In this document: positions 1 to 64,000 of the stretch, one piece after another | Position numbering within the stretch: position 1 is the first letter of the stretch | How the letters are laid out: every line of letters begins with the position of its first letter | Assembly (NCBI GenBank): GCA_038064515.1 | Contig: JBBTSY010000007.1 | Coordinates: forward strand, 18,249-82,248 | Direction: 5' to 3' | Length of the DNA stretch: 64,000 bases | Source of the DNA: Patescibacteria group bacterium | Lineage (GTDB): Bacteria > Patescibacteriota > Minisyncoccia > 2-02-FULL-40-12 > GWA2-44-9 | Translations under genes and position numbers: made by a program | The notes under the pieces: generated by a model | The model's input: only the letters and a program-made list of their open reading frames with translations | Database searches by the model: none | Told to the model about the DNA's origin: nothing

Positions 1-1
1 C

Positions 2-247
2 GATATTATGAGCGAGTACGACGCGCAGTTAGCTCTCTTTAGCTCCGAAAAAAAGAATCTATCCACACAAAATCCATTGGAACAAAAGATTCTTGGTATA
101 CTAGAGAGCGACGGCCCCTCGTTGCTTGACGAAATAATAAGAAAAGTGGATAGTGAAACGCCTACGGTTATCGCCGCCCTCTCCATGCTTGAAATTCATG
201 GAAGTGTGCAACAATTAAGTACCGGCAAATACACCACATGCAATTAG
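2..247 (+). CDS. dprA: C-terminal fragment of DNA processing protein DprA-like (5' partial, runs off window)
   Basis: ORF 8..247 is open to the window edge. The small C-terminal domain lies immediately upstream of topA and overlaps its start, matching the conserved dprA-topA synteny. The identification rests on context plus weak motif resemblance. Confidence 0.45.
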   Translation, partial: DIMSEYDAQLALFSSEKKNLSTQNPLEQKILGILESDGPSLLDEIIRKVDSETPTVIAALSMLEIHGSVQQLSTGKYTTCN

Positions 248-2292
248 TTATTGTCGAATCGCCAACTAAAGCAAAGACTATTTCCCGCTTTCTCGGCGGC
301 GATTTTATTGTTAAATCCTCATACGGCCATATCCGTGATCTTCCAAAATCAGAACTGGGTATTGATATAGAACATGACTTCGAACCAAAGTATATCGTGC
401 CCACCAAAGCGAAGAAAAATCTTACTGATTTAAAAAAAGATGCCATTAAAGCCGATACGATTATTTTAGCAACTGACGAAGATCGAGAAGGTGAAGCGAT
501 CGCATGGCATCTCTACGACGCCTTGGGCCTGGAAAAACTCCAAAAGAAAAATAAAGATCTTAAAATCCAGCGCATTGTATTCCATGAAATTACCAAGCAC
601 GCCATTGAAGCCGCGCTTGAAAAGCCCCGCGCAATCGATCAAGCCCTCGTTAATGCCCAACAAGCGCGACGTGTTTTAGATCGACTCGTTGGCTACAAAC
701 TCTCCCCCGTTCTCTGGAAGCGATATTATCGCGGTCTTTCAGCGGGACGCGTACAGTCTGTTGCCGCCCGTCTTATCGTTGAGCGCGAACGCGAAATTGA
801 AAAGTTTAAGCCAGAGGAATATTGGAGCATCACCGCATTTTTAGATCAGGGCCCAAAAACAAAAACCATTGAAGCTACGCTGGTAAAAATTGGAGATAAA
901 ACCATTGAAAAGCTTTCCATTAATAACGAGAAAAACGCCACCGAGATCACCAAAGATCTCGAGAACGCTCCATATACTGTCGAAAATGTCGACAAGCAGG
1001 AAGTCACGCGCTCGCCGTTCGCGCCATTTACCACCAGCACGCTCCAACAGGATTCTGTAAAAAAGTTGCACTTCTCTTCCAAGCAGACCATGATGATTGC
1101 CCAACAGCTCTATGAAGGTGTCGATATCGGCTCCGACGGATCCGTCGGTTTAATTACATACATGCGTACCGATTCGGTAAATCTCTCACAAGAAGCAATT
1201 TTAAAAGCCAAGAGCTACATCGATAAAAACCTCGGTAATCAATACCACGAAGAGCGTCACTTTAAGACGAAATTAAAATCGGCCCAAGAAGCACACGAAG
1301 CAATTCGCCCAAGTCATCCCGAGCACTCGCCGGAAAATATCCAGAAATACCTGACGCCACAACAGTATAAGGTTTATGATCTCATCTGGCGGCGCTTTAT
1401 CGCCTCACAAATGACGAAAGCTGTCTTCGATGCCAGCACGATTGAAATCAAAGCCCCCTCGAATTCCTCGGGGCAAGTCAAGCAGTATCTCTTCCGAGCT
1501 AACGGTTCCACTATGAAGTTTGACGGCTTCCTGAAAATCTACCCAACAAAATACGAAGAAAATGAATTACCGGTCGTGAAAGTTGGCGAAAAGTTAGATC
1601 TTCAAGAATTAAAACCAGAACAACACTTCACTAAACCACCGGCACGATTTAATGAAGCCTCCCTGATTAAAATATTAGAAAAGGAAGGTATCGGCCGACC
1701 ATCCACTTACGCGCCTATTATTTCCACTATCCAAAATCGTAAATATGTAGAAAAGGACCGATCTCGATATTTCCATCCCACCGAAATCGGCATTCTTGTT
1801 AATGATTTCCTCGTTGAGCATTTTCCCGAAATTGTTGACATTAAATTCACGTCCCGCATGGAAGACGAACTTGACGAGATCGCCGCTGGAAAAATGGAAT
1901 GGGTACCGACGATTCGTGCTTTTTACACGCCGCTGGAAAAAGGATTAAAAGAAAAAACTGAAGAAGCCCAAAAAGAAAAAACTGCCGACCAGGAACTCAC
2001 TGACAAGATCTGCGACAAGTGCGGCAGTCCCATGGTTATCAAGCTCGGACGATTTGGTAAATTCACGGCTTGCTCTAAATTTCCGGAATGTAAGAACATT
2101 CTCAAAGAGGAGAAGAAAGAACCGGAGAAGACCGGAGAAAAATGCGAGAAATGCGAAACGGGCGAATTAGTCATACGTTATGGCCGTTTCGGCAAATTCA
2201 TTGCTTGCTCCAACTATCCCGAATGTAAAAACACTCGAAAGATTAAAAAGGAAAGCGAAGAAACTCCCGCAGAAGAAAAGAAAGAAGAATAA
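238..2292 (+). CDS. topA: DNA topoisomerase I with C-terminal Cys4 zinc-ribbon repeats
   Basis: 684 aa. The N-terminal TOPRIM begins MQLVIVESPTKAKTISRFLGG. The conserved core contains GYKLSPVLW. Three C-terminal C-x2-C...C-x2-C zinc ribbons are present (CDKCGSPM..CSKFPEC and CEKCETG..CSNYPEC). Confidence 0.95.
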   Translation: MQLVIVESPTKAKTISRFLGGDFIVKSSYGHIRDLPKSELGIDIEHDFEPKYIVPTKAKKNLTDLKKDAIKADTIILATDEDREGEAIAWHLYDALGLEKLQKKNKDLKIQRIVFHEITKHAIEAALEKPRAIDQALVNAQQARRVLDRLVGYKLSPVLWKRYYRGLSAGRVQSVAARLIVEREREIEKFKPEEYWSITAFLDQGPKTKTIEATLVKIGDKTIEKLSINNEKNATEITKDLENAPYTVENVDKQEVTRSPFAPFTTSTLQQDSVKKLHFSSKQTMMIAQQLYEGVDIGSDGSVGLITYMRTDSVNLSQEAILKAKSYIDKNLGNQYHEERHFKTKLKSAQEAHEAIRPSHPEHSPENIQKYLTPQQYKVYDLIWRRFIASQMTKAVFDASTIEIKAPSNSSGQVKQYLFRANGSTMKFDGFLKIYPTKYEENELPVVKVGEKLDLQELKPEQHFTKPPARFNEASLIKILEKEGIGRPSTYAPIISTIQNRKYVEKDRSRYFHPTEIGILVNDFLVEHFPEIVDIKFTSRMEDELDEIAAGKMEWVPTIRAFYTPLEKGLKEKTEEAQKEKTADQELTDKICDKCGSPMVIKLGRFGKFTACSKFPECKNILKEEKKEPEKTGEKCEKCETGELVIRYGRFGKFIACSNYPECKNTRKIKKESEETPAEEKKEE

Positions 2293-2304
2293 AATTTAGG
2301 CGGG

Positions 2305-3186
2305 TCAATCAATAATCGCCTTCGCAATCGTATTCAGCTGTTCGTGATCTGCAAAACGAATGACGATCTGTCCGCCCCTCTCCGTCGCTTTAATGAGAAC
2401 CGGCACGCAAAGATGTTCGCCAAGATTTTTTTCGAGTAGTACGAATCGGTGATCTTTCTTGCCGTGGCCCGTTGTTGTTCTCGCGCTTGCGGCCGCTTCC
2501 TCTACATCCCTGGAAGAAAAACCACCTTTGAGAATTTGGTTATAGACATCTTTCTGCCTTGATTCATCCGCAAAAGATAGGAGTGCGCGAGCATGAGCAT
2601 TCGTGATGCTTCCGTCGCGGAGAGCGTCTTTGATATATTTGGGAAGTTTCAGTAAGCGGACGGCATTGGTCACCACTTCGCGAGACTTGGAAACTTTTTC
2701 GGCGATTTCCCTATGCGTCAATCCGAATTCATTCTGTAATCGCTCATAGGCTTCAGCTTCTTCCATCGGATTAAGATCCTCGCGTTGCACGTTTTCAATA
2801 AGCGATATTTCGAGGCGTTCACTCTTTTGCTCAGGCAATTCGTCACGGATGATAACCGGGACATGCGGCAATCCGGCCAACTGCGAAGCGCGTAATCGGC
2901 GTTCGCCGGCTATGAGCTGATAAAAAACATTCAGGCCGCGGGAAGTATTCTCTTCAACTTTCGAAACCAGCAATGGCTGTAAGACGCCAAATTTGCGGAT
3001 GGATTTCGAAAGTTCGACTAAGCTTTCTTTATCGAAATCTTTTCGAGGCTGATCTGGATTCGGTCGGATCTTATGCACCTCAACATAAAACACATTCTCC
3101 TTGGCAATTGTCGAAGGTCTAAGATGCGTACCTTCCGCAGGGATAAGAGAATTCAAACCTTTACCGAGACCAAAGAATTTTTTCAT
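2305..3186 (-). CDS. parB: Chromosome partitioning protein ParB/Spo0J
   Basis: 293 aa. ParB box LIAGERRLRAS, an HTH segment THREIAEKVSKSREVVTNAVRLLKLP, and an adjacent parA on the same strand. Confidence 0.9.
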   Translation of the reverse strand: MKKFFGLGKGLNSLIPAEGTHLRPSTIAKENVFYVEVHKIRPNPDQPRKDFDKESLVELSKSIRKFGVLQPLLVSKVEENTSRGLNVFYQLIAGERRLRASQLAGLPHVPVIIRDELPEQKSERLEISLIENVQREDLNPMEEAEAYERLQNEFGLTHREIAEKVSKSREVVTNAVRLLKLPKYIKDALRDGSITNAHARALLSFADESRQKDVYNQILKGGFSSRDVEEAAASARTTTGHGKKDHRFVLLEKNLGEHLCVPVLIKATERGGQIVIRFADHEQLNTIAKAIID

Positions 3187-3206
3187 AGGATATTACTTGG
3201 TACGCC

Positions 3207-3968
3207 TTATGCAATTTTAATAATTTCTTCCGCAAGCTGACGATACGCCTGCGCCGCTTTCGATCCGGGATCAAACTGCAGAAGCGTTTTACCAAAGCTG
3301 GGCGCTTCCGCCACCGATACCATGCGCGGCACTACCGATTCAAAAACGCGACCGGGGAAATTTTTCATCACCTCATTAAGCACCTGCTGGGATAATTGGT
3401 TGCGCTTATCATACATTGTAAGCAAGACGCCCAACACTTGCAAATCGGGGTTTAAGCCACCGCGAATAAGTTCGATGGTTTTCAGAAGCTGGCCCAATCC
3501 TTCCAGAGCAAAATACTCGCATTGCACCGGAATTAATACCTTTTCCGAAGCGGCTAAGGCATTGACGGTAAGAAGTCCGAGCGAAGGCGGACAATCGATG
3601 AGGATATAATCATAGTTTGTGCGGAGAGAATCCAGAACCCGCTTCAAGCGGAATTCCCGATCTTCCATGGATACTAACTCTACGTTTGCCCCCGCAAGAC
3701 TTTGAGCGGCTGGTAAAATATCAAAACCAAACAGCGAAGTTTTTCTAATAAATCCCTGCGGATTCTGATCGTCAACAAGCGCGTGGTAGACATTATAATT
3801 ACTTTCTTCCAAGTGTACGCCTAAGCCAGTTGTGGCATTCGCTTGCGCGTCCATATCAACAAGCAATACATATTTTCCAAGAGCCGTAAGATAGGCACCC
3901 AAATTAGTTGCTGTCGTAGTCTTCCCGACCCCGCCTTTGGCATTACAGATACTGATGATACGCGCCAT
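3207..3968 (-). CDS. parA: Chromosome partitioning ATPase ParA/Soj
   Basis: 253 aa. A deviant Walker A (KGGVGKTTTATNLG) is present near the N-terminus, followed by the ParA/MinD family signature residues. The gene lies immediately upstream of parB. Confidence 0.9.
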   Translation of the reverse strand: MARIISICNAKGGVGKTTTATNLGAYLTALGKYVLLVDMDAQANATTGLGVHLEESNYNVYHALVDDQNPQGFIRKTSLFGFDILPAAQSLAGANVELVSMEDREFRLKRVLDSLRTNYDYILIDCPPSLGLLTVNALAASEKVLIPVQCEYFALEGLGQLLKTIELIRGGLNPDLQVLGVLLTMYDKRNQLSQQVLNEVMKNFPGRVFESVVPRMVSVAEAPSFGKTLLQFDPGSKAAQAYRQLAEEIIKIA

Positions 3969-4067
3969 ATTTCACTAATAATAGCACCATCTAAAGAAAA
4001 AGAAAGGTTGAAAACTCACCAAAACATGCTAGAATAGCCCTGCTATTACATGCGCCATGCACATGAC

Positions 4068-4153
4068 GCCCGGGTGGTGGAAGGGCATACACGTACGACT
4101 CAAAATCGTATGGCCGCAAGGCCGTGTGGGTTCAAGTCCCACCCCGGGCACCA
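4068..4153 (+). tRNA. tRNA-Leu (anticodon CAA), type II with long variable arm, CCA encoded
   Basis: A hand-folded cloverleaf fits the sequence. The acceptor stem is GCCCGGG/CCCGGGC. The D-stem is GTG/CAC with a GG-containing D-loop. The anticodon stem is TACGA/TCGTA with loop CTCAAAA, giving anticodon CAA. A variable-arm hairpin GGCC-GCAA-GGCC is present. The T-arm is GTGGG-TTCAAGT-CCCAC. The discriminator A and CCA occupy 4150-4153. Confidence 0.8.
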
Positions 4154-4222
4154 GTAGTAACTTGTTCGGAATTGACTGCTCCGCGGGATTAGATATTTTC
4201 ATAGATGAACTTTTGAAATAAT

Positions 4223-4978
4223 ATGAAGAAGGAAAAATTTCTAGACAATTTCTTGAATAAGATCATCTGCGGCAATGCCGTTGATGTAATGAAACAAATA
4301 CCCGACGGCTCGATTCATTTAGTGATTACTTCGCCTCCATATAATCTCAAAAATTCAACTGGCAACGGGATGAAAGACGGTCGAGGCGGAAAATGGGCAA
4401 ACGCCGCCCTGCAAAAGGGCTATTCGCACCACGACGATTGTATGCCACACAATGAGTATGTAAAGTGGCAACGAGATTGCCTGACAGAGATGATGAGGAT
4501 TATTCCAGAGGACGGAGCAATTTTTTATAACCACAAGTGGCGTGTGCAGGGCGGCTTATTGCAAGACCGCCAAGATATTGTAAGCGGTTTTCCGGTTCGT
4601 CAGGTAATAATTTGGAAACGGAAAGGCGGCCTCAATTTTAACGCCGGATATTTCTTGCCAACTTATGAAGTTATTTATCTTATCGCCAAGCCAGAATTCA
4701 AACTTGCGACAAAAGCGAACGCTCACGGCGATGTCTGGGAGTTTACGCAAGAAATGAACAACGCACATCCAGCTGCTTTCCCAGTGAGCTTGATTGACCG
4801 GATTGTTTCTGCCACGGACGCTAACATTGTATTGGACCCGTTCATGGGTTCCGGCACAACGGCGATCTCTGCGATAAACTTCAAGCGGAATTATATCGGG
4901 ATTGATATTTCACCGAAGTATTGCGAAATGGCGAAAAAGAGAATAAAACAACATCAGTCCCAATCCAAACTTTTGTAA
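4223..4978 (+). CDS. DNA methyltransferase, beta-class amino-MTase (SPPY motif IV near N-terminus, DPFMGSGTT motif I near C-terminus), probably N4-cytosine specific
   Basis: 251 aa. Motif IV appears as ITSPPYN and motif I as LDPFMGSGTT. The order IV then I is typical of beta-group N4C/N6A MTases. The gene is adjacent to a candidate endonuclease gene. Confidence 0.85.
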   Translation: MKKEKFLDNFLNKIICGNAVDVMKQIPDGSIHLVITSPPYNLKNSTGNGMKDGRGGKWANAALQKGYSHHDDCMPHNEYVKWQRDCLTEMMRIIPEDGAIFYNHKWRVQGGLLQDRQDIVSGFPVRQVIIWKRKGGLNFNAGYFLPTYEVIYLIAKPEFKLATKANAHGDVWEFTQEMNNAHPAAFPVSLIDRIVSATDANIVLDPFMGSGTTAISAINFKRNYIGIDISPKYCEMAKKRIKQHQSQSKLL

Positions 4979-4982
4979 TACT

Positions 4983-5780
4983 ATGAAAAAGAAACCTATC
5001 ATCTACACAAAACCCACACTTATTGCGAAACTCAAAGAGATTTCAGCGATGGAATTTGTTCCAAACACGCGACGAGGCAATGCCGGCAGTATTGGAAATA
5101 CGCTTGAAGATTTACTAGGTATTAGGGAAAACAATTTACCAATTCCGAACGCCGCAGAATGGGAATTGAAAGCGCAACGCCTCAATTCAACCTCACTGAC
5201 AACACTTTTCCATATTGAACCCTCGCCACGCGCCATTCGCTTTGTCCCGCAAGTGTTATTGCCAAAATATGGCTGGGCACATCAAGAGGATGGCAAGAAG
5301 TATCCAAAAAGAGAAATGAGCTATCGGCAAACAATCCACGGAAATTCACGAAGTGATCGCGGCTTCAAAGTCATGATTAATCGAAAGGAACGCAAAATTT
5401 TGATTTCCTTCGACGCGAAAAGTGTTGATTCACGACATAAGGGTTGGCTTGAATCGGTCAAAAAGCGTGTTGGTCTTGGGGAGCTCAATCCGCAACCATA
5501 TTGGGGTTTCGATGATTTGGAGCATAAGGCTGGAACAAAATTACTCAATGCTTTTTATGTTCAGGCTGAAGTAAAAATAGTACGCAAAAAAGAACATTAT
5601 CATTATACGAAAGTAATGATGTTGCAGAAATTTAGTTTTGAAGGATTTTTGAAAGCGTTGGAGGAAGGAAAAATCCTTGTGGATTTTGACGCTCGCACTG
5701 GACACAATCACGGCACAAAATTCCGCATGAGACAGAACTGCTTGCCGATGTTGTACGAAAAAGCTACAGTAATTACCTAA
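4983..5780 (+). CDS. Putative Type II restriction endonuclease, MvaI/BcnI/MutH-like fold
   Basis: 265 aa. The gene is tightly coupled, with a 4-nt gap, downstream of the MTase. A MutH-like catalytic arrangement D-(x)n-E-x-K is visible (NTLEDLLG ... AAEWELKAQ). The size is similar to MvaI/BcnI, whose cognate MTases are N4C enzymes. Confidence 0.55.
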   Translation: MKKKPIIYTKPTLIAKLKEISAMEFVPNTRRGNAGSIGNTLEDLLGIRENNLPIPNAAEWELKAQRLNSTSLTTLFHIEPSPRAIRFVPQVLLPKYGWAHQEDGKKYPKREMSYRQTIHGNSRSDRGFKVMINRKERKILISFDAKSVDSRHKGWLESVKKRVGLGELNPQPYWGFDDLEHKAGTKLLNAFYVQAEVKIVRKKEHYHYTKVMMLQKFSFEGFLKALEEGKILVDFDARTGHNHGTKFRMRQNCLPMLYEKATVIT

Positions 5781-5784
5781 ATCT

Positions 5785-6720
5785 ATGGCAGAAGAAATCG
5801 AGAAAAAAGAAAAGAGGCCGGGACCAAAGATAAACGGCGAAAAGAAAGAGGAATTATCGCCGCTTAAAAAATTACTCAAGAAAAGTGATGTTCTTTTGAT
5901 GCTCTATCCGAAAGACGCGGATGGGTATTTTTCAGAGAGTATTCAGGCGAAAGATGAGATAACAGTTTATAAGTTGCTCTGCGATCGAAAGGAGACAAAG
6001 GAATCTCTTGTTATTTTGCTTGATACAAGTGGTGGTAATGTTTATTCGGCAGTAAAAATAATGGACACCTTACGCACCAAATACAAAGATATTACAATTG
6101 CTATTCCGCAAGAAGCAAAAAGCTCAGGAACGATGATGTGTTGTGGAGCCGACAAACTCATTATGGGACCAATTTCAGAACTTGGCCCACTCGATAAGCC
6201 AATGATTCACCCCGATAATGAAACTGCTCGGATATCGGCATTGGACATTGTGAAATCCATTGATGGAATGTTAGATACTGCAGAGGAACGAGAAAAAGAA
6301 CTTGCAAAGGAAATTAATGTAGAATTTGGTATTCCAATGCAAAAAAGTCTGGCTCTTGCCAGTGACTCAATTTCAAAATTGATTTCCCCAATGCTCTGCA
6401 AGGAAGATGTAAAAATTTACAACCAAGCAAAACGTCTTTTAGCAATCGCAGAAAATTATGGAAAAGAATTTTTGATCGGATTCATGCTAAAATATATAGA
6501 CAAAGAAAAACTGCGCGAGCGCATTGCTAATATGATTATCCGTCGGTTGGTGTGGCTTTATCCTGATCATGGTTTTGCTGTTCGACGTAATGAATTACGA
6601 GAGTGGTTTTTTATGATTGCTGATGCCGAAAAGGTTGAATACTGGGACGAATTGTGGAAAGAATTTGAGCAAAATATCGGATCAAGCCGAGGCAAGATCA
6701 TAAAGTTTTTGAATCCATGA
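5785..6720 (+). CDS. ClpP/SppA-fold serine protease-like protein (SDH/S49-like family)
   Basis: 311 aa. The segment LLDTSGGNVYSAVKIMDTLR...AKSSGTMMCCGADKLIMGP resembles the ClpP/crotonase-fold protease core, which carries a nucleophilic Ser in a GxSxG-like context. No signal peptide is obvious. Confidence 0.5.
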   Translation: MAEEIEKKEKRPGPKINGEKKEELSPLKKLLKKSDVLLMLYPKDADGYFSESIQAKDEITVYKLLCDRKETKESLVILLDTSGGNVYSAVKIMDTLRTKYKDITIAIPQEAKSSGTMMCCGADKLIMGPISELGPLDKPMIHPDNETARISALDIVKSIDGMLDTAEEREKELAKEINVEFGIPMQKSLALASDSISKLISPMLCKEDVKIYNQAKRLLAIAENYGKEFLIGFMLKYIDKEKLRERIANMIIRRLVWLYPDHGFAVRRNELREWFFMIADAEKVEYWDELWKEFEQNIGSSRGKIIKFLNP

Positions 6721-6920
6721 TTATGACTCAAGCATATTTATCACAATTGAATACGACAAGAAACGATGATAAGAAAATTATTTTGCCGAAACCCGATGAC
6801 ACGCCTATCAGCGCGAGCGAAAAGTTAGTCAAAGAAGATATAAGGAAACTGACACAAAACTCCGAAGATATCAGAAAACTGAAAGAGCAAGTTAATAACA
6901 AAAAAGAAGATAGCAAGTAG
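6717..6920 (+). CDS. Small hypothetical protein (67 aa), start overlaps upstream stop (ATGA)
   Basis: Translationally coupled ORF that is Lys/Glu-rich. No recognisable domain. Confidence 0.3.
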   Translation: MIMTQAYLSQLNTTRNDDKKIILPKPDDTPISASEKLVKEDIRKLTQNSEDIRKLKEQVNNKKEDSK

Positions 6921-6969
6921 AATAATGTCGTCGCCAAAAAAGGTTCACGCAAAGTGTATAATTACAGCA

Positions 6970-7791
6970 CTAAAAGTTGAGTCTTACGAGATTCTCCAGA
7001 ACTGCGACAATGACCAGCGGGCCCATACCGCCGGGCACGGGTGTAATAAGTGATGCCTTTTTGGCGACTTTTTTGAATTCAACGTCGCCGGCTACTATGC
7101 CGCCTTTCAAGCTATAGCCATAATCAATCACAATTGCGTCCTGCTTTACCATATCTGCCGTAATTAATCCGGGCTTACCCACGCCAGTGATGATTATGCC
7201 CGCTTGTTGAGAATATTTTTCAGGGTTTGCCGTGAATTCATCAATCATAAACACTTGAGCGCCCTTTGATTTAAGCCAATGCGTAATCGGCTTGCCTACG
7301 AGACGGCCCTGACCGAAGACTGCCGCCTTCTTACCCAGAGGGTTGATGCTGTATTTTTCAAAAACCATGTTGAGCGCCTGCACGGCGGGCGGCAAAATAG
7401 TCAAAGCATTCTTATAAAATCCCTCTTCCTTCTCGGATGTAAGCACGTCAACATCTTTCCTTGGATCAATGAGATTAAGAATTTCCTGCGCATTGAAATG
7501 CTCCGGCACGGGTAATTCCACGAGTATGCCCTGCGTATTCGGATCTTTCGAAAGCCATTTCATTGATGCCTTAATAGTCTCCAGCGTAGCATCACCGGCA
7601 ATTTCATACGCTGAAAATTCTATTCCGATGCTCTGGGCGGCTTTTTTCTTCAGTTGTACGAATTTTTTCAGCGCCGGGTTATCCCCGATAATAATCGCCG
7701 CGAGCTGAAGCTCAAGATGTTTTCCGTCAATCTCCTGCTTTAAGCGCGCGAGCGCTCCCTGCGCTAACTGTTGGCCGTCAATTATTGCCAT
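6970..7791 (-). CDS. folD: Bifunctional methylenetetrahydrofolate dehydrogenase/cyclohydrolase
   Basis: 273 aa. The FolD N-terminal and NAD(P)-binding regions are present (PGGMGPLVIVAVLENL C-terminal signature). The gene lies adjacent to glyA. Confidence 0.9.
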   Translation of the reverse strand: MAIIDGQQLAQGALARLKQEIDGKHLELQLAAIIIGDNPALKKFVQLKKKAAQSIGIEFSAYEIAGDATLETIKASMKWLSKDPNTQGILVELPVPEHFNAQEILNLIDPRKDVDVLTSEKEEGFYKNALTILPPAVQALNMVFEKYSINPLGKKAAVFGQGRLVGKPITHWLKSKGAQVFMIDEFTANPEKYSQQAGIIITGVGKPGLITADMVKQDAIVIDYGYSLKGGIVAGDVEFKKVAKKASLITPVPGGMGPLVIVAVLENLVRLNF

Positions 7792-9023
7792 AAAGGAAAT
7801 TTATTCGTCAGTTTCAGTATATCTTTTTTCACCTTTTGGGGAGAAGTTCGATCCAAGAGTGCCGCTTTGATAGAAGCCGCGATCAGGCGCATTTCTTTCT
7901 CCTTCATCCCGCGCGTAGTTATCGCTGGCGTGCCGATCCTAATACCCGAAGGATCCCACGGCTTACGTGTATCGTTAGGAATCATATTTTTATTCACGAT
8001 AATTCCCGCTTTTTCCAAGAGCTCCCCGGCTTCCTTTCCCGAAAGACCGGTAGCTGTAAGATCCGCGAGAAAAAAATGAGTATCCGTGCCGCCGGAAATA
8101 ATCGTAAATCCATAAGCCGAGAGTTCTTGGGCTAATATTTTAGCATTTAGCACTATCTGTCGAGCATATTTTTTAAATGCCGGCCTAAGAGCCTCTCGGG
8201 CCATAATCGCCATGGCAAAAATCGTGTTCTCGTGCGGACCGCCCTGCAATCCCGGAAATACCGCCTTATCGATCGCCTCGCCTAATTCTTTGCGGCTAAT
8301 GATGATTGCCGCTCGAGGACCACGTAATGTCTTTTGGGTAGTGGTAACCACAACATCGGCATGCGGAAAAGGCGAAGGGTGTACGCCGCCGGCGATCAAC
8401 CCGGCAATGTGCGATACGTCCGCCATGAGATATGCTCCCACATCCTTGGCAATGCGGGCGAATTTCTTGAAATCCAGCGTTCGCGCGTAGGCGGAAGCGC
8501 CGCAGATGATCAGCTTTGGTTTGTGTTTTTGCGCCAAGCGCTCAACTTCTTTCATATCAATGCGACCGTCCTCGCCCACGCCGTAATGGGTGAAATTCCA
8601 GACGGAACTCGTAAAGCTGACGCGATGACCATGCGTAAGATGGCCGCCGTGTTCCAGTGACATCGCCAGAACCTTATCGCCTGGCTTTAGGAGCGCGACA
8701 TACACGGCAAGATTCGCAATACTGCCCGAGTATGGTTGCACATTCATAGACCAACTTCGAGATGTAATACGAAACACACGGAACAATAATTCCCTTGTTA
8801 ATGTTTCGATGGTATCAATGATCTGGTTGCCAAAATAGTAACGTTGCCCTGGTTTTCCCTCCGCATATTTATCGGTAAACCTCGTACCGAGCGCTTCTAG
8901 AACTGCCGGAGAGACATAATTCTCCGACGCGATTAAATTTACCGCATCTTTATGACGCCTCATCTCTGCCTCCAAAAGGCGATAGAGTTCATGATGATTT
9001 TTTTTAAGGGTTGGGTATTTCAT
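7782..9023 (-). CDS. glyA: Serine hydroxymethyltransferase
   Basis: 413 aa. LIASENYVSPAVLEALGTRFTDKYAEG is present. The PLP-lysine region TTTQKTLRGPRAA is present. Confidence 0.95.
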   Translation of the reverse strand: MKYPTLKKNHHELYRLLEAEMRRHKDAVNLIASENYVSPAVLEALGTRFTDKYAEGKPGQRYYFGNQIIDTIETLTRELLFRVFRITSRSWSMNVQPYSGSIANLAVYVALLKPGDKVLAMSLEHGGHLTHGHRVSFTSSVWNFTHYGVGEDGRIDMKEVERLAQKHKPKLIICGASAYARTLDFKKFARIAKDVGAYLMADVSHIAGLIAGGVHPSPFPHADVVVTTTQKTLRGPRAAIIISRKELGEAIDKAVFPGLQGGPHENTIFAMAIMAREALRPAFKKYARQIVLNAKILAQELSAYGFTIISGGTDTHFFLADLTATGLSGKEAGELLEKAGIIVNKNMIPNDTRKPWDPSGIRIGTPAITTRGMKEKEMRLIAASIKAALLDRTSPQKVKKDILKLTNKFPLWQ

Positions 9024-9658
9024 ATTCCCAATAATTCCATGAGTTGTTGCGGTTTCGCGGCGCCGACATGGAGGATCTTAGGTTGCGCGCCGGTAAAATC
9101 AATTAAGGTAGGGGGTTCGGAGGGCGGCAGGGTACCGACATCAATTACCAGATCGGGCATTACCAGACTGTGCGACAGTGATTCGATAATCTCTTCAACG
9201 CGCTGAATCGGTTTGTTTCCGGAGACATTAGCTGAAGTCATTGTCAGCGGATAGCCGTACTTTCCTAACAGCGTATCCACCATTTTGTAATCGGGAATAC
9301 GAATAGCCACATTGGGATGCCCCGCTGTGACGACATCAGGCACGATGCTATTTTTTGGAAGTACCGCCGTCACCACCCCAGGCCATATCTTTTCGAGCAT
9401 ATACTCCTGCTTGGGCGTGATTTTTGCCAGCTCTTTCACCCATTTCATGTTGCGCGCGCTGATAGGCAATGGCTTTAGAAAGCTTCGTTGTTTAATTTTA
9501 AAAACTCGCTCCACCGCCTCCACGTTGAGCGCATTAGCGGCCAGCCCGTACAGAGTATCGGTGGGATAGAGCACCACTCCGCCCGCTTCCAAAACATTAA
9601 TCACTTCGACAATCACGGGAGCATAATCTTTTGTGGGATCGACTTGGATAATCTTCAT
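9020..9658 (-). CDS. tsaC: L-threonylcarbamoyladenylate synthase (TsaC/YrdC/Sua5 family)
   Basis: 212 aa. The YrdC fold signature VLYPTDTLYGLAANALN is present. Confidence 0.85.
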   Translation of the reverse strand: MKIIQVDPTKDYAPVIVEVINVLEAGGVVLYPTDTLYGLAANALNVEAVERVFKIKQRSFLKPLPISARNMKWVKELAKITPKQEYMLEKIWPGVVTAVLPKNSIVPDVVTAGHPNVAIRIPDYKMVDTLLGKYGYPLTMTSANVSGNKPIQRVEEIIESLSHSLVMPDLVIDVGTLPPSEPPTLIDFTGAQPKILHVGAAKPQQLMELLGI

Positions 9659-9711
9659 TTCCCTGAAAATTTAAAAAAGAGTCCGGAGACTCCTCCCCAT
9701 CGTCAACGAGA

Positions 9712-10146
9712 TTAGCTGACGGTTGCTTCAGCTTTTGGTTCTGTTGCCTCCTTAACTGATTCAGCGGGAGTTTCGGGCGCGGGAGGAGTCGGCTCGGCTT
9801 CCGGAGCGGCCATATCGGCAACTGGTTTTTCGGCCTTCGGAGCTACGGGAGCTGAAGCGGCCGCTACGGGGGCTTCTTTTACTTTCGGCCTCCAGCTTTC
9901 CATCTTCGGACGGTCCCATATTTTATAATTTACCATCAAATTATTGACGGTTGGCGAGATTTGAGCGCCCTTTGAGAGCCAGTACTCAATTCGTTCTTTT
10001 TCCGCCTTAAATTGTTTTTCGTGAGGATTATATGAACCTAAAAGTTCGAGGTATTTTCCCTGGGGCTTTTTCGTGTGTTCGACGGCGACAATGCGAAAAT
10101 AGGCTTGTCCTTTTTTGCCGATACGTTGTAGCCTGATCTTTAACAT
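9712..10146 (-). CDS. rpsP: 30S ribosomal protein bS16 with Ala/Pro-rich C-terminal extension
   Basis: 144 aa. The N-terminus is MLKIRLQRIGKKGQAYFRIVAVEHTKKPQGKYLELLGSYNP. A low-complexity A/P/E tail follows. Confidence 0.9.
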   Translation of the reverse strand: MLKIRLQRIGKKGQAYFRIVAVEHTKKPQGKYLELLGSYNPHEKQFKAEKERIEYWLSKGAQISPTVNNLMVNYKIWDRPKMESWRPKVKEAPVAAASAPVAPKAEKPVADMAAPEAEPTPPAPETPAESVKEATEPKAEATVS

Positions 10147-10200
10147 AAATGACCTGAAAATGATAACAGAAGTTCTCTATTTAGGCAAGTTAGGTAAAAA

Positions 10201-10896
10201 TTATGCCCATTTTTTATTCTGAAGGGCGTCTTGAGCGGCGCGCTGTTGGGCATCCTGCTTCGAGGGGCCCTCGCCTACCCCCGCTTGATCCTTACCTAGG
10301 AAAACGCCAACTTTGAAGTTGCGAGCATGGTCGGGACCCCACTCCTCAATAACTTCATACGTCGGCGTAATTCCCAGACGTTCTTGGGCTTCTTCCTGCA
10401 ATACGCTCTTAGAATCGCGATAGGAGCCTTCTTTAATGATCGTCGTCAGCTTCACAAGGATAAAGTGCGCAATAAATTTCCGAGCCGCCTCGTAACCTTG
10501 ATCAAGATAAATTGCTCCGATGAGCGCCTCCATGGCATTCGCAAGGATATATTGCCGAGCGCGACCAGTATCCTTTGCCTCCCCTTTTGAAAGGAGTAGA
10601 AACATATTCAGATCAAAATCTTGTGAAATCTGCGCAAGTGTATTGGCATTCACGAGCGCGGCGCGCCAATTCGTTAACTCTCCTTCCGGGTTTGGATAGT
10701 TGGCATAAAGATATTCCGTTACCACTAATTCCAAAACGGCATCGCCGAGAAATTCAAGGCGCTCGTTCTGATCCAACCCCCAATCAGGAGTTTCATTGAG
10801 ATAGGATCGATGAGTCATCGCCTGACGGGCGAGATCCTTATTCTTAAAAACATAATCAATACGTGACTCTAGTTCAGAGAGTAGATCTTCAGTCAT
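10201..10896 (-). CDS. rnc: Ribonuclease III
   Basis: 231 aa. The RNase III signature ERLEFLGDAVLELVVTEYLY is present, followed by a C-terminal dsRBD. Confidence 0.9.
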   Translation of the reverse strand: MTEDLLSELESRIDYVFKNKDLARQAMTHRSYLNETPDWGLDQNERLEFLGDAVLELVVTEYLYANYPNPEGELTNWRAALVNANTLAQISQDFDLNMFLLLSKGEAKDTGRARQYILANAMEALIGAIYLDQGYEAARKFIAHFILVKLTTIIKEGSYRDSKSVLQEEAQERLGITPTYEVIEEWGPDHARNFKVGVFLGKDQAGVGEGPSKQDAQQRAAQDALQNKKWA

Positions 10897-10956
10897 CTAT
10901 TTCCAGAGCGTTCAGAGTCCAGTACTTCGCATAGGCGCAGTACTCAACGCTAAAAG

Positions 10957-11457
10957 CTACTGTTCACTTGATACTTCTTTACCCGCATCTTCGCTGTCTT
11001 CATCGCGCTTCATTTTCGGCGCATCATTTTTACCCGGCTCGCCTATCTCGCGATACACTGTACCGAGAACGCCATTCACGAATTTTCCGGACGATTCCCC
11101 TCCGAAGGATTTTGCCAGCTCAATCGCTTCATTAATAGCCACCTTAGGCGGCACCTCGCTCCGATCCCCGAAAAGCAGTTCAAACAGTCCAACACGAAGG
11201 ATATTGCGATCCACGATAGCAATCTGCTCCAACGGCCACTGGGGCGCCGCCTTGGTGAGAATCGCATCAATCTGGTCAATGTGCTGGATGACGCCGGCCA
11301 CAATTCGACGGATAAAACCGGTATCTTCCAAACCGGAAGCAAATTCGGCAATATTTCGCTCAACGATATCGGCAAGATTACTCATGAGCCTGCCCGTAAA
11401 GTCCCACTCGTAGAGGGATTGCATGGCTACTGATCGAGATAAATGACGTGAGGCCAT
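10957..11457 (-). CDS. nusB: Transcription antitermination factor NusB with acidic C-terminal tail
   Basis: 166 aa. The NusB core motifs [13 protein letters not shown] and [14 protein letters not shown] are present. Confidence 0.8.
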
Positions 11458-11473
11458 ATCTTAGAGAACCCGA

Positions 11474-11698
11474 CTATGCTCGCTGTTGATGGCGCTGTTT
11501 TTCTTGACGCTTTAGTTCTTTATCAAGAACATTAACGACTTCTCGGCCTTTGTAGTATCCGCATGACTTACATACGATATGCGGCAAAACCGCCTTCTTG
11601 CAGTGAGAGCATGTGGTAATACTTTGAGCCTTAAGCGCTAAATGGCTTCGGCGTCGACCCTGACGGCCTTTTGATAAATGATGTCGTGGTACTGCCAT
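11474..11698 (-). CDS. rpmF: 50S ribosomal protein bL32 (start trimmed from ORF-track 11770 to internal ATG 11698)
   Basis: MAVPRHHLSKGRQGRRRSHLALK... with the CxxC zinc knuckle (CSHC...CKSC). The extension upstream of MAVP lacks L32 similarity, and L32 proteins start MAV. Confidence 0.8.
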   Translation of the reverse strand: MAVPRHHLSKGRQGRRRSHLALKAQSITTCSHCKKAVLPHIVCKSCGYYKGREVVNVLDKELKRQEKQRHQQRA

Positions 11699-11888
11699 AA
11701 AATAACCCAAGAACTCTACCATGAAAGTAAAATTTGCGCAATCTTTCACAGCTTTCAGAAAGTTGTCCACATTGTGTGAGATTTTTGATTATTTTAATGC
11801 GCGCGCCAAGGAACTGCGGGCCTTTCTCGCACTTATTTGGTCGAATGCGTTCAGACAGTGTAGAATGAGGTGTCACCATATTGAGCTC

Positions 11889-14800
11889 ATGAAATTTACC
11901 CACCTACATACGCACAGTCACTATAGCCTTCTTGATGGTCTTTCCCGCATCGACGAGCTCGTCAACCGCGCTAAAGAGCTAGAGATGGACTCGCTCGCTA
12001 TAACTGATCACGGCGTTCTTTACGGAGCGATTGAATTTTACAAAAAAGCAAAAAAAGCGGGCATCAAACCGATCATCGGTTGCGAGATGTACGTCGCCGA
12101 CGGTAGCCGCCACGACAAGCGTCCCGGTATTGATGACAAGCGTTTTCATTTGGTCCTTCTGGCGAAAAATCAAGTGGGCTACAAAAATCTCATTAAGCTT
12201 GTTACTGCCGCGCATCTGGAGGGTTTCTATTATAAGCCACGTATTGATAAAGAGATTCTCCGTCAGCACTCTCAAGGACTAATTGCGCTTTCGGCATGCT
12301 TGGGCGGCGAACTTTCGCGGGCTCTCCATGCGGAAAATTACGAGAAGGCAAAAAGTATCGCGCGCGAATACCAAGAGATATTCGGCCCAGATAATTATTA
12401 CATCGAGATTCAACAGCATCCCAATATTCCCGAACAGAACACCGTCACGCCTCGGCTGATTACCCTCGCTCGCGAACTCGGATTGCCGCTAGTCGCCACG
12501 CAAGATTCCCATTATACGCACAGCGACGACGCCCACGCCCATGATGTGCTCTTGGCGGTTCAAACGGGAAATAAACTGGATGATAAGGATCGGCTTAGCA
12601 TGATCCAGGATAATTTTGCCCTCTTAAGTCAGGATGAGATGTATGAAAAGTTTAAAGTCCACGACAACACCGCCATCCAAGAAGCATTTGAAAACACCAA
12701 TAAGATCGCGTCGATGTGCAATTTAGACATCGAACTCAATAAAACCCTCTTGCCGGCCTTCCCTCTGCCTGATGGATACACCGAAGCGTATGACTATCTA
12801 AAAGAACTCTCTTATCGGGGTCTCAAAAAACGGTTCGGCGACAATCCCACGCCCGAAGCCATTGAGCGGCTTGAATATGAACTCGGGGTTATTAAGCAGA
12901 CGGGCTTTTCTTCGTACTTCCTAATCGTGCAGGATTTTGTAAACTGGGCCAAGAATAACGGCATTGTTGTCGGTCCGGGCCGCGGTTCCGCCGCCGGCGC
13001 TCTCGTATCATATCTTCTCAATATCACCAATATTGATCCGCTCAAGTATAATCTCCTCTTCGAACGGTTTCTCAACCCGGAACGCATATCAATGCCTGAT
13101 ATTGATTTAGATTTTGCCGACTATCGCAAAGATGAAGTATTGAAATACGTTTCTGAAAAATACGGTCAGGATCATGTAGCCCAGATCATCACCTTCGGCA
13201 CTATGGCTGCCCGAGGCGGCATCCGCGACGCCGGCCGAGCATTAGGATTTTCTTATGATTTCTGCGATCGCGTGGCCAAGATGGTGCCGAACAACCCGAA
13301 CATGAACGACAAGAGCGGCTTCCTAAAAAAGTGCATTGAAAATGTCGCCGAACTTAGAGAAGCATATACCAGCAATGCGGATGTAAAAAAACTTGTCGAT
13401 ACGGCCATGAAACTCGAGGGCGTGGCTCGGCACTCCTCTACGCACGCATGCGCTGTCGTTATTACGCCTCTTCCACTCACTGAATATGTCCCCCTCCAGC
13501 GCGATAGCAATGACGGTAATCTGATTACGCAATACGAAATGCACGCGATCGAAGATTTGGGACTTTTAAAAATGGATTTCCTGGGATTGGCAAACCTTTC
13601 GATTATCGAAGATACGCTCAACCTTGTTCGCCACAATCACGGCAAGATAATCGATATAGATACTATTCCGCTCGATGACTCCAAATCATTCAAGCTCCTG
13701 CAGACCGCTAAAACCACCGGAGTTTTTCAACTGGAGAGTTCGGGCATGAAGCGCTATCTCAAGGAGCTCAAACCTACGGAGATTGAGGATATTATCGCCA
13801 TGGTTTCGTTATACCGTCCTGGCCCAATGGACCTTATCCCCGATTACATCGCCCGCAAACACAAAAAACAGGCAGTTCAATTCCTCTACCCAACACTCCA
13901 GCCTGTCTTAAAAAATACCTACGGCATCATGGTCTACCAGGAACAGCTTATTGAGGCGGTACGCGTACTCGCCGGTTTCACGCGTCCGGAAGCCGACGTG
14001 TTGCGCAAAGCTGTCGGTAAAAAGATCAAATCACTTTTGGATGAGCAGGAAGGTAAATTTAAGTCCGGCTGTGAGAAGGTCGGCACTCCTTCGACAATTG
14101 CCAATAAATTCTGGGAACTCGTGGAACCATTCAACCGCTATGCTTTTAACCGATCCCATGCGGCTTGCTATGCTATGATCGCGTATCAGACTGCGTACCT
14201 TAAAGCCAACTACCCGCACGAATTCATGGCGGCGTTCATGAATAGCGAAACGGGCGACGTGGAACGCATCGCTTTTCTTATTGATGAATGCAAAGATATG
14301 GGCATCAACGTTCTCGCTCCGGATATCAACGAAAGTTACGAACGATTTACCGTAATAGCGCGTAGCGAGAAGCCGGCCATCCGCTTCGGATTGACTGCCG
14401 TTAAAAATGTCGGCGAGCATATCGTAAAAAATATCATTCAAGAGCGCAAAGCTTCGGGACCCTATAAAAACATTGAGGACTTCGCGACCCGAGTCCACGG
14501 CAAAGATTTAAATAAAAAATCGCTAGAGAGCCTGGTGCGTTGCGGGGCATTCGATGCTTTTGGTGAGCGCAACATGCTCTTGGCCAATCTCGATCATCTT
14601 CTGAACTACGCCCGCGAAAAACAGAAAAATTCTTCAATGGGACAAGTCAGCCTCTTCGGCGATACGGCCGAGGCCTTGCCACCGCTGACCCTTGTCGCCG
14701 CTCCTGCCGTACAGAAATGGGAAAAACTGATGTGGGAAAAGGAACTTCTAGGCCTCTTTGTCTCCGAACATCCGCTTAGTGAATATGAATCAACACTTCG

Positions 14801-15113
14801 ATTGGAAAAAGTAACCGCCATCAAGGACTTAAATAATATGACCGCTACGGCCAAGATTGGCGGTGTCATCACCAGAACCCAAAAGATCATCACCAAAACC
14901 GGTAAACCAATGATATTCACTTGGCTCGAGGATATGAGTTCAAAGATTGAAGTTGTAGTCTTCCCGAATGTGTTGGAGAAATACCCTGATGCCTGGGGTG
15001 AAAATCAGATTGTCGTCATGCGCGGCAAGGTCAATGAGCGCGACGGTACGCCAAAATTCATGTGTGATTCCATTAAGCCGATTGCCACTCTTAGCGCTGT
15101 CGCTCCCGCATAA
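11889..15113 (+). CDS. dnaE: DNA polymerase III alpha subunit (start trimmed from 11721 to ATG 11889)
   Basis: The PHP domain N-terminus is MKFTHLHTHSHYSLLDG, and a GAGGTG SD lies upstream. Polymerase core motifs (GPGRGSAAGALV, LKMDFLGL) and a C-terminal OB fold are present. The 56-codon ORF extension upstream has no DnaE similarity. Confidence 0.95.
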   Translation: MKFTHLHTHSHYSLLDGLSRIDELVNRAKELEMDSLAITDHGVLYGAIEFYKKAKKAGIKPIIGCEMYVADGSRHDKRPGIDDKRFHLVLLAKNQVGYKNLIKLVTAAHLEGFYYKPRIDKEILRQHSQGLIALSACLGGELSRALHAENYEKAKSIAREYQEIFGPDNYYIEIQQHPNIPEQNTVTPRLITLARELGLPLVATQDSHYTHSDDAHAHDVLLAVQTGNKLDDKDRLSMIQDNFALLSQDEMYEKFKVHDNTAIQEAFENTNKIASMCNLDIELNKTLLPAFPLPDGYTEAYDYLKELSYRGLKKRFGDNPTPEAIERLEYELGVIKQTGFSSYFLIVQDFVNWAKNNGIVVGPGRGSAAGALVSYLLNITNIDPLKYNLLFERFLNPERISMPDIDLDFADYRKDEVLKYVSEKYGQDHVAQIITFGTMAARGGIRDAGRALGFSYDFCDRVAKMVPNNPNMNDKSGFLKKCIENVAELREAYTSNADVKKLVDTAMKLEGVARHSSTHACAVVITPLPLTEYVPLQRDSNDGNLITQYEMHAIEDLGLLKMDFLGLANLSIIEDTLNLVRHNHGKIIDIDTIPLDDSKSFKLLQTAKTTGVFQLESSGMKRYLKELKPTEIEDIIAMVSLYRPGPMDLIPDYIARKHKKQAVQFLYPTLQPVLKNTYGIMVYQEQLIEAVRVLAGFTRPEADVLRKAVGKKIKSLLDEQEGKFKSGCEKVGTPSTIANKFWELVEPFNRYAFNRSHAACYAMIAYQTAYLKANYPHEFMAAFMNSETGDVERIAFLIDECKDMGINVLAPDINESYERFTVIARSEKPAIRFGLTAVKNVGEHIVKNIIQERKASGPYKNIEDFATRVHGKDLNKKSLESLVRCGAFDAFGERNMLLANLDHLLNYAREKQKNSSMGQVSLFGDTAEALPPLTLVAAPAVQKWEKLMWEKELLGLFVSEHPLSEYESTLRLEKVTAIKDLNNMTATAKIGGVITRTQKIITKTGKPMIFTWLEDMSSKIEVVVFPNVLEKYPDAWGENQIVVMRGKVNERDGTPKFMCDSIKPIATLSAVAPA

Positions 15114-15151
15114 TAAAGTAGGCCGCCCCTGATGTAGCACTGGGGCGGCGG

Positions 15152-15421
15152 TCACTGGTTCTCGATCTTCTTCAGGCCAGCGAGAGTCTTACTCACCAAA
15201 AATGTCATCTGGCTGATCTCCATTTCGCTCAAGTCTCTTTGCATTCGGTGGATGTTGAGCACTTCTCGATAGAGTCTCGCCGCATCATTTATGATCTCTC
15301 GCTGCCGGCTTTTATCGCCTCGCGCGTAGCGAGACAAAACCTTAACGAAAGTCTTAATGTCTTCGGCGATTTCCTCTCGAAGCTGGTCGAAAGTAGGTGT
15401 TTTCGCGACAGCCATAGGCAC
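15152..15421 (-). CDS. Hypothetical small protein (89 aa)
   Basis: ORF convergent with dnaE. It shares a GC-rich hairpin (GCCGCCCC...GGGGCGGC, approximately 15122-15152) with the dnaE 3' end. No recognisable domain. Confidence 0.3.
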   Translation of the reverse strand: MPMAVAKTPTFDQLREEIAEDIKTFVKVLSRYARGDKSRQREIINDAARLYREVLNIHRMQRDLSEMEISQMTFLVSKTLAGLKKIENQ

Positions 15422-15535
15422 CTCCTTTCAGCGTAGGCTGTAGGTCCTAGTTAAACCATACCATTCTCTCGCATAAAATCAAAAAAGGACGAATCCCTTT
15501 ATTTCTAAAGGTTATTTTGATATCCTGAAAACACC

Positions 15536-17254
15536 ATGAATCAGCTTGAAGCAAAGCGTCACTCGCTTGCCCATCTGCTTGCCGCGGCTGTTTTAGAATT
15601 GTACCCCGACGCCCAACGCGCCATCGGTCCCGCAATCGATAACGGTTTTTACTACGACATAAAATTCGCAACGCCCATCTCTAATGACGATCTTCCAAAG
15701 ATCGAAGCCAAGATGCGCGAGATCTTTTCCACTTGGAATAAATTTGAAGGAAAGGAAGTGGATAAGGAAACAGCGCTTAATACTTTCAAGGGCAACCCTT
15801 TTAAACAAGAACTTATTGATGAGATCGCAGACAAGGGTGAAAAACTGACCCTTTATACTTCCGGTTCTTACGTCGATCTATGTCGTGGCGGCCATGCTGA
15901 AAGCATGAGCCAAATCAAGCCTGATTCGTTCAAGCTCTCCCACGTGGCAGGCGCGTACTGGCGCGGCGATGAAAAAAACATGATGCTGACTCGCATCTAC
16001 GGGCTGGCATTCGATACAAGAGAAGAGCTCATGCAGTATGAAATAATGATCGAGGAAGCCAGAAGACGAGACCATAAGATTCTTGGACCCCAATTAGAGC
16101 TTTTTATGTTTCATCACACCTCCCCGGGGATGCCGTATTGGTTGCCCAAAGGAGTTATTCTCTATAACGAACTTGTGCGCTTTTGGCGAGAGGAGCATCA
16201 GCAAAAGGGATACCAGGAAATTGTTTCGCCAGTGCTCAATAAAAAAGAACTCTATATTACTTCCGGGCATTACGATCATTACTGGCCGGATATGTTTGTA
16301 GCAGATATGGGAGAAAATGAGGTATACGGAGTAAAGGCGATGAATTGCCCCAATGCAATGGTGGTATTCGGCTGGAAAGGACGAAGTTATCGCGACCTTC
16401 CCCTTCGCCTCTCGGATACAGATCCTCTCCACCGTTATGAGCGCTCGGGTACTCTCAATGGTTTGCTTCGTGTGCGGGAATTCCGTCAAGATGACGCCCA
16501 TATTTTTGTTACGGAAGAGCAGATCGGAGATGAATACAAAGAGGTTTTTAAAATCGTAGAAAGATTCTATTCAATTTTTGGCATGCAATACTCCTTCCGA
16601 CTCGGCACACGCCCAGAAAAATTCATGGGCGACGTTGAAACTTGGGATAAAGCAGAACAAACTCTTCGTGAGATACTTGCTGAAAGCGGAAAAGGATATA
16701 CAGTTTTGGAAGGAGATGGCACTTTTTATGGCCCAAAGGTAGATATCCTCATGAAAGATGCCATTGGCCGCGAGTGGCAGATGGGAACGGTTCAACTTGA
16801 TTTCCAGCAGCCTCGTCGATTCAATTTGGGATATACCGCGGTAGACGGAAGCAAGAAAACCCCTGTTGCCATACATAGAGTCATCTACGGGTCGCTGGAA
16901 CGGTTTATCGGCATCATCATTGAACACTTCGCTGGCGCATTTCCCGTCTGGCTTTCTCCCGTCCAAGTTTCGATACTTCCCATCACCGACAAGCAAAATA
17001 ACTACGTCCAAGAGGTGGCAGATCAGTTGCGCTCTGCCGGCATCCGCCTAGAAATAAGCTCCGACAATGAAACAATTGGCAAAAAGATTCGTTCGGCAGA
17101 GATAATGAAGATTCCTTACTTCTTGATTATCGGCCAGAAGGAACAGGATGCACATACCGTTGCTGTTCGTCAGCGCGGTAAGGGGGATCTCGGACCAATG
17201 AATATCTCAGAATTTATTAAGAAAATAAAAACCGAGAGCGAAACCCGCAGTTAA
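15536..17254 (+). CDS. thrS: Threonyl-tRNA synthetase lacking the N-terminal TGS domain
   Basis: 572 aa. The protein begins in the N2/editing-like domain (HSLAHLLAAAV His pair). A class II core and C-terminal anticodon-binding domain follow. It is about 70 aa shorter than TGS-containing ThrRS. Confidence 0.95.
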   Translation: MNQLEAKRHSLAHLLAAAVLELYPDAQRAIGPAIDNGFYYDIKFATPISNDDLPKIEAKMREIFSTWNKFEGKEVDKETALNTFKGNPFKQELIDEIADKGEKLTLYTSGSYVDLCRGGHAESMSQIKPDSFKLSHVAGAYWRGDEKNMMLTRIYGLAFDTREELMQYEIMIEEARRRDHKILGPQLELFMFHHTSPGMPYWLPKGVILYNELVRFWREEHQQKGYQEIVSPVLNKKELYITSGHYDHYWPDMFVADMGENEVYGVKAMNCPNAMVVFGWKGRSYRDLPLRLSDTDPLHRYERSGTLNGLLRVREFRQDDAHIFVTEEQIGDEYKEVFKIVERFYSIFGMQYSFRLGTRPEKFMGDVETWDKAEQTLREILAESGKGYTVLEGDGTFYGPKVDILMKDAIGREWQMGTVQLDFQQPRRFNLGYTAVDGSKKTPVAIHRVIYGSLERFIGIIIEHFAGAFPVWLSPVQVSILPITDKQNNYVQEVADQLRSAGIRLEISSDNETIGKKIRSAEIMKIPYFLIIGQKEQDAHTVAVRQRGKGDLGPMNISEFIKKIKTESETRS

Positions 17255-17946
17255 AAGCCTTCGACAGTATATTTTGTCTCAACAAACGCAAACGCAGAAT
17301 TCAAAATAAGTTTAAGCGATTCTTCTACCCCGTCAAAGAGCGTTGGAAGTTTGAAAATTTCCTCTTTAGTCATCCAGCAGTTTTTGCCTCCAGGAAACTC
17401 ACTATGCAATCCTCCAGAAACATTATCGACACGGACAGTAAAAAAATACTTGTCATCGAGTAATTCCCCGCTCGCCGAATAATCCATTTTGTGCTTAACC
17501 GCAGAAAGCCGAAGATCTCCCTCTAATCCAGTCTCCTCCTCCAATTCCCGAGCCGCCGCTTCAAGCACTGTTTCACCGCGCTTAATTTTCCCCGTAATAA
17601 AACCATGATATCCATAGTATGGTTGTTTCAATCTCTGTTGCACAAGATACTTTTCTCCCTGCGTCGCTACGACGAGAACGCCTATTTTTGCTTGCATTTC
17701 AAGCGCGACAACCTTACTATCAGTATCTAGTCGGCCGGCATAATCTTTTCCGGGAATCGTAAGTCGATAAGTACCTTCTACCGTTTTCTCTATAAGTCCA
17801 AGCTCAACCAACCGTTTGAGATGAAACGTAAACTGATCATTAGGCATTTTTGAAATGTTGAGATCTGAAAAGCGCGCATCGTGAACAAACATAAGTTCCT
17901 TCAGAATATCTGCTTGTATCTTGTGTAAATCTCCGATATTAGTCAT
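17251..17946 (-). CDS. Nudix hydrolase with N-terminal winged-helix domain
   Basis: 231 aa. The Nudix box is GKIKRGETVLEAAARELEEETG. The N-terminal approximately 90 aa is wHTH-like (LHKIQADILKEL...LKRLVELGLIEK). Confidence 0.75.
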   Translation of the reverse strand: MTNIGDLHKIQADILKELMFVHDARFSDLNISKMPNDQFTFHLKRLVELGLIEKTVEGTYRLTIPGKDYAGRLDTDSKVVALEMQAKIGVLVVATQGEKYLVQQRLKQPYYGYHGFITGKIKRGETVLEAAARELEEETGLEGDLRLSAVKHKMDYSASGELLDDKYFFTVRVDNVSGGLHSEFPGGKNCWMTKEEIFKLPTLFDGVEESLKLILNSAFAFVETKYTVEGF

Positions 17947-18004
17947 ATGGGCTATCCTAGACGACCGCGTGCAAGAAGTCTAGTGAAGTCCACTTAACCG
18001 AATT

Positions 18005-19000
18005 GTGGATATGAAGTCGCATCCCAAACTCATTGTTATCATTGGACTAACCGCATCTGGAAAATCAGATCTGGGGATTTTTCTTGCCCTTCGACTAAGC
18101 TCAGGGCGAGCCCAAAAAGAATTCAATATCAAAGGTGTTGAAATCATCTCGGCCGATTCGCGCCAAGTATACCGCGGCATGGATATCGGCACCGGCAAAG
18201 TAACGAAACAAGAACAAAGACTAGCTCGCCACTGGATGCTCGATATCGCTTCTCCTACCCGCCAGTATTCGGTTGCGCGGTTCAAACGCGAAGCACAGAG
18301 GACAATCCGTAACATCACGCGCCGTGACAAACTTCCTATTATCTGTGGCGGCACTGGATTCTGGATCGATACACTGGTGTACGACCTATCACTGCCGCCC
18401 GTGAAGCCAAACGCGAAACTTCGCGCGCAATTGCGTAAACTCCCGACAACACAGCTCTACACACGCTTGAAAAAGCTCGATCCTGTGCGCGCCGCAACCA
18501 TTGATAGGTATAATTCCGTCCGCCTCATTCGCGCTCTGGAAATCGTGATGACGACCGGCAGACCCGTGCCCACTCAAGTTCACCTGCTTGCCGGCGAGAC
18601 AGGAAGTGAAAAGTTCAAAGTAAAAAGTAGATGGGAAGTGCTCTATCTGGGAATAAGTATCCCGAAGGAGAAGCTTGTCCGGCGCATTGAGAAACGATTA
18701 GATGCTCGGTTGAAGCAAGGTATGATTACCGAGGTACGCCGTCTGCATATCGACGGTGTTAGTTGGAAACGTCTGGAATCGTTCGGCCTCGAGTACCGCT
18801 GGGTCACGCGCTTTATCAGACATGAAATTACGCGCGCGCAAATGCGCGACAGGCTCCTGCATGACATCATTGTCTACGCCAAACGTCAGATGACGTGGTT
18901 TAAGCGGAACAAAGATATCCATTGGCTCAACGCTTCGGCAGGCTCGACACAAGCCAAAAGCCAGGCACTTGGCCTGGTTCAGAAATTCCTGAAATCTTAG
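18005..19000 (+). CDS. miaA: tRNA dimethylallyltransferase
   Basis: 331 aa. A P-loop (GLTASGKS) is present, together with the MiaA signature SADSRQVYRGMDIGTGK. Confidence 0.9.
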   Translation: MDMKSHPKLIVIIGLTASGKSDLGIFLALRLSSGRAQKEFNIKGVEIISADSRQVYRGMDIGTGKVTKQEQRLARHWMLDIASPTRQYSVARFKREAQRTIRNITRRDKLPIICGGTGFWIDTLVYDLSLPPVKPNAKLRAQLRKLPTTQLYTRLKKLDPVRAATIDRYNSVRLIRALEIVMTTGRPVPTQVHLLAGETGSEKFKVKSRWEVLYLGISIPKEKLVRRIEKRLDARLKQGMITEVRRLHIDGVSWKRLESFGLEYRWVTRFIRHEITRAQMRDRLLHDIIVYAKRQMTWFKRNKDIHWLNASAGSTQAKSQALGLVQKFLKS

Positions 19001-19194
19001 GCAATTTCCGTGCCCTCGGGGGCTTGCCGTGTTTCTTCTTCGCGCCGCATTCGTTCCTGATCTAAGGCTTCCCTTTCTTTTTCTTGATTCACGTGCTTCG
19101 TAGCTTCCTCTCGAAGATCCTGGTTGGCCGTATTCGGATCAGGACGCTGATTATAGCTCGCAAGTGTTGCCCATATTTTCTTTAAAAATGGCAT
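18997..19194 (-). CDS. Hypothetical small charged protein (65 aa) immediately downstream of gatB
   Basis: ORF only. Highly charged E/R/K composition. It could be spurious. Confidence 0.2.
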   Translation of the reverse strand: MPFLKKIWATLASYNQRPDPNTANQDLREEATKHVNQEKEREALDQERMRREEETRQAPEGTEIA

Positions 19195-19195
19195 A

Positions 19196-20680
19196 TTATG
19201 ATAATTTATTTTTGATAATTTCCTGCACGACCTGAGGATTCGCTTTGCCTTTCGATCCGGCCATCACTTTGCCAATCAAAAACTTCAGCGAAGCTTCTTT
19301 GCCTTTTTTATAGTCCCTCACTGCTTGTGAATTTTCGGTAATAACCCGCTCAACTATAGCACCGAGCACTCCAATATCCGATACCTGCGCCAAGTCTTTC
19401 TGCTGGACGATTTGATCGGCCGTTAATCCCGTCTCAAACATTTCTTTTAATACAATTTGAGCCGCGCTGGAAGAAATAGCATTATGGAAAATAGCGACCA
19501 CCAACTCGGCAAATGATTCCGGCTTGATCTTTGTCTCCTCGGGACTGGCTGATACTTCGCTGGCCATACGACTTAACTCCGTCATGATGTAGTTTGATGC
19601 CAGTTTCAGGAGCTTTGGTTCATGCTCTTTGGCCGGCCGCTCCAGGTGCTTTAAATTATCAAATGCTAAGAGTTCGCTGGCTACCTTTTCAAAGTAGTTG
19701 CCCAAGGCCTTGTTCAGCGTGAAAACTTCCACGTCTTTCTCGGAAAGCCCGTACTCTTTTTTAAATCGTTTACGGCGACGCGAAGGCAGTTCTGGCAATT
19801 CATTACGCACTGCTTCAATCGCCGCGTCGTCAAAAGACAACGGCGGCAAATCCGGTTCCGGAAAATAGCGATAATCGGCAGAACCTTCTTTGATGCGCTG
19901 ACTGACTGTTTTATTGTTCACGTCATCCCAGCCGCGTGTTTCCTGAACGATCTTCTTTCCCGCATCCAAGAGTTCCGATTGACGCCGAATCTCAAATTCG
20001 ACCGCTTTTCCGGCCGCGCTGATTGAATTGATGTTTTTAATCTCGACTTTTGTACCTAAAACATTTCCTTCCGGTCGCACGGAGATATTCACCTCCACCC
20101 GCATCTGACCTTTCTCCATATCCGCATCGGAGGCACCCAGGTATCGCATAATAAGCCGCAATTCGGAAGCAAACGCGATAACATCTTGAGCTGTTTCAAG
20201 ATCAGGCTTTGTGACAAGCTCCATGAGGGGCAATCCGGCTCGATTAAAATCTACGAGCGTGGCGTCTTTTTCATGTGCCAAGCGTCCCGCGTCTTCCTCG
20301 AGATGAATCCGTTCAATCCGAATCCGCTTTGTTGCTTGTAGCTTGTTGCTTGTTGCTATATCTAAATGGCCGTCATAGCAGAGCGGTTTGAGATACTGTG
20401 AAATCTGATAGCCTTTCGGGAGATCGGGATAGAAATAGTTCTTGCGTTCGAAGAAAGTGTTCTTTTCGATTGAACAGTTGAGCGCCAAGCCAACCATCAT
20501 GAGCTTATGGATTGCTTCGGCGTTGATGACGGGCAGTGTGCCGGGATGGCCCATACAGACCGGGCAGACGTTAATGTTGGGATGCTTTTCATCCGGATCA
20601 TTGAGCGAATCGCAAAACATCTTGGTTTTGGTATTGAGCTCCACATGGACCTCTAATCCAATAGTCGGAATGTATTGCAT
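19196..20680 (-). CDS. gatB: Aspartyl/glutamyl-tRNA(Asn/Gln) amidotransferase subunit B
   Basis: 494 aa. The N-terminus is MQYIPTIGLEVHVELNTKTKMFC. A C-terminal GatB/YqeY domain is present. Confidence 0.95.
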   Translation of the reverse strand: MQYIPTIGLEVHVELNTKTKMFCDSLNDPDEKHPNINVCPVCMGHPGTLPVINAEAIHKLMMVGLALNCSIEKNTFFERKNYFYPDLPKGYQISQYLKPLCYDGHLDIATSNKLQATKRIRIERIHLEEDAGRLAHEKDATLVDFNRAGLPLMELVTKPDLETAQDVIAFASELRLIMRYLGASDADMEKGQMRVEVNISVRPEGNVLGTKVEIKNINSISAAGKAVEFEIRRQSELLDAGKKIVQETRGWDDVNNKTVSQRIKEGSADYRYFPEPDLPPLSFDDAAIEAVRNELPELPSRRRKRFKKEYGLSEKDVEVFTLNKALGNYFEKVASELLAFDNLKHLERPAKEHEPKLLKLASNYIMTELSRMASEVSASPEETKIKPESFAELVVAIFHNAISSSAAQIVLKEMFETGLTADQIVQQKDLAQVSDIGVLGAIVERVITENSQAVRDYKKGKEASLKFLIGKVMAGSKGKANPQVVQEIIKNKLS

Positions 20681-20788
20681 AATGGTTTAGCCTAGCATTT
20701 TTTTTTGCGATAAAAAAGAGTTTGACGATCACTTAAAACATGGTAGCATAGCCCTGGTTTCTTACGTTCTTCGACAATTTCGACAATC

Positions 20789-21721
20789 ATGAAAGAGGGG
20801 TGTTCATTGACAGTTCAGTATAGGCCCTACCTGGAGCGAACTCCTGACACTCAATATCAGGATTTGCTCCGTCGTGTGCGTACCGAAGGCATCTACACGA
20901 AAAACGAGTTCCAGACAAACGGGACCTACACCTCCGTCACGCTTCCCAAGATGATATTCCCGCTGGCCAACGGCGTTCCGCTCATCACCGAGCGGAAGTG
21001 CCCTTTTTGGCGTAAGCCGATTTCAGAGATCATCGCCTTCATCAATGGCGCCCGAACACTCAATCAACTCCGCCAATACGGAGACGAAAAGACGTGGGCG
21101 TCCTGGTGGGCAACCTGGGTTACCGCCCAGAAGTGCGCCGACTTCGGACTCGAGGAAGGAGATCTTGGTCCTGGCTCATATGGAGCCGCGTTCCACGATT
21201 TCCCCATGCCTGATAGAAGCACCTTCAACCAGTGGGAGCACCTAATCCGGGAGATCCATGATTTCCCATGGCTACGAACTCACAAGATCACCACGTGGAT
21301 CCCCTACTACGCCCTACAGCACAAAGGATTCAAACGCAAAGTCGTTGTGGCACCCTGCCACGGTGACGTGCAGGTGACCATCCTGAACAACCAGTTGTAC
21401 CTGCAGATGGATCAGCGGTCCTGCGATACCATCGTCGGCCTGCCCAGCAACCTGATCCAGTACGCGGCCGTCACCTTGATGGTGGCGCAAGTGACTGGCT
21501 ATGAGGCGCACACGTACGTGCACAACGTTCGCGACGGACAGATCTACGAGAACCAGCTGGACTGGTGCGACGAGCTCCTGAACCGGCCATCCAAGCCGTT
21601 CCCAACTCTCCGCATCATCGATCCGACTATCAACGATCTGTTCGCGTTCAGACCCGAGCATTTCGAGCTGACCGACTACGATGCTCATCCAGCCATGAAC
21701 GACATCCCGGTTACGACCTAA
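20789..21721 (+). CDS. Thymidylate synthase family protein (ThyA-like; catalytic Cys and uracil-specifying Asn conserved)
   Basis: 310 aa. APCHGD matches the ThyA APCH catalytic-Cys motif. DQRSCDTIVGLPSNLIQYAAVTLM matches ThyA [21 protein letters not shown]. G+C is visibly higher than the surrounding genome. An alternative TTG start at 20807 is preceded by an AAGAGGGG SD. Confidence 0.8.
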   Translation: MKEGCSLTVQYRPYLERTPDTQYQDLLRRVRTEGIYTKNEFQTNGTYTSVTLPKMIFPLANGVPLITERKCPFWRKPISEIIAFINGARTLNQLRQYGDEKTWASWWATWVTAQKCADFGLEEGDLGPGSYGAAFHDFPMPDRSTFNQWEHLIREIHDFPWLRTHKITTWIPYYALQHKGFKRKVVVAPCHGDVQVTILNNQLYLQMDQRSCDTIVGLPSNLIQYAAVTLMVAQVTGYEAHTYVHNVRDGQIYENQLDWCDELLNRPSKPFPTLRIIDPTINDLFAFRPEHFELTDYDAHPAMNDIPVTT

Positions 21722-21732
21722 GCGAGGGTACG

Positions 21733-22665
21733 ATGATAAATCTGATCGCAGCCGTTTCTCAAGACGGGTTCATCGCAAACCAGGATGGCAAGATCCCGTG
21801 GCATCTGAAAAGCGACATGGATCACTTCGTGGCACAGACGAATGGCCATCCGGTCATCATGGGAAGAAACACCTGGGAATCTCTTCTGCCCAAGTTCCGT
21901 CCCCTGCCGGGACGCAGGAACATCGTCGTGTCCCAACGACCCAACTTCACCGCCGATGGTGCTGAAGTTGTGTACTCTACCACTATGGCGCTGACGGTCA
22001 CTGATGACGACGAGGAAGTGTTTGTCATCGGCGGTGAACGGGTGTATCGCCACATGCTGGCGGAAGCCGAGCGCCTAATCATCACACGGGTCAACATGAC
22101 CGTAGGCACCGGTAGAGCCCGATTCCCGAACATCCATCCTGATGAGTGGAAACTCGTGTCGCAAACGCCAGGAGTGCGCACAGGAAAGGACGAATACGAC
22201 TTCGCCATTGAGGACTACACGCCGAACCTCGAGTTCATCGAGTTGGCCAACGTGCGCACACACAAACAGCTCAAGGAGTACCGTGTCATCCGCGAACAGG
22301 GTCACTGCCCGTTCTGCCAAGACAACCTGCCCCTGTACCACGACAATCCCATACTGCGTAAGGGAAAGTACTGGCTTCTGACCCAGAACGACTACCCGTA
22401 TGCGGGAACCGATGCCCACCTACTGCTCATCCTTCGTGAGCATGCGGAAAACTTCAGAGATCTTCTCCTTGAGGCGCAGCAGGAGCTCTTCATGTTCATC
22501 GCAGACATGGAGATGGAGGGAAAATTTCAAGGAGGCGGGCTCTGTGCCCGCGCTGGCGATCCGCTTCTCTCGGGAGCGAGCGTCAAGCACCTGCACTTCC
22601 ACCTGATTGCACCAACGAAAGGAGCACAGCCAACAGCGTTCTTTATGGGCAAGGGCAAACGTTAA
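21733..22665 (+). CDS. folA: Dihydrofolate reductase fused to a C-terminal HIT (histidine triad) domain
   Basis: The start was trimmed to ATG 21733, with a GAGGGT SD 5 nt upstream. The N-terminal approximately 165 aa is DHFR (MINLIAAVSQDGFIANQDGKIPWHLKSDMDHF...VIMGRNTWESL). The C-terminal approximately 130 aa is HIT-like, with a CPFC zinc motif and the histidine triad HLHFHLI. The gene is GC-rich like the neighbouring thyA-like gene. Confidence 0.8.
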   Translation: MINLIAAVSQDGFIANQDGKIPWHLKSDMDHFVAQTNGHPVIMGRNTWESLLPKFRPLPGRRNIVVSQRPNFTADGAEVVYSTTMALTVTDDDEEVFVIGGERVYRHMLAEAERLIITRVNMTVGTGRARFPNIHPDEWKLVSQTPGVRTGKDEYDFAIEDYTPNLEFIELANVRTHKQLKEYRVIREQGHCPFCQDNLPLYHDNPILRKGKYWLLTQNDYPYAGTDAHLLLILREHAENFRDLLLEAQQELFMFIADMEMEGKFQGGGLCARAGDPLLSGASVKHLHFHLIAPTKGAQPTAFFMGKGKR

Positions 22666-22717
22666 CTGTCCAGCCCGCCACGAGCCGTTCCGCGTTTAGC
22701 GGGCGGCTCGTTCTTCT

Positions 22718-23587
22718 TTAATTTTCTTTTACTCGGATGAGTTTGATGCCCGCGCTCCGTAAATTATGCTCAGCGCCTAGGTTAGAATAACCGTCAGCGT
22801 AATAAACTTTTTTGATGCCCGCTTGGATTATCGACAAGGCACACGTAGGACACGGAAATGTAGTTACATAAATAGAAGTACCCTCAAGAGAGATACCTTT
22901 TTGAGCCGCTCGAGCAATAAGTCCTGCTTCGCCATGGAGAGCCATATTCATATCCTTGAGTTGAGGATCTCCAGCATCGAAATTTCCACGAGGATCTCCA
23001 TCAATATATAGTGTGTTCTCGGTAGGCTTATGTTGATTATATCCTTCAAGGATTAGCTTGCCTTCTTTCACAATAACCGCGCCAACTTGCCGCCACCAGT
23101 CAGAGCTCTTTTGGGCATTACTTCGAGCTCTGCTTATAAACTCGCGGTCAAAGTCACTTTGAGAAATTTCATTGTCGAAGGTAACCGGAACAGCGGTGAC
23201 AGCCGCCATTTTATCCCATCGAAGAAATACGGGTTCAAACGCAACCGGTATATCAACACAATAGGATTCCGCGACCGCTCTCATGACTTCATCATTGGCG
23301 AATACTACTGCATCTGCTCTTTTTAAATCAGAAATGTTCTCCTTTTCGAGGAGCTTTATCACCGGAGCCAATGAAAGCGCTTTGCAAACAGAAACAACTT
23401 CTACTGGGCTCAACGCCCGTATATCACGCTCGAGAATGGTGACGTCCTTCAAGAAGCTACTGCCGAGAACGTAGAGAACGTCTGGCTGTATCTTTCGACA
23501 AAACTCTTGGTGCCCCTTGTGGACGACCGGAATGTACGCTGCTGCTATTTTCATTATTTTTTCCTCCAAGGAATTCGTTAATAACAA
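22718..23587 (-). CDS. Fusion protein: N-terminal HxGH nucleotidyltransferase-like domain (NMNAT/cytidylyltransferase-like) + C-terminal dCMP/cytidine deaminase domain
   Basis: The N-terminal domain shows IPVVHKGHQEF...VLYVLGSSF, an HxGH motif in NMNAT-like order. The C-terminal domain shows the zinc-binding HGEAGLI...PCPTCA, the CDA/dCMP-deaminase signature. The start is ambiguous (ATG at 23587 or 23554). Both candidate starts overlap the upstream gene. Confidence 0.7.
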   Translation of the reverse strand: MLLTNSLEEKIMKIAAAYIPVVHKGHQEFCRKIQPDVLYVLGSSFLKDVTILERDIRALSPVEVVSVCKALSLAPVIKLLEKENISDLKRADAVVFANDEVMRAVAESYCVDIPVAFEPVFLRWDKMAAVTAVPVTFDNEISQSDFDREFISRARSNAQKSSDWWRQVGAVIVKEGKLILEGYNQHKPTENTLYIDGDPRGNFDAGDPQLKDMNMALHGEAGLIARAAQKGISLEGTSIYVTTFPCPTCALSIIQAGIKKVYYADGYSNLGAEHNLRSAGIKLIRVKEN

Positions 23588-24152
23588 GATTTATTTTCAT
23601 TCCAAGCTGTTCCACCCCATCCATCATTAGTTGACGAAGCTTTGCTGTCGTAGTAGTTCCCGCTTGTGCCGGAAGCACTTTGATGTCGCCGCAGTATTGG
23701 AGTAAATTTTTCTTATCGCGATCGGTAAAATCCACGGTTGTTTGAGACATTACCAGTACATCGGGGCGTACAAGTTTTATGAGTTTGTACATATGGTCAT
23801 TTTCATGTCGAGGAGTAACGATATCGACTGCGGTAAGACTGGAAAGAATTTCAACGCGATCGTTAAATGTATCAAAGGGACGTTTTGGTCCTTTTCGTTT
23901 GCGGGTAAGCTCGTCCGTATCTACACCAACTATTAAAATATCTCCACTACTTTTTGCTTGTTCTAAATACCGTTTGTGCCCAACATGGAAAAGGTCATAG
24001 ACGCCCTGCGTGAGTACGATTTTGTACCCAGCATTCTTAAGTGTTTTAATGACTGCGGAAAGGGAAGCATAATCAGGAACATAGTGATGTTCCAATCCTG
24101 GAGTACGACTCACAATGTTCTTTACGATTTGTGAATTGGGCGAAGTGGGCAT
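23457..24152 (-). CDS. Cytidylyltransferase-family nucleotidyltransferase (TagD/RfaE-II-like HxGH enzyme) with low-complexity C-terminal extension
   Basis: The HIGH-type motif is GVYDLFHVGHKRYLEQAK. The TagD-like core runs to TTTAKLRQLM. An Asn/Ser/Arg-rich tail of about 45 aa overlaps the next gene by approximately 100-130 nt in another frame. Confidence 0.75.
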   Translation of the reverse strand: MPTSPNSQIVKNIVSRTPGLEHHYVPDYASLSAVIKTLKNAGYKIVLTQGVYDLFHVGHKRYLEQAKSSGDILIVGVDTDELTRKRKGPKRPFDTFNDRVEILSSLTAVDIVTPRHENDHMYKLIKLVRPDVLVMSQTTVDFTDRDKKNLLQYCGDIKVLPAQAGTTTTAKLRQLMMDGVEQLGMKINLVINEFLGGKNNENSSSVHSGRPQGAPRVLSKDTARRSLRSRQ

Positions 24153-24409
24153 ATGAATAAGTTTAAAATACCATACCCCATACCAATGTACAATTCAAGC
24201 AAAAAAACCACAACTGTTCGTGGCTTTTAGCTATTTTACCTCGATGCCCATATATCGCGCTGTACCCTCAATGAAAACACTGTCAGACATTTTCGCCTTG
24301 GAGGATGTTCTTGTTTGAAGAGCTCCCTCCAAGACGAATATAGCATACTTTACTACCTACATTATAACGCACCCTTAACAGTAAAGCAAATCAAGGGTAT
24401 GGATAACCC

Positions 24410-24571
24410 TTAACGCTTCTTTTTACCCTCTTTTTCCCTCATATAAACAGCATAAGCCCATACTCTGCTAATATTGAATATTTCAGCTAGCTTACTGAAG
24501 GAATATTTTTTAGGGTCTTTGTCTCGAAGTTCAACCAACCTCTTGTTTATCTCTAATTTCGGCTTAGACAT
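24410..24571 (-). CDS. Tiny sigma-70 region-4-like HTH protein (approximately 53 aa), paralog of 26701..26928
   Basis: The internal ATG at 24571 gives MSKPKLEINKRLVELRDKDPKKYSFSKLAEIFNISRVWAYAVYMREKEGKKKR. It aligns with the other small protein (…TLKESGKMFNISPERVRQIIARVLYEL). The longer ORF 24410..24841 upstream of this ATG only translates the repeat DNA. Confidence 0.4.
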   Translation of the reverse strand: MSKPKLEINKRLVELRDKDPKKYSFSKLAEIFNISRVWAYAVYMREKEGKKKR

Positions 24572-24608
24572 TACCCCTATTATAGCATTTACCCCTAACG
24601 ATTCAAAC

Positions 24609-25649
24609 TTATAATTTCCCGTTTGCATGGCCATTTTTGGCGATATAAACAATCCCATTTCCAGGTGGCTTTGCATGGCCATTAGCATCTCCGTTTCCAT
24701 TCGCATGCCCGTTTGCATGGCCATTTCCATTACCAGGAACAGGGGGCTTAACTTCTTTCTGATCCATCTTGTTGCGATATAACTCTTCTCTATCATTTCC
24801 AAAGAGTTGCGTATAAATAAAAGAACTTTGACTATTAGCATGCCCGAGTAGCGATGCTATACCATATGCATTCGTATCCTTGCGAGCCAATTCACGACCA
24901 AAGTGATGTCGACAGGAGTGAGGGTTTAAGGGAATAGCCAAACCTGCCTTGTTAGAATATTTCCTTAAAATCTCTGAGATGAAATTTACCTGTAATATCT
25001 TGCCCTTACCAGGGCAGTTTTTATATCCTCCTTTAATTCCAAAAAAGAGTATTTTGGGGTCAGCTAAGGGAATCTCCTGCGCTAACTCCTCCCTTTTAAT
25101 TAACCACTCGGCAAGAGCTTGATTAGCTTCCTCTCTCCAGAAGATTTCACGATAAGGCACAGTCCCTCTTGATTTCTCTGTCTTAATCCTTGCTGACATA
25201 CGATTCAGATCAATATCCTCTAACCGAAGCGATGCTATCTCGCCGTTACGAGCTCCGCTCTCCCATAATAAAGTTATAATCGCTTTATTACGAACATGGG
25301 TATAACCTTTAAAATCCGAACCAGTCCCGTGATCAGGTATTACAGCAAGGAGTTTTCGGTACTCTTCTTCGGTAGCAACTCGTGGAAATTTAAATGTTTT
25401 TCTGGGTATCGGAATAAGATCGGGATTAAAGACTTTTACGTCTCTATCTTTCAAGAAATCAAAGAGCAACTTTAAGGCAATAGCTTTTTTCTGAACAGCC
25501 TCAAATGCTTTGCAGAATAAATTTTCCGTAGCTCGATATGCAAGATAAGGCTCCGGTGCTTCTGAAAAAAGTTTTGAGAGCGAGCCAATAGCCTTAAGTA
25601 GTCGCTCGTAATACTGCACCTGTTCTTTTGTCTGCGTTTCTATGAACAT
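24609..25649 (-). CDS. Tyrosine site-specific recombinase/integrase (XerC/D-like) with C-terminal Gly/Asn/His repeat tail
   Basis: 346 aa. The catalytic region has LLGHANSQSSFIYTQLF (catalytic Tyr), HSCRHHFG and the R...E core (LWESGARNGEIASLRLEDIDL). The C-terminal approximately 45 aa, GNGNGHANGHANGNGDANGHAKPPGNG..., is encoded by tandem DNA repeats. Confidence 0.85.
   Translation of the reverse strand: MFIETQTKEQVQYYERLLKAIGSLSKLFSEAPEPYLAYRATENLFCKAFEAVQKKAIALKLLFDFLKDRDVKVFNPDLIPIPRKTFKFPRVATEEEYRKLLAVIPDHGTGSDFKGYTHVRNKAIITLLWESGARNGEIASLRLEDIDLNRMSARIKTEKSRGTVPYREIFWREEANQALAEWLIKREELAQEIPLADPKILFFGIKGGYKNCPGKGKILQVNFISEILRKYSNKAGLAIPLNPHSCRHHFGRELARKDTNAYGIASLLGHANSQSSFIYTQLFGNDREELYRNKMDQKEVKPPVPGNGNGHANGHANGNGDANGHAKPPGNGIVYIAKNGHANGKL
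24615..24735. repeat. Imperfect tandem repeats (3 copies of a TTTGCATGGCCAT-containing unit, 42-48 bp period) encoding the integrase tail
   Basis: TTTGCATGGCCAT occurs at approximately 24622, 24670 and 24712, with related TTTCCAT/GCATGCCC sub-units. Both reading frames give repetitive peptides (GHANG... or MAMQTG...). Confidence 0.7.
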
Positions 25650-26607
25650 CGTTAGATTTTGTTTCTAAAGCCTTCTTAATCTGGCGGGCTACCCGTGAGA
25701 TCACGGAGACTGTGACCGAATTTCCAAACTGCTTATAAAGCTTGGTGTCTGGAAGGTCTTTTGGAAGCTTATAGGTTTCCGGAAATCCTTGCAACCTTGC
25801 GCATTCCCTAGGAGTAAGTTTTCTAACGCCCTTATAATCTTTAATTAACGGCACATTGTGCCCTCCTGTCCCCATATTGGCAGTAAGTGTCGGACAAACC
25901 CCGCTCTTATTCTCGCGAACATAAGCTCTTCGCCACTGATATACAGTGCCTTTTGACTGCATTGCTTCCCTCAGTTGTCCATAGAGAGGATGCTTATTAT
26001 AGTAATATCTCTCATCAACGTTTTCGTCAAGAATGTCGGAAACTGTTTTATCAAGAGAAAGCGATTCTGGAAATTCAAATGCGTCGAATTGCTGTTTGGA
26101 TTTGAATCCAACAATATAAATTCTCTCTCTATTTTGAGGAACATTCCCATATTTCGCGCTATTTAAAACCTCGGCTTTTACATGATAGCCCAAATCCGAA
26201 AGCGCTTCAGAAATAATTTTAAAAGTTTTGCCATTATCATGGGATTTAAGATTTTTTACGTTTTCTAGAAAAACTGCTTTCGGCTTTTTATCTCTAAGGA
26301 TTCTAACTATTTAAAAAAATAAATCCCCCCTGCCGGTATCAAGAAACCCTCTTCGGTATCCAGCGATTGAGAAGGGTTGGCACGGAAATCCACCGAGAAG
26401 AATATCAAAATTCGGCAAGTCAGAACTCTTAACTTTTGAAATATCCGCAACAGTAAGCGGAGTTCCCTTAAAGTTGAGATCATAGGTCGGCTTGCAATAC
26501 GGATCAAAGTCATTGGCAAAAACAGTCTCAAATCCGGCTCTTTTAAAGCCTATTCTTATGCCTCCAATTCCTGCAAACAAATCAATGGTTTTGAGTGAAT
26601 TGCTCAT
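25594..26607 (-). pseudogene. C5-cytosine DNA methyltransferase (Dcm-like) interrupted by a single in-frame TAA (26313..26311)
   Basis: The N-terminal ORF 26311..26607 has motif I DLFAGIGG and motif IV GFPCQPFS. It ends ...RGDLFF*. The same frame continues directly as IVRILRDKKPKAVFLENVKNL... (motif VI ENV), then the target-recognition and C-terminal motifs (RKLTPRECARLQGFP, YKQFGNSVTV). The stop sits where a Glu is expected in the LFFEivR motif. Confidence 0.75.
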
Positions 26608-26700
26608 ATTTAAATCATAACAAGATTACCCATAAAAAGCAGCCTCGTTTTTATAAGCTTATCCACATTCTACCTCGAAAGGCTCGGTTTGTCTGCCTTT

Positions 26701-26928
26701 TTACTTAATTAACTTTTCCAATTCATAAAGAACTCTGGCTATAATCTGCCTGACTCTTTCCGGACTGATATTAAACATCTTTCCACTTTCCTTGAGGGTA
26801 TGGGGCTTATCATCTATTCCATGACGAAATTCAAATATCCTTATATACCTGGGCTTGAGATTAAGACGATTTCTGACCTTTTTATACTGTTCGATCATTA
26901 AAAATTTTTCGAAAGCCCAAGTAATCAA
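26701..26928 (-). CDS. Small sigma-70 region-4-like HTH protein (75 aa)
   Basis: RYIRIFEFRHGIDDKPHTLKESGKMFNISPERVRQIIARVLYEL resembles the sigma70 region 4.2 HTH, which binds the -35 element. No region 2 or 3 is present. It is the last gene of the MoxR/VWA operon strand. Confidence 0.5.
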   Translation of the reverse strand: MITWAFEKFLMIEQYKKVRNRLNLKPRYIRIFEFRHGIDDKPHTLKESGKMFNISPERVRQIIARVLYELEKLIK

Positions 26929-27020
26929 TCAAGTACCAAGGCTCCAAGTTCCCAAGTCCCCGATGAAACTACCGAGCGGGGCAGACGCCGAGAGTGGAAT
27001 CCGAGTTGCCACGCGAATCG
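26897..27020. repeat. 124-bp direct repeat copy 1 (3' end of paralog A + 3'UTR CCAAG array); identical to 29589..29712
   Basis: Exact nucleotide identity by inspection. Similarity continues with a few mismatches for approximately 65 bp into the coding region. Confidence 0.85.
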
Positions 27021-27907
27021 TAGTCGACGTGGAGACCGCCCGAATCGAAGCCACCAGCGCAGACGAAGCTGCCGTCGGACGACTGCACGGCTGACCAATC
27101 CCATGTTCTTTCTAAGAGAGACTCCTTATTAGCACCGTAATATGTAATGGTATCATAAACTACCTCAGTAGGAGTTCTTCTTCGTACAGAATTCGGATCT
27201 ATTCCATTTTTCTTAGCCCATTCTTTAAGAACCTCTTCTTGCTGGTCCCAATTTTTACTAAGAGATTCCGGTAAAACTGCTTTAGCGGCCAAACCCCAGC
27301 CTAATTTAGTAGTATCTTCTAAAGAAAACTTTTCCTTGTCATGCCAAGCCTCGCCTTTTTTATAATAAAATATTTTATTCTTTTTCTTTGTAGGATCCCC
27401 GAGCTTATCTTCGCCCTGCATTACCTCCCGCATCCTGTCTATGCTTAAAGGTTTTCCTTCCTTATCATGAGGAACTCGAAGCACCAGCATCATACCCAGG
27501 GCTTTTGCCTGTTCTAATTCTTCCCTGCTGAAAGGTATATTTTCTATTTGGCTTGCTTCTTCAGGCGTTAATTTAATGCCCCAGGTTTTTTCAACTGCCT
27601 CCGGACCAATAAAATCTTTTTCCAATATTTCCCTAGCTTCTCTGAAATCTAAACGGGCCTCCGGAGAAGCAAGTTTTTCCAATTGCTGAAGCTTTTCAAG
27701 CGCTTGGCCTAAATCATTATTAGCAAAAGCTTCTTGAACTCCTTTTGCCAACTCAATAGATTTTACTTTTAGCTCGGCCTCTTCACGCTCTTGCTGTTCT
27801 CTTTCTTCAATCTCTCTTTGAGCCGAATCTTTTTCCTTCTTTTTGCCAGCACTTTTGGATTGTTCGCCTTTCCAAAAAGCTTCAAATTGTGGTTTCTCGG
27901 ACGACAT
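26969..27907 (-). CDS. Hypothetical protein, paralog A (312 aa) with conserved approximately 40-aa Cys-containing C-terminal module
   Basis: Charged coiled-coil-like N-terminus. The central region is shared with paralog B (…KNWDQQEEVLKEWAKKNGIDP…). The C-terminus is VQSSDGSFVCAGGFDSGGLHVDYDSRGNSDSTLGVCPAR. The gene lies 3 nt downstream of the MoxR gene. Confidence 0.6.
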   Translation of the reverse strand: MSSEKPQFEAFWKGEQSKSAGKKKEKDSAQREIEEREQQEREEAELKVKSIELAKGVQEAFANNDLGQALEKLQQLEKLASPEARLDFREAREILEKDFIGPEAVEKTWGIKLTPEEASQIENIPFSREELEQAKALGMMLVLRVPHDKEGKPLSIDRMREVMQGEDKLGDPTKKKNKIFYYKKGEAWHDKEKFSLEDTTKLGWGLAAKAVLPESLSKNWDQQEEVLKEWAKKNGIDPNSVRRRTPTEVVYDTITYYGANKESLLERTWDWSAVQSSDGSFVCAGGFDSGGLHVDYDSRGNSDSTLGVCPAR

Positions 27908-27909
27908 AA

Positions 27910-29562
27910 TTATAATTCGGAGATAAGTGTAGCTAAATAAGTACGCTCTTCTCCTAGTGGAATTTTAGGAAGCACAACCTCTTGAACTGCCTTTTTAGCC
28001 TTGGTCATACCCCTTCTCTTTTCTTCTTCAGTAATAACCATGGCCGGCAATTCGTAAGCGCACTCAACAGATTCACGCAAGCTAAAAACGAATTTAATCG
28101 GTTCATCAGATTTGCCTTCATGGTACGCCCTATAAGCTCCCCTGATTTTATTTGCAATTTCAGCCACTTCCTTTATATCCTCAATCTGTTCTTTTACGGA
28201 AGCAGTAAGCAAATCAGCTACTTTGGGGTTTGCCTTATTATTGGCTACCGCATCCCAAAGCATTTGGAATTCTTCAGGAGTAAAATCTTTAAGATCGGGG
28301 ACATACTGGCGCAAGATTAAAGCCTCGTCCGATCTGAATTCGATTTTATCATTCGGACCTTTTCTTTCCTTCTCAAATGGAGGGTATGTGACCTCCATGA
28401 TTCGGGCTCGAGATTTGATCGTTTCCGCTAATGGTTTTACGCCCATATAGTGCTGTGGGTTTTCCAATCCTACCAATAAAACTTCTTCTGCGGCTTTTAC
28501 TATATTCTTATCTTCTCCTAAATATATAGCGCGGTCATGGTCAAATAAAGAATTGAGAATCTTCGCAACTTCCGGTTTAAGGGTATTGATTTCGTCAAAT
28601 TCGAGAATAGCACCTGGCGTTTCAAGAGCTTCTATAACCGTAGACTTGATTCTGTAGGTTCCCCGCTTGGAATCATACTCAAGAAGATACTTAAAGTCCT
28701 GTTCATCCTTTCCTGCAGAACAAGTAAATCTAAATAACGGCCTCTGGGTTAAATAGGCAAAGTGATCAATAATTTTATTCTTTCCAGTACCGGCATCGCC
28801 TTCCAATATAACAATACCCTGACCGCGCTCACGCTGGCGATTAACTAATTTAGTAAATTTCTCCATTGTCTCAACCACATGCGGAGTCTCAACAAAGTTT
28901 GGATCACGGCTAAGGACATCTTTAGCTCCTTCGGTAGCTAAACCATTAAGATGCCTCAAGGCTCTGAGCACCCATTCTGAATCAGGATGTTTTTCTTTTA
29001 ACTCTTCGAAATAGTGCTTGGCCGATTCTTGTTTTTCCGGATCATCGCTGGAAAGATTCTGTACGGCCTCTAAATATCCTGACCTCTCTTTCTTTAATGC
29101 CTTATAATCGCTCAGGGGTAGATATCTGTCCTTTTCTCCAAATCTTACCTTGCCCTGCGAATTGCCTCCTGGCTTAATCTCTACGCCGTCATTCCTTTTA
29201 AAGGATATCTCTACCATGGTTTGGCCTTGTTCTCGAAACTGTTCACCTTCTACATCCCAAAGAAGTTTCTCTCCTTTCGGCTCAAAGACTGGTGTAGATT
29301 CTTGGCCGATGCGCACTTCCTTAGCTCCTTCAATGGGCACGATCTTTTCTTTTTGCTTTGCGTGCACCTCCAAAAACTCTGAAACCTCCTGGGTCTTGCC
29401 CTCAACATCAACCTGCTTAAGAAGTTCCTTTGCTTCCTCCGGTATTTTGCCGGATTTTAAAAGCTCGGCCTTAATCGCCTCAATTCTCTCAAGACGGTCC
29501 ATGTCGTCTGGACGAAAGGCTTTAAATGATTCGACTGATGGCATAGGAATTCGTTCTTTCAT
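27910..29562 (-). CDS. MoxR-type AAA+ ATPase (AAA_5/CbbQ/RavA-like) with long N-terminal extension
   Basis: 550 aa. Walker A-like GDAGTGKN is present, with Asn where Ser/Thr is usual. Walker B is ILEFDEIN. The sensor/arginine region is VGLENPQHYMGVKPLAETIKSR, typical of the MoxR family. The N-terminal approximately 250 aa is charged and of unknown fold. Confidence 0.85.
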   Translation of the reverse strand: MKERIPMPSVESFKAFRPDDMDRLERIEAIKAELLKSGKIPEEAKELLKQVDVEGKTQEVSEFLEVHAKQKEKIVPIEGAKEVRIGQESTPVFEPKGEKLLWDVEGEQFREQGQTMVEISFKRNDGVEIKPGGNSQGKVRFGEKDRYLPLSDYKALKKERSGYLEAVQNLSSDDPEKQESAKHYFEELKEKHPDSEWVLRALRHLNGLATEGAKDVLSRDPNFVETPHVVETMEKFTKLVNRQRERGQGIVILEGDAGTGKNKIIDHFAYLTQRPLFRFTCSAGKDEQDFKYLLEYDSKRGTYRIKSTVIEALETPGAILEFDEINTLKPEVAKILNSLFDHDRAIYLGEDKNIVKAAEEVLLVGLENPQHYMGVKPLAETIKSRARIMEVTYPPFEKERKGPNDKIEFRSDEALILRQYVPDLKDFTPEEFQMLWDAVANNKANPKVADLLTASVKEQIEDIKEVAEIANKIRGAYRAYHEGKSDEPIKFVFSLRESVECAYELPAMVITEEEKRRGMTKAKKAVQEVVLPKIPLGEERTYLATLISEL

Positions 29563-29588
29563 AATTTATTTATTTTTTACGATTATTT

Positions 29589-29712
29589 ATTAAAAATTTT
29601 TCGAAAGCCCAAGTAATCAATCAAGTACCAAGGCTCCAAGTTCCCAAGTCCCCGATGAAACTACCGAGCGGGGCAGACGCCGAGAGTGGAATCCGAGTTG
29701 CCACGCGAATCG
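29589..29712. repeat. 124-bp direct repeat copy 2 (3' end of paralog B + 3'UTR)
   Basis: Identical to 26897..27020. Confidence 0.85.
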
Positions 29713-30740
29713 CGGTCGACGCCGAGACCGTCCGAATCGAAGGCACCAGCGCAGACGAAGCTGCCGCCGGACGACTCTGTTTTCGACCAATCGTAATCCC
29801 TTTCTAGTAAACGTGCTTTCCTGGCTTCGTAATAAGCCAGGACATCATAGATTGTTTCAATCGCCTTTCTCCTGCTTACAAACTTGGGGTCGACCTTGTG
29901 TTCCTTCGCCCACTCCTTCAATACTTCTTCCTGCTCATCCCAATTTTTATCCCTAGTTTCTTCAAGAAGCTCTTTCTTGACAATACTCCAGGCAAGCTCT
30001 ATTACTTCTTCAGTAGCAAACTTCTCCTCATCATACCAGTCCTGGTCATAAAATAAAGGAAACTTTTTTCTTAAATTCGCAATAGTTCCCATCGCTTCTT
30101 TACCTTCAAGCATTACTTTAGGCGATCGCAAGACAACCATAAAACCCTCCTTCTTTAACTGTTCAAGAGATTCTTTTGTCAGTCCCTGCTGGCGAACTTT
30201 TTCTCTCCACTTTTCAGAAATTAATCTAAGCTCTTCCTGATTAAATTTACGACCACTGAATTTTTCAGCCTCTTCAATTCCTAAAAAGTCTTCCTTAAAG
30301 ATTTCCTTCAACTCTTTAAGCTCTCTGACTTCTCCCATCTCCGGAGTAATCTGGTTCTGTATTTTCTCAAGAATTGCTAAAGCTCCTGGAATATCGTCTT
30401 TCGCAAAAAGTTCTTGAGCCTCTTTAGCTAATTCTGTAATTTGTCTTTCCTGTTCCTGGCCAAGGGTAATTTCTACAATCATCTTGCCTTGCATTGAATC
30501 TCCTGGCTTCGAATCTTCAACTATGCGAACCCTATACGCTCTCCCTGCTTCCGGAACTTGGGAAGACTGGCTAAGTATAATTATTTTTCTGTCGGGAGAG
30601 CTGTTGCGATATTCTATTGTCCCATCTTTCTTGCTAACCTCCGAAAATACAATATCTTCCAGAATTTTCTCCTGTGGTTCAGTTTCCAGCCTTTTCTCTG
30701 GTTTTTGGCCTATTTCGGGCCTAAATTGTGGTTTTTCCAT
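29661..30740 (-). CDS. Hypothetical protein, paralog B (approximately 359 aa from ATG 30740) with the same C-terminal module
   Basis: The start was trimmed to MEKPQFRPEIGQ, which parallels paralog A's MSSEKPQFEAFW. The C-terminus is ESSGGSFVCAGAFDSDGLGVDRDSRGNSDSTLGVCPAR. The last approximately 50 nt of coding sequence plus approximately 75 nt of 3'UTR are identical to paralog A at the DNA level. Confidence 0.6.
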   Translation of the reverse strand: MEKPQFRPEIGQKPEKRLETEPQEKILEDIVFSEVSKKDGTIEYRNSSPDRKIIILSQSSQVPEAGRAYRVRIVEDSKPGDSMQGKMIVEITLGQEQERQITELAKEAQELFAKDDIPGALAILEKIQNQITPEMGEVRELKELKEIFKEDFLGIEEAEKFSGRKFNQEELRLISEKWREKVRQQGLTKESLEQLKKEGFMVVLRSPKVMLEGKEAMGTIANLRKKFPLFYDQDWYDEEKFATEEVIELAWSIVKKELLEETRDKNWDEQEEVLKEWAKEHKVDPKFVSRRKAIETIYDVLAYYEARKARLLERDYDWSKTESSGGSFVCAGAFDSDGLGVDRDSRGNSDSTLGVCPAR

Positions 30741-30907
30741 GGTGGTATTGACAAGTTGTATATATTTTGCTATAATGGCTATAGAAACTTTAACAAGTCG
30801 GGGAGGAGCGGTTAGCCACACCGTAACCTCCAAAAAGGAGATCCGGCCCACCTTGTCCTAGCCACGGACGAGGAGCCACCCAGCCTCTATTAAAAATAGG
30901 GACTTTT

Positions 30908-33067
30908 TTATTTGCTCTCCGACCTTTCAAATTTCTGCAACTGCTTCTCTAAAATTTTTAATAACGATTGGGGCAGTTTCTGAATATCTGGAACTGGCAG
31001 TCCATTTTTATCATAATACTGTTTTATGGTTCTTTCCATACCTGGTCCAATACCTATTCCAATCAAAGGAATCTGTTTCGTCCATTTTCTAACTATTTCA
31101 CGCAACTCCCATTCTGATCCCGCATGGCGCGAACTTGGCGCCGGCTGTCCGTCAGAAAATACAATTAAGGCACCCGAAGCATCATTCTCTAATAATCTTT
31201 TCTGGAGACGTCTTGCCGCGCTGTCTACTGCAAAGCCATCGTCATTATATTGGGCACCCGATGACTTTACTTCTTTAAGCACCCTCATAATCTCCAATTT
31301 CTTTTTGCCAAAGTAGTTCTCATCAAATCCCTTGAGCTCGAGGAGTTGGGCATGAAAAGCCAATATTTCAAAAGGTACCCCTTTTTGTGAAAATGCCTCG
31401 GCCATTAAAATAGCTGCCTTCAATGCTTCCTGAATTTTTTCTCCATCCATGCTTCCGCTTACATCAACTAGCAGAGAAAAGGCAACGGCTTTAACCTCCG
31501 GTACATCTTTACGCTCAAAAAATCTGCCTTCTTGAGTGGGAATTTCCCTGGCAAGCTTTCGCGGATCAATTCTTTTACCGCGCCTATACCCGCCCTCCCA
31601 TTCCGCTTCTTCTTGAGGAGGGAAGACCTCATCGAGACGCTCAACAAGCATGCCGACATATTTTTTAATCTGAGAGTAATAAGCGTCATAGCGCTCCCTC
31701 TCCTCTTTAGTGAGGCCCGTCATTCTTTCTTTAAGATTTTCCTGAGTTGCTTCTAAATTCTTTTGAACTTCGCTCTTCGCTTGCTGGATTTGCTCTTGGC
31801 GCTTCTTCTCTCTTTCCTGGTATTCTTTCTCTTCCTCCAATGCCTGCTCAATATCCTCCTGGGTCACCATCTGAACCTGAATCTCCATGGTACCATCTTC
31901 ATTTTCTTTCATTTCAACCGATTTCGGCTGAAGCTGTTTGGTAAACTCTCTTTCTTCCTCGTCAAGTTTTTCTCGAGCTTTCTGCCTATATTGGTCCTTC
32001 TCTTCATCAGAAAGTTCGTCCCAATTTTTTTGACCGCCTTCTTTCTGCTTGCCGGCCTCCTCTTGTTTTTCTTGAGGCTCGCCTTTTCCTTCCTGATCTT
32101 CCTGTTTCTCTTTTTGGCTTTGATCCTGCTCTCCCTCCTCTTCTTTAGATTCTTGTTTTTGCTGTTCCTGGCCTTGACCGCCTTGCTGCTGTTGCTTATC
32201 TTGGGCATGCTGTTTCTGAGCTTCTTCCTCAATGTATTTATCAATTAATTCTTTAAATACTGGCCAGCCCTTTTCCCACATAACTTCTTTAAATGCTCTT
32301 CTACCCTTTGATTCATTAAGATATTCATCAAGCACTCCTTCAGTCTCCCCAAAAGCCTTTAATACTTTCTCGTCCTTGATCTTTGATTTCATTTCTTCAA
32401 AATCAAAATCTTCTATGAACGGCTCTGCTCCTTTTGCCCAGCAAAGAAGGCCGTACTGAATAGGCAAAGATTTCTTTTCAAAGTCATGCAATAAAGCCTG
32501 GGCGATATCTTCTTTTAAATATGCTCCCAAGCGGTGACGTGCCGTTCTGGATGTCTGGCCTTCCTGATTATTCGATCTGCCATCTTCCCAAGCATCGTAA
32601 ATTGTAAAAAGGTCTAACGGTTTATAGCCTTCCTGCTTGGCCAATTCTTGAGATTCCAATAGAGACTGATAATCGGAATGTTTGATATGGCCCATCTCAT
32701 GACGAAAAACTCCAAAGATATAATCTTCACTTCTTTCCAACAAATCTTGCTCCGGATAAGTCATGACCTCAGGTACTAGCAGTTTTTCATCAAAATCTTC
32801 CAAGCTTTTTTCTGGATGTTTTCTCCTCTCCTCTTCAAATTTCTTTGAAAGTCCAGCAGCCCAGCCCTGACCAGGAATAAGATTCAAGTTAAAGTTCTTG
32901 GAAAGATTTTTAGTCACGAACCGCAACTTATCTTTTAGCTCCTGAATTTCGTGAGGGCTTCTTTTCCTCCCCGCCTCCGGCTTCTCTGACATAGGATGAA
33001 AAGCAGACTCTAATTCAGGTCTTTCGTGCTGAGACTTAGGTTGTGGCTCAAAAGACTCTTTGCTCAT
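30908..33067 (-). CDS. HExxH metallopeptidase-like N-domain + Gln/Glu/Lys-rich linker + C-terminal von Willebrand factor A domain protein (DUF2201-like MoxR partner)
   Basis: 719 aa. RHEMGH lies at residues approximately 122-127 (coordinates approximately 32687-32704). A long QQQGGQGQEQQKQESKEEEGEQ... low-complexity coiled-coil region follows. The VWA domain has the MIDAS motif DVSGSM plus downstream FSDG. This is the first gene of the operon. The architecture is the kind that is normally paired with MoxR AAA+ ATPases. Confidence 0.8.
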   Translation of the reverse strand: MSKESFEPQPKSQHERPELESAFHPMSEKPEAGRKRSPHEIQELKDKLRFVTKNLSKNFNLNLIPGQGWAAGLSKKFEEERRKHPEKSLEDFDEKLLVPEVMTYPEQDLLERSEDYIFGVFRHEMGHIKHSDYQSLLESQELAKQEGYKPLDLFTIYDAWEDGRSNNQEGQTSRTARHRLGAYLKEDIAQALLHDFEKKSLPIQYGLLCWAKGAEPFIEDFDFEEMKSKIKDEKVLKAFGETEGVLDEYLNESKGRRAFKEVMWEKGWPVFKELIDKYIEEEAQKQHAQDKQQQQGGQGQEQQKQESKEEEGEQDQSQKEKQEDQEGKGEPQEKQEEAGKQKEGGQKNWDELSDEEKDQYRQKAREKLDEEEREFTKQLQPKSVEMKENEDGTMEIQVQMVTQEDIEQALEEEKEYQEREKKRQEQIQQAKSEVQKNLEATQENLKERMTGLTKEERERYDAYYSQIKKYVGMLVERLDEVFPPQEEAEWEGGYRRGKRIDPRKLAREIPTQEGRFFERKDVPEVKAVAFSLLVDVSGSMDGEKIQEALKAAILMAEAFSQKGVPFEILAFHAQLLELKGFDENYFGKKKLEIMRVLKEVKSSGAQYNDDGFAVDSAARRLQKRLLENDASGALIVFSDGQPAPSSRHAGSEWELREIVRKWTKQIPLIGIGIGPGMERTIKQYYDKNGLPVPDIQKLPQSLLKILEKQLQKFERSESK

Positions 33068-33384
33068 TTAGGTATTGGGATTATATAAGTTCATTCTAAG
33101 TGTTAAGGGTATAAAAAGCAAACTTGCCTATCGGCTCATTTTCTGCAATAATGGTGGCGAGTCTTGTTAATAGAGATTAGGCTAAGGTTTAATCTTATGG
33201 GTCTCCTTTATTCATTCCTCACCAGAGTTCTTATGGCTACGGCTATAAGAAGTGGCGTGACCGGATATCGTAAGAGAGATGAAACTACGTGTTTTGTTTC
33301 AGTGTAGGTACTCCAGATTCGCATCGGGAGTTGCTACCAAGTAAAATTCAGGAGATGTTTCCTTTTTGAAACTATCCAGTGGCC

Positions 33385-33537
33385 ATGAGGCGATTACAGA
33401 GGGGACAAAACACCAAGGTGCAGTCGTCCGACGGCAACTTCGTCTACGCTGGTAACTTCGATTCGGACGGTCTCAACGTCAACAACGATTCGCGTGACAA
33501 CTCGAATTCCAATCTCGGCGTCTGCCCCGCTCGGTAG
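33385..33537 (+). CDS. Orphan small ORF (50 aa) consisting essentially of the conserved C-terminal module; inverted relative to the paralogs
   Basis: MRRLQRGQNTKVQSSDGNFVYAGNFDSDGLNVNNDSRDNSNSNLGVCPAR*. The last 52 nt match the paralog 3' ends with about 3 mismatches on the opposite strand. The hairpin AAGAGCCTTC-caaat-GAAGGCTCTT follows the stop at approximately 33560-33585. It is too short for the ORF track. Confidence 0.35.
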   Translation: MRRLQRGQNTKVQSSDGNFVYAGNFDSDGLNVNNDSRDNSNSNLGVCPAR

Positions 33538-33792
33538 TATTATCTATCTTCCTCTGCTAAGAGCCTTCCAAATGAAGGCTCTTAGTTTAATCCCGACTGG
33601 ATTTAATCCAGCCCCCAAGCATTTTACCGATTTCTTGGATATAGCCCTGACAGTAAATATAACGCTTCTCGTTTAAAATCTTTAAATCCGATAAAAGCCT
33701 TATAAATACCTTGAGCATATCCACTTTCTAGGGTTATAATCTGCCGATATAAGCTCTTTAATTTTTACTTGGGTTATTTGCATAAATATAGG

Positions 33793-33814
33793 TTATCCAC
33801 TTTTTTATCCACAA
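33793..33814. promoter_or_regulatory. Pair of DnaA-box-like 9-mers (TTATCCACT, TTATCCACA) in an AT-rich 300-bp noncoding stretch
   Basis: TTATCCACA is the consensus DnaA box. The two boxes are 13 nt apart and adjacent to the 3' end of a replication-organizer-like gene. Confidence 0.35.
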
Positions 33815-33856
33815 AGTTATCTAATAATAATTTCTCTTTGTTTCTCTAATACATTG

Positions 33857-34282
33857 TCAGTACGGAAGCCGTACCGCTTTTGGTCTAGTTTCCCTACCAA
33901 TTCTGGTATGTTTTCTGTACTGGTTCACTTTCCGTACTACCTCGTCCGCGACCATGGAAAGATTGATTTCATAGCAGTTGCCACGGAAGTCTTTTCGGAC
34001 CAGAATCGCTCCGGCCTTTGTAAGATTCGAAAGCGATTCGCTGACTACCGATCGCGACAATCCCGCGCCAAAGTCCAGGATTTTTCCATCCCTTGTCTTA
34101 ATGCCTTTCATAAATTGAGTGAAGCTGATCCGGTCCACCTGCTTGTGAAATCCGAACGTGCGCCGGCAGATATACAGAAGGCATTTGCCCTCGCCTTCCG
34201 GTATTAGAGGCAGAATCTTATCCAAAATAAGGTTGGGTATCTGAGTGCTATTGGGTATAAGATGTCTGTTTTCCTCTGGCAT
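33857..34282 (-). CDS. Phage/plasmid-type replication organizer-like winged-helix protein
   Basis: 141 aa. LLYICRRTFGFHKQVDRISFTQFMKGIKTRDGKILDFGAGLSRSVVSESLSNLTKAGAILVRKD resembles the N-terminal wH DNA-binding domain of phage replisome organizer/DnaD-like proteins. It was preferred over the overlapping + strand ORF 33854..34207. Confidence 0.5.
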   Translation of the reverse strand: MPEENRHLIPNSTQIPNLILDKILPLIPEGEGKCLLYICRRTFGFHKQVDRISFTQFMKGIKTRDGKILDFGAGLSRSVVSESLSNLTKAGAILVRKDFRGNCYEINLSMVADEVVRKVNQYRKHTRIGRETRPKAVRLPY

Positions 34283-34388
34283 GGTTTAAGCGCAATTGGG
34301 ACTAACTTTCGTTAGTCTTTGTTGCTATTAGACAGCTTTCCATTCCTGCCCCTCATGCTCTCGCGGTGAGGAACAGGATCGAAAGCCG

Positions 34389-34622
34389 TTAGCTGATGAT
34401 GTTAATTAACCTCTCGTTCTCCAGGAATGATTCGGATTTCAGAAGGTAATCCCCGTCATAGATATTGTTGTACTCAATATCGTATTCGTAGATTGCCGCC
34501 TTCTCGAAGTTTTCAATCGCCTCCATGATCTCGTCCATGGTTGGTGCTGATGCCAACTCTTCTTCCTGATCAGTTCCTGTAAATGCCACGTACCACTTAT
34601 CGGTTCGCGTGGACCTGGCCAT
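34389..34622 (-). CDS. Hypothetical small acidic protein (77 aa)
   Basis: ORF only. It lies between the AAA_24 gene and the replication organizer on the same strand. Confidence 0.3.
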   Translation of the reverse strand: MARSTRTDKWYVAFTGTDQEEELASAPTMDEIMEAIENFEKAAIYEYDIEYNNIYDGDYLLKSESFLENERLINIIS

Positions 34623-35739
34623 TTCCTTTTCCGGGTCCAGCCTTGGCTTTCGTGCGTTCGGCTTTCTCCATCTCTTTCTGCTCGGCTTTCAATGCTTTTT
34701 GGACAAACTCTTGGATTTTGACAAATCCTCTTTCGAGCATATCCGGGTGCATCTGCTCAACTGCCGTCCAGCTTCCAGTATTGAAGCCGTACATAACCGC
34801 ATCAATCTTGAACTTCTTTGATTGAGCATCTTGGCCAGGCTTAACCTGGACCAGGTATGATTCAATCTCTTCAAGAATGATCTTCTTTCGCTTCCTGAAC
34901 ATTTCTTTATCATCTTCGGTCTTGAACAGATCACGCGCATCGCGTTCTCCGACTGTCGAGAGCTTCACTGGTGAATCAAGCATAACTTCGATAACCGGGG
35001 CAAAGTCCTCGTATGTCGGATCTTCGAAAGTCTTGCCATCAAGTACCGTAGATCGGTCCTTAATGATCGTGGCCCGTCTTGAAACTGATTTAACTGTGCT
35101 ACCTTCCATCTCCTGCAACCGTTCCATAAGCACGAGCAAATCAGGCTCGTAGGCGGTTTCGCCTTCAACCTTCATCTTTACGCCTGACTTGTAGATTTCA
35201 CGCTTGCCGGTATCGGCATTAACCTCGTTCTCATATTCGTATCCGGCGCGACCGCACATGACAACATGATACGGATCGCCGACGAACAGATCGCTGAATT
35301 CGGTTTTCCATGTCGGCTTAATGATTCCCCAATCTTGGAATTCAAGTCTTAATTTGGCCGACTTGCCGTACTTAGTCGGAGCTTGCTTGTATGATTCCAG
35401 AAAGTTCTCCCATACATGGGATATTGAATCAATGATCAAGATATCGCTGAAGCCTTCCCGCATTCGGGTCATGGTCTCCTTCAAGTCAGCCAAAGACTTG
35501 GACTCTTTCACCAGTAATTCGATTCCCTCTTGGGCGAATAGTGGCTTTAAGAACTTCGACGCCTTTTCGGTATCGAAGATAATAACTGGCTTTGTTGATC
35601 CTATCCTCTTGTATAAACCAACAGCTATTTTAGCTGCGGTATACGTCTTACCTGTTCCAGCAAAACCCTCAAAGGCCGCTTTGAAATACGGCTTGGTGTT
35701 TGCTACCGGAACGAAGAAATTATCTTTGTTCATTTGCAT
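34597..35739 (-). CDS. Phage-associated RecA-fold ATPase (AAA_24/Sak4-like)
   Basis: 380 aa. Walker A is GFAGTGKTYTA, and a Walker B-like IIFDTE is present. The size and architecture match the AAA_24 family common in phage replication/recombination modules. The C-terminus is Lys/Glu-rich. Confidence 0.7.
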   Translation of the reverse strand: MQMNKDNFFVPVANTKPYFKAAFEGFAGTGKTYTAAKIAVGLYKRIGSTKPVIIFDTEKASKFLKPLFAQEGIELLVKESKSLADLKETMTRMREGFSDILIIDSISHVWENFLESYKQAPTKYGKSAKLRLEFQDWGIIKPTWKTEFSDLFVGDPYHVVMCGRAGYEYENEVNADTGKREIYKSGVKMKVEGETAYEPDLLVLMERLQEMEGSTVKSVSRRATIIKDRSTVLDGKTFEDPTYEDFAPVIEVMLDSPVKLSTVGERDARDLFKTEDDKEMFRKRKKIILEEIESYLVQVKPGQDAQSKKFKIDAVMYGFNTGSWTAVEQMHPDMLERGFVKIQEFVQKALKAEQKEMEKAERTKAKAGPGKGNGQVHANR

Positions 35740-35901
35740 TGCCAGAGAATATTTGCTAAAGTAACTTTAAGTTTGTGAAACGTCCCGAAAGGGCCGTTTT
35801 GCTTTTTATTCTCTGAGTTCATAGTTTTTAGTAATTCGCATCGGTGGGTTTGTTTTTTACCCAATATCGCTGGGTTACGTTCGACCTAAGGCGAAAACGA
35901 A

Positions 35902-35935
35902 AAACACCGTGTTTTGACGGTGTTTTCATTGTTTT
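35902..35935 (-). terminator. Rho-independent terminator downstream of rplK
   Basis: On the minus strand, AAACACCG-tcaaaaca-CGGTGTTT is followed by TTCGTTTTCG. Confidence 0.5.
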
Positions 35936-35964
35936 ACTGGGTTTTTGCGAGTTCGTGGGGCCTT

Positions 35965-36387
35965 TTACTCTACGCTAATCCCCATGGAACGCGCGGTGCC
36001 CTCGACGATCTTCATCGCGGCGTCGACGTCATTGGCGTTCAGATCAACCATCTTTTTCTCGGCGATTTCCCGAACCTGAACTTTAGTGACCGTGCCAACT
36101 TTTTTCTTGTTTGGTTCGCCGGAACCTTTTTCAATCCCTGCGGCAACGCGCAAAAGGTATGCCACTGGAGGAGTCTTGAGCTTGAATTCGAATGTACGAT
36201 CTTCAAAGATCGTGATTTCAATAGGCGTCACTTCGCCCATCTTGTCTTTGGTTGCCTCATTAAACTGCTGGACAAATTGCTGAAGATTAATGCCGTGAGG
36301 ACCCAGGGCGGTACCAACCGGTGGCGCCGGTGTTGCTCGGCCGCCTTCGATCTGTAATTTTACCACTGCTTTTATTTTTTTTGCCAT
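35965..36387 (-). CDS. rplK: 50S ribosomal protein uL11
   Basis: 140 aa. The N-terminus is [34 protein letters not shown]. Confidence 0.95.
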
Positions 36388-36391
36388 GATT

Positions 36392-36937
36392 TTATAACTT
36401 TTTTATCTGTAAGAAGTCCAGCTCGACGGGCGTTTCGCGGCCAAAGATTGTAACAAGCACTTTGACCCTTCCCTTCTCCGGATCAACTTCGGCAATCTTG
36501 CCATCGAAGTCCTTGAACGGACCGTCCGTGATCTTTACGCGATCGTCCACGGCAACATCAAGCTGATACTTCGGCTCTTCCACGCCCATGCGCTTGACCA
36601 AAGAATCAACCTCATCTTTCGAGAGCGGCGTTGGAACTGTACCGGCGCCGATAAAACCGGTTACATTCGGCGTATTGCGCACGACATACCATGAATCATC
36701 ATCGACAAGCATTTCTACCAATACATAACCCGGGTAGATCTTTTCTTCAATAGTCTCGCGCTTGCCGTTTTTGATTCTTATCTTTTTTTCCTTCGGGACG
36801 AGAACATTAAAAATCTTATCCTCAAAGCCAAGCGACTCAACGCGCTGCATGAGATTGCGAGCAACATTATCTTCATAGCCTGAATAGGTGTGGATAGCAT
36901 ACCAAAGACGTTCTGCAGTAGAAACTTGTTTAGGCAT
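36392..36937 (-). CDS. nusG: Transcription termination/antitermination factor NusG
   Basis: 181 aa. The NGN domain is [18 protein letters not shown] motif ([19 protein letters not shown]) is present. Confidence 0.95.
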
Positions 36938-36938
36938 A

Positions 36939-37127
36939 TTAAGGTTTAAGAACGAATCGGTTAAGAACTTCGGTAAGAGCGAAGTCTAAAATGCCAAGAA
37001 AAATAGCGAGCGCCAGACTGATGCCGATTACCACAAAAGTGTAGTTAATAGTCTGCTGGCGGGTAGGCCAGCTCACTTTAGATAACTCCGCTCGTACATC
37101 TTTGAGATATGTGACAATCCGATTCAT
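36939..37127 (-). CDS. secE: Preprotein translocase subunit SecE
   Basis: 62 aa, single TM. ELSKVSWPTRQQTINYTFVVIGISLALAIFLGILDF. The canonical secE-nusG-rplK order is present. Confidence 0.85.
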   Translation of the reverse strand: MNRIVTYLKDVRAELSKVSWPTRQQTINYTFVVIGISLALAIFLGILDFALTEVLNRFVLKP

Positions 37128-37293
37128 GTGTATATAGAATATGTGACTATGCGGTTGCTACGCTGCGGATAGGTTAACGTAACTCAGATTTGCCTAATCC
37201 TGTCGGCAATAAATCTGCCTGATACGATTTTGTCTTTGTAAAAACGTATCAAAAACCGCCCCGGGGCGTACTTGTACCCTACTAGAGATCCTT

Positions 37294-39471
37294 TTAGATG
37301 TCAAGATTCTGCACGGATTTTGCATGCGTTTGGATAAATTTCTTGCGAGGCATGACTTCTGATCCCATCAGCACCTCGAAAATCCGGCTTGCTTCTTCGG
37401 CATCCTGGATGGTGATTTGATAGAGTAGCCGATTCTCCGGGTTCATGGTCGTCTCCCATAATTGCTCGGCATTCATTTCTCCAAGACCTTTATAGCGTTG
37501 AATGGAAAGGCCGGCAACCCTTACCTCCGAATTTGCATTGACATCAATACTATTGCCCTTCATCTCGGCATCGTCTCGACGAGACGGATCTATCGCTACG
37601 CCATCACTATCCAATGGCGTAACCTCCCACCCCTCCGGCACTTCATCTTTTTTCTCTTTCCCTGGCCGGACAGGATTGGCTTTTTCTTCTGCTTTTACTA
37701 TTGCCGCTCCCATGAATTGCTTCACTACTTTGTCTTTCTCTTCGTCCGAAAATACGTACTGAATCTTTCCGCCTTTAGTAATGCCATAGAGCGGCGGCTG
37801 GGCCATATAAATGTGCCCGGCGCCGATCAAAGCTGGAAAGTAGCGATAGAATAACGTTAATAACAGCGTGCGAATGTGTGCACCATCAACATCGGCATCC
37901 GTCATGATGATGACTTTATGGTAGCGAAGTTTTGTAATATCAAACTCTTCCGCAATCGCGGTTCCCATGGCAATGATAAGATTACGGACTTGTTCCGAGG
38001 CAAGCATTTTATCAATGCGGGCTTTCTCGACGTTTAAAATTTTCCCGCGTAGCGGCAGGATTGCCTGCGTGCGACGGTCGCGACCCATTTTTGATGACCC
38101 GCCAGCCGAATCACCCTCAACGATAAAAAGTTCCGATTCGGATGGATCGCGACTTGAGCAATCGGCAAGCTTGCCCGGCAGGGTCATTCCTTCCAGCGCG
38201 CCTTTGCGTAAGACTGTTTCGCGGGCCGCTTTCGCCGCCATTCGAGCTTTGGAAGCCAAAAGCACCTTTTCCATAATAGCTCGACCGTCATTGGGGTTGC
38301 GCTCCAGCCAATCGGCAAATTCAACATTCATAACCGTTTCTACCGCTGTACGGGCATCGGGCGTACCTAGCTTGGCTTTTGTCTGGCCCTCGAACTGCGG
38401 ATCTCGCAACTTCACCGAGATAATCGTCGTTAAGCCTTCACGGGCATCATCACCGGTAAGGTTTTCGTCTTTTTCTTTCAAGAAGCCATTTCGCCGAGCG
38501 TAATCGTTAAGCGTGCGGGTAATGGCCGATTTGAAACCAGTCATGTGCATACCGCCTTCGACCGTATGGATATTATTCGCAAAACTGATTTCAGTCGTTG
38601 AGAGTTCATCGACATATTGCAGAGCAATTTCTACCTGAATATTTTGCTGCTCTTTTTCTGTATAGAAAATATTTGGATGCTTCGCATCTTCATTGCGGTT
38701 AAGGAAATTAACGTATGAAATAAGACCGCCCTCAAAATAAAACGTGTAAGTAGGGGTCTGCTCCTCTGTACCGCCTACTTTTACCGGCTCCCGCGCATCG
38801 ACAATCGAAATCTTTACGCCTTTACTAAGATATGCCTGCTGACGAAGGTGATGAAGAATTTCTTCAACATTAAGATTGCGATCCAAAAAAATCATCGGAT
38901 CAGGCTCAAAGGTAATAATTGTACCGGTTGTTTTTGACGTACCGACTTTCTTCACGGGCTTTTTCGGATTCCCCCGTTCATATTCCTGTTCATAAAGAGC
39001 GCCGTCGCGCATGACTTCCGCTTTCAAATAAGAAGATAGTGCGTTGACAACCGAGACGCCAACGCCATGAAGACCGCCTGAAACTTTGTATGCGCCGTCG
39101 CTAAACTTACCGCCGGCATGCAGGACTGTCATGACCGTCTCCAAGGTGGAGACGCCGGTCTGTTTGTGCTTCTCAATGGGAATGCCGCGGCCATCATCTC
39201 TTACTTGAACGCGATAGTTAGGCAATAGGGTAACTTCGATATTTTTAGCGAAGCCGGCCATTGCTTCATCGAGTGAATTATCAAAAACTTCCCAGACAAG
39301 GTGGTGCAAGCCAGCAGGACCGGTTGAACCGATGTACATGCCGGGACGCTTTCTGACCGGCTCTAAACCCTCAAGAACTTGAATGTCTTGAGCCGTATAG
39401 GAGGCCTGCCCGTCATTGACTTTCGCCGCAGGCGATGGCAGGCGGGAATTTTTTGGCTTGTTATCTGCCAT
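37294..39471 (-). CDS. gyrB: DNA gyrase subunit B
   Basis: 725 aa. GHKL ATPase motifs (LHHLVWEVFDNSLDE, GGLHGVGVSVVNALS) are present. TOPRIM (EGDSAGG) and a C-terminal tail follow. Confidence 0.95.
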   Translation of the reverse strand: MADNKPKNSRLPSPAAKVNDGQASYTAQDIQVLEGLEPVRKRPGMYIGSTGPAGLHHLVWEVFDNSLDEAMAGFAKNIEVTLLPNYRVQVRDDGRGIPIEKHKQTGVSTLETVMTVLHAGGKFSDGAYKVSGGLHGVGVSVVNALSSYLKAEVMRDGALYEQEYERGNPKKPVKKVGTSKTTGTIITFEPDPMIFLDRNLNVEEILHHLRQQAYLSKGVKISIVDAREPVKVGGTEEQTPTYTFYFEGGLISYVNFLNRNEDAKHPNIFYTEKEQQNIQVEIALQYVDELSTTEISFANNIHTVEGGMHMTGFKSAITRTLNDYARRNGFLKEKDENLTGDDAREGLTTIISVKLRDPQFEGQTKAKLGTPDARTAVETVMNVEFADWLERNPNDGRAIMEKVLLASKARMAAKAARETVLRKGALEGMTLPGKLADCSSRDPSESELFIVEGDSAGGSSKMGRDRRTQAILPLRGKILNVEKARIDKMLASEQVRNLIIAMGTAIAEEFDITKLRYHKVIIMTDADVDGAHIRTLLLTLFYRYFPALIGAGHIYMAQPPLYGITKGGKIQYVFSDEEKDKVVKQFMGAAIVKAEEKANPVRPGKEKKDEVPEGWEVTPLDSDGVAIDPSRRDDAEMKGNSIDVNANSEVRVAGLSIQRYKGLGEMNAEQLWETTMNPENRLLYQITIQDAEEASRIFEVLMGSEVMPRKKFIQTHAKSVQNLDI

Positions 39472-39674
39472 ATTTCAAACCAGCATCCCGCCGGAGGCGG
39501 GACTCACTTTGGTACTTAATTGTAGCATTTTCCGGACGTTAAAGCAATGGCAAAAAAACATTTTCATCGTATGAAAAAGCGTGTGAAATCTATTGACAGT
39601 TATTCCATATATGGTATTCAATAGATGGTACTATTGCGGTAAAAAGGGGCTCTCATCCCCCTTAAAGGTGCTAC

Positions 39675-40685
39675 ATGAAAAGCAAAAACGTCACTCCCCT
39701 TCTCGGGCAGGTCCTGCAAAAAATCGCACTCAAGATCGGTGCGACGGTTGTGATGGAGCCCGAGTGGGGCATCGTAGGGCAGATCACCTTCAGGAACGGG
39801 CGCAGACGCTACTTTCGATACTCCAGTCTCGACCTGAACTCGATGGGCGCATCGGAGATCGCTAAGGACAAGGACTACGCGAACTTCTTCATGGGTCGCA
39901 TGGGATATCCAACAGTCTCGGGCAAGACGTTCTTTTCCAAGGAATGGGCACGGGCCATCGGTTCGCGTCGAGACATCGATGCCGCCTACCACTACGCTGT
40001 CGGACTCGGGTTCCCTGTCGTCGTAAAGCCGAACAGCGGCAGCCAAGGCATGGGTGTCTCATTCGTGTATACGAAGCGCGAGTTCTACCGAGCCATGCGT
40101 TTCGTATTCAGCAGTGACCGCGTGGGCTTGGTCCAGCGCATCGTCAGCGGCAGAGATTACCGGGTCGTTGTCATGGATAACCGAGTGATCTCCGCCTACG
40201 AGCGCACTCCCCTCAACGTCATCGGTGATGGAAGGTCCACCATCCGGCAGCTCTTGCAAAAAAAGCAAAGGCGATTCATCGCCTCGAGCAGGGACACGCG
40301 TATCAAGCTGGATGACCCGCGGATCGCCGAGAAGCTTGAACGGCAACGGTTGAGCTTCCGGTCAATTCCCGCCCGCAGGAAACACATCTATCTGCTCGAC
40401 AACGCGAATTTGTCATCGGGCGGAGACTCGCGCGATGTGACATCACAGATGCACCCTACGTTCAAGAAGCTCGCCATTCGGTTGACGCGAGACATGGGCC
40501 TTCGCCTGTGCGGCGTCGATCTCATGGTCGCTGGAGACATCAGCAAGCGCCCAGGTACGTACTGGGTTCTTGAGGTCAACTCTGCTCCCGGCCTCGATCA
40601 CTACGCCAAGATGGGCCGCACGCAGGAGAAAATCGTCGAGGAACTCTACCTCGAAGTCCTGAAAAGCTTGGAGAGGAGGCCATGA
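39675..40685 (+). CDS. ATP-grasp family ligase (RimK/cyanophycin-synthetase-N-domain-like), GC-rich
   Basis: 336 aa. The ATP-grasp C-terminal motifs are LLDNANLSSGGDSRDVT...CGVDLMV...YWVLEVNSAPGLDHY. G+C is visibly higher than its neighbours. A promoter-like TTGACA lies at approximately 39592 and an AAGGTG SD is present. Confidence 0.7.
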   Translation: MKSKNVTPLLGQVLQKIALKIGATVVMEPEWGIVGQITFRNGRRRYFRYSSLDLNSMGASEIAKDKDYANFFMGRMGYPTVSGKTFFSKEWARAIGSRRDIDAAYHYAVGLGFPVVVKPNSGSQGMGVSFVYTKREFYRAMRFVFSSDRVGLVQRIVSGRDYRVVVMDNRVISAYERTPLNVIGDGRSTIRQLLQKKQRRFIASSRDTRIKLDDPRIAEKLERQRLSFRSIPARRKHIYLLDNANLSSGGDSRDVTSQMHPTFKKLAIRLTRDMGLRLCGVDLMVAGDISKRPGTYWVLEVNSAPGLDHYAKMGRTQEKIVEELYLEVLKSLERRP

Positions 40686-40730
40686 CCCTTGGGTGCCGGA
40701 GCAAGAGACTCCGGCATCATCTTTTTCATA

Positions 40731-41198
40731 ATGATCCCCATGCACAAAGATATTTCATTGCAAAAATTAGCACACATCCTTGCTACGCATACGGCATCCA
40801 TTCGTTACCGTCCTCTCGCAGGAGAAGTTGATTATACTTCTTGTGAATTGCTCGTACCTGTGCTCGAACAGAGCACGCTCGTCCCAAATACAAGCGGGAC
40901 CGATCCCCTTCTCTGGGCAGCATTCTACACATCTCACTATCGGAATTCTGCCCCCTGCATTTTGATCCCCGGTAATCGTTTTGATATGAAAGGAGCCCGT
41001 TATGGGCGAGGTATGGGATGGTACGACCGTTTTCTTACTGCGATACCGCCCAACTGGCTCCGTATAGGAATCGCAAACCAAACACAACTTTCCCCAACTC
41101 CGCTTGTGCGGCAACCATGGGATGAGCCTGTGGATTGGATCATCGTACGCGACGGATCTTCTTGGAAGGTTTATGAGACCCGCGCGCGGCATCTCTGA
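40731..41198 (+). CDS. 5-formyltetrahydrofolate cyclo-ligase family protein
   Basis: The start was trimmed to MIPMHKD at ATG 40731. The family signature GARYGRGMGWYDRFL (GxGxGYYDR) is present. Confidence 0.7.
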   Translation: MIPMHKDISLQKLAHILATHTASIRYRPLAGEVDYTSCELLVPVLEQSTLVPNTSGTDPLLWAAFYTSHYRNSAPCILIPGNRFDMKGARYGRGMGWYDRFLTAIPPNWLRIGIANQTQLSPTPLVRQPWDEPVDWIIVRDGSSWKVYETRARHL

Positions 41199-41889
41199 AT
41201 GCCCCAGCATAAATATCCGCCCCTGGTGATATTACAAGATTTGCATGCGCTGGGCGAGCAGATTTCTGTTTTATATTTATAAAATGAACAGGAGCATCTC
41301 GAATGATAGCTATCGGTGTTTGTTCGTCGCCTTCCCCCATGATGAAAACCGCACTAGCCGCAAGCGCATCGGCAACATTGCTTTGCGTAAAACGGCCCTT
41401 TCTTCCGAAGAGATCTTTTTCTCCAATGTAACTTTTCAGCGGCTCGAATCCTGCGTACCCGATCGCTCGGCCAATCGTGCCAACGCGAAGCGGCACGCTT
41501 TTTGTATCCGTGATCAGCACGCCAAGATGCTTGTGTGAAAAATGACGAACAAATTTTTTGCGGATTGCTTCTGCAGTTTTTTGAGCATTTTTTGGGAGGA
41601 GAATAATGCCGCCGTTTGCATTGGATTCATCAGCACCCGCGTTGATACACCATCCATCGTGAGTAAGCGTAAGAAACGCCCACGGCGTTTCGATGACTTT
41701 GAGCGAATCGCGATAAATCAACGTCGTGCGGGCCGAGAGAGGAGCAATTCTGCCTTGCGATAAAGCAACGATTTTTGACGTAATCGCGACAATATCACCT
41801 TCCCAAAGTACGGGCACATGATGAGTAATGAACTTGATAAGATCATCACCGGCTTCAAAAAGGGGCGTTCTGATGCCAATAATATCCAT
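41140..41889 (-). CDS. CofE/FbiB-like gamma-glutamyl ligase family protein (F420-0:gamma-glutamyl ligase fold)
   Basis: 249 aa. MDIIGIRTPLFEAGDDLIKFI...IVAITSKIVALSQGR is typical of the F420_ligase fold. Its 3' end overlaps the convergent 5-FCL gene. Confidence 0.65.
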   Translation of the reverse strand: MDIIGIRTPLFEAGDDLIKFITHHVPVLWEGDIVAITSKIVALSQGRIAPLSARTTLIYRDSLKVIETPWAFLTLTHDGWCINAGADESNANGGIILLPKNAQKTAEAIRKKFVRHFSHKHLGVLITDTKSVPLRVGTIGRAIGYAGFEPLKSYIGEKDLFGRKGRFTQSNVADALAASAVFIMGEGDEQTPIAIIRDAPVHFINIKQKSARPAHANLVISPGADIYAGAFRDAARGSHKPSKKIRRVR

Positions 41890-41914
41890 AAGGTGTTATT
41901 AATCCCGATATAAA

Positions 41915-43054
41915 CTACCTCAAATCCGCATGGAAAACTTGGGCTGTTTGATCGTATACCTTCTTCTGAATAGGGTCGATTTCTTCAGTCGTGAGAGTCC
42001 GATCCGTACTGCGATACGTGATGCGGTACGTATAGCTCATTTTGTCCGCGCCGAATTTCTTCGCATTCTCATAGTTGTCGAGGAGCTGGACTTCCTCGAC
42101 GAGGTCGCCGCCAATATCGCGAATGAGGTCAAAGTAGTTATTGGGTACGAAATCGTTCTTTACGACAAATGAGATATCGCGGACAATCGGCGGATATTTG
42201 CTTACCGACACATATTTATTACCTAGTTTCAGCTGCCGCTTGACTCGTTCATCCTGTGACCAAAAAAGGCGCATGTCAGGCAAACTCATACTAGCCATTG
42301 CTAAACGCTCCAGACCGGGTCCAAATGCCCAGCCATTATATTCATTCGGGTCAACACCAAAATTTTCTAGCACCGCTCCTTTTACCACGCCCGAACCTAA
42401 AACCTCTAACCAGCGGCCCCCAACCTCTATTTCCATTTCTAAACTAGGATCAGTATAAGGGAACTGATCGGTATTGAAACGGTGTTTTACGTCCTTACCA
42501 TAAATCGCCCCAGCCATTTCTGACAATACATCCTGTAAATCTTGTATCACGATGACGTGATCTTTTTTGCGGCATAAGTACCAACCGTCAATTTGATGGA
42601 ACACGGGCATATGAAAACGATCAATCTCGTCTTTCCGGTAAACCTTACCGTATGAGAGAGCGCCAACAGGCTGACCATTTTTAATTTTCTCCCTCACTTC
42701 CGGCAAATTCAAATGATAATACCACATCACCGTAGTGTGGGTTCGCAAAATGTGGTCTTTATCAACGAAGTAAGTATCTGACGGGGTCCTAGCCGGGTGG
42801 TCTGCTGGGAAGTTGAATAAATCAAAACTTATATCACATCTTACGATCTCTGGCACTTTCAAAACCTCAAAGTCAGCAAATCGTGGCAAACTCAATACAC
42901 GCTCTACAAGCTCCGCCAAAGGACTGCCCGGCGTACGGGACAGATCTGGCATGGCAAGATACCGTTTCAGACGCTCGCTCAACGGATCATGCTTATTCAC
43001 CAACTCTTTTTGCAATTCCTGCTCCTCCGGAGAATCAATAGTAATATGGCTCAT
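41915..43054 (-). CDS. pheS: Phenylalanyl-tRNA synthetase alpha subunit
   Basis: 379 aa. Class II motifs FPADHPARTPSDTYFV, RTHTTVMW and GRWLEVLGSGVV are present. Confidence 0.9.
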   Translation of the reverse strand: MSHITIDSPEEQELQKELVNKHDPLSERLKRYLAMPDLSRTPGSPLAELVERVLSLPRFADFEVLKVPEIVRCDISFDLFNFPADHPARTPSDTYFVDKDHILRTHTTVMWYYHLNLPEVREKIKNGQPVGALSYGKVYRKDEIDRFHMPVFHQIDGWYLCRKKDHVIVIQDLQDVLSEMAGAIYGKDVKHRFNTDQFPYTDPSLEMEIEVGGRWLEVLGSGVVKGAVLENFGVDPNEYNGWAFGPGLERLAMASMSLPDMRLFWSQDERVKRQLKLGNKYVSVSKYPPIVRDISFVVKNDFVPNNYFDLIRDIGGDLVEEVQLLDNYENAKKFGADKMSYTYRITYRSTDRTLTTEEIDPIQKKVYDQTAQVFHADLR

Positions 43055-43056
43055 GG

Positions 43057-43572
43057 TTATGATTGGGGTTCTGATTCCTTCTTATGCACAGTCTTAAGCT
43101 CTTTTTGGCCTAGTTCAATTGCCAGTTTATTTCGTACCCAGCCATAGAAGTGCTTTACGGATTCCTTCGCTTCCGGCGAGCTGACATCGTACAGTTTCTG
43201 AAGTTCATCTGCTTCGGGCAAATCATTAATTAAAAGTTGATTCTGCTGGAGCGCATGAAACACGGCGAGATCTTGGAAGCTAAGATGAAACGCATTGATC
43301 ATCCCAAGCTCGTGCTCATTGGTCTCTGCAACTATCTTTTCGAGCTCGTTACGATACCTTTCGTAACGGGTGATGAGCTGATTGATTAAATCATGATGAA
43401 ACTTTTTTACTGACGGAAAGGGATGCGCAGGCCGAGCCTGAATCGCTTCATCCATAGTAAGCGTTCCCTCACAATACTTCTGAAACAGTGCTCGTTCTAT
43501 ATCGCTTGCATCTTCGGGCAACTGCAATTCATCTACTGATGATTTTTGGTTGGGTTCTTTTTCTGGATTCAT
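43057..43572 (-). CDS. Hypothetical protein (171 aa)
   Basis: ORF between tRNA-Asp and pheS on the same strand. No recognisable domain. Confidence 0.4.
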   Translation of the reverse strand: MNPEKEPNQKSSVDELQLPEDASDIERALFQKYCEGTLTMDEAIQARPAHPFPSVKKFHHDLINQLITRYERYRNELEKIVAETNEHELGMINAFHLSFQDLAVFHALQQNQLLINDLPEADELQKLYDVSSPEAKESVKHFYGWVRNKLAIELGQKELKTVHKKESEPQS

Positions 43573-43578
43573 AATTTG

Positions 43579-43652
43579 CGCGGGCGGCCGGATTCGAACC
43601 GGTGACCTCTTCCGTGACAGGGAAGCGCTCTAACCAGCTGAGCTACGCCCGC
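43579..43652 (-). tRNA. tRNA-Asp (anticodon GTC), CCA not encoded
   Basis: Minus-strand reading GCGGGCG-TA-GCTC-AGCTGGTTA-GAGC-G-CTTCC-CTGTCAC-GGAAG-AGGTC-ACCGG-TTCGAAT-CCGGC-CGCCCGC-G. The anticodon loop is CTGTCAC. Confidence 0.85.
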
Positions 43653-43759
43653 AATTGCTTACTTTTTTCCAAAAACTCAAGATTAGCTTACCTGATTTCA
43701 GGTAAAATGGGAATAGCTTTAGATCCCGAATAATTGACATAATCCAAGATCAATTATTA

Positions 43760-45565
43760 TTAATCCAAATACCCTTTTGCCTGCTTGCGGAACATGCGGG
43801 CGTAGATGCCATCCATCGCCATGAGCGATTTGTGATTCCCTTCCTCTGCAATCATCCCATCTTTGAGCACGATAATTTTATCGGCGTTCCGTACCGTAGA
43901 AAAGCGGTGCGAGATCAAAATGAGCGTCTTATGCTTATACGTGCGGTACAGGTTGTCAAAAATTTGTGCTTCAGCTTCGGCATCGATCGCCGATGTCGGT
44001 TCGTCCAAAATGAGGATTGGTGCCGCCTCATAGAACGCCCGTGCCAGCGCAAGTTTCTGCCACTGTCCTTGAGAGAGCTCCGCGGAATCCTCAAAGCGTT
44101 TACCTAAACGCTGTTCATACTTTTTCGGAAGTGCTTCAATGAATTCGGCGGCGCCGGACTGCTCTGCCGCGTTCCACATTTTCTTTTCGTCAATGAGTTC
44201 TGGATTGCCCAGAAGGACATTGTCCTTAATAGACAGCGAAAACTTCACGAAATCCTGAAAAAGGATGCTTACAAATCGATACCAATTGCTAGACTGAACA
44301 TCCTTTAGGTCAACGTCATTCACCAGAATCTGCCCCCGTGAGGGATCATAGAATCGCAAGAGTAGGCTGATAAGCGTTGTTTTGCCCGCGCCGTTGGGAC
44401 CAACAATCGCCAGATGCTGACCAGGCTCCAGCGAAAATGAAATATCTTTGAGTACTTCGGGGCTTTTGGCATCATAGCGAAAACTGACGTTCTGAAACTC
44501 AATTTTGGGCGGTCTAATCTCTGCGAAAGCGAAGCCGGGATTTTTCTCAGGAACAATCTTGGGCAGATCGAGGACAGCAAAGTAGAAACCAACATAGAGG
44601 TTCTGCTCAAAGAGTTTACTGATCTGACCCACCATTTCCTGGGAGCTTTGAGAGATACGATCCAGCATTTGTATATAGAAAGTAAAAGTACCGAGTGTGA
44701 TCGCACCCGCGGTAACCGCCGGCAACTTCAGGTATGCCAATATGAATAGTATCCCGATTTCAAAGACAATCGCCAGAAAAAAATTGGGCAGAGAACCACG
44801 AAGCGGTTTGCGCGTTGATTCATAAAGGAACTCCTGGAGTTTACGAATGCGGGCGATCAATGCCGAACTGGCCTGAGCAACTTTCAGCTCCTTGATGTCA
44901 GAGGGGTCATCAAAGAGTCCTTGCAGGTACATCAACTCTTTCTGTTCAATAGTGTTTTTGTCATACCGAGCCCATTCAACTTTAATATATCTGTTCCGAT
45001 AGAAGAACCGGGGAACGGTTGCCAGTCCCATCGCCAAAGGAATCCAGAAGCCGAACGGGATCAACACAATGAACGAACCAATGAGGGTGCCTAATGACGT
45101 GATGCTGTAAAAAAGGAAGTAGAAGAAATTGATGAGCCGCCAAGGGTATGCTTGCCGGGCTTTAATGATGAGATTCTGCGTTTCCGGATCCTCAAAATGC
45201 GGAATGTCCAACTGCGACAGCTTTGTAATGAATCGCAGTACCAGCGCATTATCAATCTTGTGTTCAAAGAGGTTGTCCAGGTACTCATAGTGGAATGTGG
45301 CTCGCAGGTTCGCGAACAAGTCCAAGACGTAACGAAACGCGAACAGTGACAAAAGCGTCGTTGTAACTGCCATAGCCGCATTTTGCGTCTTAATGATCTC
45401 GTCAATGACGAGTTTAAAAATGTAGCTGAAGGCGATCGGAACAACGGCGGCCAGAAGTACAAGAGCGACGAGTACGATAAACATAAACCGATCCGCCTGC
45501 CATGCGACGGAGATGATGCGCTTAGCGTTCTTGACGAACTGCTTGAGAGCGTCGGTTCGGGACAT
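43760..45565 (-). CDS. ABC transporter, fused permease/ATPase (MsbA-like exporter)
   Basis: 601 aa. An N-terminal 6-TM domain is present. The NBD has Walker A GPNGAGKTT, signature LSQGQWQKLALARA and Walker B ILILDEPTSAID. Confidence 0.9.
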   Translation of the reverse strand: MSRTDALKQFVKNAKRIISVAWQADRFMFIVLVALVLLAAVVPIAFSYIFKLVIDEIIKTQNAAMAVTTTLLSLFAFRYVLDLFANLRATFHYEYLDNLFEHKIDNALVLRFITKLSQLDIPHFEDPETQNLIIKARQAYPWRLINFFYFLFYSITSLGTLIGSFIVLIPFGFWIPLAMGLATVPRFFYRNRYIKVEWARYDKNTIEQKELMYLQGLFDDPSDIKELKVAQASSALIARIRKLQEFLYESTRKPLRGSLPNFFLAIVFEIGILFILAYLKLPAVTAGAITLGTFTFYIQMLDRISQSSQEMVGQISKLFEQNLYVGFYFAVLDLPKIVPEKNPGFAFAEIRPPKIEFQNVSFRYDAKSPEVLKDISFSLEPGQHLAIVGPNGAGKTTLISLLLRFYDPSRGQILVNDVDLKDVQSSNWYRFVSILFQDFVKFSLSIKDNVLLGNPELIDEKKMWNAAEQSGAAEFIEALPKKYEQRLGKRFEDSAELSQGQWQKLALARAFYEAAPILILDEPTSAIDAEAEAQIFDNLYRTYKHKTLILISHRFSTVRNADKIIVLKDGMIAEEGNHKSLMAMDGIYARMFRKQAKGYLD

Positions 45566-46881
45566 TATTTTCTTTCTTTGAGGGAAGACGCAATATCCTG
45601 GATGCCGATCCGTTCCTGTGCCATTGAATCCCGATCACGGATGGTGACGGTATCGTCTTCGAGAGTTTGGAAATCAACGGTAATGCAGTATGGCGTGCCG
45701 ATCTCATCTTGGGCGTAGTAGCGTTTGCCGATGTTACCGCGATCATCCCAAGCAACCATGAACTCCTCTCGCAGTGAGTCGTATATTTCTTTCGCCTTTA
45801 CAACAAGCTCTGGTTTGTTTTTAAGCAGTGGAAACACGGCCGCCTTATACGGCGCGAGTTTAAATGGAAGTTTGAGTACAACACGTTCGTCTTCTTCTCG
45901 ATACGAATCCAGGAGCAAGAAGAGCATCGAGCGATCGACTCCCGCCGATGTTTCGATGTCCCACGGGATATAATTCTCATTTGTTTCAGGATCTCGATAG
46001 TTCATATCCTGACCAGAGAACTCTTGGTGGCGTCGGAGATCCCAATCCGCTCGGTGGTGAATACCCATCACCTCTTGCCAGCCCCATGGGCTGTCATATT
46101 CAATGTCAGTTGCGGCACGAGCATAGTGGGCCCGCTCATCATCTGCATGATCTCGAAAACGAAGACTTTCTTTTTTAAATCCTAAGGAAAGATACCAGTC
46201 CATCCGATTCTGCTTCCAGTATTCAAACCACTTCTTTCCCTCGGCCTCATCAGGCTTGATGTAATACTGAACTTCCATCTGTTCGAATTCTCGGGAACGG
46301 TATGTAAATCCTCCCGGCGTAATCTCGTTTCGAAAGGCTTTTCCGATTTGGGCAATACCAAATGGAATTTTAACTCGTGTCGAGTCGACAACATTCTTGA
46401 AATTCACTTGTACGCCGTTCGTTATTTCTCCGCGTAGGAAAATTTGGCCTTGTTCTCCTTCGATAACTCCGAGATACGCTTTTACAAGCAAATTAAACTG
46501 GCGGGGTTCAGTCCATTCAACTTTTTTGCCCGAGTGCGTCTGCTCATGCGCCTTGATCTCGTCTGGCTTGTCGGCTCGAAATCGCTGGTGGCAAGTTTTA
46601 CACTCTACCAACGGGTCGGAGAAAGAAGTAACGTGGCCGCTTGCTTCCCATGCTTTGGGATTCATCATAATAGCCGCATCCACACCGACAACGTCGTCGC
46701 GCAGTTGGACCATATCTTTCCACCAAAGGTCCTTAATATTCTTTTTTAATAGTGCCCCCGCTGGTCCGTAATCCCAGGTACCGCGAAGACCGCCATAAAT
46801 TTCCGATCCGGGAAAAACAAACCCCCGCCGCTTGCAGAGTGAAACAATTTTTTCGAGAAGATTTTGATTTGAAGTAGTCAT
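45565..46881 (-). CDS. glyQS: Glycyl-tRNA synthetase, dimeric class II type
   Basis: 438 aa. The N-terminus is LCKRRGFVFPGSEIYGGLRGTWDYGPAG. A C-terminal anticodon-binding domain is present. Confidence 0.9.
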   Translation of the reverse strand: MTTSNQNLLEKIVSLCKRRGFVFPGSEIYGGLRGTWDYGPAGALLKKNIKDLWWKDMVQLRDDVVGVDAAIMMNPKAWEASGHVTSFSDPLVECKTCHQRFRADKPDEIKAHEQTHSGKKVEWTEPRQFNLLVKAYLGVIEGEQGQIFLRGEITNGVQVNFKNVVDSTRVKIPFGIAQIGKAFRNEITPGGFTYRSREFEQMEVQYYIKPDEAEGKKWFEYWKQNRMDWYLSLGFKKESLRFRDHADDERAHYARAATDIEYDSPWGWQEVMGIHHRADWDLRRHQEFSGQDMNYRDPETNENYIPWDIETSAGVDRSMLFLLLDSYREEDERVVLKLPFKLAPYKAAVFPLLKNKPELVVKAKEIYDSLREEFMVAWDDRGNIGKRYYAQDEIGTPYCITVDFQTLEDDTVTIRDRDSMAQERIGIQDIASSLKERK

Positions 46882-46883
46882 GA

Positions 46884-48635
46884 TTATTCCACAGTTCCAT
46901 CGGCGGAACGATCTATCGTATCGCTGGTCGTAAGATCATCAAGATTCAACAGTACGCTTTGTTGAGTAAAGCTATCCGTTCCCGCAAATGTGCCGTTTTT
47001 GACAAGCGTCGGCGCGCTTCCTCGTTGCGTCGAAGATGGCGTAATACTTACCTGAAAGCTGACTTCATAGATGCTACTGGTACCGCTTCCGGATGGTAGC
47101 TGACCAATGCTCCAGATTACCTGGCCTTTGTTGCGGTCATAAGCTGGCTGGGATTGGCTGGTGGCAGACGACACGATATTCTTCCATGCCACGCCCGTAG
47201 GCAGTGTCGCCTTTACTACTGCGTTGTTTACGGCATTGCCCGGATTGACCAACCGCCAATGGACGGTAAACATCGTTTCGCTTCCGACATTGAGCGGCAT
47301 CGGACCGAATGATCCGAACGCCGGATCACTATAATACATCGTCTGGATTACATTGGGCTGGGTGCTAATTTTTGTGATCAAACTGTCCTGTGTCGAGATC
47401 TCCTCGCCATCCAGACCGGTAGGAATATCGGACGTCACCAGAGAGGCGGTCGTTTTCACAAAGAAATTTTTAGAACCGAGCCCGCCGGAAAAAGATGACT
47501 TGAGACGAATACGAAAATCAACTTTCCCCGTCGCCGACGGTCCCAAGTTGCTGAAATTAGGCACACTGCCGGCATTCCAAACAATCGTCTGCGTGGCGCT
47601 GTCGTAGAAACCGCCGGTGGGATCAAGTGAATTGAGGTCATACATTTCGCCTTCAAGCTTCAGCAGAAGGTTCAGTCCGGAGAAGGTGTAGCTGGAGCTA
47701 TTCCTATACTGGATCGAGTATGCCAAAATATCACCCGGACTGGCGGTGTAGTCCCGCTCGCCATTTACCGATATTTTTACGTCCAAGAGCGGGCTCGAGA
47801 TAATCGTAGAAGCTTCGGCTCGTTCATAATTTATATAATCGCCGTTTATCTTCCGTTGAAGTATCATCGAAACGGTTTTACTGTCGCGCTCATTTCCGGA
47901 TATTGTTCCCGTCACGGTGATGCGCGCGCCAGAATCTTTTTTGAGTAATTTAATATCCCATGTTGCGTCCCCCGTCGTTGGTTGGGGGCTGAAACGCTTT
48001 GGCGCAAATCCTTCGGGATAGGCAAGTTTAAATCGAAGATCTGCGATATCGCCCTGCGATTCATTGCGATAATCGAGCGTATAAGTAATCTCCTGGCCCG
48101 ACACCGCGATTGGCGGAACACTCAAAGTGACCGGAACCGGCATCCCAATGATAGTCGTCGCCGCCGATACCGGCTTCTTTTCGAAACGAGAGCTCAATGT
48201 TCCCGCTTTATAGGTCATATCGGCTTTTGCGTAGAGAATGCTTCCCTTCTCTCCCACTAGAAATGCTTTAAATTCTTTTTCGCCGCTTTGGCGCGCTCCG
48301 ACAGAATCAAGTTCGAATGTTTCTGAAGTTTCTTCTGAATATGAACCGTCTTCTTTAATCACGATCGCATGGTCGGGATAGAAAAAGCGGAATTTAATGT
48401 CCTTGATATCAGTTCGAGTCGTATTGCTGTATGTAATTTTATAGGTTGCTTCGTCGCCGGAAAGGGCTTGCTGGGGACCTTCTATTTTAAACTCGACGCC
48501 GCGTTCGCTGAACGATGAGCTCCCAAACCAAAAAACAAGGATCGCGGTTACAAAGAGCACTAATGCCACAATCACAAGGATCTTCAAGTATTTGCTGGAT
48601 CCTGGCGATGAAAAGTATTCAAGTATATTCCTCAT
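46884..48635 (-). CDS. Secreted/membrane-anchored protein with N-terminal TM helix and about four repeated beta-rich domains
   Basis: 583 aa. The TM helix is ILVIVALVLFVTAILVFWFG. Segments of about 110 aa recur (…TYKITYSNTTRTDIKDIKFRFFYP…, …TYTLDYRNESQGDIADLRFKLAYP…, …SIQYRNSSSYTFSGLNLLLKLEG…), in the style of DUF11/CARDB-like repeats. Confidence 0.6.
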   Translation of the reverse strand: MRNILEYFSSPGSSKYLKILVIVALVLFVTAILVFWFGSSSFSERGVEFKIEGPQQALSGDEATYKITYSNTTRTDIKDIKFRFFYPDHAIVIKEDGSYSEETSETFELDSVGARQSGEKEFKAFLVGEKGSILYAKADMTYKAGTLSSRFEKKPVSAATTIIGMPVPVTLSVPPIAVSGQEITYTLDYRNESQGDIADLRFKLAYPEGFAPKRFSPQPTTGDATWDIKLLKKDSGARITVTGTISGNERDSKTVSMILQRKINGDYINYERAEASTIISSPLLDVKISVNGERDYTASPGDILAYSIQYRNSSSYTFSGLNLLLKLEGEMYDLNSLDPTGGFYDSATQTIVWNAGSVPNFSNLGPSATGKVDFRIRLKSSFSGGLGSKNFFVKTTASLVTSDIPTGLDGEEISTQDSLITKISTQPNVIQTMYYSDPAFGSFGPMPLNVGSETMFTVHWRLVNPGNAVNNAVVKATLPTGVAWKNIVSSATSQSQPAYDRNKGQVIWSIGQLPSGSGTSSIYEVSFQVSITPSSTQRGSAPTLVKNGTFAGTDSFTQQSVLLNLDDLTTSDTIDRSADGTVE

Positions 48636-48663
48636 AAATTCAATCCTCTAAGTTTATCACATT

Positions 48664-49248
48664 CTACATGACCTCATACAGGAAGCGCAAGGAATTTAAG
48701 CGGAGGCTGAAAGTGTATTCATAGATAGTATCGAGTGGAGAGGGAAAGGTGGCCCCGCCATAACGGGGTCCCGCTGAGGCGGTGGCCACTGGGATTACCG
48801 GGAGTTGAGAGGCGTAACCAAGCACATTTAAGAAATCGGCTTGTTTTTCCCGAAAAAATGGCATCAGCGCTGATGCGTCCGCGGCATCCAGCTCAATTAA
48901 AAGCCTATATAAAAAGTTCCAGAGCTTTTCATCTTTCTGATTATCATAAGCGACGCGGTCGATAACTTCAAAGAAAAAATAGGCCACTGCCTGATGCGCC
49001 AATGATTTTCGAATGTGGCTGAAAGTATTCTCACTTTGAGCGCCGGTAATGATCGGCGTGGCGCGGCCATTTATTAAATCGAAATCGACAAGATTTAAAA
49101 CATCCAGATGCATCCCCTGAATCGAACTTTCTTTCAGAGAACTTTTAGCGATCGCAGTCAGTTTGCCCCACTCCTGGCTGTAGCAAGTAATAAGCTGGTC
49201 ATATTCCTTCGTCATCTGCTTTTTGATGATAATCGCTTTCGTTCTCAT
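48664..49248 (-). CDS. recO: DNA repair protein RecO-like (short form)
   Basis: 194 aa. The N-terminal OB-fold pattern (MRTKAIIIKK...EYDQLITCYSQEWGKLTAIAKSS) is consistent with RecO. The gene lies upstream of ileS. Confidence is moderate. Confidence 0.55.
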   Translation of the reverse strand: MRTKAIIIKKQMTKEYDQLITCYSQEWGKLTAIAKSSLKESSIQGMHLDVLNLVDFDLINGRATPIITGAQSENTFSHIRKSLAHQAVAYFFFEVIDRVAYDNQKDEKLWNFLYRLLIELDAADASALMPFFREKQADFLNVLGYASQLPVIPVATASAGPRYGGATFPSPLDTIYEYTFSLRLNSLRFLYEVM

Positions 49249-52200
49249 TTTTTAATGCCGATCCAGATTTTTTTACCGGGCGCGAGCTTGATTTCTTCTT
49301 CTACATCATATGCACGATCTGCTTTAGGCTGCCGTAATAATTCGGAAAGCACGGTATCCGTTTTGATTGCGACGGACCATTCGGTGATCGCATTTGAAAG
49401 AGCGGCATCTTCACTGTGCCAGTATGCCACGACTTCCTCATCAAAACGATAGCCGGCATCCTTGCGCATATCCTGGATCTGGCGCATCATCTCCCGCGCA
49501 TATCCTTCCGCGCGCAATTCGTCGGAGATTGCGAGATCAAAGCTCAACTTGGCTTCGGCAGGCAAGCCTGCTTTTTGATAGCGGATGTCTTTTACATTTA
49601 ACTCATCCTTAATCAATGCCTCGAGACCCGGATCAAGCGGATCGCTAGGAATAATCACCGCTTGGAGCGGCTGGCGCACTTTAAGCTGTTCGTTCTTGCG
49701 CAGGGCCAGCCCCTGTGTCACGAATTCCTGAATTCGGATCATCGCAGATTCCAATTCGCTGTTCACCATTTTCACATCGCCAATCGGCCAGCGTTGGAGG
49801 TGGACACTTTCTGTACCCTCGCTTTGTCCGCCAATACGCGCATAGATATCCTCGGCGGTATAGGGCGCAAACGGAGCGATCATTTTGGTCACCTCAAACA
49901 ACAAGTATCGCAACACACCGATCGCTTCTGGTCGGTTACGGGAACGGCGGAGCCACCATTTAGAGAGATCATCAATCACGAATTTCTCGATCATACGGGC
50001 GGCGGTTGTCGGATCGTACGCATCCATCCGTTTAGTAGCTTCTAAAATAGTTCGATTAAGCCGCGAAAGCATCCACTGATCGAGCACCGTCGGTTCCTGT
50101 TCCTGGCCCCGCCTTGGCGGGAGTTTTTCATAGAGTTCATAAAAGCGGACGCAGTTTTCAAGGGTAGTAAAAAAACCTTTGAGTCGTTCTTGCGCGTCTT
50201 TAAGAGTCACCACCGTGGATTCCCCTGGCATGTTGGCGGTATAGAAGTACCACCGCGTAGCATCAACGCCGACGGCATCCATGAATTCATCGGGAGCGAT
50301 GACGTTGCCTTTAGATTTGGACATTTTCTTTCCATGCTCATCGAGAGTATGACCAAGCGATATTACATTCCTGTAGGGAGCGCCCTTATTCAGGAGTGTC
50401 GAAATCGCCAATAAGGTATAGAACCAGCCGCGAGTTTGATCTACCGCTTCCACGATAAAGTCTGCCGGGAATTGCCTCTCGAATATTTCCTTATTTTCAA
50501 ACGGCCAGTGCCATTGGGCGTACGGCATACAGCCGGAATCAAACCAGACATCGATGAGATCGGGTACTTTATACATCGGTCCGTCGCATTTCGAGCACTT
50601 TAAAACAATTTCATCCACGTATGGCCGATGGAGATCAACGTCACCCTGGTCATTGTAAGGATAGTTTGGCAGGGTCGCTTTCATGTACGTCCCCTGCTTG
50701 AGATAGATTTCTGATTTTTTCGCGAGAGTGTCCGCGTCGTCTCGGTTCATCATTGCGCTGGCAAGAATCCAGAGCGGGTCACCGTGACTGATAATGAGGA
50801 TATTTTTGCCTTCGTATTTTTTATCCAGTTCCACTACAACCGCCATCATGCGGGCTTTAACATCGCGCCAACTGTCACCATCTCCGCGCCTGGCATCCAT
50901 TGCCACGATAGTGCCTAGTTGCTCGACACATTGAGCATGTGTTTTTCCCTCACACGCCAATCCGTGCTTTATTTCGCCTAGCCGCTCATCAGTTTCTACA
51001 GGAATACCCAGAACTTCAGAGATAATCTTTGCCGTACCTTGGGTACGCTTGAAAGGTGACACAATGATAATGCCGATTTTTTCTTTTTTTAATTTATCAG
51101 CCATATCCGCTATCTGCTTCCGCCCTTCGTCGTTAAGTTCATAAATATCATATTCACCGGTATACGAATTGATAATCATATTCTTCTCGACGCTTCCGCG
51201 ATCGGTAAGCCCATGACGCGCCAAAATAAATTCATTTGGCTTCTTAAAGCGATTTTTTTTCAAATCATCGAGACTCCCCGCAACGCGATATGTTTCACAA
51301 TCGGCATTGGCGCATTGCCATACCGGCAGGGGCGTCCCCCAGTATCGTTCGCGAGAGAATGCCCAATCTTTGCCTTCTTTGATCCACTGTCCAAAGCGGC
51401 CCTCCTTTAAATGGCTCGGAATCCAGTTAATCTGATCGTTGTTTTTTAAAAGCTGCTTATTCACCGCTGACATTTTGATAAACCAGGATGTCTTGGCATA
51501 ATAGATCAGCGCAGTGTCACAGCGCCAACAGAATGGATAATCGTGCTCATACTCCTCCTCTTTGAAGAGCGTGCCGGTGGCTTTCAGTTTCGCAAGAATT
51601 ACTTCCGTAGTCTTGGCGGTTTTTACATACATGCCGTCCAGATCAGAGCTTACGCCGATAAATTTGCCCTGCAGATCTACCGTGTGCACTTTTGGTAAAC
51701 CAAGCTCCGTGCCCAGAGCATAATCATCTTCACCGTACATCACCGCGGTATGCACGACGCCGGTACCGTCCGTAGTAGAAACAAACGGCGCGGCATAAAT
51801 ATGGTAGGACTTCTCTGATTTCAGTTGCGATACATCAAAGAGAGGTTCGTATTCAAGTCCCACAAGATCATTGCCGTCTATAAAACCCAATTCTGCCCCA
51901 TCAAATTGCGGGAAAACTTTTAACAACAAATCTTTCGCTAAAATATAAGTTTCTTCGCTATCTTTTGGTTTTATCTTTACGTACCTGATATCCTTCCCTA
52001 CGGCCAAGGCGACATTTCCCGGAAGCGTCCAAGGAGTGGTGGTCCACGCAAGTATAAAGGTGTTCTCCGAAAACTTGTCATTCTTGGTGAGTTTAAATTT
52101 TAGGTAAACGGAATTCTCCTTGACCAGCTTGTACCCTTGGGCCACTTCATGCGATGAAAGTCCGGTCCCGCAACGCGTGCAAAAAGGCACCACGCGATGC

Positions 52201-52709
52201 GCTTGATACAAGAGATCTTTATCCCAGATGGTTTTTATAATATTCCAAACGGATTCAATATATGACGTCTCATACGTTACATACGGATCGTGGAGATCAA
52301 GCCAGAATCCCATGCGTTTGGTCATCTGTTCCCACAGGCCCTTATATTTTTTAGCATTCTCTTTCGCCTTCTGGTTGAATTTTGCTATGCCGTATTCTTC
52401 GATCTGCTTCTTATTTTTAAAACCAAGTTCTTTTTCGATCTCGATTTCTATCGGCAAGCCATGCGTATCCCAACCCGCCCTTCGCAAAACGCTATAGCCG
52501 CGCATCGTTTTGTAGCGCCCATAGAGATCTTTAAATACACGTGTCAAGAAGTGTCCGATATGCGGTAGTCCATTAGCCGTCGGGGGGCCTTCAAAGAAAA
52601 CAAAATGTTCCTCTTTGCTTCGAAGTTCCAGGCTTTTTTCAAAAATCTGCTCCGATTCCCAAAAATGCCGGATTCGCTCTTCAGTTTTCTTAAAATCAAA
52701 AACAGCCAT
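49245..52709 (-). CDS. ileS: Isoleucyl-tRNA synthetase carrying an approximately 190-aa inserted histidine-phosphatase (phosphoglycerate-mutase-like) domain
   Basis: 1154 aa. HIGH appears as PHIGHFLT and KMSKS as KMSKSKGN. CP1 editing-domain motifs are present. An insertion at residues approximately 490-680 (coordinates approximately 50670-51245) contains ILARHGLTDRG...IIIVSPFKRTQGTA...LIISHGDPL, matching the RHG/SHG catalytic motifs of the histidine phosphatase superfamily. Confidence 0.95.
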   Translation of the reverse strand: MAVFDFKKTEERIRHFWESEQIFEKSLELRSKEEHFVFFEGPPTANGLPHIGHFLTRVFKDLYGRYKTMRGYSVLRRAGWDTHGLPIEIEIEKELGFKNKKQIEEYGIAKFNQKAKENAKKYKGLWEQMTKRMGFWLDLHDPYVTYETSYIESVWNIIKTIWDKDLLYQAHRVVPFCTRCGTGLSSHEVAQGYKLVKENSVYLKFKLTKNDKFSENTFILAWTTTPWTLPGNVALAVGKDIRYVKIKPKDSEETYILAKDLLLKVFPQFDGAELGFIDGNDLVGLEYEPLFDVSQLKSEKSYHIYAAPFVSTTDGTGVVHTAVMYGEDDYALGTELGLPKVHTVDLQGKFIGVSSDLDGMYVKTAKTTEVILAKLKATGTLFKEEEYEHDYPFCWRCDTALIYYAKTSWFIKMSAVNKQLLKNNDQINWIPSHLKEGRFGQWIKEGKDWAFSRERYWGTPLPVWQCANADCETYRVAGSLDDLKKNRFKKPNEFILARHGLTDRGSVEKNMIINSYTGEYDIYELNDEGRKQIADMADKLKKEKIGIIIVSPFKRTQGTAKIISEVLGIPVETDERLGEIKHGLACEGKTHAQCVEQLGTIVAMDARRGDGDSWRDVKARMMAVVVELDKKYEGKNILIISHGDPLWILASAMMNRDDADTLAKKSEIYLKQGTYMKATLPNYPYNDQGDVDLHRPYVDEIVLKCSKCDGPMYKVPDLIDVWFDSGCMPYAQWHWPFENKEIFERQFPADFIVEAVDQTRGWFYTLLAISTLLNKGAPYRNVISLGHTLDEHGKKMSKSKGNVIAPDEFMDAVGVDATRWYFYTANMPGESTVVTLKDAQERLKGFFTTLENCVRFYELYEKLPPRRGQEQEPTVLDQWMLSRLNRTILEATKRMDAYDPTTAARMIEKFVIDDLSKWWLRRSRNRPEAIGVLRYLLFEVTKMIAPFAPYTAEDIYARIGGQSEGTESVHLQRWPIGDVKMVNSELESAMIRIQEFVTQGLALRKNEQLKVRQPLQAVIIPSDPLDPGLEALIKDELNVKDIRYQKAGLPAEAKLSFDLAISDELRAEGYAREMMRQIQDMRKDAGYRFDEEVVAYWHSEDAALSNAITEWSVAIKTDTVLSELLRQPKADRAYDVEEEIKLAPGKKIWIGIKK

Positions 52710-52806
52710 GATGTACCGCCATGATGACTGAAAATAGGAGTTTTTTCAACCCCAACGGAATTAATCAGGTTGCCAAGTGCCCCAAAATTTCCTTTAATGG
52801 AAGAGT

Positions 52807-53214
52807 ATGAAAATTGTTTTTCCAATCCTGGCTGGCTGTATTGTCCTGTTTGTTGGCATTTATGTTTCCGGCCAGATGGCATTTTATGAAGACTTCCCGT
52901 ACTTTGATAGCGTCATGCATGTTCTTGGCGGGGCTGTGATTGGCTGGCTTGTGTTTGCTCATGCTTCCGTTAAAGGACGCCCCACTCCCTCGCTAGGCCT
53001 TGTGCTCCTTATCGCAATCGTCATTGGACTCCTCTGGGAACTGGCCGAGTATACCTCCGGACTGACAATGCAGGGAACCGTCGTCTACAAATACTTCCAC
53101 GGCGGCGGACGCCTCGATTCCCTCTCCGATCTGGCGATGGCCGTCCTGGGCGCCACAATCGCCTTCATCCTCCACCCGAAGAAACTAGATTCGTTCAAGG
53201 GTCTTGATGCCTAG
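52807..53214 (+). CDS. Small integral membrane protein (about 4 TM helices)
   Basis: 135 aa. Hydrophobic segments ILAGCIVLFVGIY, HVLGGAVIGWLVF, LGLVLLIAIVIGLLW and MAVLGATIAFIL. It is the first gene of an AT-rich islet. Confidence 0.45.
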   Translation: MKIVFPILAGCIVLFVGIYVSGQMAFYEDFPYFDSVMHVLGGAVIGWLVFAHASVKGRPTPSLGLVLLIAIVIGLLWELAEYTSGLTMQGTVVYKYFHGGGRLDSLSDLAMAVLGATIAFILHPKKLDSFKGLDA

Positions 53215-53286
53215 GAGCCCCAGTCCATTCCTCAAAACGCCTATCACCGCTTCGATAAGGAGAAGTTAAAATATTCAAATAGCAAA

Positions 53287-55226
53287 ATGTTTACAAAACT
53301 AGATAAAAACGAGAAGGAGGTGTGGGATTGGGGTCTTGGGAAAGATTTTTCACCCAAGCTTTTAACTAATAAATTATTTGACTCAAGACGATCCTCTATA
53401 GAAAGGTTTATCGGGTCTTTCTTGAGAGAAAACATTGGGGAAATAATTAATCATTGTACTTGGTACGCTCGCGACGACTGGATAACGAAAAATCAAAGCT
53501 TTTCTAAACAATATTCACATAAATGGAAAAAAGAAGAGACTAAAGAAATAGTAGAGATATCTTTAGGTAATGATAAATTACTCATTTTGCCCGTATGCGG
53601 GTTTCCTCTTGAGAGATTTTACTTAACAACCCTGCCCTTATTGAGAGAACAAGACAAAATATCTGAATTGTCGAATCTATCAGAAATTTTCTCTCTTTTT
53701 TATAATAAACAAGGAAGTGAACAAGGAGATTGGGAATCCATGAGAGGGGACTTATTAAATAGTAACGCGAACCTCTTTCTTGCTTTTCTTTTAAGGGAAG
53801 AATATATGGGTAGGCTAAGAGAAAACTTGTCTCAGAAAATTTATTCAGAATTCCATAATAAAGATGAAATGTTGGTGTTCTTTGAGCAATGGTGCGTAAA
53901 TGGTCATTTTCTACATCCAACTCCAAAATCAAAAACAGGTATTCTGCTTAAAGACCTCCTGAAGCTACTACCAGAAGCACATGTAACGTATAAACTTTAT
54001 CTTATTGCATTAAAAAAAGATAAGGCACATTTCTTGTCGATCAGCGGTAGTTTCGATTCATTTTTTGTAAGATTATCGAATTCGCTTCATGAAAAAGTGA
54101 GGAAATATATTAAAAATATTAAAATATTAATGCTAATTTTGAAGATTATTACTTCATCCCAATCCACCCATGGCAATACGAGAATTTTCTTAAAAAAAGA
54201 TTAGCAACAGAACTTGATAGTAATGATTATATCTTTTTGGAAGGAATCGGCGTGAAGGTACAACCACTTATCGCTTTTCGAACTGTATATGTTCCGGAGA
54301 TGAGTGTTTATTTTAAGCTTCCGATAGATGTTCAAATAACAAGTGTTAAAAGAACACTCTCTTCGAAGCCGTGTCATAACGGTATCGCTCTATCTAAAGT
54401 TTTTGATATTCTCAAGAGAAAAGAATGCCTCCCTAATTCATTTGAAATACAATTAGAAATTGCTAGTGTCAGATTGAAAGAAGACTATCCTTCACATAAG
54501 AATTTAAGTTTTGTTACCAGGGAAGGCAGTATCGCAAATCTAACCGAAGAAGATTTAATTCTCCCAGCATCTGCTCTTTTTGAGAAATCACCGAACCTTC
54601 GTCGAGGGAAAATTCTTGAAGAATTGATTTCTGCTTATTCTTTGACTACTGTACAAAAAGCCGGAGGTAAAAAAGTAGTTTTAGAATTTTTTAATAATTA
54701 CATCAAAATTTTATTGCCTCCAGCACTAGATTTATTAACTAAATATGGTATTGGAATAGAAGCACACCTACAAAATTCTATAGTTGTTTTTAGGAACGGA
54801 GTCCCCCATAGATTGATTTATAGAGATTTGGATGCAGTAAATATTTGTACCAAGAGATTTAGTAAGCATTCATTCCTAAGAAATGAATTCTATCCTAACT
54901 CGTGGACAGTATCTGAAGACGCGCAAGCCGCGCAAGACAAGGTGATGCATTCGCTAATACATTCACATATCGCAGAGATGATTAATCAAATAAACTTGAT
55001 TTATGATTTGAATTTTGAGATATTATGGCGATCAGTTGCAGGGCTAATCCGCAACCATTTGGATAACCTCTCCAAAGATTCTTTATTCAGTAATGAGGCA
55101 AAAAAAGATATTGAATATTTTTTTTGTGAATTCACTTATATAAAGTCGCTTTTTCGAATGAAGTTACTCGGAAAAACTAATGAGTATATCCATATTAAAA
55201 CCAAAAATCCTTTATATTTAATATAA
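53287..55226 (+). pseudogene. IucA/IucC-family (NRPS-independent siderophore-type) amide synthetase, split by a frameshift near 54105-54130
   Basis: ORF 53287..54204 is the N-terminal part. The next reading frame opens at 54123 and reads ...YYFIPIHPWQYENFLKK..., the hallmark IucA/IucC HPWQ motif. It continues into ORF 54237..55226, which has GIGIEAHLQNSIVVFRNGVPHRLIYRDLDAVNI, the IucA/IucC EAH.QN...R..YRD core. The frame switch lies in an AATATTAAAAATATTAAAATATTAA repeat. Confidence 0.7.
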
Positions 55227-55229
55227 AAT

Positions 55230-55817
55230 ATGACCATCGTTGCTTCAACAATACTGATAACAGAGTACGGCAGATTTAATGTCAGCTACCATAAAACAAA
55301 AAATGGTGAAGGTCTGTCAATTAAAAAGGGTAAGTTAAACACAACCAATCCCCTCTTAAGGATACAGTCCTCATGTATTTTTAGTGAATCTTTTCACTCC
55401 ACAACTTGTGACTGTTCACTTCAGCTTCAAGGGTCATTAAAAATCATCAATGAATTTGGAAACGGTGCTTTGGTCTATCTTTTTGATGAAGGACGCGGTG
55501 CCGGTCTGCTTACAAAGATAAAAGCAATGGAGATCGAAAGACAGAATGAAATTGATACTGTCGAAGCATTTAAAAAACTGGGATTACCAGCAGACTTGAG
55601 AAATTATAAAATTGCCCTGGATATCTTGGAAGATATTGAAATAAACAAAGAACTCAAATTGATCACGAATAATCCAAACAAAAAGAAAAGTCTAGAAGAG
55701 AATGGATATAAAGTTACTGAAATCGTTAGATTGAATTTAGAACTAAATGATTCGGTAAGAAAATATCTAAAAATGAAAAAAGAAAAGCTCGGGCATGAAT
55801 ATATAGATTTAGAATAG
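55230..55817 (+). CDS. GTP cyclohydrolase II (RibA)-like protein with apparent Tyr105-to-Met substitution
   Basis: 195 aa. The zinc-ligand Cys pattern SSC...TTCDCS parallels RibA C54/C65/C67. GALVYLFDEGRGAGLL, DTVEAF, ADLRNY (Arg128 equivalent) and LITNNPNKK all align to RibA. The position equivalent to Tyr105 (KIKAMEIERQ) is Met. Confidence 0.75.
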   Translation: MTIVASTILITEYGRFNVSYHKTKNGEGLSIKKGKLNTTNPLLRIQSSCIFSESFHSTTCDCSLQLQGSLKIINEFGNGALVYLFDEGRGAGLLTKIKAMEIERQNEIDTVEAFKKLGLPADLRNYKIALDILEDIEINKELKLITNNPNKKKSLEENGYKVTEIVRLNLELNDSVRKYLKMKKEKLGHEYIDLE

Positions 55818-55819
55818 CC

Positions 55820-56644
55820 ATGCATGGTCAAACAGAGTTGGAAAAAACAATAGAGTCAACTTATAGGAATCTTGCCGAGAAGCATTTTAAGGATCTTTAT
55901 ATCTTCTGTTACCAAACAGGAAGTTTTGTGTATGGCGGCGGAACTCCCGGTAAAAGCGATTTGGACGTAACCGTTGTTTTTAAAGATTCAGTTTATAATT
56001 TACCCCCTAGGGAGCTCCTCAATCGTATTGAAGACTTTATTGTCGGTTATCTTAAACTACATGAGCAAACTGGGTATAATCCCGATATCACCTTTCCCGG
56101 AGAGTATGTGACGGAAGCGATGTTTATTGATGCTATAGCAGGTAGGGGGTTTCATGTTGAGAACGGAAGGTTATTTCTACCAAAAGCTTCAAGAGAATAT
56201 TATCTAGAAGATTCTGAGCGAGGATTTAGAGCATGGTTAAGTCAATCAGCCTTTAATAAATTTCTTGCGGGTGATAGGAACACTTATAAAGATAAAAAAA
56301 TAAAAGGTTGGTGCACAATTCTTAAATTTATATTAAAAGATATCGAATCTCAGGCAATAAATGTCTCCGATATTCTAGGACGACTTAGGATATTTGGGGT
56401 ACACGATGATTACTGGAATTTCGGTAATATGGAGAGTTTGTGGATTATAAAAAGTTTAGAAAAACTTTCCGAAGATGGTTTTGTGATCAAGAGTGAGGGT
56501 TATTTTTCCCCACAGCCAATCAAATTACATGAATGGGAATCTGAAGTTGCATACGCAATAACAACAGGACTGATAAAAAAGAGTAGCATCCTCGTAGGGG
56601 CAGAAGAAACTGTGTTATTATCAAAGTATGCCAATGAGAATTAG
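55820..56644 (+). CDS. Pol-beta superfamily nucleotidyltransferase (MNT/ANT-like)
   Basis: 274 aa. The motif YGGGTPGKSDLDVTVVF is the G[GS]-x9-13-DxD NTase signature. The start is 3 nt after the RibA-like stop. Confidence 0.7.
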   Translation: MHGQTELEKTIESTYRNLAEKHFKDLYIFCYQTGSFVYGGGTPGKSDLDVTVVFKDSVYNLPPRELLNRIEDFIVGYLKLHEQTGYNPDITFPGEYVTEAMFIDAIAGRGFHVENGRLFLPKASREYYLEDSERGFRAWLSQSAFNKFLAGDRNTYKDKKIKGWCTILKFILKDIESQAINVSDILGRLRIFGVHDDYWNFGNMESLWIIKSLEKLSEDGFVIKSEGYFSPQPIKLHEWESEVAYAITTGLIKKSSILVGAEETVLLSKYANEN

Positions 56645-56673
56645 ATAAACAAGGAATCGGGTTTTAGAAAACT

Positions 56674-58356
56674 ATGAAATCAATCATTGATACGTTATAC
56701 AGTGCAATAGATGTGGTACTTACTGACATGGACGTCACAGACATTAAGTACTCGATAGAGTACCCGGAGGAATTGCTTTATGGAGATTACTCAACAAATG
56801 TAGCAATGGTGGCTGCGAAAGCGGTCGTAATGAATCCAAAGGAACTAGCAAGAAAAATTGTCGAAAGGCTTGGTTTTATTAATAGTATTTCGAAAATAGA
56901 AATTGCTGGGTCCGGATTCATCAATTTTCATCTTTCACGTGAATATTTTGCCGAAACCGTAAAAAAAATTGATGATAACTGGGGAAGAGGGTCTATTCTT
57001 TCCGGAAAAAAAATTCTTATTGAGAAAAGTGCACCAAATTTATTTAAACCGTTTCATGTTGGGCACCTCCTTAACATTTCTATCGGCGAATCACTCGCGC
57101 GGATTTTGTATTTTTCGGGTGCGGATGTTATCCCCGTTGCATATCCTTCAGATATTTCACTCGGCGTTGCTAAGACAATTTGGGCAATTTTAAAAAAACA
57201 CACACAAGGCAAACTCACAATTAATATTCTCGGTGAATGTTACATTTACGGCACTAGGATGTACGACGAAGATGAAAATATAAAGCAGGAAATAATCGAA
57301 ATTAATAAAAAGCTCAATACGAAAGAATCGGGTGTTGTATGGGACACGTATAAGGAAGGGAGAGAACTCAATTTACAGTATTTTAAAAAAATTACCGCGC
57401 GCCTTAAGTCAGAATTTGCAGATTATTTTTTTGAAAGTGATTCTGGTGTGGTAGGAAAGAAAATTGTTCAAGCAAACATAGGAAAAGTTTTTGAAGAGTC
57501 CAATGGCGCAATTATTTTTAAAGGTGAAAAGTATGGACTTCATACACGTGTATTCGTGACATCCTTAGGACTTCCTGTGTATGAGGCAAAAGATATAGGT
57601 TTATTAAAGCTAAAGTTCGAGAAATACAACCCAGATGTTTCGGTGGTAATCACTGATGTTGAACAGAAACAATATTTTGAAGTCATTAAAAAAGCGGCAA
57701 TGTTGATTCATGAAGAGTGGGGTACGCGATCAATTTACTGGCAACACGGACGTTTACGTTTTAAGGGAGAAAAAATTTCTTCACGATATGGTAATGTTCC
57801 TTTAGTTGAAGATTTACTTGAACAGGTAAAGGGAGTCGTGCGCGAGAAAATGAATGTTGTTAAGCGGAAGGTACAAATTAGCAACAATGATATTTTGATT
57901 GAAAAGATCGCGCTTGCCGCACTTCGCTACTCATTTTTACAGGGTGGATCTGGTAAAAATATTATATTTGATTTCAAACAATCTGTATCGCTGGAGGGGA
58001 ACTCGGGAATATATTTACAGTATTCATATGTTCGCGCACAAAGCGTGCTTGAAAAAGTGAGCGATGACTCTATCACGATACACGATACAATGTTGATCCC
58101 CAAAGAAATCCCAGTATTTGAAAGACTCTTACCGCGATTTCCCGCAACAGTAGAACGTGCATCAAAAGAGTATGAGCCACACTATGTGACAACGTATCTT
58201 ACTGAGCTTGCATCAACATTTAACAGTTGGTACGCAAATGAGCGCATAATTGGCTCTGAATATGAATCATATAAGCGTGCACTCACAAAAGCATTTGCAA
58301 CAACAATGAAAAATGGTTTGTGGCTCTTGGGTATTGATGCGCCAGAGAGGATGTAA
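56674..58356 (+). CDS. argS: Arginyl-tRNA synthetase, compositionally AT-rich relative to other aaRS genes in the window
   Basis: 560 aa. HIGH appears as KPFHVGHLLN. An N-terminal Arg_tRNA_synt_N-like domain and a C-terminal DALR-type anticodon-binding domain are present. Confidence 0.85.
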   Translation: MKSIIDTLYSAIDVVLTDMDVTDIKYSIEYPEELLYGDYSTNVAMVAAKAVVMNPKELARKIVERLGFINSISKIEIAGSGFINFHLSREYFAETVKKIDDNWGRGSILSGKKILIEKSAPNLFKPFHVGHLLNISIGESLARILYFSGADVIPVAYPSDISLGVAKTIWAILKKHTQGKLTINILGECYIYGTRMYDEDENIKQEIIEINKKLNTKESGVVWDTYKEGRELNLQYFKKITARLKSEFADYFFESDSGVVGKKIVQANIGKVFEESNGAIIFKGEKYGLHTRVFVTSLGLPVYEAKDIGLLKLKFEKYNPDVSVVITDVEQKQYFEVIKKAAMLIHEEWGTRSIYWQHGRLRFKGEKISSRYGNVPLVEDLLEQVKGVVREKMNVVKRKVQISNNDILIEKIALAALRYSFLQGGSGKNIIFDFKQSVSLEGNSGIYLQYSYVRAQSVLEKVSDDSITIHDTMLIPKEIPVFERLLPRFPATVERASKEYEPHYVTTYLTELASTFNSWYANERIIGSEYESYKRALTKAFATTMKNGLWLLGIDAPERM

Positions 58357-58357
58357 T

Positions 58358-59566
58358 TTATCTCGTATTTGGTCTTTTTGTCCATTCGTATATCTCGTGA
58401 GATATAAGGATGGGTCGATAATGGAATTTATTCTCCCCATCGGTTTGACAGAAGGAAAAATTTGCTTTATGACCATGCCCACCATAAGCATCGTTTCCTC
58501 TTTCTATATCTAAAATATTTTTATTTTCCAGGATTATGGAATTTGGTATGGTGTAATTTATTTTCCCAAATACCGATACATACATGGCGCGCTCTTTGTA
58601 TTCTTTAGTATGGAAATACTTTCTTAGATCATCATGGGTTTTAAAAATAGATATATAAAAAATTGGGCTAAACCATTCTGTGTAGTTTTTCTCTTTTAGC
58701 AGATTAGAGACTATTACTGTTGGATATACTATCGCTTTACTAAAATCAATGATACCGCCGTACCGTATCTGATCAGAATTTTTGATAAGCATTGCACTTA
58801 TTTCTAGAATATTTTCTTTATGAATAATTTTACCAACCCTGACCGAATGCTTAGTATATTGACCAACTTCTAATATAGTCAGCTTAGCTATAAGCAAATC
58901 TGAAAATTTCTTTGATATTGAAGAGTGAACAAATATAACATCGGGACCAGCACAATCCTGCCCGCTGTTAAAAATTCTTGATTGAATTGTTTTCTCTACT
59001 GCGAGATCGAGATCAGCATTTTGAGTTACTACTACAGGATTTATACCAGCACCATTGTATATAAAGAGTGAGTATGGTTTGCACTGTTCCAAAACTTGCA
59101 TCGCGTTATTATAAGTTCCGGTGAAGATGACCACATCTGAGCTAGAGATATAGTCTTTTAAAAAAGTTTTCCGTTCTGAATGGGAAAACTCTATTTTTGG
59201 GAAAAGAGTTTTGAAATCCAGAATCACAATAATATCATCTAAAATATCTCTTGCGAGCAGGGGCGGGCGTAAATAGATATTTAACGATTGAAAACTAGGT
59301 ATTACGGCAAAAAGTACTAAAGAATACAGGGGTAAATTTATTGGCAAAAAAACACTTATGCTATTTACACATACCGTTTCTAAATATTTTTTTTCTTTCC
59401 GAATATTCAGAAGGCAATCCAGTGACCGCTCGATTTCATTGTTTACTGTTTCAAAACTTTCATAATTCAGAAGGCAGTTTACGAGTTTTTCCTTATTCTT
59501 AAGAATCCTTACTACCAACTCTCGTGAAATGATGGATGTTTGATCTATAGAATAATTCGCATTCAT
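58358..59566 (-). CDS. Aldehyde-dehydrogenase-superfamily protein (possibly LuxC-type acyl reductase)
   Basis: 402 aa. FNSGQDCAGPDVIFVH resembles the ALDH catalytic-Cys motif F.N.GQ.C.A. The canonical ELGGK motif was not recognised, so the family assignment is tentative. Confidence 0.45.
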   Translation of the reverse strand: MNANYSIDQTSIISRELVVRILKNKEKLVNCLLNYESFETVNNEIERSLDCLLNIRKEKKYLETVCVNSISVFLPINLPLYSLVLFAVIPSFQSLNIYLRPPLLARDILDDIIVILDFKTLFPKIEFSHSERKTFLKDYISSSDVVIFTGTYNNAMQVLEQCKPYSLFIYNGAGINPVVVTQNADLDLAVEKTIQSRIFNSGQDCAGPDVIFVHSSISKKFSDLLIAKLTILEVGQYTKHSVRVGKIIHKENILEISAMLIKNSDQIRYGGIIDFSKAIVYPTVIVSNLLKEKNYTEWFSPIFYISIFKTHDDLRKYFHTKEYKERAMYVSVFGKINYTIPNSIILENKNILDIERGNDAYGGHGHKANFSFCQTDGENKFHYRPILISHEIYEWTKRPNTR

Positions 59567-59734
59567 CCAGTAATTATGAATATATTTTAAAGATTATATC
59601 AATTTTTTTCTAGGTTCGCTCTGAATCATGTAATTATTGTAGCATCCCGTTAAAAAAAAGTCGCTGGCCTCAAAAGCGGACTTCTGTCACCTGATTGAAA
59701 AAATTCTTCAAAAGCCTCATACTGAAGAGGTACT

Positions 59735-60796
59735 ATGTTATATTCTCCATCATCAAAAATGAACAGTCACGATCACGATAAAGTTATTATTAATACCGTC
59801 AAGAAGGTTGCTCCTTCGGTCGTCAGCATAGTTATATCAAAATATATGCCGCAAATTAGAGATGTAAGCTCAACTTCCTTCTTTAATCCATTTGTGTTTG
59901 ATATTGCCGATGATGGAGCAAAGCAAAAAGTAAAAGTGGGCGGCGGCTCCGGATTTATCGTACATCCCGATGGCCTTATCCTCACCAACAAGCACGTCGT
60001 CTCCGAAGAAGATGCGGAATATATGGTCATTACCAATGACCATAAAGAATTACCGGCCAAGGTCCTTTCGCGTGATCCTATCAATGACATCGCTATGCTC
60101 AAGGTAGAAGCAGTCGGCCTGCCGGCGCTTGAACTTGGCGATTCAACCCAGCTGGAACTGGGCCAAACCGTCATCGCCATCGGCAATGCCCTTGGCATGT
60201 TCAGCAATAGCGTATCAAAAGGCATCGTATCCGGCCTCGCTCGCACGATTTCCGCCTCTTTGAGCAACGGCGGCCACATGGAAAATCTCCGCGGCGTTAT
60301 CCAGACCGATGTCGCTATCAATCAAGGCAACTCGGGTGGCCCGCTTCTTAACTTAGACGGCCAAGCCATTGCAATCAATACAGCCGTTATCTTCGGCGCC
60401 CAGAACATCGGTTTCTCTATTCCTATCAATCTTGCCAAGAGCGACATTAACGATATTCTTAAACACGGCCGGATCATCAAACCATACATCGGCCTCATGT
60501 ATACGATGCTCTCGAAAGAGGCGCAAGAAAAATATAATCTCCCCGTCGACCACGGCGCATTAGTTATGCGCGACCACCTGCCTGATTCCAAAGCCGTCAT
60601 TGATAAATCCCCCGCCGCTAAGGCCGGCGTGAAAGAAAATGACATCATCACGGCCATAAACGGCAAAGAGCTTGCAGGAGATGCAGACTTTTCCGATTTG
60701 CTTCAGGCCTGCAAAGTCGGTGACGAGATAGAGCTCAATATTCTTCGTAAGGATACCCCCCATAAACTCAAGCTTACCCTCGAAGAACGAACATAG
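59735..60796 (+). CDS. htrA: HtrA/DegP-family serine protease with C-terminal PDZ domain
   Basis: 353 aa. The catalytic triad context is HVV...D...GNSGGPLLN. A PDZ region (ITAINGKELAG...) follows. Confidence 0.9.
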   Translation: MLYSPSSKMNSHDHDKVIINTVKKVAPSVVSIVISKYMPQIRDVSSTSFFNPFVFDIADDGAKQKVKVGGGSGFIVHPDGLILTNKHVVSEEDAEYMVITNDHKELPAKVLSRDPINDIAMLKVEAVGLPALELGDSTQLELGQTVIAIGNALGMFSNSVSKGIVSGLARTISASLSNGGHMENLRGVIQTDVAINQGNSGGPLLNLDGQAIAINTAVIFGAQNIGFSIPINLAKSDINDILKHGRIIKPYIGLMYTMLSKEAQEKYNLPVDHGALVMRDHLPDSKAVIDKSPAAKAGVKENDIITAINGKELAGDADFSDLLQACKVGDEIELNILRKDTPHKLKLTLEERT

Positions 60797-60797
60797 C

Positions 60798-61361
60798 ATG
60801 GATCTCACTCTCTTTTGGTATTTCAACGGGTGGGCGGGACACGGCGCCCTCTGGGACAGTGTTATTGTATTTATTGCGTCGGACTTGCAATATGTGCTGG
60901 GTGCACTGCTCGTTGTGCTCGTTTTCTGGCCGATACGCCCCGCCTCGCCGAAGACGATGAGTCGAGGCGGGCACATCCGCATGTTCGGAGCGGCGTTCGC
61001 CGCCGCCATCTTTGCGCGATTAGTGGTCAAACCACTCATTCTGCTGTTTGTGCACCGTGCCCGCCCATTCATCACGCTCGACGGCGTTCGCAACCTTATC
61101 GGAACCGACCCGGGCGAAAACCTTCAATCTTTTCCATCGGGCCATGCTATTTTCTTCTTTGCGCTGGCCACAGCGGTATATCGATACGATAAACGATGGG
61201 GATGCATATTTTTCGCGGGAGCACTTCTCATGGGCGCCGCCCGCATCATCGGCGGTGTCCACTGGCCAAGTGATATCCTGGGCGGCGCACTTATCGGTAT
61301 GCTCATCGGCTGGTTAATGATACAGTTCATCCCACCGTTTCCTCGTGCTTCGTCTTCGTAA
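60798..61361 (+). CDS. PAP2-family phosphatase (undecaprenyl-diphosphatase BcrC-like), membrane protein
   Basis: 187 aa. The PAP2 motifs are FPSGH and ARIIGGVHWPSDILGG. Confidence 0.8.
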   Translation: MDLTLFWYFNGWAGHGALWDSVIVFIASDLQYVLGALLVVLVFWPIRPASPKTMSRGGHIRMFGAAFAAAIFARLVVKPLILLFVHRARPFITLDGVRNLIGTDPGENLQSFPSGHAIFFFALATAVYRYDKRWGCIFFAGALLMGAARIIGGVHWPSDILGGALIGMLIGWLMIQFIPPFPRASSS

Positions 61362-61385
61362 GAATAATAAATTAATTTACATAAC

Positions 61386-61826
61386 ATGTCTGATTTCACT
61401 ACTAATCCACGCGCACACTTCGACTATGAAATCCTCGAGACCATCGAGGCAGGTTTGGCATTGCGTGGTTACGAGGTAAAGTCCATCAAATCCGGGAAGG
61501 TATCCCTCAAGGGCGCTTACGTTAAAATCATCAACGGCAAACCGGTTCTTCTGGGCGCTATTATTTCACCCTATCAAGCGGGTAATGTTCCTCCCGACTA
61601 TAATCCCCAAGCAACACGCGAACTGCTCTTGAGCAAGCGGGAGGTTTCCGCCCTCGTCAGCCTCTCAAAATCCCAAGGTCTAACTCTTGTACCGTTAAAG
61701 CTGTATCCCAAGGGTAATTTAGTGAAGCTTCTTATCGGCGTAGCCCGAGGTAAGAAAAAACACGACAAGCGCGAAGCGATTAAGAAAAAAGATATCGCCC
61801 GCTCCCAACAGCGCGGAACAGAATAA
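61386..61826 (+). CDS. smpB: SsrA-binding protein
   Basis: 146 aa. FDYEILETIEAGLALRGYEVKSIKSGKVSLKGAYV... and a basic C-terminal tail. The tmRNA gene lies approximately 1 kb downstream. Confidence 0.9.
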   Translation: MSDFTTNPRAHFDYEILETIEAGLALRGYEVKSIKSGKVSLKGAYVKIINGKPVLLGAIISPYQAGNVPPDYNPQATRELLLSKREVSALVSLSKSQGLTLVPLKLYPKGNLVKLLIGVARGKKKHDKREAIKKKDIARSQQRGTE

Positions 61827-61848
61827 TATTATTTTAGGCGGGTTGACC

Positions 61849-62005
61849 CTTACACTCACAAACGAGTCGTTCCTGCCTGCCAGCAGGCAGGCCTAGTGAA
61901 TGGCGAGAATTGTCATTTTATTATAGAGATAAGACGACTGTTTGGAAGAGTTTTTTGCAATACACAATGTGGCGGAACGCGAGCCATATCTCGTTAGTGA
62001 GTGTG
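61849..62005. repeat. MITE-like element: approximately 25-bp imperfect terminal inverted repeats flanking approximately 105 bp that contains a perfect GC-rich hairpin
   Basis: The left arm is GTTGACCCTTACACTCACAAACGAG at approximately 61851-61875. The right arm at approximately 61980-62005 is the reverse complement of GTCAACCCTCACACTCACTAACGAG. An internal palindrome CCTGCCTGC-CAG-CAGGCAGG lies at approximately 61883-61903. Confidence 0.4.
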
Positions 62006-62206
62006 AGGGTTGACATATCACCAAGATACGATAAGATGAAAACGTGATGAATCAGATAAACTACTTTACGTGGGTCAAGCAACTTATTACTCGATTTTTT
62101 TTCGGAGGTTCATTCGAGCTCTCGTTAGTCCCGATCCGCACCAAGCCAAGCAGGAAATAAGGAAATCTCGAATCAACCCCCGAATGCCTCGGGGGTTGAT
62201 TGTTCC

Positions 62207-62719
62207 TTGGGAGATATCTGGAATATGAATCGAGAAGTCGCTGAAGCCCTCCGTCCTCGCCTTTTCCTGACTCTCCGGCATGGAAATCCGGCCAGCGTCG
62301 CGTTTATCAACTACGCCAATTCAGTGGTTGGCTATGATGAACGCGGAGCATTGCGCTTCCAGGTCTGCGAAACTCCGGAAGACATTCAACGAGAATTGGG
62401 ATCGGGCGGTGATGACGATCCCCACACGCCAGCCGTCGTGGTGTTCGATAACCAAAACTTCAGCCGTCAGTTCCGACCTCTACCAGGGTCTCTGACGGAC
62501 AAAACACCGATTGTCTCTTGGGCTCCATACGCTCACTGGGCGGTGATGCTGGGACCAAAGTCAGTGCCTCAACTCTGCCTCGAGCAATCAGTAACAATGT
62601 TCGTCAAGAACTTCGTCGCGCGGCGAACAAAGGGCCTTTACCCCTGGCAACAATGCAAGCCCCGGCCTCCCGTCGGCCTTCCAAGCCTGCGCACGAGCAC
62701 TATGGGGATCTACCTCTAG
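62207..62719 (+). CDS. Hypothetical protein in a GC-rich segment (low confidence)
   Basis: 170-aa ORF. It lies in an approximately 0.65-kb stretch whose G+C is visibly above the genome background. No recognisable motifs. Confidence 0.2.
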   Translation: MGDIWNMNREVAEALRPRLFLTLRHGNPASVAFINYANSVVGYDERGALRFQVCETPEDIQRELGSGGDDDPHTPAVVVFDNQNFSRQFRPLPGSLTDKTPIVSWAPYAHWAVMLGPKSVPQLCLEQSVTMFVKNFVARRTKGLYPWQQCKPRPPVGLPSLRTSTMGIYL

Positions 62720-62788
62720 TCTAGGTGCTCACCCTCGGGTGTCGCGCAACGTGCGCGGCACCCGATCCCTTTTTTAAAAATGCTGTGC

Positions 62789-62817
62789 TTGTCAATCGCT
62801 ATTTTTCATGCTATAAT
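62789..62817 (+). promoter_or_regulatory. Sigma70-type promoter for ssrA: TTGTCA - 17 nt - TATAAT
   Basis: The -35 TTGTCA is at 62789-62794 and the -10 TATAAT at 62812-62817. The tmRNA 5' end lies 8 nt downstream. Confidence 0.6.
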
Positions 62818-62825
62818 GCTGTCTT

Positions 62826-63179
62826 GGGGATGATCGGTATCGACGTTGTTATTCCATCCCTCTGATGCCGTGCGTGAATGATCGTTACCACGTAAATCTT
62901 CGGTCAAACATAATAACTGGCAACACTTCCAGTAATTACGCTTTCGCCTAACCTAGTTAGGTAAGCCATTCCTCCCAGATGTTCGATATGGGATTAAGGA
63001 GTGTCATTATCGAGCTTTAGCAGGACGGATGTTCTCCCCTCGTCTGCTGAAAATCTGGAGAACTAGTGCGAGATTATTTTGTCGGTTTCCTACTCTCGCG
63101 TGAAACACCAAATCGGCTATCACGGTAGTACATCATTGGTTTGCAACAGCGGACGCGAGTTCGATTCTCGCCATCTCCA
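62826..63179 (+). ncRNA. ssrA: tmRNA (SsrA), standard one-piece form; CCA not encoded
   Basis: The 5' end GGGGATGATCGGTATCGACG parallels the E. coli 5' end GGGGCUGAUUCUGGAUUCGACG. The 3' end GGACGCGAGTTCGATTCTCGCCATCTCCA parallels E. coli GGACGCGGGUUCAACUCCCGCCAGCUCCA. The acceptor GGGGATG/CATCTCC has a G3:U70 pair. The candidate tag ORF GGC AAC ACT TCC AGT AAT TAC GCT TTC GCC TAA (62919-62951) gives (A)GNTSSNYAFA with a second in-frame TAG. Confidence 0.8.
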
Positions 63180-63272
63180 CATCGTTAGTATTTTCAGTTG
63201 CAAGCTCCTCAAAAAGCCTCGGGGCATGCAGCACTTCGCTAGAAGTAAAACAGTGATATAATTTAGTAACAT

Positions 63273-63965
63273 ATGCGAGCAAAAAGATTAACTTTCGGCG
63301 ATAAAGTTCTAAAATTTCATAAAACCATTGCTCTGCCTCGCACCTATTCTCGTAGGATCAAGATTATTTACCCGCACGGCAACGCAGGAGTTTTGAGGCA
63401 TACAAAGAAGTTTCTTAATAAGTTTTTTCAAGATAAAAAAAAGCGTACTTTCGTTTTCGGAATAAACCCCGGAAGATTTGGGTCCGGCGTTACCGGTATC
63501 CCGTTTACTGACCCCGTGGCGCTTCAGGACTTTTGCGGAATCCCCAATATCCTCGAAAAACGCCGGGAACTTTCTTCTCAATTCATATATCAATTTATAG
63601 AACTTTGGGGCGGTGCTTACGTTTTCTATAAGCAATTTTTTCTGACCGCAGTTTCACCCATCGGCTTTATACGAGACGGCACTAATTACAACTACTACGA
63701 TGATCCGAAACTATTCTCCGCATTGCGGCCGTTCATCATAAGCTCGATGAAAACACAGCTCGCGTTCGGTGCGCGGCGAGATGTCGCTATTGTGCTCGGC
63801 ACGGGCAAAAATCAAAAGCTTTTTAACAAATTAAATCAGCAGTACGGCTTTTTCCAAAAAGTGTATGCGGTTGAACACCCTCGATTTATCATGCAGTATC
63901 AACGGGAACATGTTTTAAAGTATCTAGAAAAATACCAGCGAGTTTTCGCGAAGGCACTTTCGTAA
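63273..63965 (+). CDS. Uracil-DNA glycosylase superfamily-like protein (DUF4918-like)
   Basis: 230 aa. FVFGINPGRFGSGVTGIPFTDP resembles the UDG-superfamily GxxPG...G.PF motif region. The assignment is tentative. Confidence 0.5.
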   Translation: MRAKRLTFGDKVLKFHKTIALPRTYSRRIKIIYPHGNAGVLRHTKKFLNKFFQDKKKRTFVFGINPGRFGSGVTGIPFTDPVALQDFCGIPNILEKRRELSSQFIYQFIELWGGAYVFYKQFFLTAVSPIGFIRDGTNYNYYDDPKLFSALRPFIISSMKTQLAFGARRDVAIVLGTGKNQKLFNKLNQQYGFFQKVYAVEHPRFIMQYQREHVLKYLEKYQRVFAKALS

Positions 63966-64000
63966 GAAACCAGTTTTGTTGACAGTTCCCATGAATGTAG

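Follow-up and report, generated by a model that had tools for sequence, protein, structure and literature searches.

A GC-rich thyA-folA::hit operon in a Patescibacteria genome and the conserved block of nucleotide genes to which it belongs

Two adjacent genes, one for a protein of the thymidylate synthase family and one in which dihydrofolate reductase (DHFR) is fused to a HIT module, stand out by their base composition in the 64,000-nucleotide stretch of DNA analysed here (the window). The host genome is a Patescibacteria MAG of the Parcubacteria/Paceibacteria type. A first-pass annotation had read the pair as a GC-rich islet consistent with horizontal acquisition, and this raises the questions whether these genes are foreign to the genome and what a HIT protein does beside the genes for thymidylate synthesis. 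The answer that we consider quite probable is that this is a normal thyA-folA::hit operon of a CPR bacterium, that HIT accompanies the thymidylate genes across the lineage, and that the block of genes around it feeds dTMP synthesis.

The thymidylate synthase and the DHFR-HIT fusion

The first gene, thyA, was delimited at 20789-21721 on the forward strand (310 aa), but its true start is probably the TTG at 20807 rather than the ATG at 20789, because AGAGGGG is found 7 nt upstream and a 92%-identical relative was called at 304 aa. The product scored 184.7 bits on PF00303 (cut-off 24.3, E=2.5e-54) and 140.7 bits on TIGR03284, which is above the curated cut-off of 108.35 and compares with 455 for E. 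coli ThyA; it fell short of the narrower PRK01827 equivalogs (e.g. 160 vs 327). The motifs APCHGD, LPSNL and DLGPGSYGAAFHDF are present. Alignment to E. coli ThyA bore out both that the catalytic Cys (APCHGD) and the uracil-specifying Asn (LPSNL) are retained, as noted earlier, and that the protein is divergent from the model enzymes, the identity being 33%. The E. coli residues C146, E58, W80, W83, Y94, Q165, R166, S167, D169, N177 and Y209 are all conserved, and so is the C-terminal tail; of these, Cys146, Asn177, Glu58, Tyr94, Arg166/Ser167/Asp169, Tyr209 and the tail are invariant or nearly so across the CPR ThyA clade. The replacements are R21 to F (F or Y throughout the clade), R127 to T, H207 to Q and F176 to S, and there is an N-terminal extension of about 19 aa and an insert of about 13 aa. 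Thus, R21 and R127 are replaced among the four arginines that bind the dUMP phosphate (R21, R126', R127' and R166); these two positions (R127 is R179 in L. casei) presumably tolerate substitution, so the replaced residues do not exclude activity. The best 120 homologues are 48-92% identical, and those with a lineage name are nearly all CPR, with one labelled as a Thermoplasmatota archaeon. Judged by its sequence, the first gene appears to encode a thymidylate synthase of a Patescibacteria-specific, lineage-typical ThyA clade that has retained the residues required to attack dUMP covalently, and since this clade carries the name thymidylate synthase across many Patescibacteria lineages it looks like a housekeeping gene.

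It had also been suggested that the pair could be a hydroxymethyl-dUMP module. The ThyA-like protein would then not be a thymidylate synthase but would modify pyrimidines at C5 in some other way, for instance as a dUMP hydroxymethylase. The TIGR03284 score so far below that of the E. coli enzyme, the replacements at R21, R127, H207 and F176 and the extra segments would fit such a reading. However, the score does exceed the curated cut-off, while T4 gp42 (dCMP hydroxymethylase), which was the one hydroxymethylase sequence compared, reached 30.6 bits on the same model and is 19% identical to the window ThyA. The signs of a hydroxymethylase are absent as well, in that Asn177 is retained and not changed to Asp and the C-terminal tail is present, together with Tyr94 and Glu58. 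The naming of the clade speaks against this reading too, and the gene is constantly linked to a DHFR gene, here co-transcribed, and a DHFR is needed there only if its neighbour yields dihydrofolate. We therefore hold a hydroxymethylase to be very improbable. PHROGs were of no use for this distinction, as phrog_160 matched E. coli ThyA and T4 gp42 alike.

The mechanical open reading frame of the second gene opens at GTG 21565; its real start is the ATG at 21733, which lies 12 nt past the thyA stop with GAGGG in front of it, and the gene ends at 22665 (310 aa). The products of both genes are found in NCBI as exact matches, MEK7589445.1 and MEK7589446.1, and the fusion is currently annotated merely as 'dihydrofolate reductase'. 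Residues 1-162 (21733-22218, forward strand) matched PF00186 with 155.3 bits (cut-off 25, E=1.4e-45), and on the NCBIfam equivalog NF008037 this half scored 116.5, under the cut-off of 168. Residues 167-310 (22231-22665, forward strand) form a zinc-HIT module with an N-terminal helix and the motifs CPFC and HLHFHLI, which passed the gathering score of PF01230 over residues 225-295 (28.9 bits, cut-off 21.5, E=1.9e-6). The two profiles confirm the earlier description of a complete DHFR fused to a HIT domain, and the halves are joined without a linker. When 50 such fusions were aligned, the DHFR residues A7, D28, F32, T36, M43, G44, T47, R61, G100, G101 and T118, with the catalytic Asp (Asp27 of FolA) and residues of the NADPH and folate binding motifs among them, and the HIT residues C192, C195, W214, H237, R273, H286 and H288 were invariant. 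The predicted product of the second gene is thus a DHFR with a full set of catalytic residues that runs straight into a complete HIT module. The folA genes of other CPR bacteria complement a ΔfolA mutant of E. coli (PMC11974145).

The operon ends in a hairpin at 22680-22711 on the forward strand, within the 52-nt gap between two convergent stop codons. Its 13 pairs fold with -24.2 kcal/mol (z = -3.8), and none of 200 shuffles folded equally well. The hairpin described earlier is thus real, but its description as a bidirectional terminator is unsupported, because a U-rich tail follows on the forward strand only and the reverse strand folds less stably (z = -2.25) and lacks a U tract. Between gatB and thyA there is a promoter-like site at 20722-20749 on the forward strand (TTGACG, 16 nt, TG-TAGCAT), for which the evidence is weak, 4 such sites being found in the region against 3.8 expected from shuffles. 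An Rfam search found no riboswitch or other RNA upstream of thyA.

Gene order, composition and origin of the operon

The operon forms the left half of a block in which thyA, folA and hit face two convergent genes, one for a long-form dCMP deaminase (dcd) and one for a cytidylyltransferase-like protein (ctp). The order dnaE-thrS-(nudix)-miaA-gatB-thyA-folA::hit followed by convergent dcd-ctp and by rplK-nusG-gyrB was found in three related loci, L001, L002 and L006, and its upstream part in a fourth, L016. The block, or the part of it left on the contig, was present in all 34 sequence-mapped related loci and, by gene list, in one more; ctp adjoins the deaminase gene in 32 of the 32 loci that reach that far, and the same order was gene-listed for another one. 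All 18 close HIT matches among GTDB species representatives lie inside a thyA/(folA)/hit and dcd-ctp block, as do 5 out of 5 sampled stand-alone HIT genes and the gene for a HIT-ThyA fusion. The narrow scan of the genome collection with the HIT alignment used two peptide patterns, and its 46 loci are therefore a sample and no census. The gene folA is not adjacent in several loci (L011, L013, L021 and L032). Four more distant HIT loci (L035, L036, L038 and L055) carry the cassette from ctp to hit, and the flanks examined, those of L035 and L055, are unrelated.

Over the whole block the window and L001 are 92% identical in nucleotide sequence. The protein identities of the window to L001, L006 and L002, respectively, are 95, 73 and 46% for ThrS, 94, 69 and 52% for GatB, 92, 76 and 67% for ThyA, 92, 63 and 52% for DHFR-HIT, 95, 70 and 59% for the deaminase and 98, 76 and 70% for the ctp product. 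The window, L006 and L016 are nearly equidistant from one another (GatB 69/62/65%, MiaA 62/70/60%, ThyA 76/75/72%). A discordance of ThyA, hinted at by ThrS, which is 49% identical to that of L016 when ThyA is 75% identical, was traced to an aberrant L016 ThrS, since GatB and MiaA agree with ThyA. The thyA-folA::hit block is thus vertically inherited alongside its housekeeping neighbours.

The higher G+C content that had first drawn attention to the pair was confirmed. It is 0.557 in thyA and 0.556 in folA::hit compared to 0.452 in the window, and GC3 is 0.720 (z = +3.0) and 0.675 (z = +2.4), respectively, against a mean of 0.496 (sd 0.076) in 34 other ORFs outside the island, one of which is equally high. 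GC1 and GC2 of both genes are ordinary. The GC3 boundaries are sharp, with 0.52 in gatB upstream and 0.41 in the deaminase gene downstream. The same excess is seen in L001 and L006, whose proteins are 63-92% identical to those of the window, and therefore it predates their split. The GC3 of thyA in L016 is 0.71, a value that is normal for that genome. A general GC3 bias of thyA was considered and rejected, because over 27 loci the GC3 of thyA, folA and hit follows that of the flanks, with mean differences of +0.06, +0.03 and +0.02, respectively, and the sign is opposite in L003. The GC excess is real, restricted to the operon and clade-specific.

These values with their sharp boundaries are what speaks for a GC-rich islet added to the genome by horizontal transfer, possibly as a phage-derived thymidylate or hydroxymethyl-dUMP module. 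A groundwater study also flags thyA as transferred into Patescibacteria (PMC12455944), and a genuine mobile element lies 1.6 kb from the pair (24270-35976); this element, however, is GC-poor and contains neither thyA nor folA::hit. Against acquisition stand the genes, their order and their position, which are unchanged in relatives at 51% identity and in still more distant ones, the congruence of the identities with those of GatB and MiaA, the excess shared with L001 and L006, and the L016 value that is ordinary in its own genome. As to phage, the best phage ThyA is 33% identical to the window protein, which is below all of the CPR homologues mentioned above, and viral HIT structures match at the level of the generic fold only. 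Of the features that the first-pass annotation had named as speaking against acquisition, that of the ThyA, which falls in the lineage-typical clade, and that of a DHFR-HIT architecture common in the lineage were found; a typical composition was not, and it is atypical only in this sub-lineage. We consider the islet unlikely, and a recent or phage origin of thyA-folA::hit is largely refuted. Long-term maintenance or retention of the GC excess is a better account than recent transfer. An ancient exchange of the operon for the copy of a GC-richer relative would be compatible with the sharp GC3 boundaries as well.

The HIT module and the genes that face it

A profile search with the HIT module gave 292 cluster representatives at E<1e-30, and among the best 150 of these were 50 DHFR+HIT proteins, one HIT+ThyA protein and 99 with HIT only. 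The whole module, including its N-terminal helix, is also encoded on its own, as proteins of 145-160 aa, which are annotated at source as 'ATP adenylyltransferase' or 'Ap4A HIT hydrolase'. Within the thymidylate block, hit is thus found by itself, as the 3' part of a fusion with folA or as the 5' part of one with thyA, and in unfused relatives the folA and hit genes overlap by 11-41 nt. These forms show that the fusion in the window arose where two neighbouring genes of the operon were joined. The earlier remark that a DHFR-HIT fusion is not a standard architecture holds in that none is described for studied organisms and that no paper on a thyA/DHFR-HIT association or on the architecture was found in the literature, but within this lineage it is common.

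The AlphaFold2 model of the HIT module has a pLDDT of 94.9, and its best Foldseek matches were Hint proteins and the Ap4A phosphorylase Rv2613c (TM 0.5-0.6, probability 1.0). Searched against the PDB, the HIT profile matched Hint-like proteins at 1e-8, Fhit at 1e-6 and GalT at 1e-4. With Hint (ecHinT 3n1s, Entamoeba 3oxk), Fhit and M. tuberculosis Rv2613c (3ano) the module has in common the fold, a zinc site of the Cys-x-x-Cys/His type and an HxHxHxx triad whose middle His is the nucleophile. It differs from them in that the nearest solved structures are 17-25% identical, in an extra conserved N-terminal helix, in the invariant Arg273 and Trp214 and in that the related loci of the subfamily mapped here sit in the thymidylate block. 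In a quarter of the subfamily the third position of the triad is Gln, as in GalT-type transferases (37 of the 149 scored motifs; the other 112, like the window, have His), and we take this Gln to be the GalT/phosphorylase-type variant; unlike GalT, the module has a single domain. The Ser or Thr preceding the triad is kept. With the nucleophile His and the zinc ligands invariant and the fold confirmed by the model, the HIT module looks active.

Like ThyA, HIT proteins form obligate dimers, and the module is fused to either partner. It could therefore be mainly a dimerising scaffold that brings DHFR to the ThyA dimer, a non-covalent analogue of DHFR-TS, with catalysis secondary or lost. The invariance of the nucleophile and zinc ligands in 50 out of 50 aligned fusions argues against this, as do the many genomes in which HIT is a separate protein and the loci with a non-adjacent folA, and we find a scaffold decidedly unlikely. 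The DHFR-TS of protozoa and plants is likewise a gene fusion of thymidylate-cycle enzymes, to which the HIT-ThyA fusion of one relative corresponds, and follows the same logic of keeping the production and the reduction of dihydrofolate together; here, however, DHFR is fused to HIT, and ThyA is a separate upstream gene.

The generic Hint, Fhit and Ap4A phosphorylase proteins that match best in sequence and structure and the source annotations of the stand-alone members would also suit a general housekeeping Hint phosphoramidase or Ap4A hydrolase/phosphorylase that became fused when a stop codon happened to be lost and has no specific role in dTMP synthesis, and unrelated genes do get packed into operons in small genomes. 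Yet the association holds in every sequence-mapped related locus despite extensive shuffling of gene order, and the two fusion partners, DHFR and ThyA, are both thymidylate-cycle enzymes; constant association together with two such partners is a classic sign of functional coupling. We regard a housekeeping role as doubtful, while giving it some weight. A substitute for dUTPase or thymidylate kinase was considered for HIT and rejected, because several relatives have dut or tmk genes close to the block: in L013 the two are a few genes away from it, a dUTPase gene is near the block in L009 and L015 and a thymidylate-kinase-domain gene in L014.

The deaminase gene (22718-23554, reverse strand) matched PF00383 with 67.8 bits (cut-off 25, E=8.7e-19) over residues 147-264, numbered on the 289-aa translation from TTG at 23587, and has the zinc motifs HGEAG and PCPTC (H-x-E and P-C-x-x-C); on the ComEB equivalog it scored 62, under the cut-off of 219. 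Its homologues form more than 120 clusters, mostly of about 275 aa with some called shorter, and those with a lineage name are all Patescibacteria. The N-terminal part of about 140 aa was modelled with a pLDDT of 83, and the top Foldseek matches were HldC, 3glv and TagD (TM 0.50-0.56) with weak E-values of about 1e-3; no significant sequence link to ctp (hhalign probability 0.8%) or to any PDB chain was found. The predicted fold, at these weak E-values, is the signal that points to a cytidylyltransferase-like Rossmann domain. The protein is annotated as 'deaminase' and the extra domain goes unmentioned. Its reading as an anti-phage dCTP deaminase was rejected (NF041025 75.9 vs 400), as only the deaminase core matches and not the full length with its N-terminal kinase-like domain; the PADLOC dCTPase match is limited to positions 438-502 of 630.

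The gene ctp (23457-24152, reverse strand), whose 3' end overlaps the start of the deaminase gene by about 98 nt, encodes a GCT / RfaE-domain-II-like protein with FHVGH and GTTTTAKLR, to be compared with the HxGH motif and the C-terminal RTxGISTT-like motif of that family. It matched PF01467 with 56 bits (E=6.1e-15), TIGR02199 with 110 (cut-off 181.5) and TagD with 55 (cut-off 165), and against the PDB its profile matched ethanolamine-phosphate cytidylyltransferase (ECT, 3elb) at 1.5e-25 and HldC (5x9q) at 1.8e-24. Thus, ctp resembles ECT, HldC and TagD at E 1e-14 to 1e-25 but scores under the curated cut-offs of every named family. The pairing of a catalytic domain with a degenerate one of the same predicted fold in the deaminase recalls the pseudo-dimer of ECT, which has two tandem cytidylyltransferase domains; here the two domains belong to different polypeptides, and one is part of the dCMP deaminase.

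A route to dTMP and what it would mean

In the proposed scheme ThyA would methylate dUMP with methylene-tetrahydrofolate and release dihydrofolate, the DHFR half would return dihydrofolate to tetrahydrofolate, and the deaminase would supply dUMP from dCMP. HIT would act through a nucleotidyl-His288 intermediate, with a Cys2His2 zinc site, and would probably split an NMP-X conjugate so as to free a pyrimidine (deoxy)nucleoside mono- or diphosphate. Our best guess is that it is a nucleotidyl hydrolase or phosphorylase which together with ctp supplies dCMP or dUMP; speculatively, the most plausible conjugate is the product of the neighbouring ctp, and (d)CTP would in this way give dCMP that feeds the deaminase and ThyA. 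A link between cytidylyltransferases and HIT is supported by the ctp-to-hit cassettes of the four more distant loci and by the cytidylyltransferase-like N-domain predicted for the deaminase. As in bacterial thyA-folA operons and the T4 set (td, frd, cd and the gene 56 dCTPase/dUTPase), ThyA, DHFR and dCMP deaminase occur together here, and by the logic of T4 an enzyme making dCMP or dUMP from the triphosphate belongs in such a set. The core block differs in having no enzyme of the dUTPase or MazG family, the place of which is held by HIT and the cytidylyltransferase-like pair, and its sequences are not close to those of phage (33% identity or less). In humans, DCTPP1 is reported to convert dCTP to dCMP, which then supplies dCMP deaminase and the synthesis of dTTP (PMC7162842). 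This all-alpha MazG-like pyrophosphatase has no homologue here, and the analogy is functional and hypothetical. That HIT, ctp and the deaminase N-domain make up an unrecognised pyrimidine deoxynucleotide step, found mainly in Patescibacteria so far, e.g. (d)CTP to (d)CDP-X to dCMP by way of a nucleotidyl-histidine enzyme that feeds the linked dTMP module, is a tentative and rather unlikely proposal. No precedent for a two-step cytidylyltransferase-HIT route to dCMP was found in the literature. A simple pyrophosphatase would serve the same purpose.

The case of thyA-folA::hit shows that core metabolic genes inherited vertically can form a sharp GC3 island, and composition-based calls of horizontal transfer in Patescibacteria genomes, those for thyA included, need a check of synteny. 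To our knowledge, Patescibacteria are without de novo nucleotide synthesis, and the few nucleotide enzymes that they retain reveal what cannot be scavenged from the host. The HIT enzyme, tied to thyA in every sampled locus, points to a still uncharacterised part of how thymidylate is supplied in a large section of the bacterial tree. As far as we know, even in well-studied organisms it is not well established where the dCMP used by dCMP deaminase comes from, and the block of thyA, folA and hit facing dcd and ctp is a concrete, testable candidate for its source.

Layout of the operon and its two proteins

The thyA ORF (20789-21721, + strand; 310 aa, ThyA family) is followed by the co-directional folA::hit ORF (21733-22665, + strand; 310 aa), and the 12-nt gap between them holds a GAGGG ribosome-binding site. 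In a mechanical ORF listing folA::hit starts at GTG 21565, inside thyA; judged by alignment, its true start is ATG 21733 because every homologue shows the same. The start of thyA is probably TTG 20807 rather than ATG 20789, because a Shine-Dalgarno-like AGAGGGG precedes this TTG by 7 nt and the 92% identical ThyA homologue in the related locus L001 is called at 304 aa. The 52-nt gap between folA::hit and the stop codon of the convergent gene is occupied by a hairpin (22680-22711, + strand; -24.2 kcal/mol, z = -3.8). The first-pass annotation had called this a bidirectional terminator, and the strong hairpin is indeed present but the U-rich tail is on the + strand only. Identical proteins are in NCBI from a 'Patescibacteria group bacterium' MAG as MEK7589445.1 (thymidylate synthase) and MEK7589446.1 (dihydrofolate reductase).

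ThyA matched Pfam PF00303 (E=2.5e-54) and scored 140.7 bits against the NCBIfam equivalog TIGR03284, whose cut-off is 108.35, compared to 455 bits for E. coli ThyA and 30.6 bits for T4 gp42. The best 120 homologues were 48-92% identical, and their named members were nearly all Patescibacteria proteins named thymidylate synthase, from Jorgensen-, Zambryski-, and Pacebacteria, Minisyncoccia, and Parcubacteria; one of the 120 was labelled as from a Thermoplasmatota archaeon. The catalytic Cys and the uracil-specifying Asn were retained, as had been read earlier (C146 and N177 in E. coli numbering), and H147, E58, W80, W83, Y94, Q165, R166, S167, D169, Y209, and the C-terminal tail were also kept. 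It was likewise correct that the protein is quite divergent, since it is 33% identical to E. coli ThyA and, compared to that enzyme, its clade has R21 replaced by F or Y, R127 by T, H207 by Q, and F176 by S, together with a 19-aa N-terminal extension and an insert of about 13 aa after W83. Window ThyA is, on these alignments, a divergent yet typical member of the ThyA clade of its lineage. The suggestion of a hydroxymethylase was not borne out in the comparison made, that with the T4 dCMP enzyme, which is 19% identical and scored far lower on the equivalog model. Even with its replaced residues, it is extremely improbable that this protein performs a chemistry other than that of ThyA: it is constantly paired with DHFR and this pairing argues for the dihydrofolate-producing reaction.

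In the fusion protein the DHFR is complete (residues 1-162; PF00186, E=1.4e-45) and the HIT domain (residues 225-295) scored over the Pfam gathering score. The search returned at least 53 full-length DHFR-HIT fusion clusters with identities from 92% down to 32%. When 50 fusions were aligned, D28, F32, T36, R61, G100, G101, and T118 were invariant in the DHFR and C192, C195, W214, H237, R273, H286, and H288 in the HIT domain. We take H288 to be the nucleophilic middle histidine of the HIT triad and C192, C195, H237, and H286 to be the usual zinc site. No description of this architecture was found in the literature, in agreement with the earlier remark that it is non-standard. DHFR genes of other CPR (candidate-phyla-radiation) bacteria rescue E. 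coli ΔfolA, and that report does not mention a HIT domain (PMC11974145).

Inheritance and composition of the block

The operon had been read as a horizontally acquired islet, perhaps from a phage. The window and L001 are 92% identical in nucleotides and have an identical gene order, namely dnaE, thrS, nudix, miaA, gatB, thyA, folA::hit, the convergent deaminase and the cytidylyltransferase-like gene ctp, rplK, nusG, and gyrB. The same order was found in L006 and in L002, a Jorgensenbacteria MAG, and in L016 up to the contig end. The operon proteins and their housekeeping neighbours lose identity to the window in parallel: in L001, L006, and L002, respectively, the identities were 95%, 73%, and 46% for ThrS, 94%, 69%, and 52% for GatB, 92%, 76%, and 67% for ThyA, 92%, 63%, and 52% for DHFR-HIT, 95%, 70%, and 59% for the deaminase, and 98%, 76%, and 70% for the ctp protein. 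For the pairs window-L006, window-L016, and L006-L016, GatB was 69%, 62%, and 65% identical, MiaA 62%, 70%, and 60%, and ThyA 76%, 75%, and 72%. Thus, the three are about equidistant in GatB, MiaA, and ThyA alike and therefore ThyA is not discordant. A discordance at which ThrS had hinted was ruled out, its source being an aberrant ThrS in L016 (2977-4713), which is 49% identical to that of the window whereas GatB, MiaA, and ThyA are 62-75% identical; this ThrS may have been replaced or be fast-evolving.

Gene order and identities together show, at the level of these comparisons, that the block was vertically inherited. A phage origin fares no better than horizontal acquisition, because the best phage ThyA was 33% identical compared to 48-92% for the CPR homologues and the resemblance of viral HIT structures to the window HIT goes no further than the generic fold; these comparisons exclude an acquisition that was recent or came from a phage.

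That the two genes are GC-rich was confirmed, with G+C of 0.557 for thyA and 0.556 for folA::hit compared to 0.452 in the window. Their GC3 was 0.720 (z = +3.0) and 0.675 (z = +2.4), respectively, relative to 34 other window ORFs outside obvious islands (0.496 ± 0.076), while GC1 and GC2 were ordinary and the GC3 of the flanking genes was at or below the mean (gatB 0.52, deaminase 0.41, ctp 0.35). This excess is common to members of the clade: in L001 GC3 was 0.74-0.75 in thyA and 0.64 in folA::hit with flanks of 0.51, and in L006 it was 0.79 in thyA, 0.79 in the DHFR part, and 0.73 in the HIT part with flanks of 0.52. In L016 the entire locus is GC-richer and a thyA GC3 of 0.71 is normal there. 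A general GC3 bias of thyA, folA, and hit was ruled out, as in 27 related loci these genes otherwise track their flanks (mean differences of +0.06, +0.03, and +0.02) and in L003 the difference has the opposite sign. We take the operon GC3 of about 0.7-0.8 as retention or maintenance because it is kept across the clade in differing genome backgrounds. Of what the first-pass annotation had named as speaking against its islet, a lineage-typical ThyA and a common fusion were found but the composition is atypical. Between this composition and the parallel loss of identity, an old transfer in which the operon was replaced by a copy from within the phylum is quite unlikely, and vertical inheritance is the reading we retain.

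Three other features of the window are recorded here. An 11.7-kb integrative element (24270-35976), bordered by an imperfect repeat of some 45 nt, lies next to the operon at the rplK 3' end; it is GC-poor (0.38-0.46), is absent from L001, and carries neither thyA nor folA::hit. It encodes a tyrosine integrase (24609-25649), a C5 DNA methylase that is divided between two ORFs (25594-26193 and 26311-26607), and, in addition, an AAA_5 ATPase (27910-29562) and proteins of the VWA/CobT_C (30908-33067) and AAA_24 (34597-35739) types. A Gly/Asn/His/Ala-rich repeat (GNGNGHANGHANGNGDANGHA) closes the integrase ORF, and a second same-strand ORF (24410-24841) overlaps that ORF with the same repeat in another frame. 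An ATP-grasp, D-Ala-D-Ala-ligase-like ORF (39675-40685) has the highest GC3 of the window, 0.739, and is 77% identical in nucleotides to its L001 counterpart, which lies at a different position, compared to 86-92% for the neighbouring DNA; as a case of replacement or rearrangement it is a stronger candidate than the thyA operon. Six ORFs of 195-560 aa lie in a low-GC island (53287-59566; G+C 0.33-0.38, GC3 about 0.3).

A HIT subfamily of the thymidylate block

The HIT half was searched as a profile against 1.84 billion cluster representatives, of which 292 matched at E<1e-30. Among the best 150 of these, 50 were DHFR+HIT, 99 were HIT only, mostly of 145-160 aa, and one was HIT+ThyA, which is 464 aa long, comes from a Paceibacterota MAG, and carries the name thymidylate synthase. 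The third triad residue was His in 112 members and Gln in 37; Gln at this position is typical of GalT-type transferases and phosphorylases.

In every context examined the HIT gene lies within the thymidylate block, that is, in 5/5 sampled stand-alone hit genes, in the HIT-ThyA fusion, and in 18/18 close GTDB species-representative matches, which span Jorgensen-, Uhr-, and Taylorbacteria, Paceibacterota, WWE3, and others. The orders were thyA, folA::hit; thyA, folA, hit with overlaps of 11-41 nt; thyA, hit with folA after ctp; hit, thyA; and hit::thyA, and some loci have two hit genes. The convergent long-form dCMP deaminase and ctp come next in every locus that extends far enough. Because relatives hold thyA, folA, and hit separate or otherwise fused in one block, the window fusion is, from gene arrangement, a join of neighbouring operon genes, and the Rosetta-stone signal ties HIT to the thymidylate pathway rather than to DHFR. 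We found no description of this strict placing in the literature.

The predicted model of the HIT half (pLDDT 94.9) has as its nearest solved structures Hint proteins and the M. tuberculosis Ap4A phosphorylase (TM 0.5-0.6, 17-25% identity), and its profile matched PDB sequences of Hint-like proteins at 1e-8, Fhit at 1e-6, and GalT at 1e-4. With these neighbours on one side and the unbroken block context on the other, a housekeeping enzyme of the Hint or Ap4A type, with no tie to the block beyond the shared operon, is an unlikely reading. A scaffold role, set beside the invariant nucleophile His and zinc-site residues, is very unlikely. Substitution for dUTPase or thymidylate kinase was ruled out, because several relatives have genes of these kinds only a few genes away from the block, and L013 has both. 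In L009, the genome with the HIT-ThyA fusion, dUTPase-family and DUF1599 genes (4760-5864) lie directly upstream and extend the pyrimidine deoxynucleotide cluster.

The deaminase, the ctp gene and a possible route

The long-form dCMP deaminase (22718-23554, - strand) begins with an additional domain of about 140 aa that is unannotated in Patescibacteria. The listing of its homologues gave more than 120 clusters, mostly of about 275 aa, and those with a lineage name were Patescibacteria. A search of this domain against PDB sequences gave no match. Its model (pLDDT 83) is five-stranded and Rossmann-like with HldC, 3glv, and TagD as best structural matches (E ~1e-3, TM 0.50-0.56), so that its predicted fold is the HldC/TagD cytidylyltransferase fold, which is that of the neighbouring ctp protein. 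Within residues 1-140, His12 after the first strand is invariant and an F-L-R-W motif is near-invariant, with F110, R112, and W113 invariant. No description of such a domain on a deaminase was found in the literature. The ctp protein itself matches ECT (1.5e-25) and HldC (1.8e-24) and keeps the HxGH and GTTTT motifs. The 3' end of ctp and the 5' end of the deaminase gene share about 98 nt (23457-23554), and this overlap and the resulting out-of-frame tail are kept in L001, L002, and L006; in L003 and L004 the overlap is the usual 4 nt.

In four more distant HIT loci (L035, at 2923-3953; L055, at 2832-3923; L036; and L038), ctp is followed by hit in a two-gene same-strand cassette. The flanks are unrelated, PdaC/BacA in L035 and SMC/L10 in L055, and no thymidylate genes are near in these two. 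This cassette and the fold of the deaminase N-domain suggest that the cytidylyltransferase-like and HIT enzymes may act on the same nucleotide conjugate.

Around the established domain content, catalytic residues, conserved block, and vertical inheritance, established enzymology would have the deaminase convert dCMP to dUMP, ThyA convert dUMP to dTMP with release of dihydrofolate, and DHFR regenerate tetrahydrofolate. More speculatively, the cytidylyltransferase-like enzyme would convert (d)CTP to a (d)CDP-X conjugate, from which the HIT module, via a His288-nucleotidyl intermediate, would yield dCMP or dCDP to supply the deaminase. This ctp and HIT route is offered tentatively and is rather unlikely to be correct; T4 gene 56 and human DCTPP1 are precedents for its logic and not for its enzymes. 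Both operon genes are ordinary for the lineage and already carry the annotations thymidylate synthase and dihydrofolate reductase.

Follow-up and report, generated by a model that had tools for sequence, protein, structure and literature searches.

Lectin-fold targets beside a MoxR-type ATPase in a probable diversity-generating retroelement array of a groundwater Patescibacteria genome

[quoted passage not shown] A fusion of a lectin fold with an AAA ATPase is common among the DGR targets of Patescibacteria (CPR), according to Paul et al. 2017 as cited in PMC10907252 (see also 'DGR clade 2', Roux et al. 2021, PMC8144416). DGRs also diversify MoxR-vWA systems: cyanobacteria and gammaproteobacteria have ternary conflict systems of the vWA-MoxR (VMAP) type (Kaur et al. 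2020, PMC7159879; Dore et al. 2024, PMC10907252). The locus described here, found in a 64-kb window of a groundwater Patescibacteria genome, is very probably the target array of a DGR. It is of a type already known, the Patescibacteria DGRs whose lectin-fold targets are linked to an AAA ATPase.

The gene set, motifs, third module copy and hairpin recorded in the first-pass annotation are all present in the sequence, and the locus does lie on an integrase-bearing element, the integrase gene being 1.3 kb away. On the minus strand, the VWA protein (30908–33067, 719 aa) combines a zincin-like N-terminal domain, in which RHEMGH (HExxH) occupies residues 122–127, with an E/Q/K-rich linker of 186 residues and a CobT-like VWA domain bearing the MIDAS motif DVSGSM (DxSxS). 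The same strand encodes target protein B (29661–30740, 359 aa counted from ATG), an AAA_5 (MoxR/CobS-like) ATPase (27910–29562, 550 aa) whose stop codon lies 2 nt ahead of the start of target A, and target protein A itself (26969–27907, 312 aa). The mechanically called reading frame of target B is 396 aa long, with a GTG start at 30851; the NCBI annotation gives 359 aa. The targets are paralogs with 44% identity, B having an additional N-terminal insert. A Sigma70_r4 (sigma-70 region 4) HTH protein is encoded at 26701–26928 as an open reading frame, minus strand; gene callers give it an ATG start and 65 aa (26701–26898).

Pfam searches confirmed AAA_5 (3e-19), VWA/CobT_C (1.7e-11) and Sigma70_r4, and found no domain in either paralog. 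The best HMM match of the ATPase is the CobS-like phrog_249 and those of the VWA protein are CobT families, with all scores far under the cutoff of the CobT equivalog (33.6 bits vs 759). The ATPase has a Walker A of GDAGTGKN (GTGKN) and a Walker B of ILEFDEIN (FDE). The Asn that replaces Ser/Thr in Walker A, pointed out earlier, is real and is kept in the alignment with the closest ortholog; this substitution makes it uncertain whether the ATPase is competent. None of the cassette proteins is matched by a PADLOC defence model.

The two paralog tails share a 188-nt direct repeat (96% identity), and each is repeated in inverted orientation in a third copy, with inverted-repeat arms I1 and I2 of 127 nt at 90% and 123 nt at 88% identity, far above chance. 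Past their stop codons both tails have 72 identical non-coding bases, and the repeat therefore exists at the DNA level, beyond a common protein module. The third copy, previously described as an orphan peptide, occupies 33418–33537 on the plus strand within a 52-codon open reading frame with a GTG start (33379–33537). Its counterparts on the minus strand are VR1 (26969–27088), the final 39 codons plus stop of paralog A, and VR2 (29661–29776), at the 3′ end of paralog B. All 11 mismatches with VR1 and all 13 with VR2 fall on adenines of the third copy; given 24 adenines in 120 nt, chance would produce this with probabilities of ~2e-9 and ~3e-11, respectively. Over ~120 nt, no difference from either VR was found at a non-adenine position. 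As this is the signature of a DGR, the orphan is a template repeat (TR) and not a peptide gene. Its 23 coding adenines are spread over 15 codons, eight of which are AAY Asn codons. With its AAY and GAY codons, the TR cannot be converted to a stop at any codon by adenine mutation, and the design allows ~4e13 peptides. The VRs are overwritten with cDNA that has been copied from TR RNA and bears random substitutions at template adenines.

Confident structure models of the paralogs show C-type-lectin/FGE folds. That of target A has a long helix at the N-terminus and, after it, a C-type-lectin/FGE-like fold closing with VR1; the tail forms the final β-strands, with pLDDT ~97 across it. In these models, the tail is thus predicted to be an integral part of the fold and not a detachable appendage. 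The paralogs, at first described as having no recognisable domain, fall in the well-characterised class of DGR variable proteins.

Each VR is followed by a conserved non-coding element on the minus strand, at 26897–26968 after VR1, ending in TTCGAAAAATTTTT, and at 29589–29660 after VR2; the two are 100% identical. The element contains 5–6 CTTGR motifs with a period of ~8 nt; in all the cassettes that were examined, each VR has it behind its end and no TR does. Fold prediction gave it no stable structure, and no canonical hairpin or cruciform was predicted downstream of the VRs at this locus. A hairpin with a 12-bp stem lies on the plus strand at 33557–33585, 20 nt downstream of the TR (DNA dG −15 kcal/mol, z = −5.4; none of 200 shuffles folds as well). 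Every related cassette has a hairpin at the equivalent site, with a different sequence each time.

Beyond this hairpin, and convergent with the TR, tblastn with three Avd proteins located an Avd remnant (33590–33727, minus strand) corresponding to residues 79–124 of 124 (46 codons; 67–72% identity, E ~1e-18); nothing was found of the part before residue 79. The 64-kb window contains no reverse transcriptase (RT), the best tblastn match having E ~1, with no YxDD in an open frame. Four related loci (L030–L033) align from the RepO side exactly to 33721 and diverge beyond it, and the junction is identical in three further read sets. A rearrangement at ~33721 has taken out the RT and the first 78 Avd codons; what is left is the TR with its hairpin and an Avd stub of 46 codons. 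Having neither RT nor an intact Avd in the window, the element is not autonomous.

Orthologous Patescibacteria cassettes show the order RT (minus), Avd (plus), TR (minus), then VWA-zincin, targets and AAA_5 (plus). An RVT_1 RT with IGNLTSQ and YADD motifs adjoins bAvd in L001, L003–L007, L009 and L012–L017; its family comprises 7979 homologs at E<1e-30, and against NCBIfam DivGenRetAVD the Avd of L006 reaches 91.9 bits (cutoff 80). TR/VR mismatches again fall on adenines: 11/11, 12/12 and 17/18 in L001, 7/7, 12/12 and 16/17 in L003, and 10/10 and 19/20 in L019. AAA_5 and VWA-zincin genes occur in almost all cassettes, in line with the co-occurrence with the module that the first-pass annotation put forward as a check. 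The Sigma70_r4 protein was not found in orthologous cassettes L009–L023 and is not annotated in L001, L003 or L006; since its gene adjoins the cassette here but is missing there, it is probably part of the surrounding integrative element.

Compared with the CPR/DPANN lectin-AAA DGRs, as far as the citing source describes them, our locus is in the same phylum and has the same RT family, and its targets likewise lack a Pfam domain and a membrane anchor. The exact AAA_5-lectin fusion recurs in the distant cassettes L019 and L020, which have the same target family and in which the fusion is DGR-targeted; BLASTP gave no alignment of their AAA_5 parts to that of the window. In contrast to that arrangement, the window has the ATPase and the lectin as separate genes 2 nt apart, two stand-alone targets with a constant zincin-VWA partner, and a deletion of the RT and most of Avd. 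As in the VMAP systems, one operon encodes a VWA protein, an AAA+ ATPase of the MoxR type and an FGE/lectin domain diversified by a DGR, and the targets, here by prediction, are cytoplasmic; some VMAP variants also have stand-alone targets beside MoxR and an HTH gene replacing VMAP. Unlike them, the window encodes no VMAP protein, its lectin domain is unfused to the VWA protein, which bears an N-terminal zincin domain, the RT type is that of Patescibacteria rather than clade 5, and the host is a small-genome episymbiont rather than a multicellular bacterium. The targets share the C-type-lectin/FGE fold with Mtd of Bordetella phage BPP-1 and TvpA of Treponema denticola, whereas they are predicted to be cytoplasmic and are neither a tail fibre nor a lipoprotein; this DGR type also differs from those prototypes in its Avd, antisense between TR and RT, and in the CTTGR-repeat element, and the window locus in lacking an RT. 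Finally, AAA_5 adjoins an HExxH-VWA protein as in the MoxR AAA+/metallopeptidase-vWA pairs that jumbo phages encode (Iyer et al. 2021, PMC7824862) and in the CobS/CobT-like pairs of phages or bacteria. Only the VWA domain aligns with the phage proteins (24–30% identity), and those pairs have neither a DGR nor a lectin-fold partner.

Two other readings of the repeats are very improbable. The first-pass annotation proposed that the HExxH domain frees the tail as a Cys peptide, or that the tail is a degron or tag for the MoxR/VWA machine, the orphan being a free copy. Three module copies do stand next to HExxH-VWA and AAA_5 genes, and some MoxR-vWA systems are accompanied by peptide-processing zincins (PMC7159879). 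This proposal is contradicted by the adenine-only differences, by the integration of the tail into a high-confidence fold, by the lack of conservation of the orphan reading frame (in L006 the template has no terminal stop codon, and the reading context varies between cassettes), and by the pairing of the orphan copy with RT and Avd in orthologs. Even less credible is shufflon-like switching, in which the nearby tyrosine integrase would invert DNA between the inverted copies, 123–127 nt long and 3.6 and 6.3 kb apart, and so swap the paralog C-terminal ends. The integrase is close enough to invite this idea, but upstream of the orphan there is no coding segment that could be swapped in, the mismatches are adenine-specific, all assemblies show a single orientation, and orthologous cassettes keep the repeats with different recombinases or none, yet carry RT and Avd.

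Whether the DGR still operates is more evenly balanced. Between the window and a 99.5%-identical strain from another well (L025), 4278 nt contain 20 differences, 14 of them inside VR1 and 13 of these at TR adenines, four differences restoring the template A; such a concentration indicates recent mutagenic homing. Paralog B likewise has a population variant (P0167), which is changed mainly within the VR2 region. A second, complete DGR lies on the same contig, ~5 kb outside the window and ~38 kb from the locus. It has an Avd, a TR and a VR of its own, an RT 47% identical to that of L006 and 10/11 TR/VR mismatches at A; the TR 3′ flanks of the two DGRs have only a 16-nt stretch in common. On this sequence evidence there is about an even chance that the locus now receives RT and Avd in trans, the simplest source being the second DGR. 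Somewhat less probable is a dead relic with frozen VRs, whose differences between strains could be older than the deletion. The missing RT, the Avd stub, the identical junction in the other read sets and the relative L011, likewise reduced to a 44-residue RT fragment, favour a relic, while the lack of non-adenine TR/VR differences, the identical VR-flanking elements, which argue against long neutral decay, and the complete RT and Avd on the contig speak against it.

As to function, the variable proteins might serve attachment, either of this episymbiont to a host cell or, as receptor-binding proteins, of a phage-like element, with MoxR-VWA-zincin as an assembly/maturation chaperone; we consider this unlikely. 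An assembly/maturation role has reportedly been proposed for such a MoxR-VWA pair in the archaeal virus ATV. The DGR targets of Patescibacteria are usually proposed to act in attachment (PMC10221324), virion assembly has been proposed for the jumbo-phage pairs (PMC7824862), and the cassettes have recombinases, RepO and a Sak4-like ATPase as neighbours, joined in L006 by a terminase. Against it, no signal peptide or transmembrane segment was found in any cassette protein, target A being predicted to be cytoplasmic; structural phage genes are absent from the island; no target homolog was found among 50,697 phage records; and the L006 cassette, placed between rplT-rpmI and infC, has no recombinase as its immediate neighbour, its sister locus L007 having a serine recombinase ~3 kb downstream. 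We tentatively favour, at somewhat less than even confidence and from gene content and order, the view that the variable lectin-fold proteins are recognition subunits of AAA_5. The AAA_5-target fusion in distant cassettes points to a functional tie between ATPase and target, and the model follows the logic that has been put forward for MoxR-vWA conflict systems diversified by DGRs. We infer the role of the ATPase/VWA-zincin pair accordingly only from such context: the targets would bind a changing ligand inside the cell and either pass it to the MoxR-type ATPase and the VWA partner of this ATPase or signal to them, with the zincin domain fused to VWA as the likely effector. The ligand-binding C-terminal face of the targets is, in principle, open to ~4e13 sequences.

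The locus lies on the minus strand at 26701–33067, and its gene order is the one given by the first-pass annotation: a 719-aa VWA protein (30908–33067), paralog B (29661–30740; 359 aa from an ATG, or 396 aa in the mechanical ORF from a GTG), an AAA_5 ATPase (27910–29562; 550 aa), paralog A (26969–27907; 312 aa), and a small Sigma70_r4 protein. The ATPase stop codon and the paralog A start are 2 nt apart. All motifs quoted for these proteins (RHEMGH, DVSGSM, GDAGTGKN and ILEFDEIN) were found in the sequences, and a Pfam search of the locus proteins matched AAA_5 (3e-19), VWA/CobT_C and Sigma70_r4. The ATPase and VWA domains are nearest to CobS-like and CobT-like families, with scores far under the equivalog cutoffs. 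Paralogs A and B had no match in Pfam, NCBIfam or PHROGs, PADLOC matched 0 of the cassette proteins, and the Rfam search of 24000–36500 at gathering thresholds returned no match. No hydrophobic segment or signal peptide was found in any cassette protein.

The locus shares with MoxR-VWA systems, including the CobS/CobT-like ones, an AAA_5 ATPase with Walker A and B motifs and a VWA protein with a MIDAS site encoded in the same operon. The VWA and AAA_5 genes share a strand, and related cassettes keep this gene set. The MIDAS DxSxS residues (D535, S537 and S539) are invariant across 19 homologs of the VWA protein, which also possesses an HExxH motif, a downstream acidic ligand and a zincin fold. 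In the ATPase (27910–29562, minus strand), the Walker B FDE is intact and the Walker A reads GTGKN, with Asn replacing Ser/Thr; this variant is kept in the closest ortholog, L006, the motif being GSGKT in the more distant loci L001 and L003 and IGKT in the distant cassette L019.

The third copy of the paralog tail, read by the first-pass annotation as an orphan peptide gene, was located as claimed in a 52-codon ORF on the plus strand (33379–33537). In the nucleotide sequence, the inverted arms span 123–127 nt with 88–90% identity, and the two paralog tails have in common a 188-nt direct repeat running 72 nt beyond the stop codons. When the three copies were aligned in the coding orientation of the tails over a core of ~116–120 nt, mismatches to the orphan numbered 11 for paralog A and 13 for paralog B, and all of them (11/11 and 13/13) fall on adenines of the orphan. 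Because the orphan has only 24 A per 120 nt, the corresponding chance values are about 2e-9 and 3e-11. [quoted passage not shown] By this pattern, the orphan is the TR (33418–33537, plus strand), and the two paralog tails are VR1 (paralog A) and VR2 (paralog B) of a DGR. The positions that vary in the paralogs are N, D or Y codons (AAC, AAT, GAC, TAC) in the TR. The TR contains 15 codons with an adenine, rich in AAY, of which 0/15 can be mutated to a stop, and about 4e13 peptides are reachable.

As in other DGR targets, the VRs are placed at the C-terminal end of a C-type-lectin/FGE-like fold, and adenine mutagenesis from TR to VR varies the C-terminal face of both lectin-fold proteins, which are predicted to be cytoplasmic. 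A reading of the tail as a cleavable C-terminal peptide, RiPP or degron module was rejected, as the modelled fold has its final strands in the tail (pLDDT about 97). Nor does the orphan behave as a conserved peptide gene, the copy in L006 having no conserved stop or ORF. A shufflon-like reading of the repeats was also rejected.

DGRs are abundant in Patescibacteria. The window lies on a contig of a Patescibacteria MAG from Hainich groundwater, and the 153 homologs of paralog A that we found are, where a source is named, nearly all from Patescibacteria. The homolog loci share a conserved cassette, in which the gene for a reverse transcriptase (RT; RVT_1, 350 aa, motifs IGNLTSQ and YADD) is divergently overlapped by a 124-aa bAvd gene, the TR lies on the RT strand, and the TR is followed by two or three paralogous targets interleaved with the AAA_5 ATPase and a VWA protein of 660–730 aa. 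A scan of species-representative genomes with an alignment of the closer homolog set yielded 15 further loci; the order RT/Avd/TR/targets/VWA is present in seven of these (L009 and L012–L017), six of which also contain AAA_5, the exception being L015. Adenine specificity is also seen in complete cassettes: for the three VRs of L001, 11/11, 12/12 and 17/18 mismatches are at TR adenines, and for those of L003, 7/7, 12/12 and 16/17. The Avd of L006 scores above the NCBIfam cutoff for DivGenRetAVD ('DGR protein Avd'), and the Avd proteins of the orthologs are full length (124 residues). An RT homolog search recovered thousands of Patescibacteria RTs, the closest from a different sample. The 24-nt end shared by VR and TR has no exact match in the GTDB species representatives, so the MAG is not among them. 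In L006 and L007 (3207–10915), rpmI-rplT and infC flank the whole cassette, and no recombinase gene directly adjoins it; a serine recombinase is encoded ~3 kb downstream in L007.

No RT was detected in the 64-kb window by tblastn with the RTs of three cassettes or by a regex motif scan. With the Avd proteins of the three cassettes, tblastn identified a remnant corresponding to residues 79–124 only (33590–33727, minus strand, ~70% identity), and the expected site of the RT and the remainder of Avd is taken up by genes for Phage_rep_O and a Sak4-like AAA_24 ATPase. Short contigs from other samples (L030–L033), which represent related mobile elements, have the AAA_24-RepO pair in common with the window, with a RepO module 94–98.7% identical; their alignment to the window stops precisely at 33721, beyond which they run into a ParB gene (ParB_N) in place of the DGR cassette. 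This comparison defines a breakpoint, and the window junction at 33721 is reproduced at 100% identity in three other read sets. Since the RepO-module contigs diverge there, a rearrangement at ~33721, as reconstructed from these contigs, took out the RT together with codons 1–78 of Avd. By sequence, the locus is a DGR target array, yet a non-autonomous member of the class, because an RT adjoining the TR and an intact Avd, both of them standard DGR components, are absent from the window. Such RT loss recurs: L011, a related locus, keeps three targets, AAA_5 and VWA, and its RT is a 44-residue fragment only (9441–9572).

The 90%-identity clusters of paralogs A and B each contain one variant, from another well. 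In the paralog A variant, residues 1–275 are identical and the tail has 12 changed residues; the pattern is the same in the variant of paralog B. A comparison of the window with contig L025, from the near-identical variant strain, gives 20 differences over 4278 nt; 14 are in VR1, and 13 of those fall on TR adenines. The contigs of this strain break off within the cassette. At four of the VR1 differences, the template A has been regained in one strain, as expected from renewed homing and not from point mutation. Judging from these strain differences, the DGR at the window locus was active recently.

Extending the sequence by 10 kb past the left edge of the window brings in another DGR of this contig, which is complete (3689–6284 of L035, whose coordinates are those of the window plus 9763), about 3.5–6 kb left of window position 1 and ~38 kb from the window TR. 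Its 411-aa RT (LGNLTSQ and YADD) is 47% identical to the cassette-type RT and is overlapped by a divergent Avd gene; the element has its own TR at L035 5188–5285 and a 207-aa target ending in '...WWFAGVRK', for which 10/11 TR/VR mismatches are at A. The 3' flanks of the two TRs have little in common apart from a hairpin in the corresponding position and 16 nt that are antisense to the codons for 'MLGGW' in Avd. The second DGR is the obvious candidate source of RT and Avd in trans, and the RT-less, recently diversified locus near it would offer a naturally occurring system in which to test whether DGR enzymes act in trans.

Several other features of the contig were recorded. A C-5 cytosine DNA methylase gene is split into ORFs for a 98-aa N-terminal part (26311–26607, minus strand) and a 199-aa C-terminal part (25594–26193, minus strand), a split also present in L025, and the C-terminus of the tyrosine integrase (24609–24760, minus strand) consists of imperfect 12-nt repeats encoding NGHA-type motifs. 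At 49245–52709 (minus strand), a 1154-aa class I tRNA synthetase (tRNA-synt_1, Anticodon_1) has a His_Phos_1 domain inserted at residues 495–657. Taken together, two adjoining ORFs at 53287–55226 (plus strand) look like a siderophore synthetase of the IucA/IucC type that has been split and has an FhuF-like domain; they sit in a low-GC block (GC 0.33–0.37 at 54–60 kb), are unexpected for a minimal Patescibacteria genome, and are followed by GTP cyclohydrolase II and ArgRS.

The repeats are accompanied by two kinds of cis element. The GC-rich end is common to TR and VR, and divergence begins 2–4 nt past the stop codon. Each VR has on its 3' side a conserved ~70-nt element without coding content, present in L001, L003, L006, L009, L011–L016 and the window, where it adjoins VR1 (26897–26968) and VR2 (29589–29660). 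Its consensus, TTTC..CTTGGG.GCTTGGATTCCTTGATTCTTATTGGTTCCTTGGG..TTCGAAAAAATTTT, contains five to six CTTGR motifs with a period of about 8 nt and terminates in TTCGAAAAATTTTT. The element was never found after the TRs of the cassettes examined. A role as promoter of the next gene was rejected, as the element also follows terminal VRs with no downstream cassette gene. In other DGRs, the 3' end of the VR has an IMH and a hairpin or cruciform for target recognition. Folding of the VR 3' flank predicted no stable structure or hairpin here, and the CTTGR-repeat element may be a homing or target-recognition signal used in place of one. On the TR side, the strong hairpin reported beyond the third tail copy was confirmed at 33557–33585 (z = -5.4). 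A long perfect hairpin (12–21 bp) lies 15–25 nt past every TR (window, L001, L003, L006, L009, L012, L014–L016 and L035) and separates it from the Avd gene, which converges on the TR; the hairpin sequence varies by locus and the pairing is kept.

The link of DGRs to AAA ATPases and MoxR-vWA systems has been published (PMC10907252, PMC7159879), and surveys have described cytoplasmic DGR targets of Patescibacteria with no recognisable domain or membrane anchor. The window cassette differs from the VMAP ternary system (Kaur et al. 2020) and is not assigned to it, because Pfam searches of the remaining cassette proteins revealed neither a VMAP-type domain nor any other and there is no vWA-lectin fusion, the lectin-fold proteins being separate from the VWA protein. 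A fusion of another kind occurs in the distant cassettes L019 (9902–12016) and L020 (6808–8907), which encode a ~700-aa protein with an N-terminal AAA_5 domain (Pfam 1e-13) and, over its last 260 residues, an alignment to paralog A at 34% identity (E 3e-39). The fusion protein is itself a DGR target (19/20 mismatches at A) and adjoins an HExxH-VWA protein, Avd and RT; in this VWA protein, HEGSH is weakly aligned with HEMGH (BLASTP E=0.04). According to Paul et al. 2017, as cited in PMC10907252, a lectin fold fused to an AAA ATPase is the commonest DGR target of Patescibacteria. L019 and L020 match this architecture, and the window has the split form of it.

Given the fusion and the strict co-occurrence, the lectin-fold targets may serve the AAA_5 ATPase as its recognition modules. 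If the pair acts as MoxR-VWA pairs generally do (PMC7159879), the VWA protein would capture a partner via its MIDAS site and the ATPase would remodel the captured partner, with the fused zincin as a plausible effector. The same logic has already been proposed for DGR-diversified MoxR-vWA conflict systems (PMC7159879, PMC10907252), and for the present cassette we hold it tentatively, at slightly less than an even chance. The main functional rival, attachment or virion-type assembly, has been proposed in PMC10221324 and PMC7824862; it is weakened here by cassette proteins that carry no export signals, by an island without structural phage genes, and by phage records in which our searches found no homologs of the targets.

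Beyond this recognition and remodelling scheme, the cassette could be a programmable machine, in which hypervariable, DGR-rewritten lectin-fold adaptors in the cytoplasm would steer the ATPase and a VWA-tethered zinc protease to changing intracellular targets, for example proteins of invading phages. Two further readings are that the second DGR keeps this RT-less TR/VR array mutating in trans, and that a CTTGR-repeat element not described before marks the VRs for homing in place of a hairpin; as a set, the three readings are rated improbable. If true, the programmable machine would give minimal-genome Patescibacteria an anticipatory recognition-and-destruction system.

Three features make this locus noteworthy: the zincin-VWA protein as a constant partner, recent diversification despite the missing RT and with a second DGR nearby, and the VR-flanking repeat. 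What looked like a novel "peptide-processing" operon becomes a clear, checkable case of targeted hypermutation, and the constant AAA_5 and zincin-VWA partners, together with the ATPase fusion in distant relatives, provide a concrete functional hypothesis for the DGR targets of Patescibacteria.

Follow-up and report, generated by a model that had tools for sequence, protein, structure and literature searches.

Variable repeats, a template repeat and a periodic VR-flanking array in a Patescibacteria locus that has lost its DGR reverse transcriptase

Introduction

The 64,000-nucleotide stretch of DNA analysed in the present study (the window) comes from a bacterium of the Patescibacteria and carries two paralogous genes whose 3' ends, together with the non-coding sequence that follows them, are identical, whereas the rest of the genes has diverged. 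The locus thus raises the question of what keeps these ends alike and which role the non-coding tail plays. An earlier note on this DNA had seen in the shared end a functional nucleic-acid element, a reading which is here judged right. The matter is of wider relevance, since the sole defined recipient signal for the cDNA of a diversity-generating retroelement (DGR) to find and replace its target—a GC-rich hairpin—is absent from most DGRs. Sequences positioned just 3' of the variable repeat (VR) are required for efficient homing, and GC-rich inverted repeats have been found in only 34% of DGRs (PMC3240598; PMC5758913), so that some other downstream sequence must sometimes serve recognition.

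Results and discussion

Repeats and their differences at adenines

The claimed identity of the segments 26897-27020 and 29589-29712 (124 bp) has been confirmed, the near-identity extending to a direct repeat of 188 nt (26897-27084/29589-29776; 96%). The exact block consists of 52 coding nucleotides, including the stop codon (26969-27020), and 72 non-coding ones (26897-26968). A jump in divergence was expected at the repeat boundary and was indeed found there: the paralogs share 55% of nucleotides and 40% of amino acids upstream of the repeat, but 91% and 82%, respectively, within it, with the last nine codons and the flank being 100% identical. A third, inverted copy, originally placed at 33486-33537, does exist, but is longer than claimed, covering 127 nt (33418-33544) with a complementarity of 90% and 88% to the two direct copies.

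Comparison of the three copies has revealed that all the mismatches fall on adenines of the third copy—11/11 with the first direct copy and 13/13 with the second one (within 33418/33422-33538), i.e. 24/24 in total—whereas its 97 non-adenine positions show no mismatch at all, adenines making up 24 of the 121 bases. A copy differing only at its own adenines represents a DGR template repeat (TR) accompanied by two VRs. The TR is thus located at 33418..33544 on the plus strand, and the TRs of relatives share both its place and its orientation. Both VRs are on the minus strand at the 3' ends of protein-coding targets: VR1 (26969..27088) forms the last ~40 codons plus the stop codon of target gene 1, and VR2 (29661..29776) encodes the C-terminal residues of the second target. 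The adenine-mutagenised part of the TR spans approximately 33431-33512 and is followed by a GC-rich, IMH*-like end (33514-33537) and then by TAGTATTATC, where the homology to the VRs decays; TR and VRs part ways at most 10 nt past the stop codon. The TR, VR1 and VR2 share an identical 24-nt IMH-like segment, CTCGGCGTCTGCCCCGCTCGGTAG, of which the window contains no further copy. It should be noted that the peptide encoded in the TR frame is rich in Asn (codons AAC/AAT), in contrast to the varied residues of the VRs, and that 34 distinct related loci have been found to contain TR/VR pairs in which adenine-specific mismatches account for at least 80%. In all likelihood, therefore, the repeats constitute a DGR of the CPR clade with one TR and two VRs, the 72-nt flank being a separate cis element that would mark the target.

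The similarity between the paralogs starts exactly at the position matching the 5' end of the TR. Selective homogenisation or purifying selection was proposed previously for the shared end; since the mismatches are confined to the adenines of the third copy, the coding part has rather been homogenised by RNA-templated retrohoming, which accounts for the identity at all non-adenine positions, for the 40% identity elsewhere in the paralogs and for the point at which their similarity begins. The earlier note, although right on three points, overlooked this adenine pattern. In the intact element, the TR would be transcribed along with a structured RNA domain situated 5' of it, an error-prone reverse transcriptase (RT) would copy the TR RNA, misincorporating opposite adenines, and the resulting cDNA would replace the C-terminal ~40 codons (VR1 and VR2) of both paralogous targets. 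The exact 124-bp stretch would then combine the part of the VRs in which both alleles chance to agree with the 72-nt flank.

The same repeats could also stem from a recent duplication or gene conversion of the paralog 3' ends and act mainly as substrates for rearrangement, but this appears highly improbable. Their lengths of 188 nt (direct) and 127 nt (inverted) are sufficient for homologous recombination, the variation in number and order of the targets in relatives (T-MoxR-T-VWA-T versus VWA-T-MoxR-T) makes a past repeat-mediated rearrangement probable, and the flanks resemble each other much more within one locus than between loci. Gene conversion, however, can confine neither the mismatches to the adenines of one copy nor the differences between strains to TR-adenine sites. 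The flank is, moreover, kept across loci whose proteins are ~60% identical, with substitutions only in the spacers, which speaks for selection and not for recency. Nor is there support for repeats by which the MoxR segment would be deleted, duplicated or inverted: no rearranged variants have been seen, the gene order being the same in three independent assemblies of the strain. Gene conversion has also been considered for the identical last variable sites, where it is unneeded, one further coincidence being sufficient; at the two 3'-most substitutions shared by the VRs, each of the four H41/H51 alleles has G, whereas the H43 strain has the TR bases.

Turnover of the variable repeats between sister strains

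Two contigs of the H51-well strain (L056 and L057) match the VR1 locus without any difference across 825 nt on the upstream side and 600 nt on the downstream side, whereas 14 nucleotide differences are found inside VR1, 13 of them at TR-adenine positions. At the protein level, target 1 of these contigs (P0121) differs from that of the window (P0001) in 11 amino acids, all located in the VR and none elsewhere, so that the VR is hypervariable between strains and the rest of the gene is constant. Concerning target 2, its counterpart in the H51 strain (L058; P0122) likewise exhibits VR2 differences mainly at TR-adenine positions. Such sister contigs, with their matching surroundings and with VR differences confined almost entirely to TR-adenine sites, indicate recent mutagenic homing.

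Target operon

The region hosting the DGR is a low-GC integrated island at ~24-36 kb of the window, with the operon laid out as VWA-target-MoxR-target, all on the minus strand. Its first gene (30908..33067) encodes a VWA/CobT_C protein (PF11775 and PF00092; E = 2e-11), which is conserved in relatives, as is the position of the MoxR-type AAA+ ATPase (AAA_5; PF07728, E = 3e-19) encoded between the two targets (27910..29562). Target gene 1 corresponds to the ORF 26969-27907 (312 aa; carrying VR1), whereas target gene 2, carrying VR2, covers 29661-30740 if read from MEKPQF, or 29661-30851 from an upstream GTG. The top Foldseek matches were FGE, EgtB, SenA and TvpA, all with E-values of at least 0.2, and give no more than a hint of the C-type-lectin fold that DGR targets would be expected to have.

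Loss of the reverse transcriptase and truncation of avd

Relatives share the gene order RT(RVT_1)-bAvd-TR-VWA-target-MoxR-target, the same as here, with a 350-aa RVT_1 protein encoded ~400 nt from the TR. In the 64 kb of the window, neither a six-frame scan for YxDD nor tblastn with the RTs of three relatives detected any RT; no RT is thus encoded with the TR, and the window holds a truncated, non-autonomous DGR. What is left of avd, the gene of the accessory variability determinant (33590..33727, minus strand), are residues 79-124 of 124, i.e. 46 codons preceded by stop codons, 67-72% identical to the Avd of three relatives (tblastn; E ~1e-18 to 1e-19). The RT and the 5' part of avd have been lost, and it seems that a rearrangement beside a phage repO gene removed the RT together with the first 78 codons of avd; the repO/avd' junction is present also in an independent contig (L059).

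The search for RTs gave none attributable to this MAG, two further RT contigs considered as belonging to this strain being those of other members of the lineage. A search with the avd remnant for an intact avd of the strain returned just the same truncated junction, and a metagenome scan for the TR end found no intact cassette, the match being VR1 of a third strain. With the RT and the 5' part of avd lost, the VRs of this strain would either have become frozen very recently or depend on an RT encoded elsewhere in the genome. The locus thus represents a natural RT-deletion mutant with the TR, VRs and flanks intact, and with sister strains carrying other VR alleles, i.e. a field case for the servicing of DGR targets in trans or for the speed of their freezing.

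Array flanking the variable repeats

The element following VR1 (26897..26968, minus strand) consists of TTTC, three CTTGG, one CTTGA and one CTTGG (26917-26956) and TTCGAAAAATTTTT (26900-26913), the ATG of the next gene coming immediately after. The element following VR2 (29589..29660, minus strand) is identical, with the array at 29609-29648 and A5T5 at 29592-29601. The array reads as quoted previously: at VR1, the CTTGG cores are found at 26956-26952, 26948-26944, 26940-26936 and 26921-26917, and CTTGA at 26933-26929, with spacings of 8, 8, 7 and 12 nt. It should be pointed out that the 72-nt flank has not been copied from the TR. The arrangement CTTGG-N2-5-CTTGG occurs four times in the window, each time at one of the two VR flanks, versus 0.4 expected, and none of 100 shuffles reached four.

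That the array is not a chance feature, as the earlier note supposed, and that related loci conserve it, is borne out by 15 related flanks from nine loci, in which the cores CTTGG/CTTG/TTG, the TTTC and TCGAAAA..TT are invariant, whereas the spacers vary. Averaged over 49 VR flanks, the autocorrelation is highest at lag 8, with a value of 0.372 compared to 0.285 for shuffled sequences and 0.253 for TR flanks. A significant ~8-nt periodicity (p<0.05) characterises the VR flanks of 16/32 related DGR loci versus the TR flanks of 1/32, and AnTn junctions, enriched at the distal end, are present in the VR flanks of 14/32 loci versus 0/32 at TRs. The number of units ranges from approximately 4 to 8 per lineage, the cores of other lineages are G-poor (CTTTG, ATTTGA) and about half of the related loci lack significant periodicity, i.e. 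the array is not universal. Variation between strains obeys the same rule, being limited to spacers or the length of the A-run: the VR2 flank of the H51 strain (L058) has two differences, both in spacers, with the CTTGG cores kept, and the VR1 flank of the H43 strain (L060) is identical in 70/71 positions apart from a 1-nt deletion in the A-run, its 98.6% identity contrasting with only 86-92% for the neighbouring genes.

No inverted repeat, hairpin, cruciform or terminator has been found in the VR flank, its fold being no better than that of shuffled sequences (z = +1.48); direct repeats and A5T5 thus occupy the place of the GC-rich inverted repeat known 3' of the IMH in the BPP-1 type. The DGR literature searched (Paul et al. 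2017 via citing papers only) contains no description of a periodic VR-flank array.

Possible roles of the flank

The flank is probably a DGR target-site element standing in place of the known GC-rich hairpin. As a cis element on every VR of the lineage—TTTC, the ~8-nt CTTG(G/A) array and the A5T5 junction—it would mark the recipient DNA for integration of the cDNA, in a role like that of the IMH-adjacent GC-rich hairpin/cruciform of the Bordetella phage DGR, and would most likely be bound, as an array on the sense strand, by the Avd-RT complex or by a host factor. A more general proposal, put forward tentatively and with somewhat less than even confidence, is that DGRs of the CPR clade mark their recipients by an ~8-nt YTTKR array (CTTGG here) plus AnTn, read by a multimeric DGR component. 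The candidate reader may be the pentameric Avd-RT complex acting on the single-stranded sense strand, and a periodic array used instead of a hairpin or cruciform may define a second, previously undescribed class of DGR target recognition. The matching of five units to a pentameric Avd is, however, speculative, given the 4 to 8 units found in different lineages.

The tail might, alternatively, be an mRNA-level element, such as a 3'UTR or intercistronic regulator, an RNA-binding array or a processing/termination signal, as had been suggested in part before. The tail is intercistronic and transcribed with the target, the next gene beginning 0-27 nt past A5T5, its direct repeats could be sites for a multimeric RNA-binding protein, and its conservation is compatible with action at the DNA or RNA level alike. 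Nevertheless, such a role is rather unlikely and fits worse than a DNA-level target site, since target genes unrelated to each other have the array behind their VRs, whereas TRs and most other gene ends lack it. It is found also in DGRs that have other gene layouts and VRs that cannot be aligned (L018, L024, L036, L050), and a like array lies after the last genes of operons, in front of a separate terminator hairpin (L004_16347, L001_13711). The tail itself folds no better than shuffled sequence and contains no terminator hairpin. Among other gene 3' flanks of the same genomes, the ~8-nt periodicity is uncommon (44/391, i.e. 11% versus 50%), and its lack at TRs is the contrast expected of a discriminator between donor and recipient.

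Somewhat less probable still is a purely mechanical action of the array DNA, exerted on the sense strand in its single-stranded state and without any sequence-specific binder, slipped 8-nt repeats and the easily melted or bent A5T5 holding the 3' region of the VR open for cDNA annealing, either on the lagging-strand template or during transcription. In recent reconstitution work, homing was favoured when the lagging-strand template was the strand complementary to the cDNA, and the known stem-loop was proposed to prolong the open state (PMC12875486); the GC skew weakly suggests that the targets here are co-directional with replication, and the AnTn junctions lie towards the distal end of the VR flanks. 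The CTTGG core is, however, invariant across loci while the spacers drift, which points to sequence readout rather than to mere repetitiveness, and slippage among four or five units of 8 nt would yield weak structures. Two further candidates have been rejected. Base-pairing of the array with the DGR RNA would involve a CCAAG loop of the 5' RNA domain, which is present in the window, L007 and L015 only, is absent in L001, L004, L012 and L016-19, and is thus not conserved. Rho utilisation or an R-loop does not fit all lineages, the flank being G-rich and not C-rich here and the cores of other lineages being G-poor.

With the flank taken again as a target-site element, the array beside the VRs of a very large CPR DGR clade offers a concrete and mutable candidate for the missing recipient signal. 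If this is true, the IMH plus the array may be portable, so that hypermutation could be directed to any gene, and compact CPR DGRs could be retargeted for directed evolution.

RNA elements around the template repeat

A conserved structured RNA domain (33160..33417, plus strand), defined by an alignment of 10 loci, directly precedes the TR and is presumably part of the DGR template RNA. The RNAalifold structure contains 60 pairs with 97.6% of cells paired; 22 pairs show compensatory changes, compared to 3-4 in slid controls, and none of 500 shuffles reached the observed value. At the gathering threshold, Rfam matched only two tRNAs and the tmRNA in the window, leaving the 5' domain unmatched, and no 5' structured RNA is described in the DGR literature searched (Paul et al. 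2017 via citing papers only). On the other side, a perfect 12-bp hairpin (33557..33585, plus strand) with the arms CTAAGAGCCTTC and GAAGGCTCTTAG and the loop CAAAT starts 12 nt past the TR, in the interval between the TR and the avd remnant, which is convergent and faces the TR with its 3' end; relatives possess a hairpin at the same place with a different sequence but equal pairing. Besides the array, this lineage may use an RNA domain of ~260 nt with covarying pairs, located 5' of the TR, and an avd encoded antisense within the TR-RT transcript.

Comparison with known systems

The locus resembles the BPP-1 DGR (mtd VR-avd-TR-brt; PMC3240598) in that the TR and VRs differ at adenines only, the VR supplies the last codons of the target, an IMH-like 3' segment rich in GC (24 nt here) is identical and followed by immediate divergence, a short recipient-specific cis element absent at the TR lies directly 3' of the VR, and an Avd-family gene is represented, here by a remnant. 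Unlike BPP-1, with its GC-rich inverted repeat and GRNA loop, the element here is made of ~8-nt direct CTTG(G/A) repeats ending in A5T5; two members of a MoxR/VWA operon are the targets, and not the gene of a phage tail fibre; the avd of relatives lies on the opposite strand between TR and RT, with a covarying RNA 5' of the TR; and, in the window, the RT is missing and avd truncated.

A Patescibacteria host, several targets per element and association with an AAA-type ATPase are shared with CPR/DPANN DGRs (Paul et al. 2017 as cited in PMC10907252 and PMC5758913; clade 2 of PMC8144416), and the RTs of the relatives cluster with other CPR RTs. The CPR/DPANN targets described in the reports consulted have CLec fused to the AAA ATPase, whereas here the variable protein, MoxR and VWA are encoded by separate genes.

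The combination of a MoxR-class AAA+ ATPase, VWA and a DGR-diversified C-terminal ligand-binding domain is reminiscent of the DGR-linked vWA-MoxR ternary conflict systems of cyanobacteria, gammaproteobacteria and purple sulfur bacteria, in which an ATPase is proposed to be coupled to a sensor of hypervariable sequence (PMC7159879; PMC10907252). In those systems, FGS/CLec is usually fused to VWA, with VMAP as a partner, whereas VWA is undiversified here and the two target proteins gave no match to VMAP, to a peptidase, to TIR or to any other effector domain. Finally, the ternary systems have multicellular hosts, whereas the present one is a CPR bacterium with a small genome.

Variable repeats and their template

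The 124-bp direct repeats described in the earlier note are indeed exact, positions 26897-27020 and 29589-29712 being identical with no mismatch, and their similarity extends to 188 nt at 96% identity. Of the exact block, 72 nt are non-coding and 52 are coding, the latter forming the ends of two minus-strand ORFs (26969-27907 and 29661-30851). In a codon-wise comparison, the two paralogs share 55% of their nucleotides and 40% of their amino acids before the repeat, 91% and 82%, respectively, inside it and 100% at its end, so that the discontinuity in divergence predicted for the repeat boundary is real. The third, inverted copy also exists, but it spans 33418-33544 and is larger than originally proposed.

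The three copies were compared by a gap-free alignment over the range 33418/33422-33538 of the plus-strand copy. The latter differs from the minus-strand copies exclusively at its own adenines (at 11 sites against copy 1 and at 13 against copy 2), which represent 24 of the 121 bases, the non-adenine positions being identical in 97 out of 97 cases. Read in the matching frame, it encodes an Asn-rich peptide (NFVYAGNFDSDGLNVNNDSRDNSNSNLGVCPAR), the codons of which correspond to S, C, G, H, Y, D, R and T in the target genes. Adenine-confined differences together with the Asn-rich frame are the signature of a diversity-generating retroelement (DGR). The template repeat (TR; 33418-33544, plus strand) exhibits adenine-specific mismatches to both variable repeats, i.e. 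VR1 (26969-27088, minus strand) at the end of target 1 and VR2 (29661-29776, minus strand) at the end of target 2. The 24-nt GC-rich end CTCGGCGTCTGCCCCGCTCGGTAG, common to all three copies and without any other occurrence in the window, corresponds to IMH/IMH*, and the TR/VR similarity is lost within 10 nt past the stop codon. The locus comprises a genuine pair of DGR variable repeats plus the corresponding template and belongs to a known type of system in a known host group, here naturally deleted for the reverse transcriptase (RT).

Related loci and sister strains

Target protein 1 corresponds to an NCBI hypothetical protein of a Patescibacteria MAG with about 150 homologues, none of them with a Pfam domain. 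Its AlphaFold2 model is confident (pLDDT 91.9); the best matches in the PDB, FGE, EgtB, SenA and TvpA, are all non-significant. The long contigs bearing homologues all share one module, made up of the RT (RVT_1, 350 aa), the bAvd gene (124 aa, opposite strand), the TR and genes for a VWA protein, a first target, a MoxR AAA_5 ATPase and a second target. Three targets are present in some loci. Scanning the genome collection with the RT of one relative yielded 45 loci, mostly from CPR; among those fetched, a script identified 34 distinct related loci with TR/VR pairs in which 80% or more of the mismatches are adenine-specific. The link of DGRs to MoxR/vWA systems and CPR genomes has already been published (PMC7159879, PMC10907252, PMC5758913). 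The interior of the VWA gene in the window (31700-32250, minus strand) encodes a long, highly charged, E/K/Q-rich low-complexity middle region of the protein, which skews the AT composition strongly and gives rise to several overlapping ORFs that are spurious.

Two sister-strain contigs, L056 and L057, come from a different well in the same aquifer. They match the window along 600 nt downstream of the VR and along the 825 nt before it in target 1. Inside the VR there are 14 differences, 13 of them at TR-adenine positions; target 2 behaves likewise in a further contig, L058. It follows that mutagenic homing was at work in this population very recently. A third, more diverged strain (L060) has TR bases at the 3'-most variable sites. 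At two TR adenines, 33497 and 33505 (VR1 positions 27009 and 27001), G is present in all four VR alleles of the strains from wells H41 and H51 and A in VR1 of the H43 strain; the G could reflect selection for Gly/Asp at the two sites or a common origin of the 3' VR segment.

The array flanking the variable repeats

The non-coding part of the exact block reads TTTCATCGGGGACTTGGGAACTTGGAGCCTTGGTACTTGATTGATTACTTGGGCTTTCGAAAAATTTTTAAT on the coding strand. With four occurrences in the 64-kb window, against 0.4 expected, the arrangement CTTGG-N2-5-CTTGG is confined to the two VR flanks. Since the flank is not contained in the TR, homing cannot be the cause of its identity. This construction recurs behind every VR of the MoxR-type lineage. 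When 15 flanks were aligned from nine loci, the proteins of which are about 60% identical, the TTTC, three CTTG(G) cores, a CTT/TTG.T pair, the final CTTGG and TCGAAAA..TT proved invariant, with variation in the spacers between them. In strain variants of the window locus, changes are limited to spacer bases or the length of the A-run, and the H43 strain retains 70 of 71 flank positions, compared with 86-92% identity in neighbouring genes. The array is thus found in related genomes, where the earlier note had proposed looking for it, and its cores are under purifying selection. The note's suggestion of purifying selection does not hold for the coding part of the repeat, which bears the DGR adenine signature instead. 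The CTTGG array is conserved, periodic and specific to VRs; no description of it was found in the literature searched.

Across the wider RT clade, flanks of VRs unrelated in sequence carry related short-core arrays with a spacing of about 8 nt (e.g. CTTTG, CTTAG, ACTTTGA and ATTTGA), behind which an AnTn junction, or a GC hairpin bearing a GNRA-like loop, is often present. The mean autocorrelation at lag 8 is 0.372 for 49 VR flanks, with a harmonic at lags 15-16, versus 0.253 for TR flanks, 0.274 for other gene 3' flanks and 0.285 for shuffled sequences; lag 8 is the best in 25 of 49 VR flanks and 1 of 32 TR flanks. When one VR flank was taken per locus (32 loci), periodicity reached p<0.05 in 16 loci (TR flanks 1/32, other gene 3' flanks 44/391) and p<0.01 in nine (0/32 and 19/391, respectively). 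An AnTn junction lies within 110 nt in the VR flanks of 14 of 32 loci and in none of 32 TR flanks, the background being 0.043 per 110 nt. Based on these comparisons, the array is a VR-specific and recurrent, although not universal, trait of this DGR clade. Some VR flanks of relatives (L017 2767 and L016 5359, both minus strand) have, in addition to the CTTGG array, a GC hairpin inserted in them (CCCGCCAGAGGCGGG; GGCCCTCCGTAGCCTTGGCGAAGGAGGC), and therefore both elements can coexist.

Proposed role of the flank

In BPP-1, the 24 bp directly 3' of the VR, forming a hairpin/cruciform, are needed for efficient homing and, together with the IMH, suffice to retarget the element (PMC3240598). Surveys have detected GC-rich inverted repeats of this type in only 34% of DGRs, and as IMH and IMH* can be identical, recognition must reach downstream (PMC5758913). 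In contrast to BPP-1, the present flank consists of a direct CTTGG array and A5T5; it contains no inverted repeat, and its predicted fold is no better than that of shuffled sequence, from which we infer that the periodic array with A5T5 is the recipient-marking element of this lineage. Its reader would be sequence-specific and probably a multimer, for instance Avd-RT or a host protein. The main alternative is a purely mechanical array keeping the sense strand open; the GC skew in the window indicates that this strand may be the lagging-strand template, and an orientation effect on homing has been reported (PMC12875486). A sequence-specific reader is favoured because the cores are invariant while the spacers drift. 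The flank could instead act at the mRNA level.

RNA structures around the template

The approximately 260 nt 5' of the TR (33160-33417, plus strand) are conserved in ten DGR loci of the MoxR lineage and fold into a domain of 60 pairs with 97.6% of cells paired, compensatory changes affecting 22 pairs versus 3-4 in slid controls. One of its helices, GTGTTTTGTTTC/GGAACAAAACAC, is long-range and closes directly ahead of the TR. No Rfam family matches this domain, which within the template RNA probably serves to recruit RT/Avd. On the other side of the TR, at a distance of 12 nt, is a perfectly paired 12-bp hairpin (33557-33585, plus strand). At the equivalent spot, relatives carry hairpins that differ in sequence, with covarying pairing. 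The hairpin could act as a bidirectional terminator serving the convergent avd, or else belong to a cDNA-priming structure.

The truncated cassette and its island

There is no RT anywhere in the 64-kb window, and avd is reduced to a remnant (33727-33590, minus strand) of residues 79-124, i.e. the last 46 codons, preceded by stop codons and unrelated sequence leading into a phage repO gene. The ENA version of the contig has the identical junction, as does an independent contig of 804 bp, which rules out an assembly error as the source of the truncation. Searches for an intact version of the strain's cassette and for an RT attributable to the source MAG found neither; the VRs in the window may be either frozen or serviced in trans. 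In relatives, avd lies antisense between TR and RT (L001 6511-6885, L004 9119-9493, L007 4248-4622), so that a TR-RT transcript would be antisense to it.

The cut-off side (33728-35739) contains the repO-like gene (33857-34282), a small ORF and an AAA_24 ATPase (34597-35739), with the host rplK/nusG/secE directly after, from 35965, the island sitting amid host genes. The GC content at 24-36 kb is 0.41-0.44, compared with 0.47-0.50 in most flanking windows; this and a tyrosine integrase (24609-25649) make the stretch look like an integrated mobile element. Its other marks are a split C5 methylase, a sigma-70 region-4 protein, repO and the AAA_24 protein. None of the tmRNA (62826-63182, plus strand, tag GNTSSNYAFA), tRNA-Leu(CAA) (4068-4153, plus strand) and tRNA-Asp(GTC) (43578-43652, minus strand) adjoins the integrase. 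The C-5 cytosine DNA methylase is divided into 25594-26193 and 26311-26607 (minus strand), 117 nt apart, encoding a C-terminal part of 199 aa and an N-terminal one of 98 aa; the identical split is called in L057. Finally, the integrase ORF ends (24609-24760, minus strand) in an odd repetitive tail (PGNGNGHANGHANGNGDANGHAKPPGNG...) made of imperfect 12/30-nt direct repeats (24655-24730), with a 143-aa ORF overlapping it in another frame.
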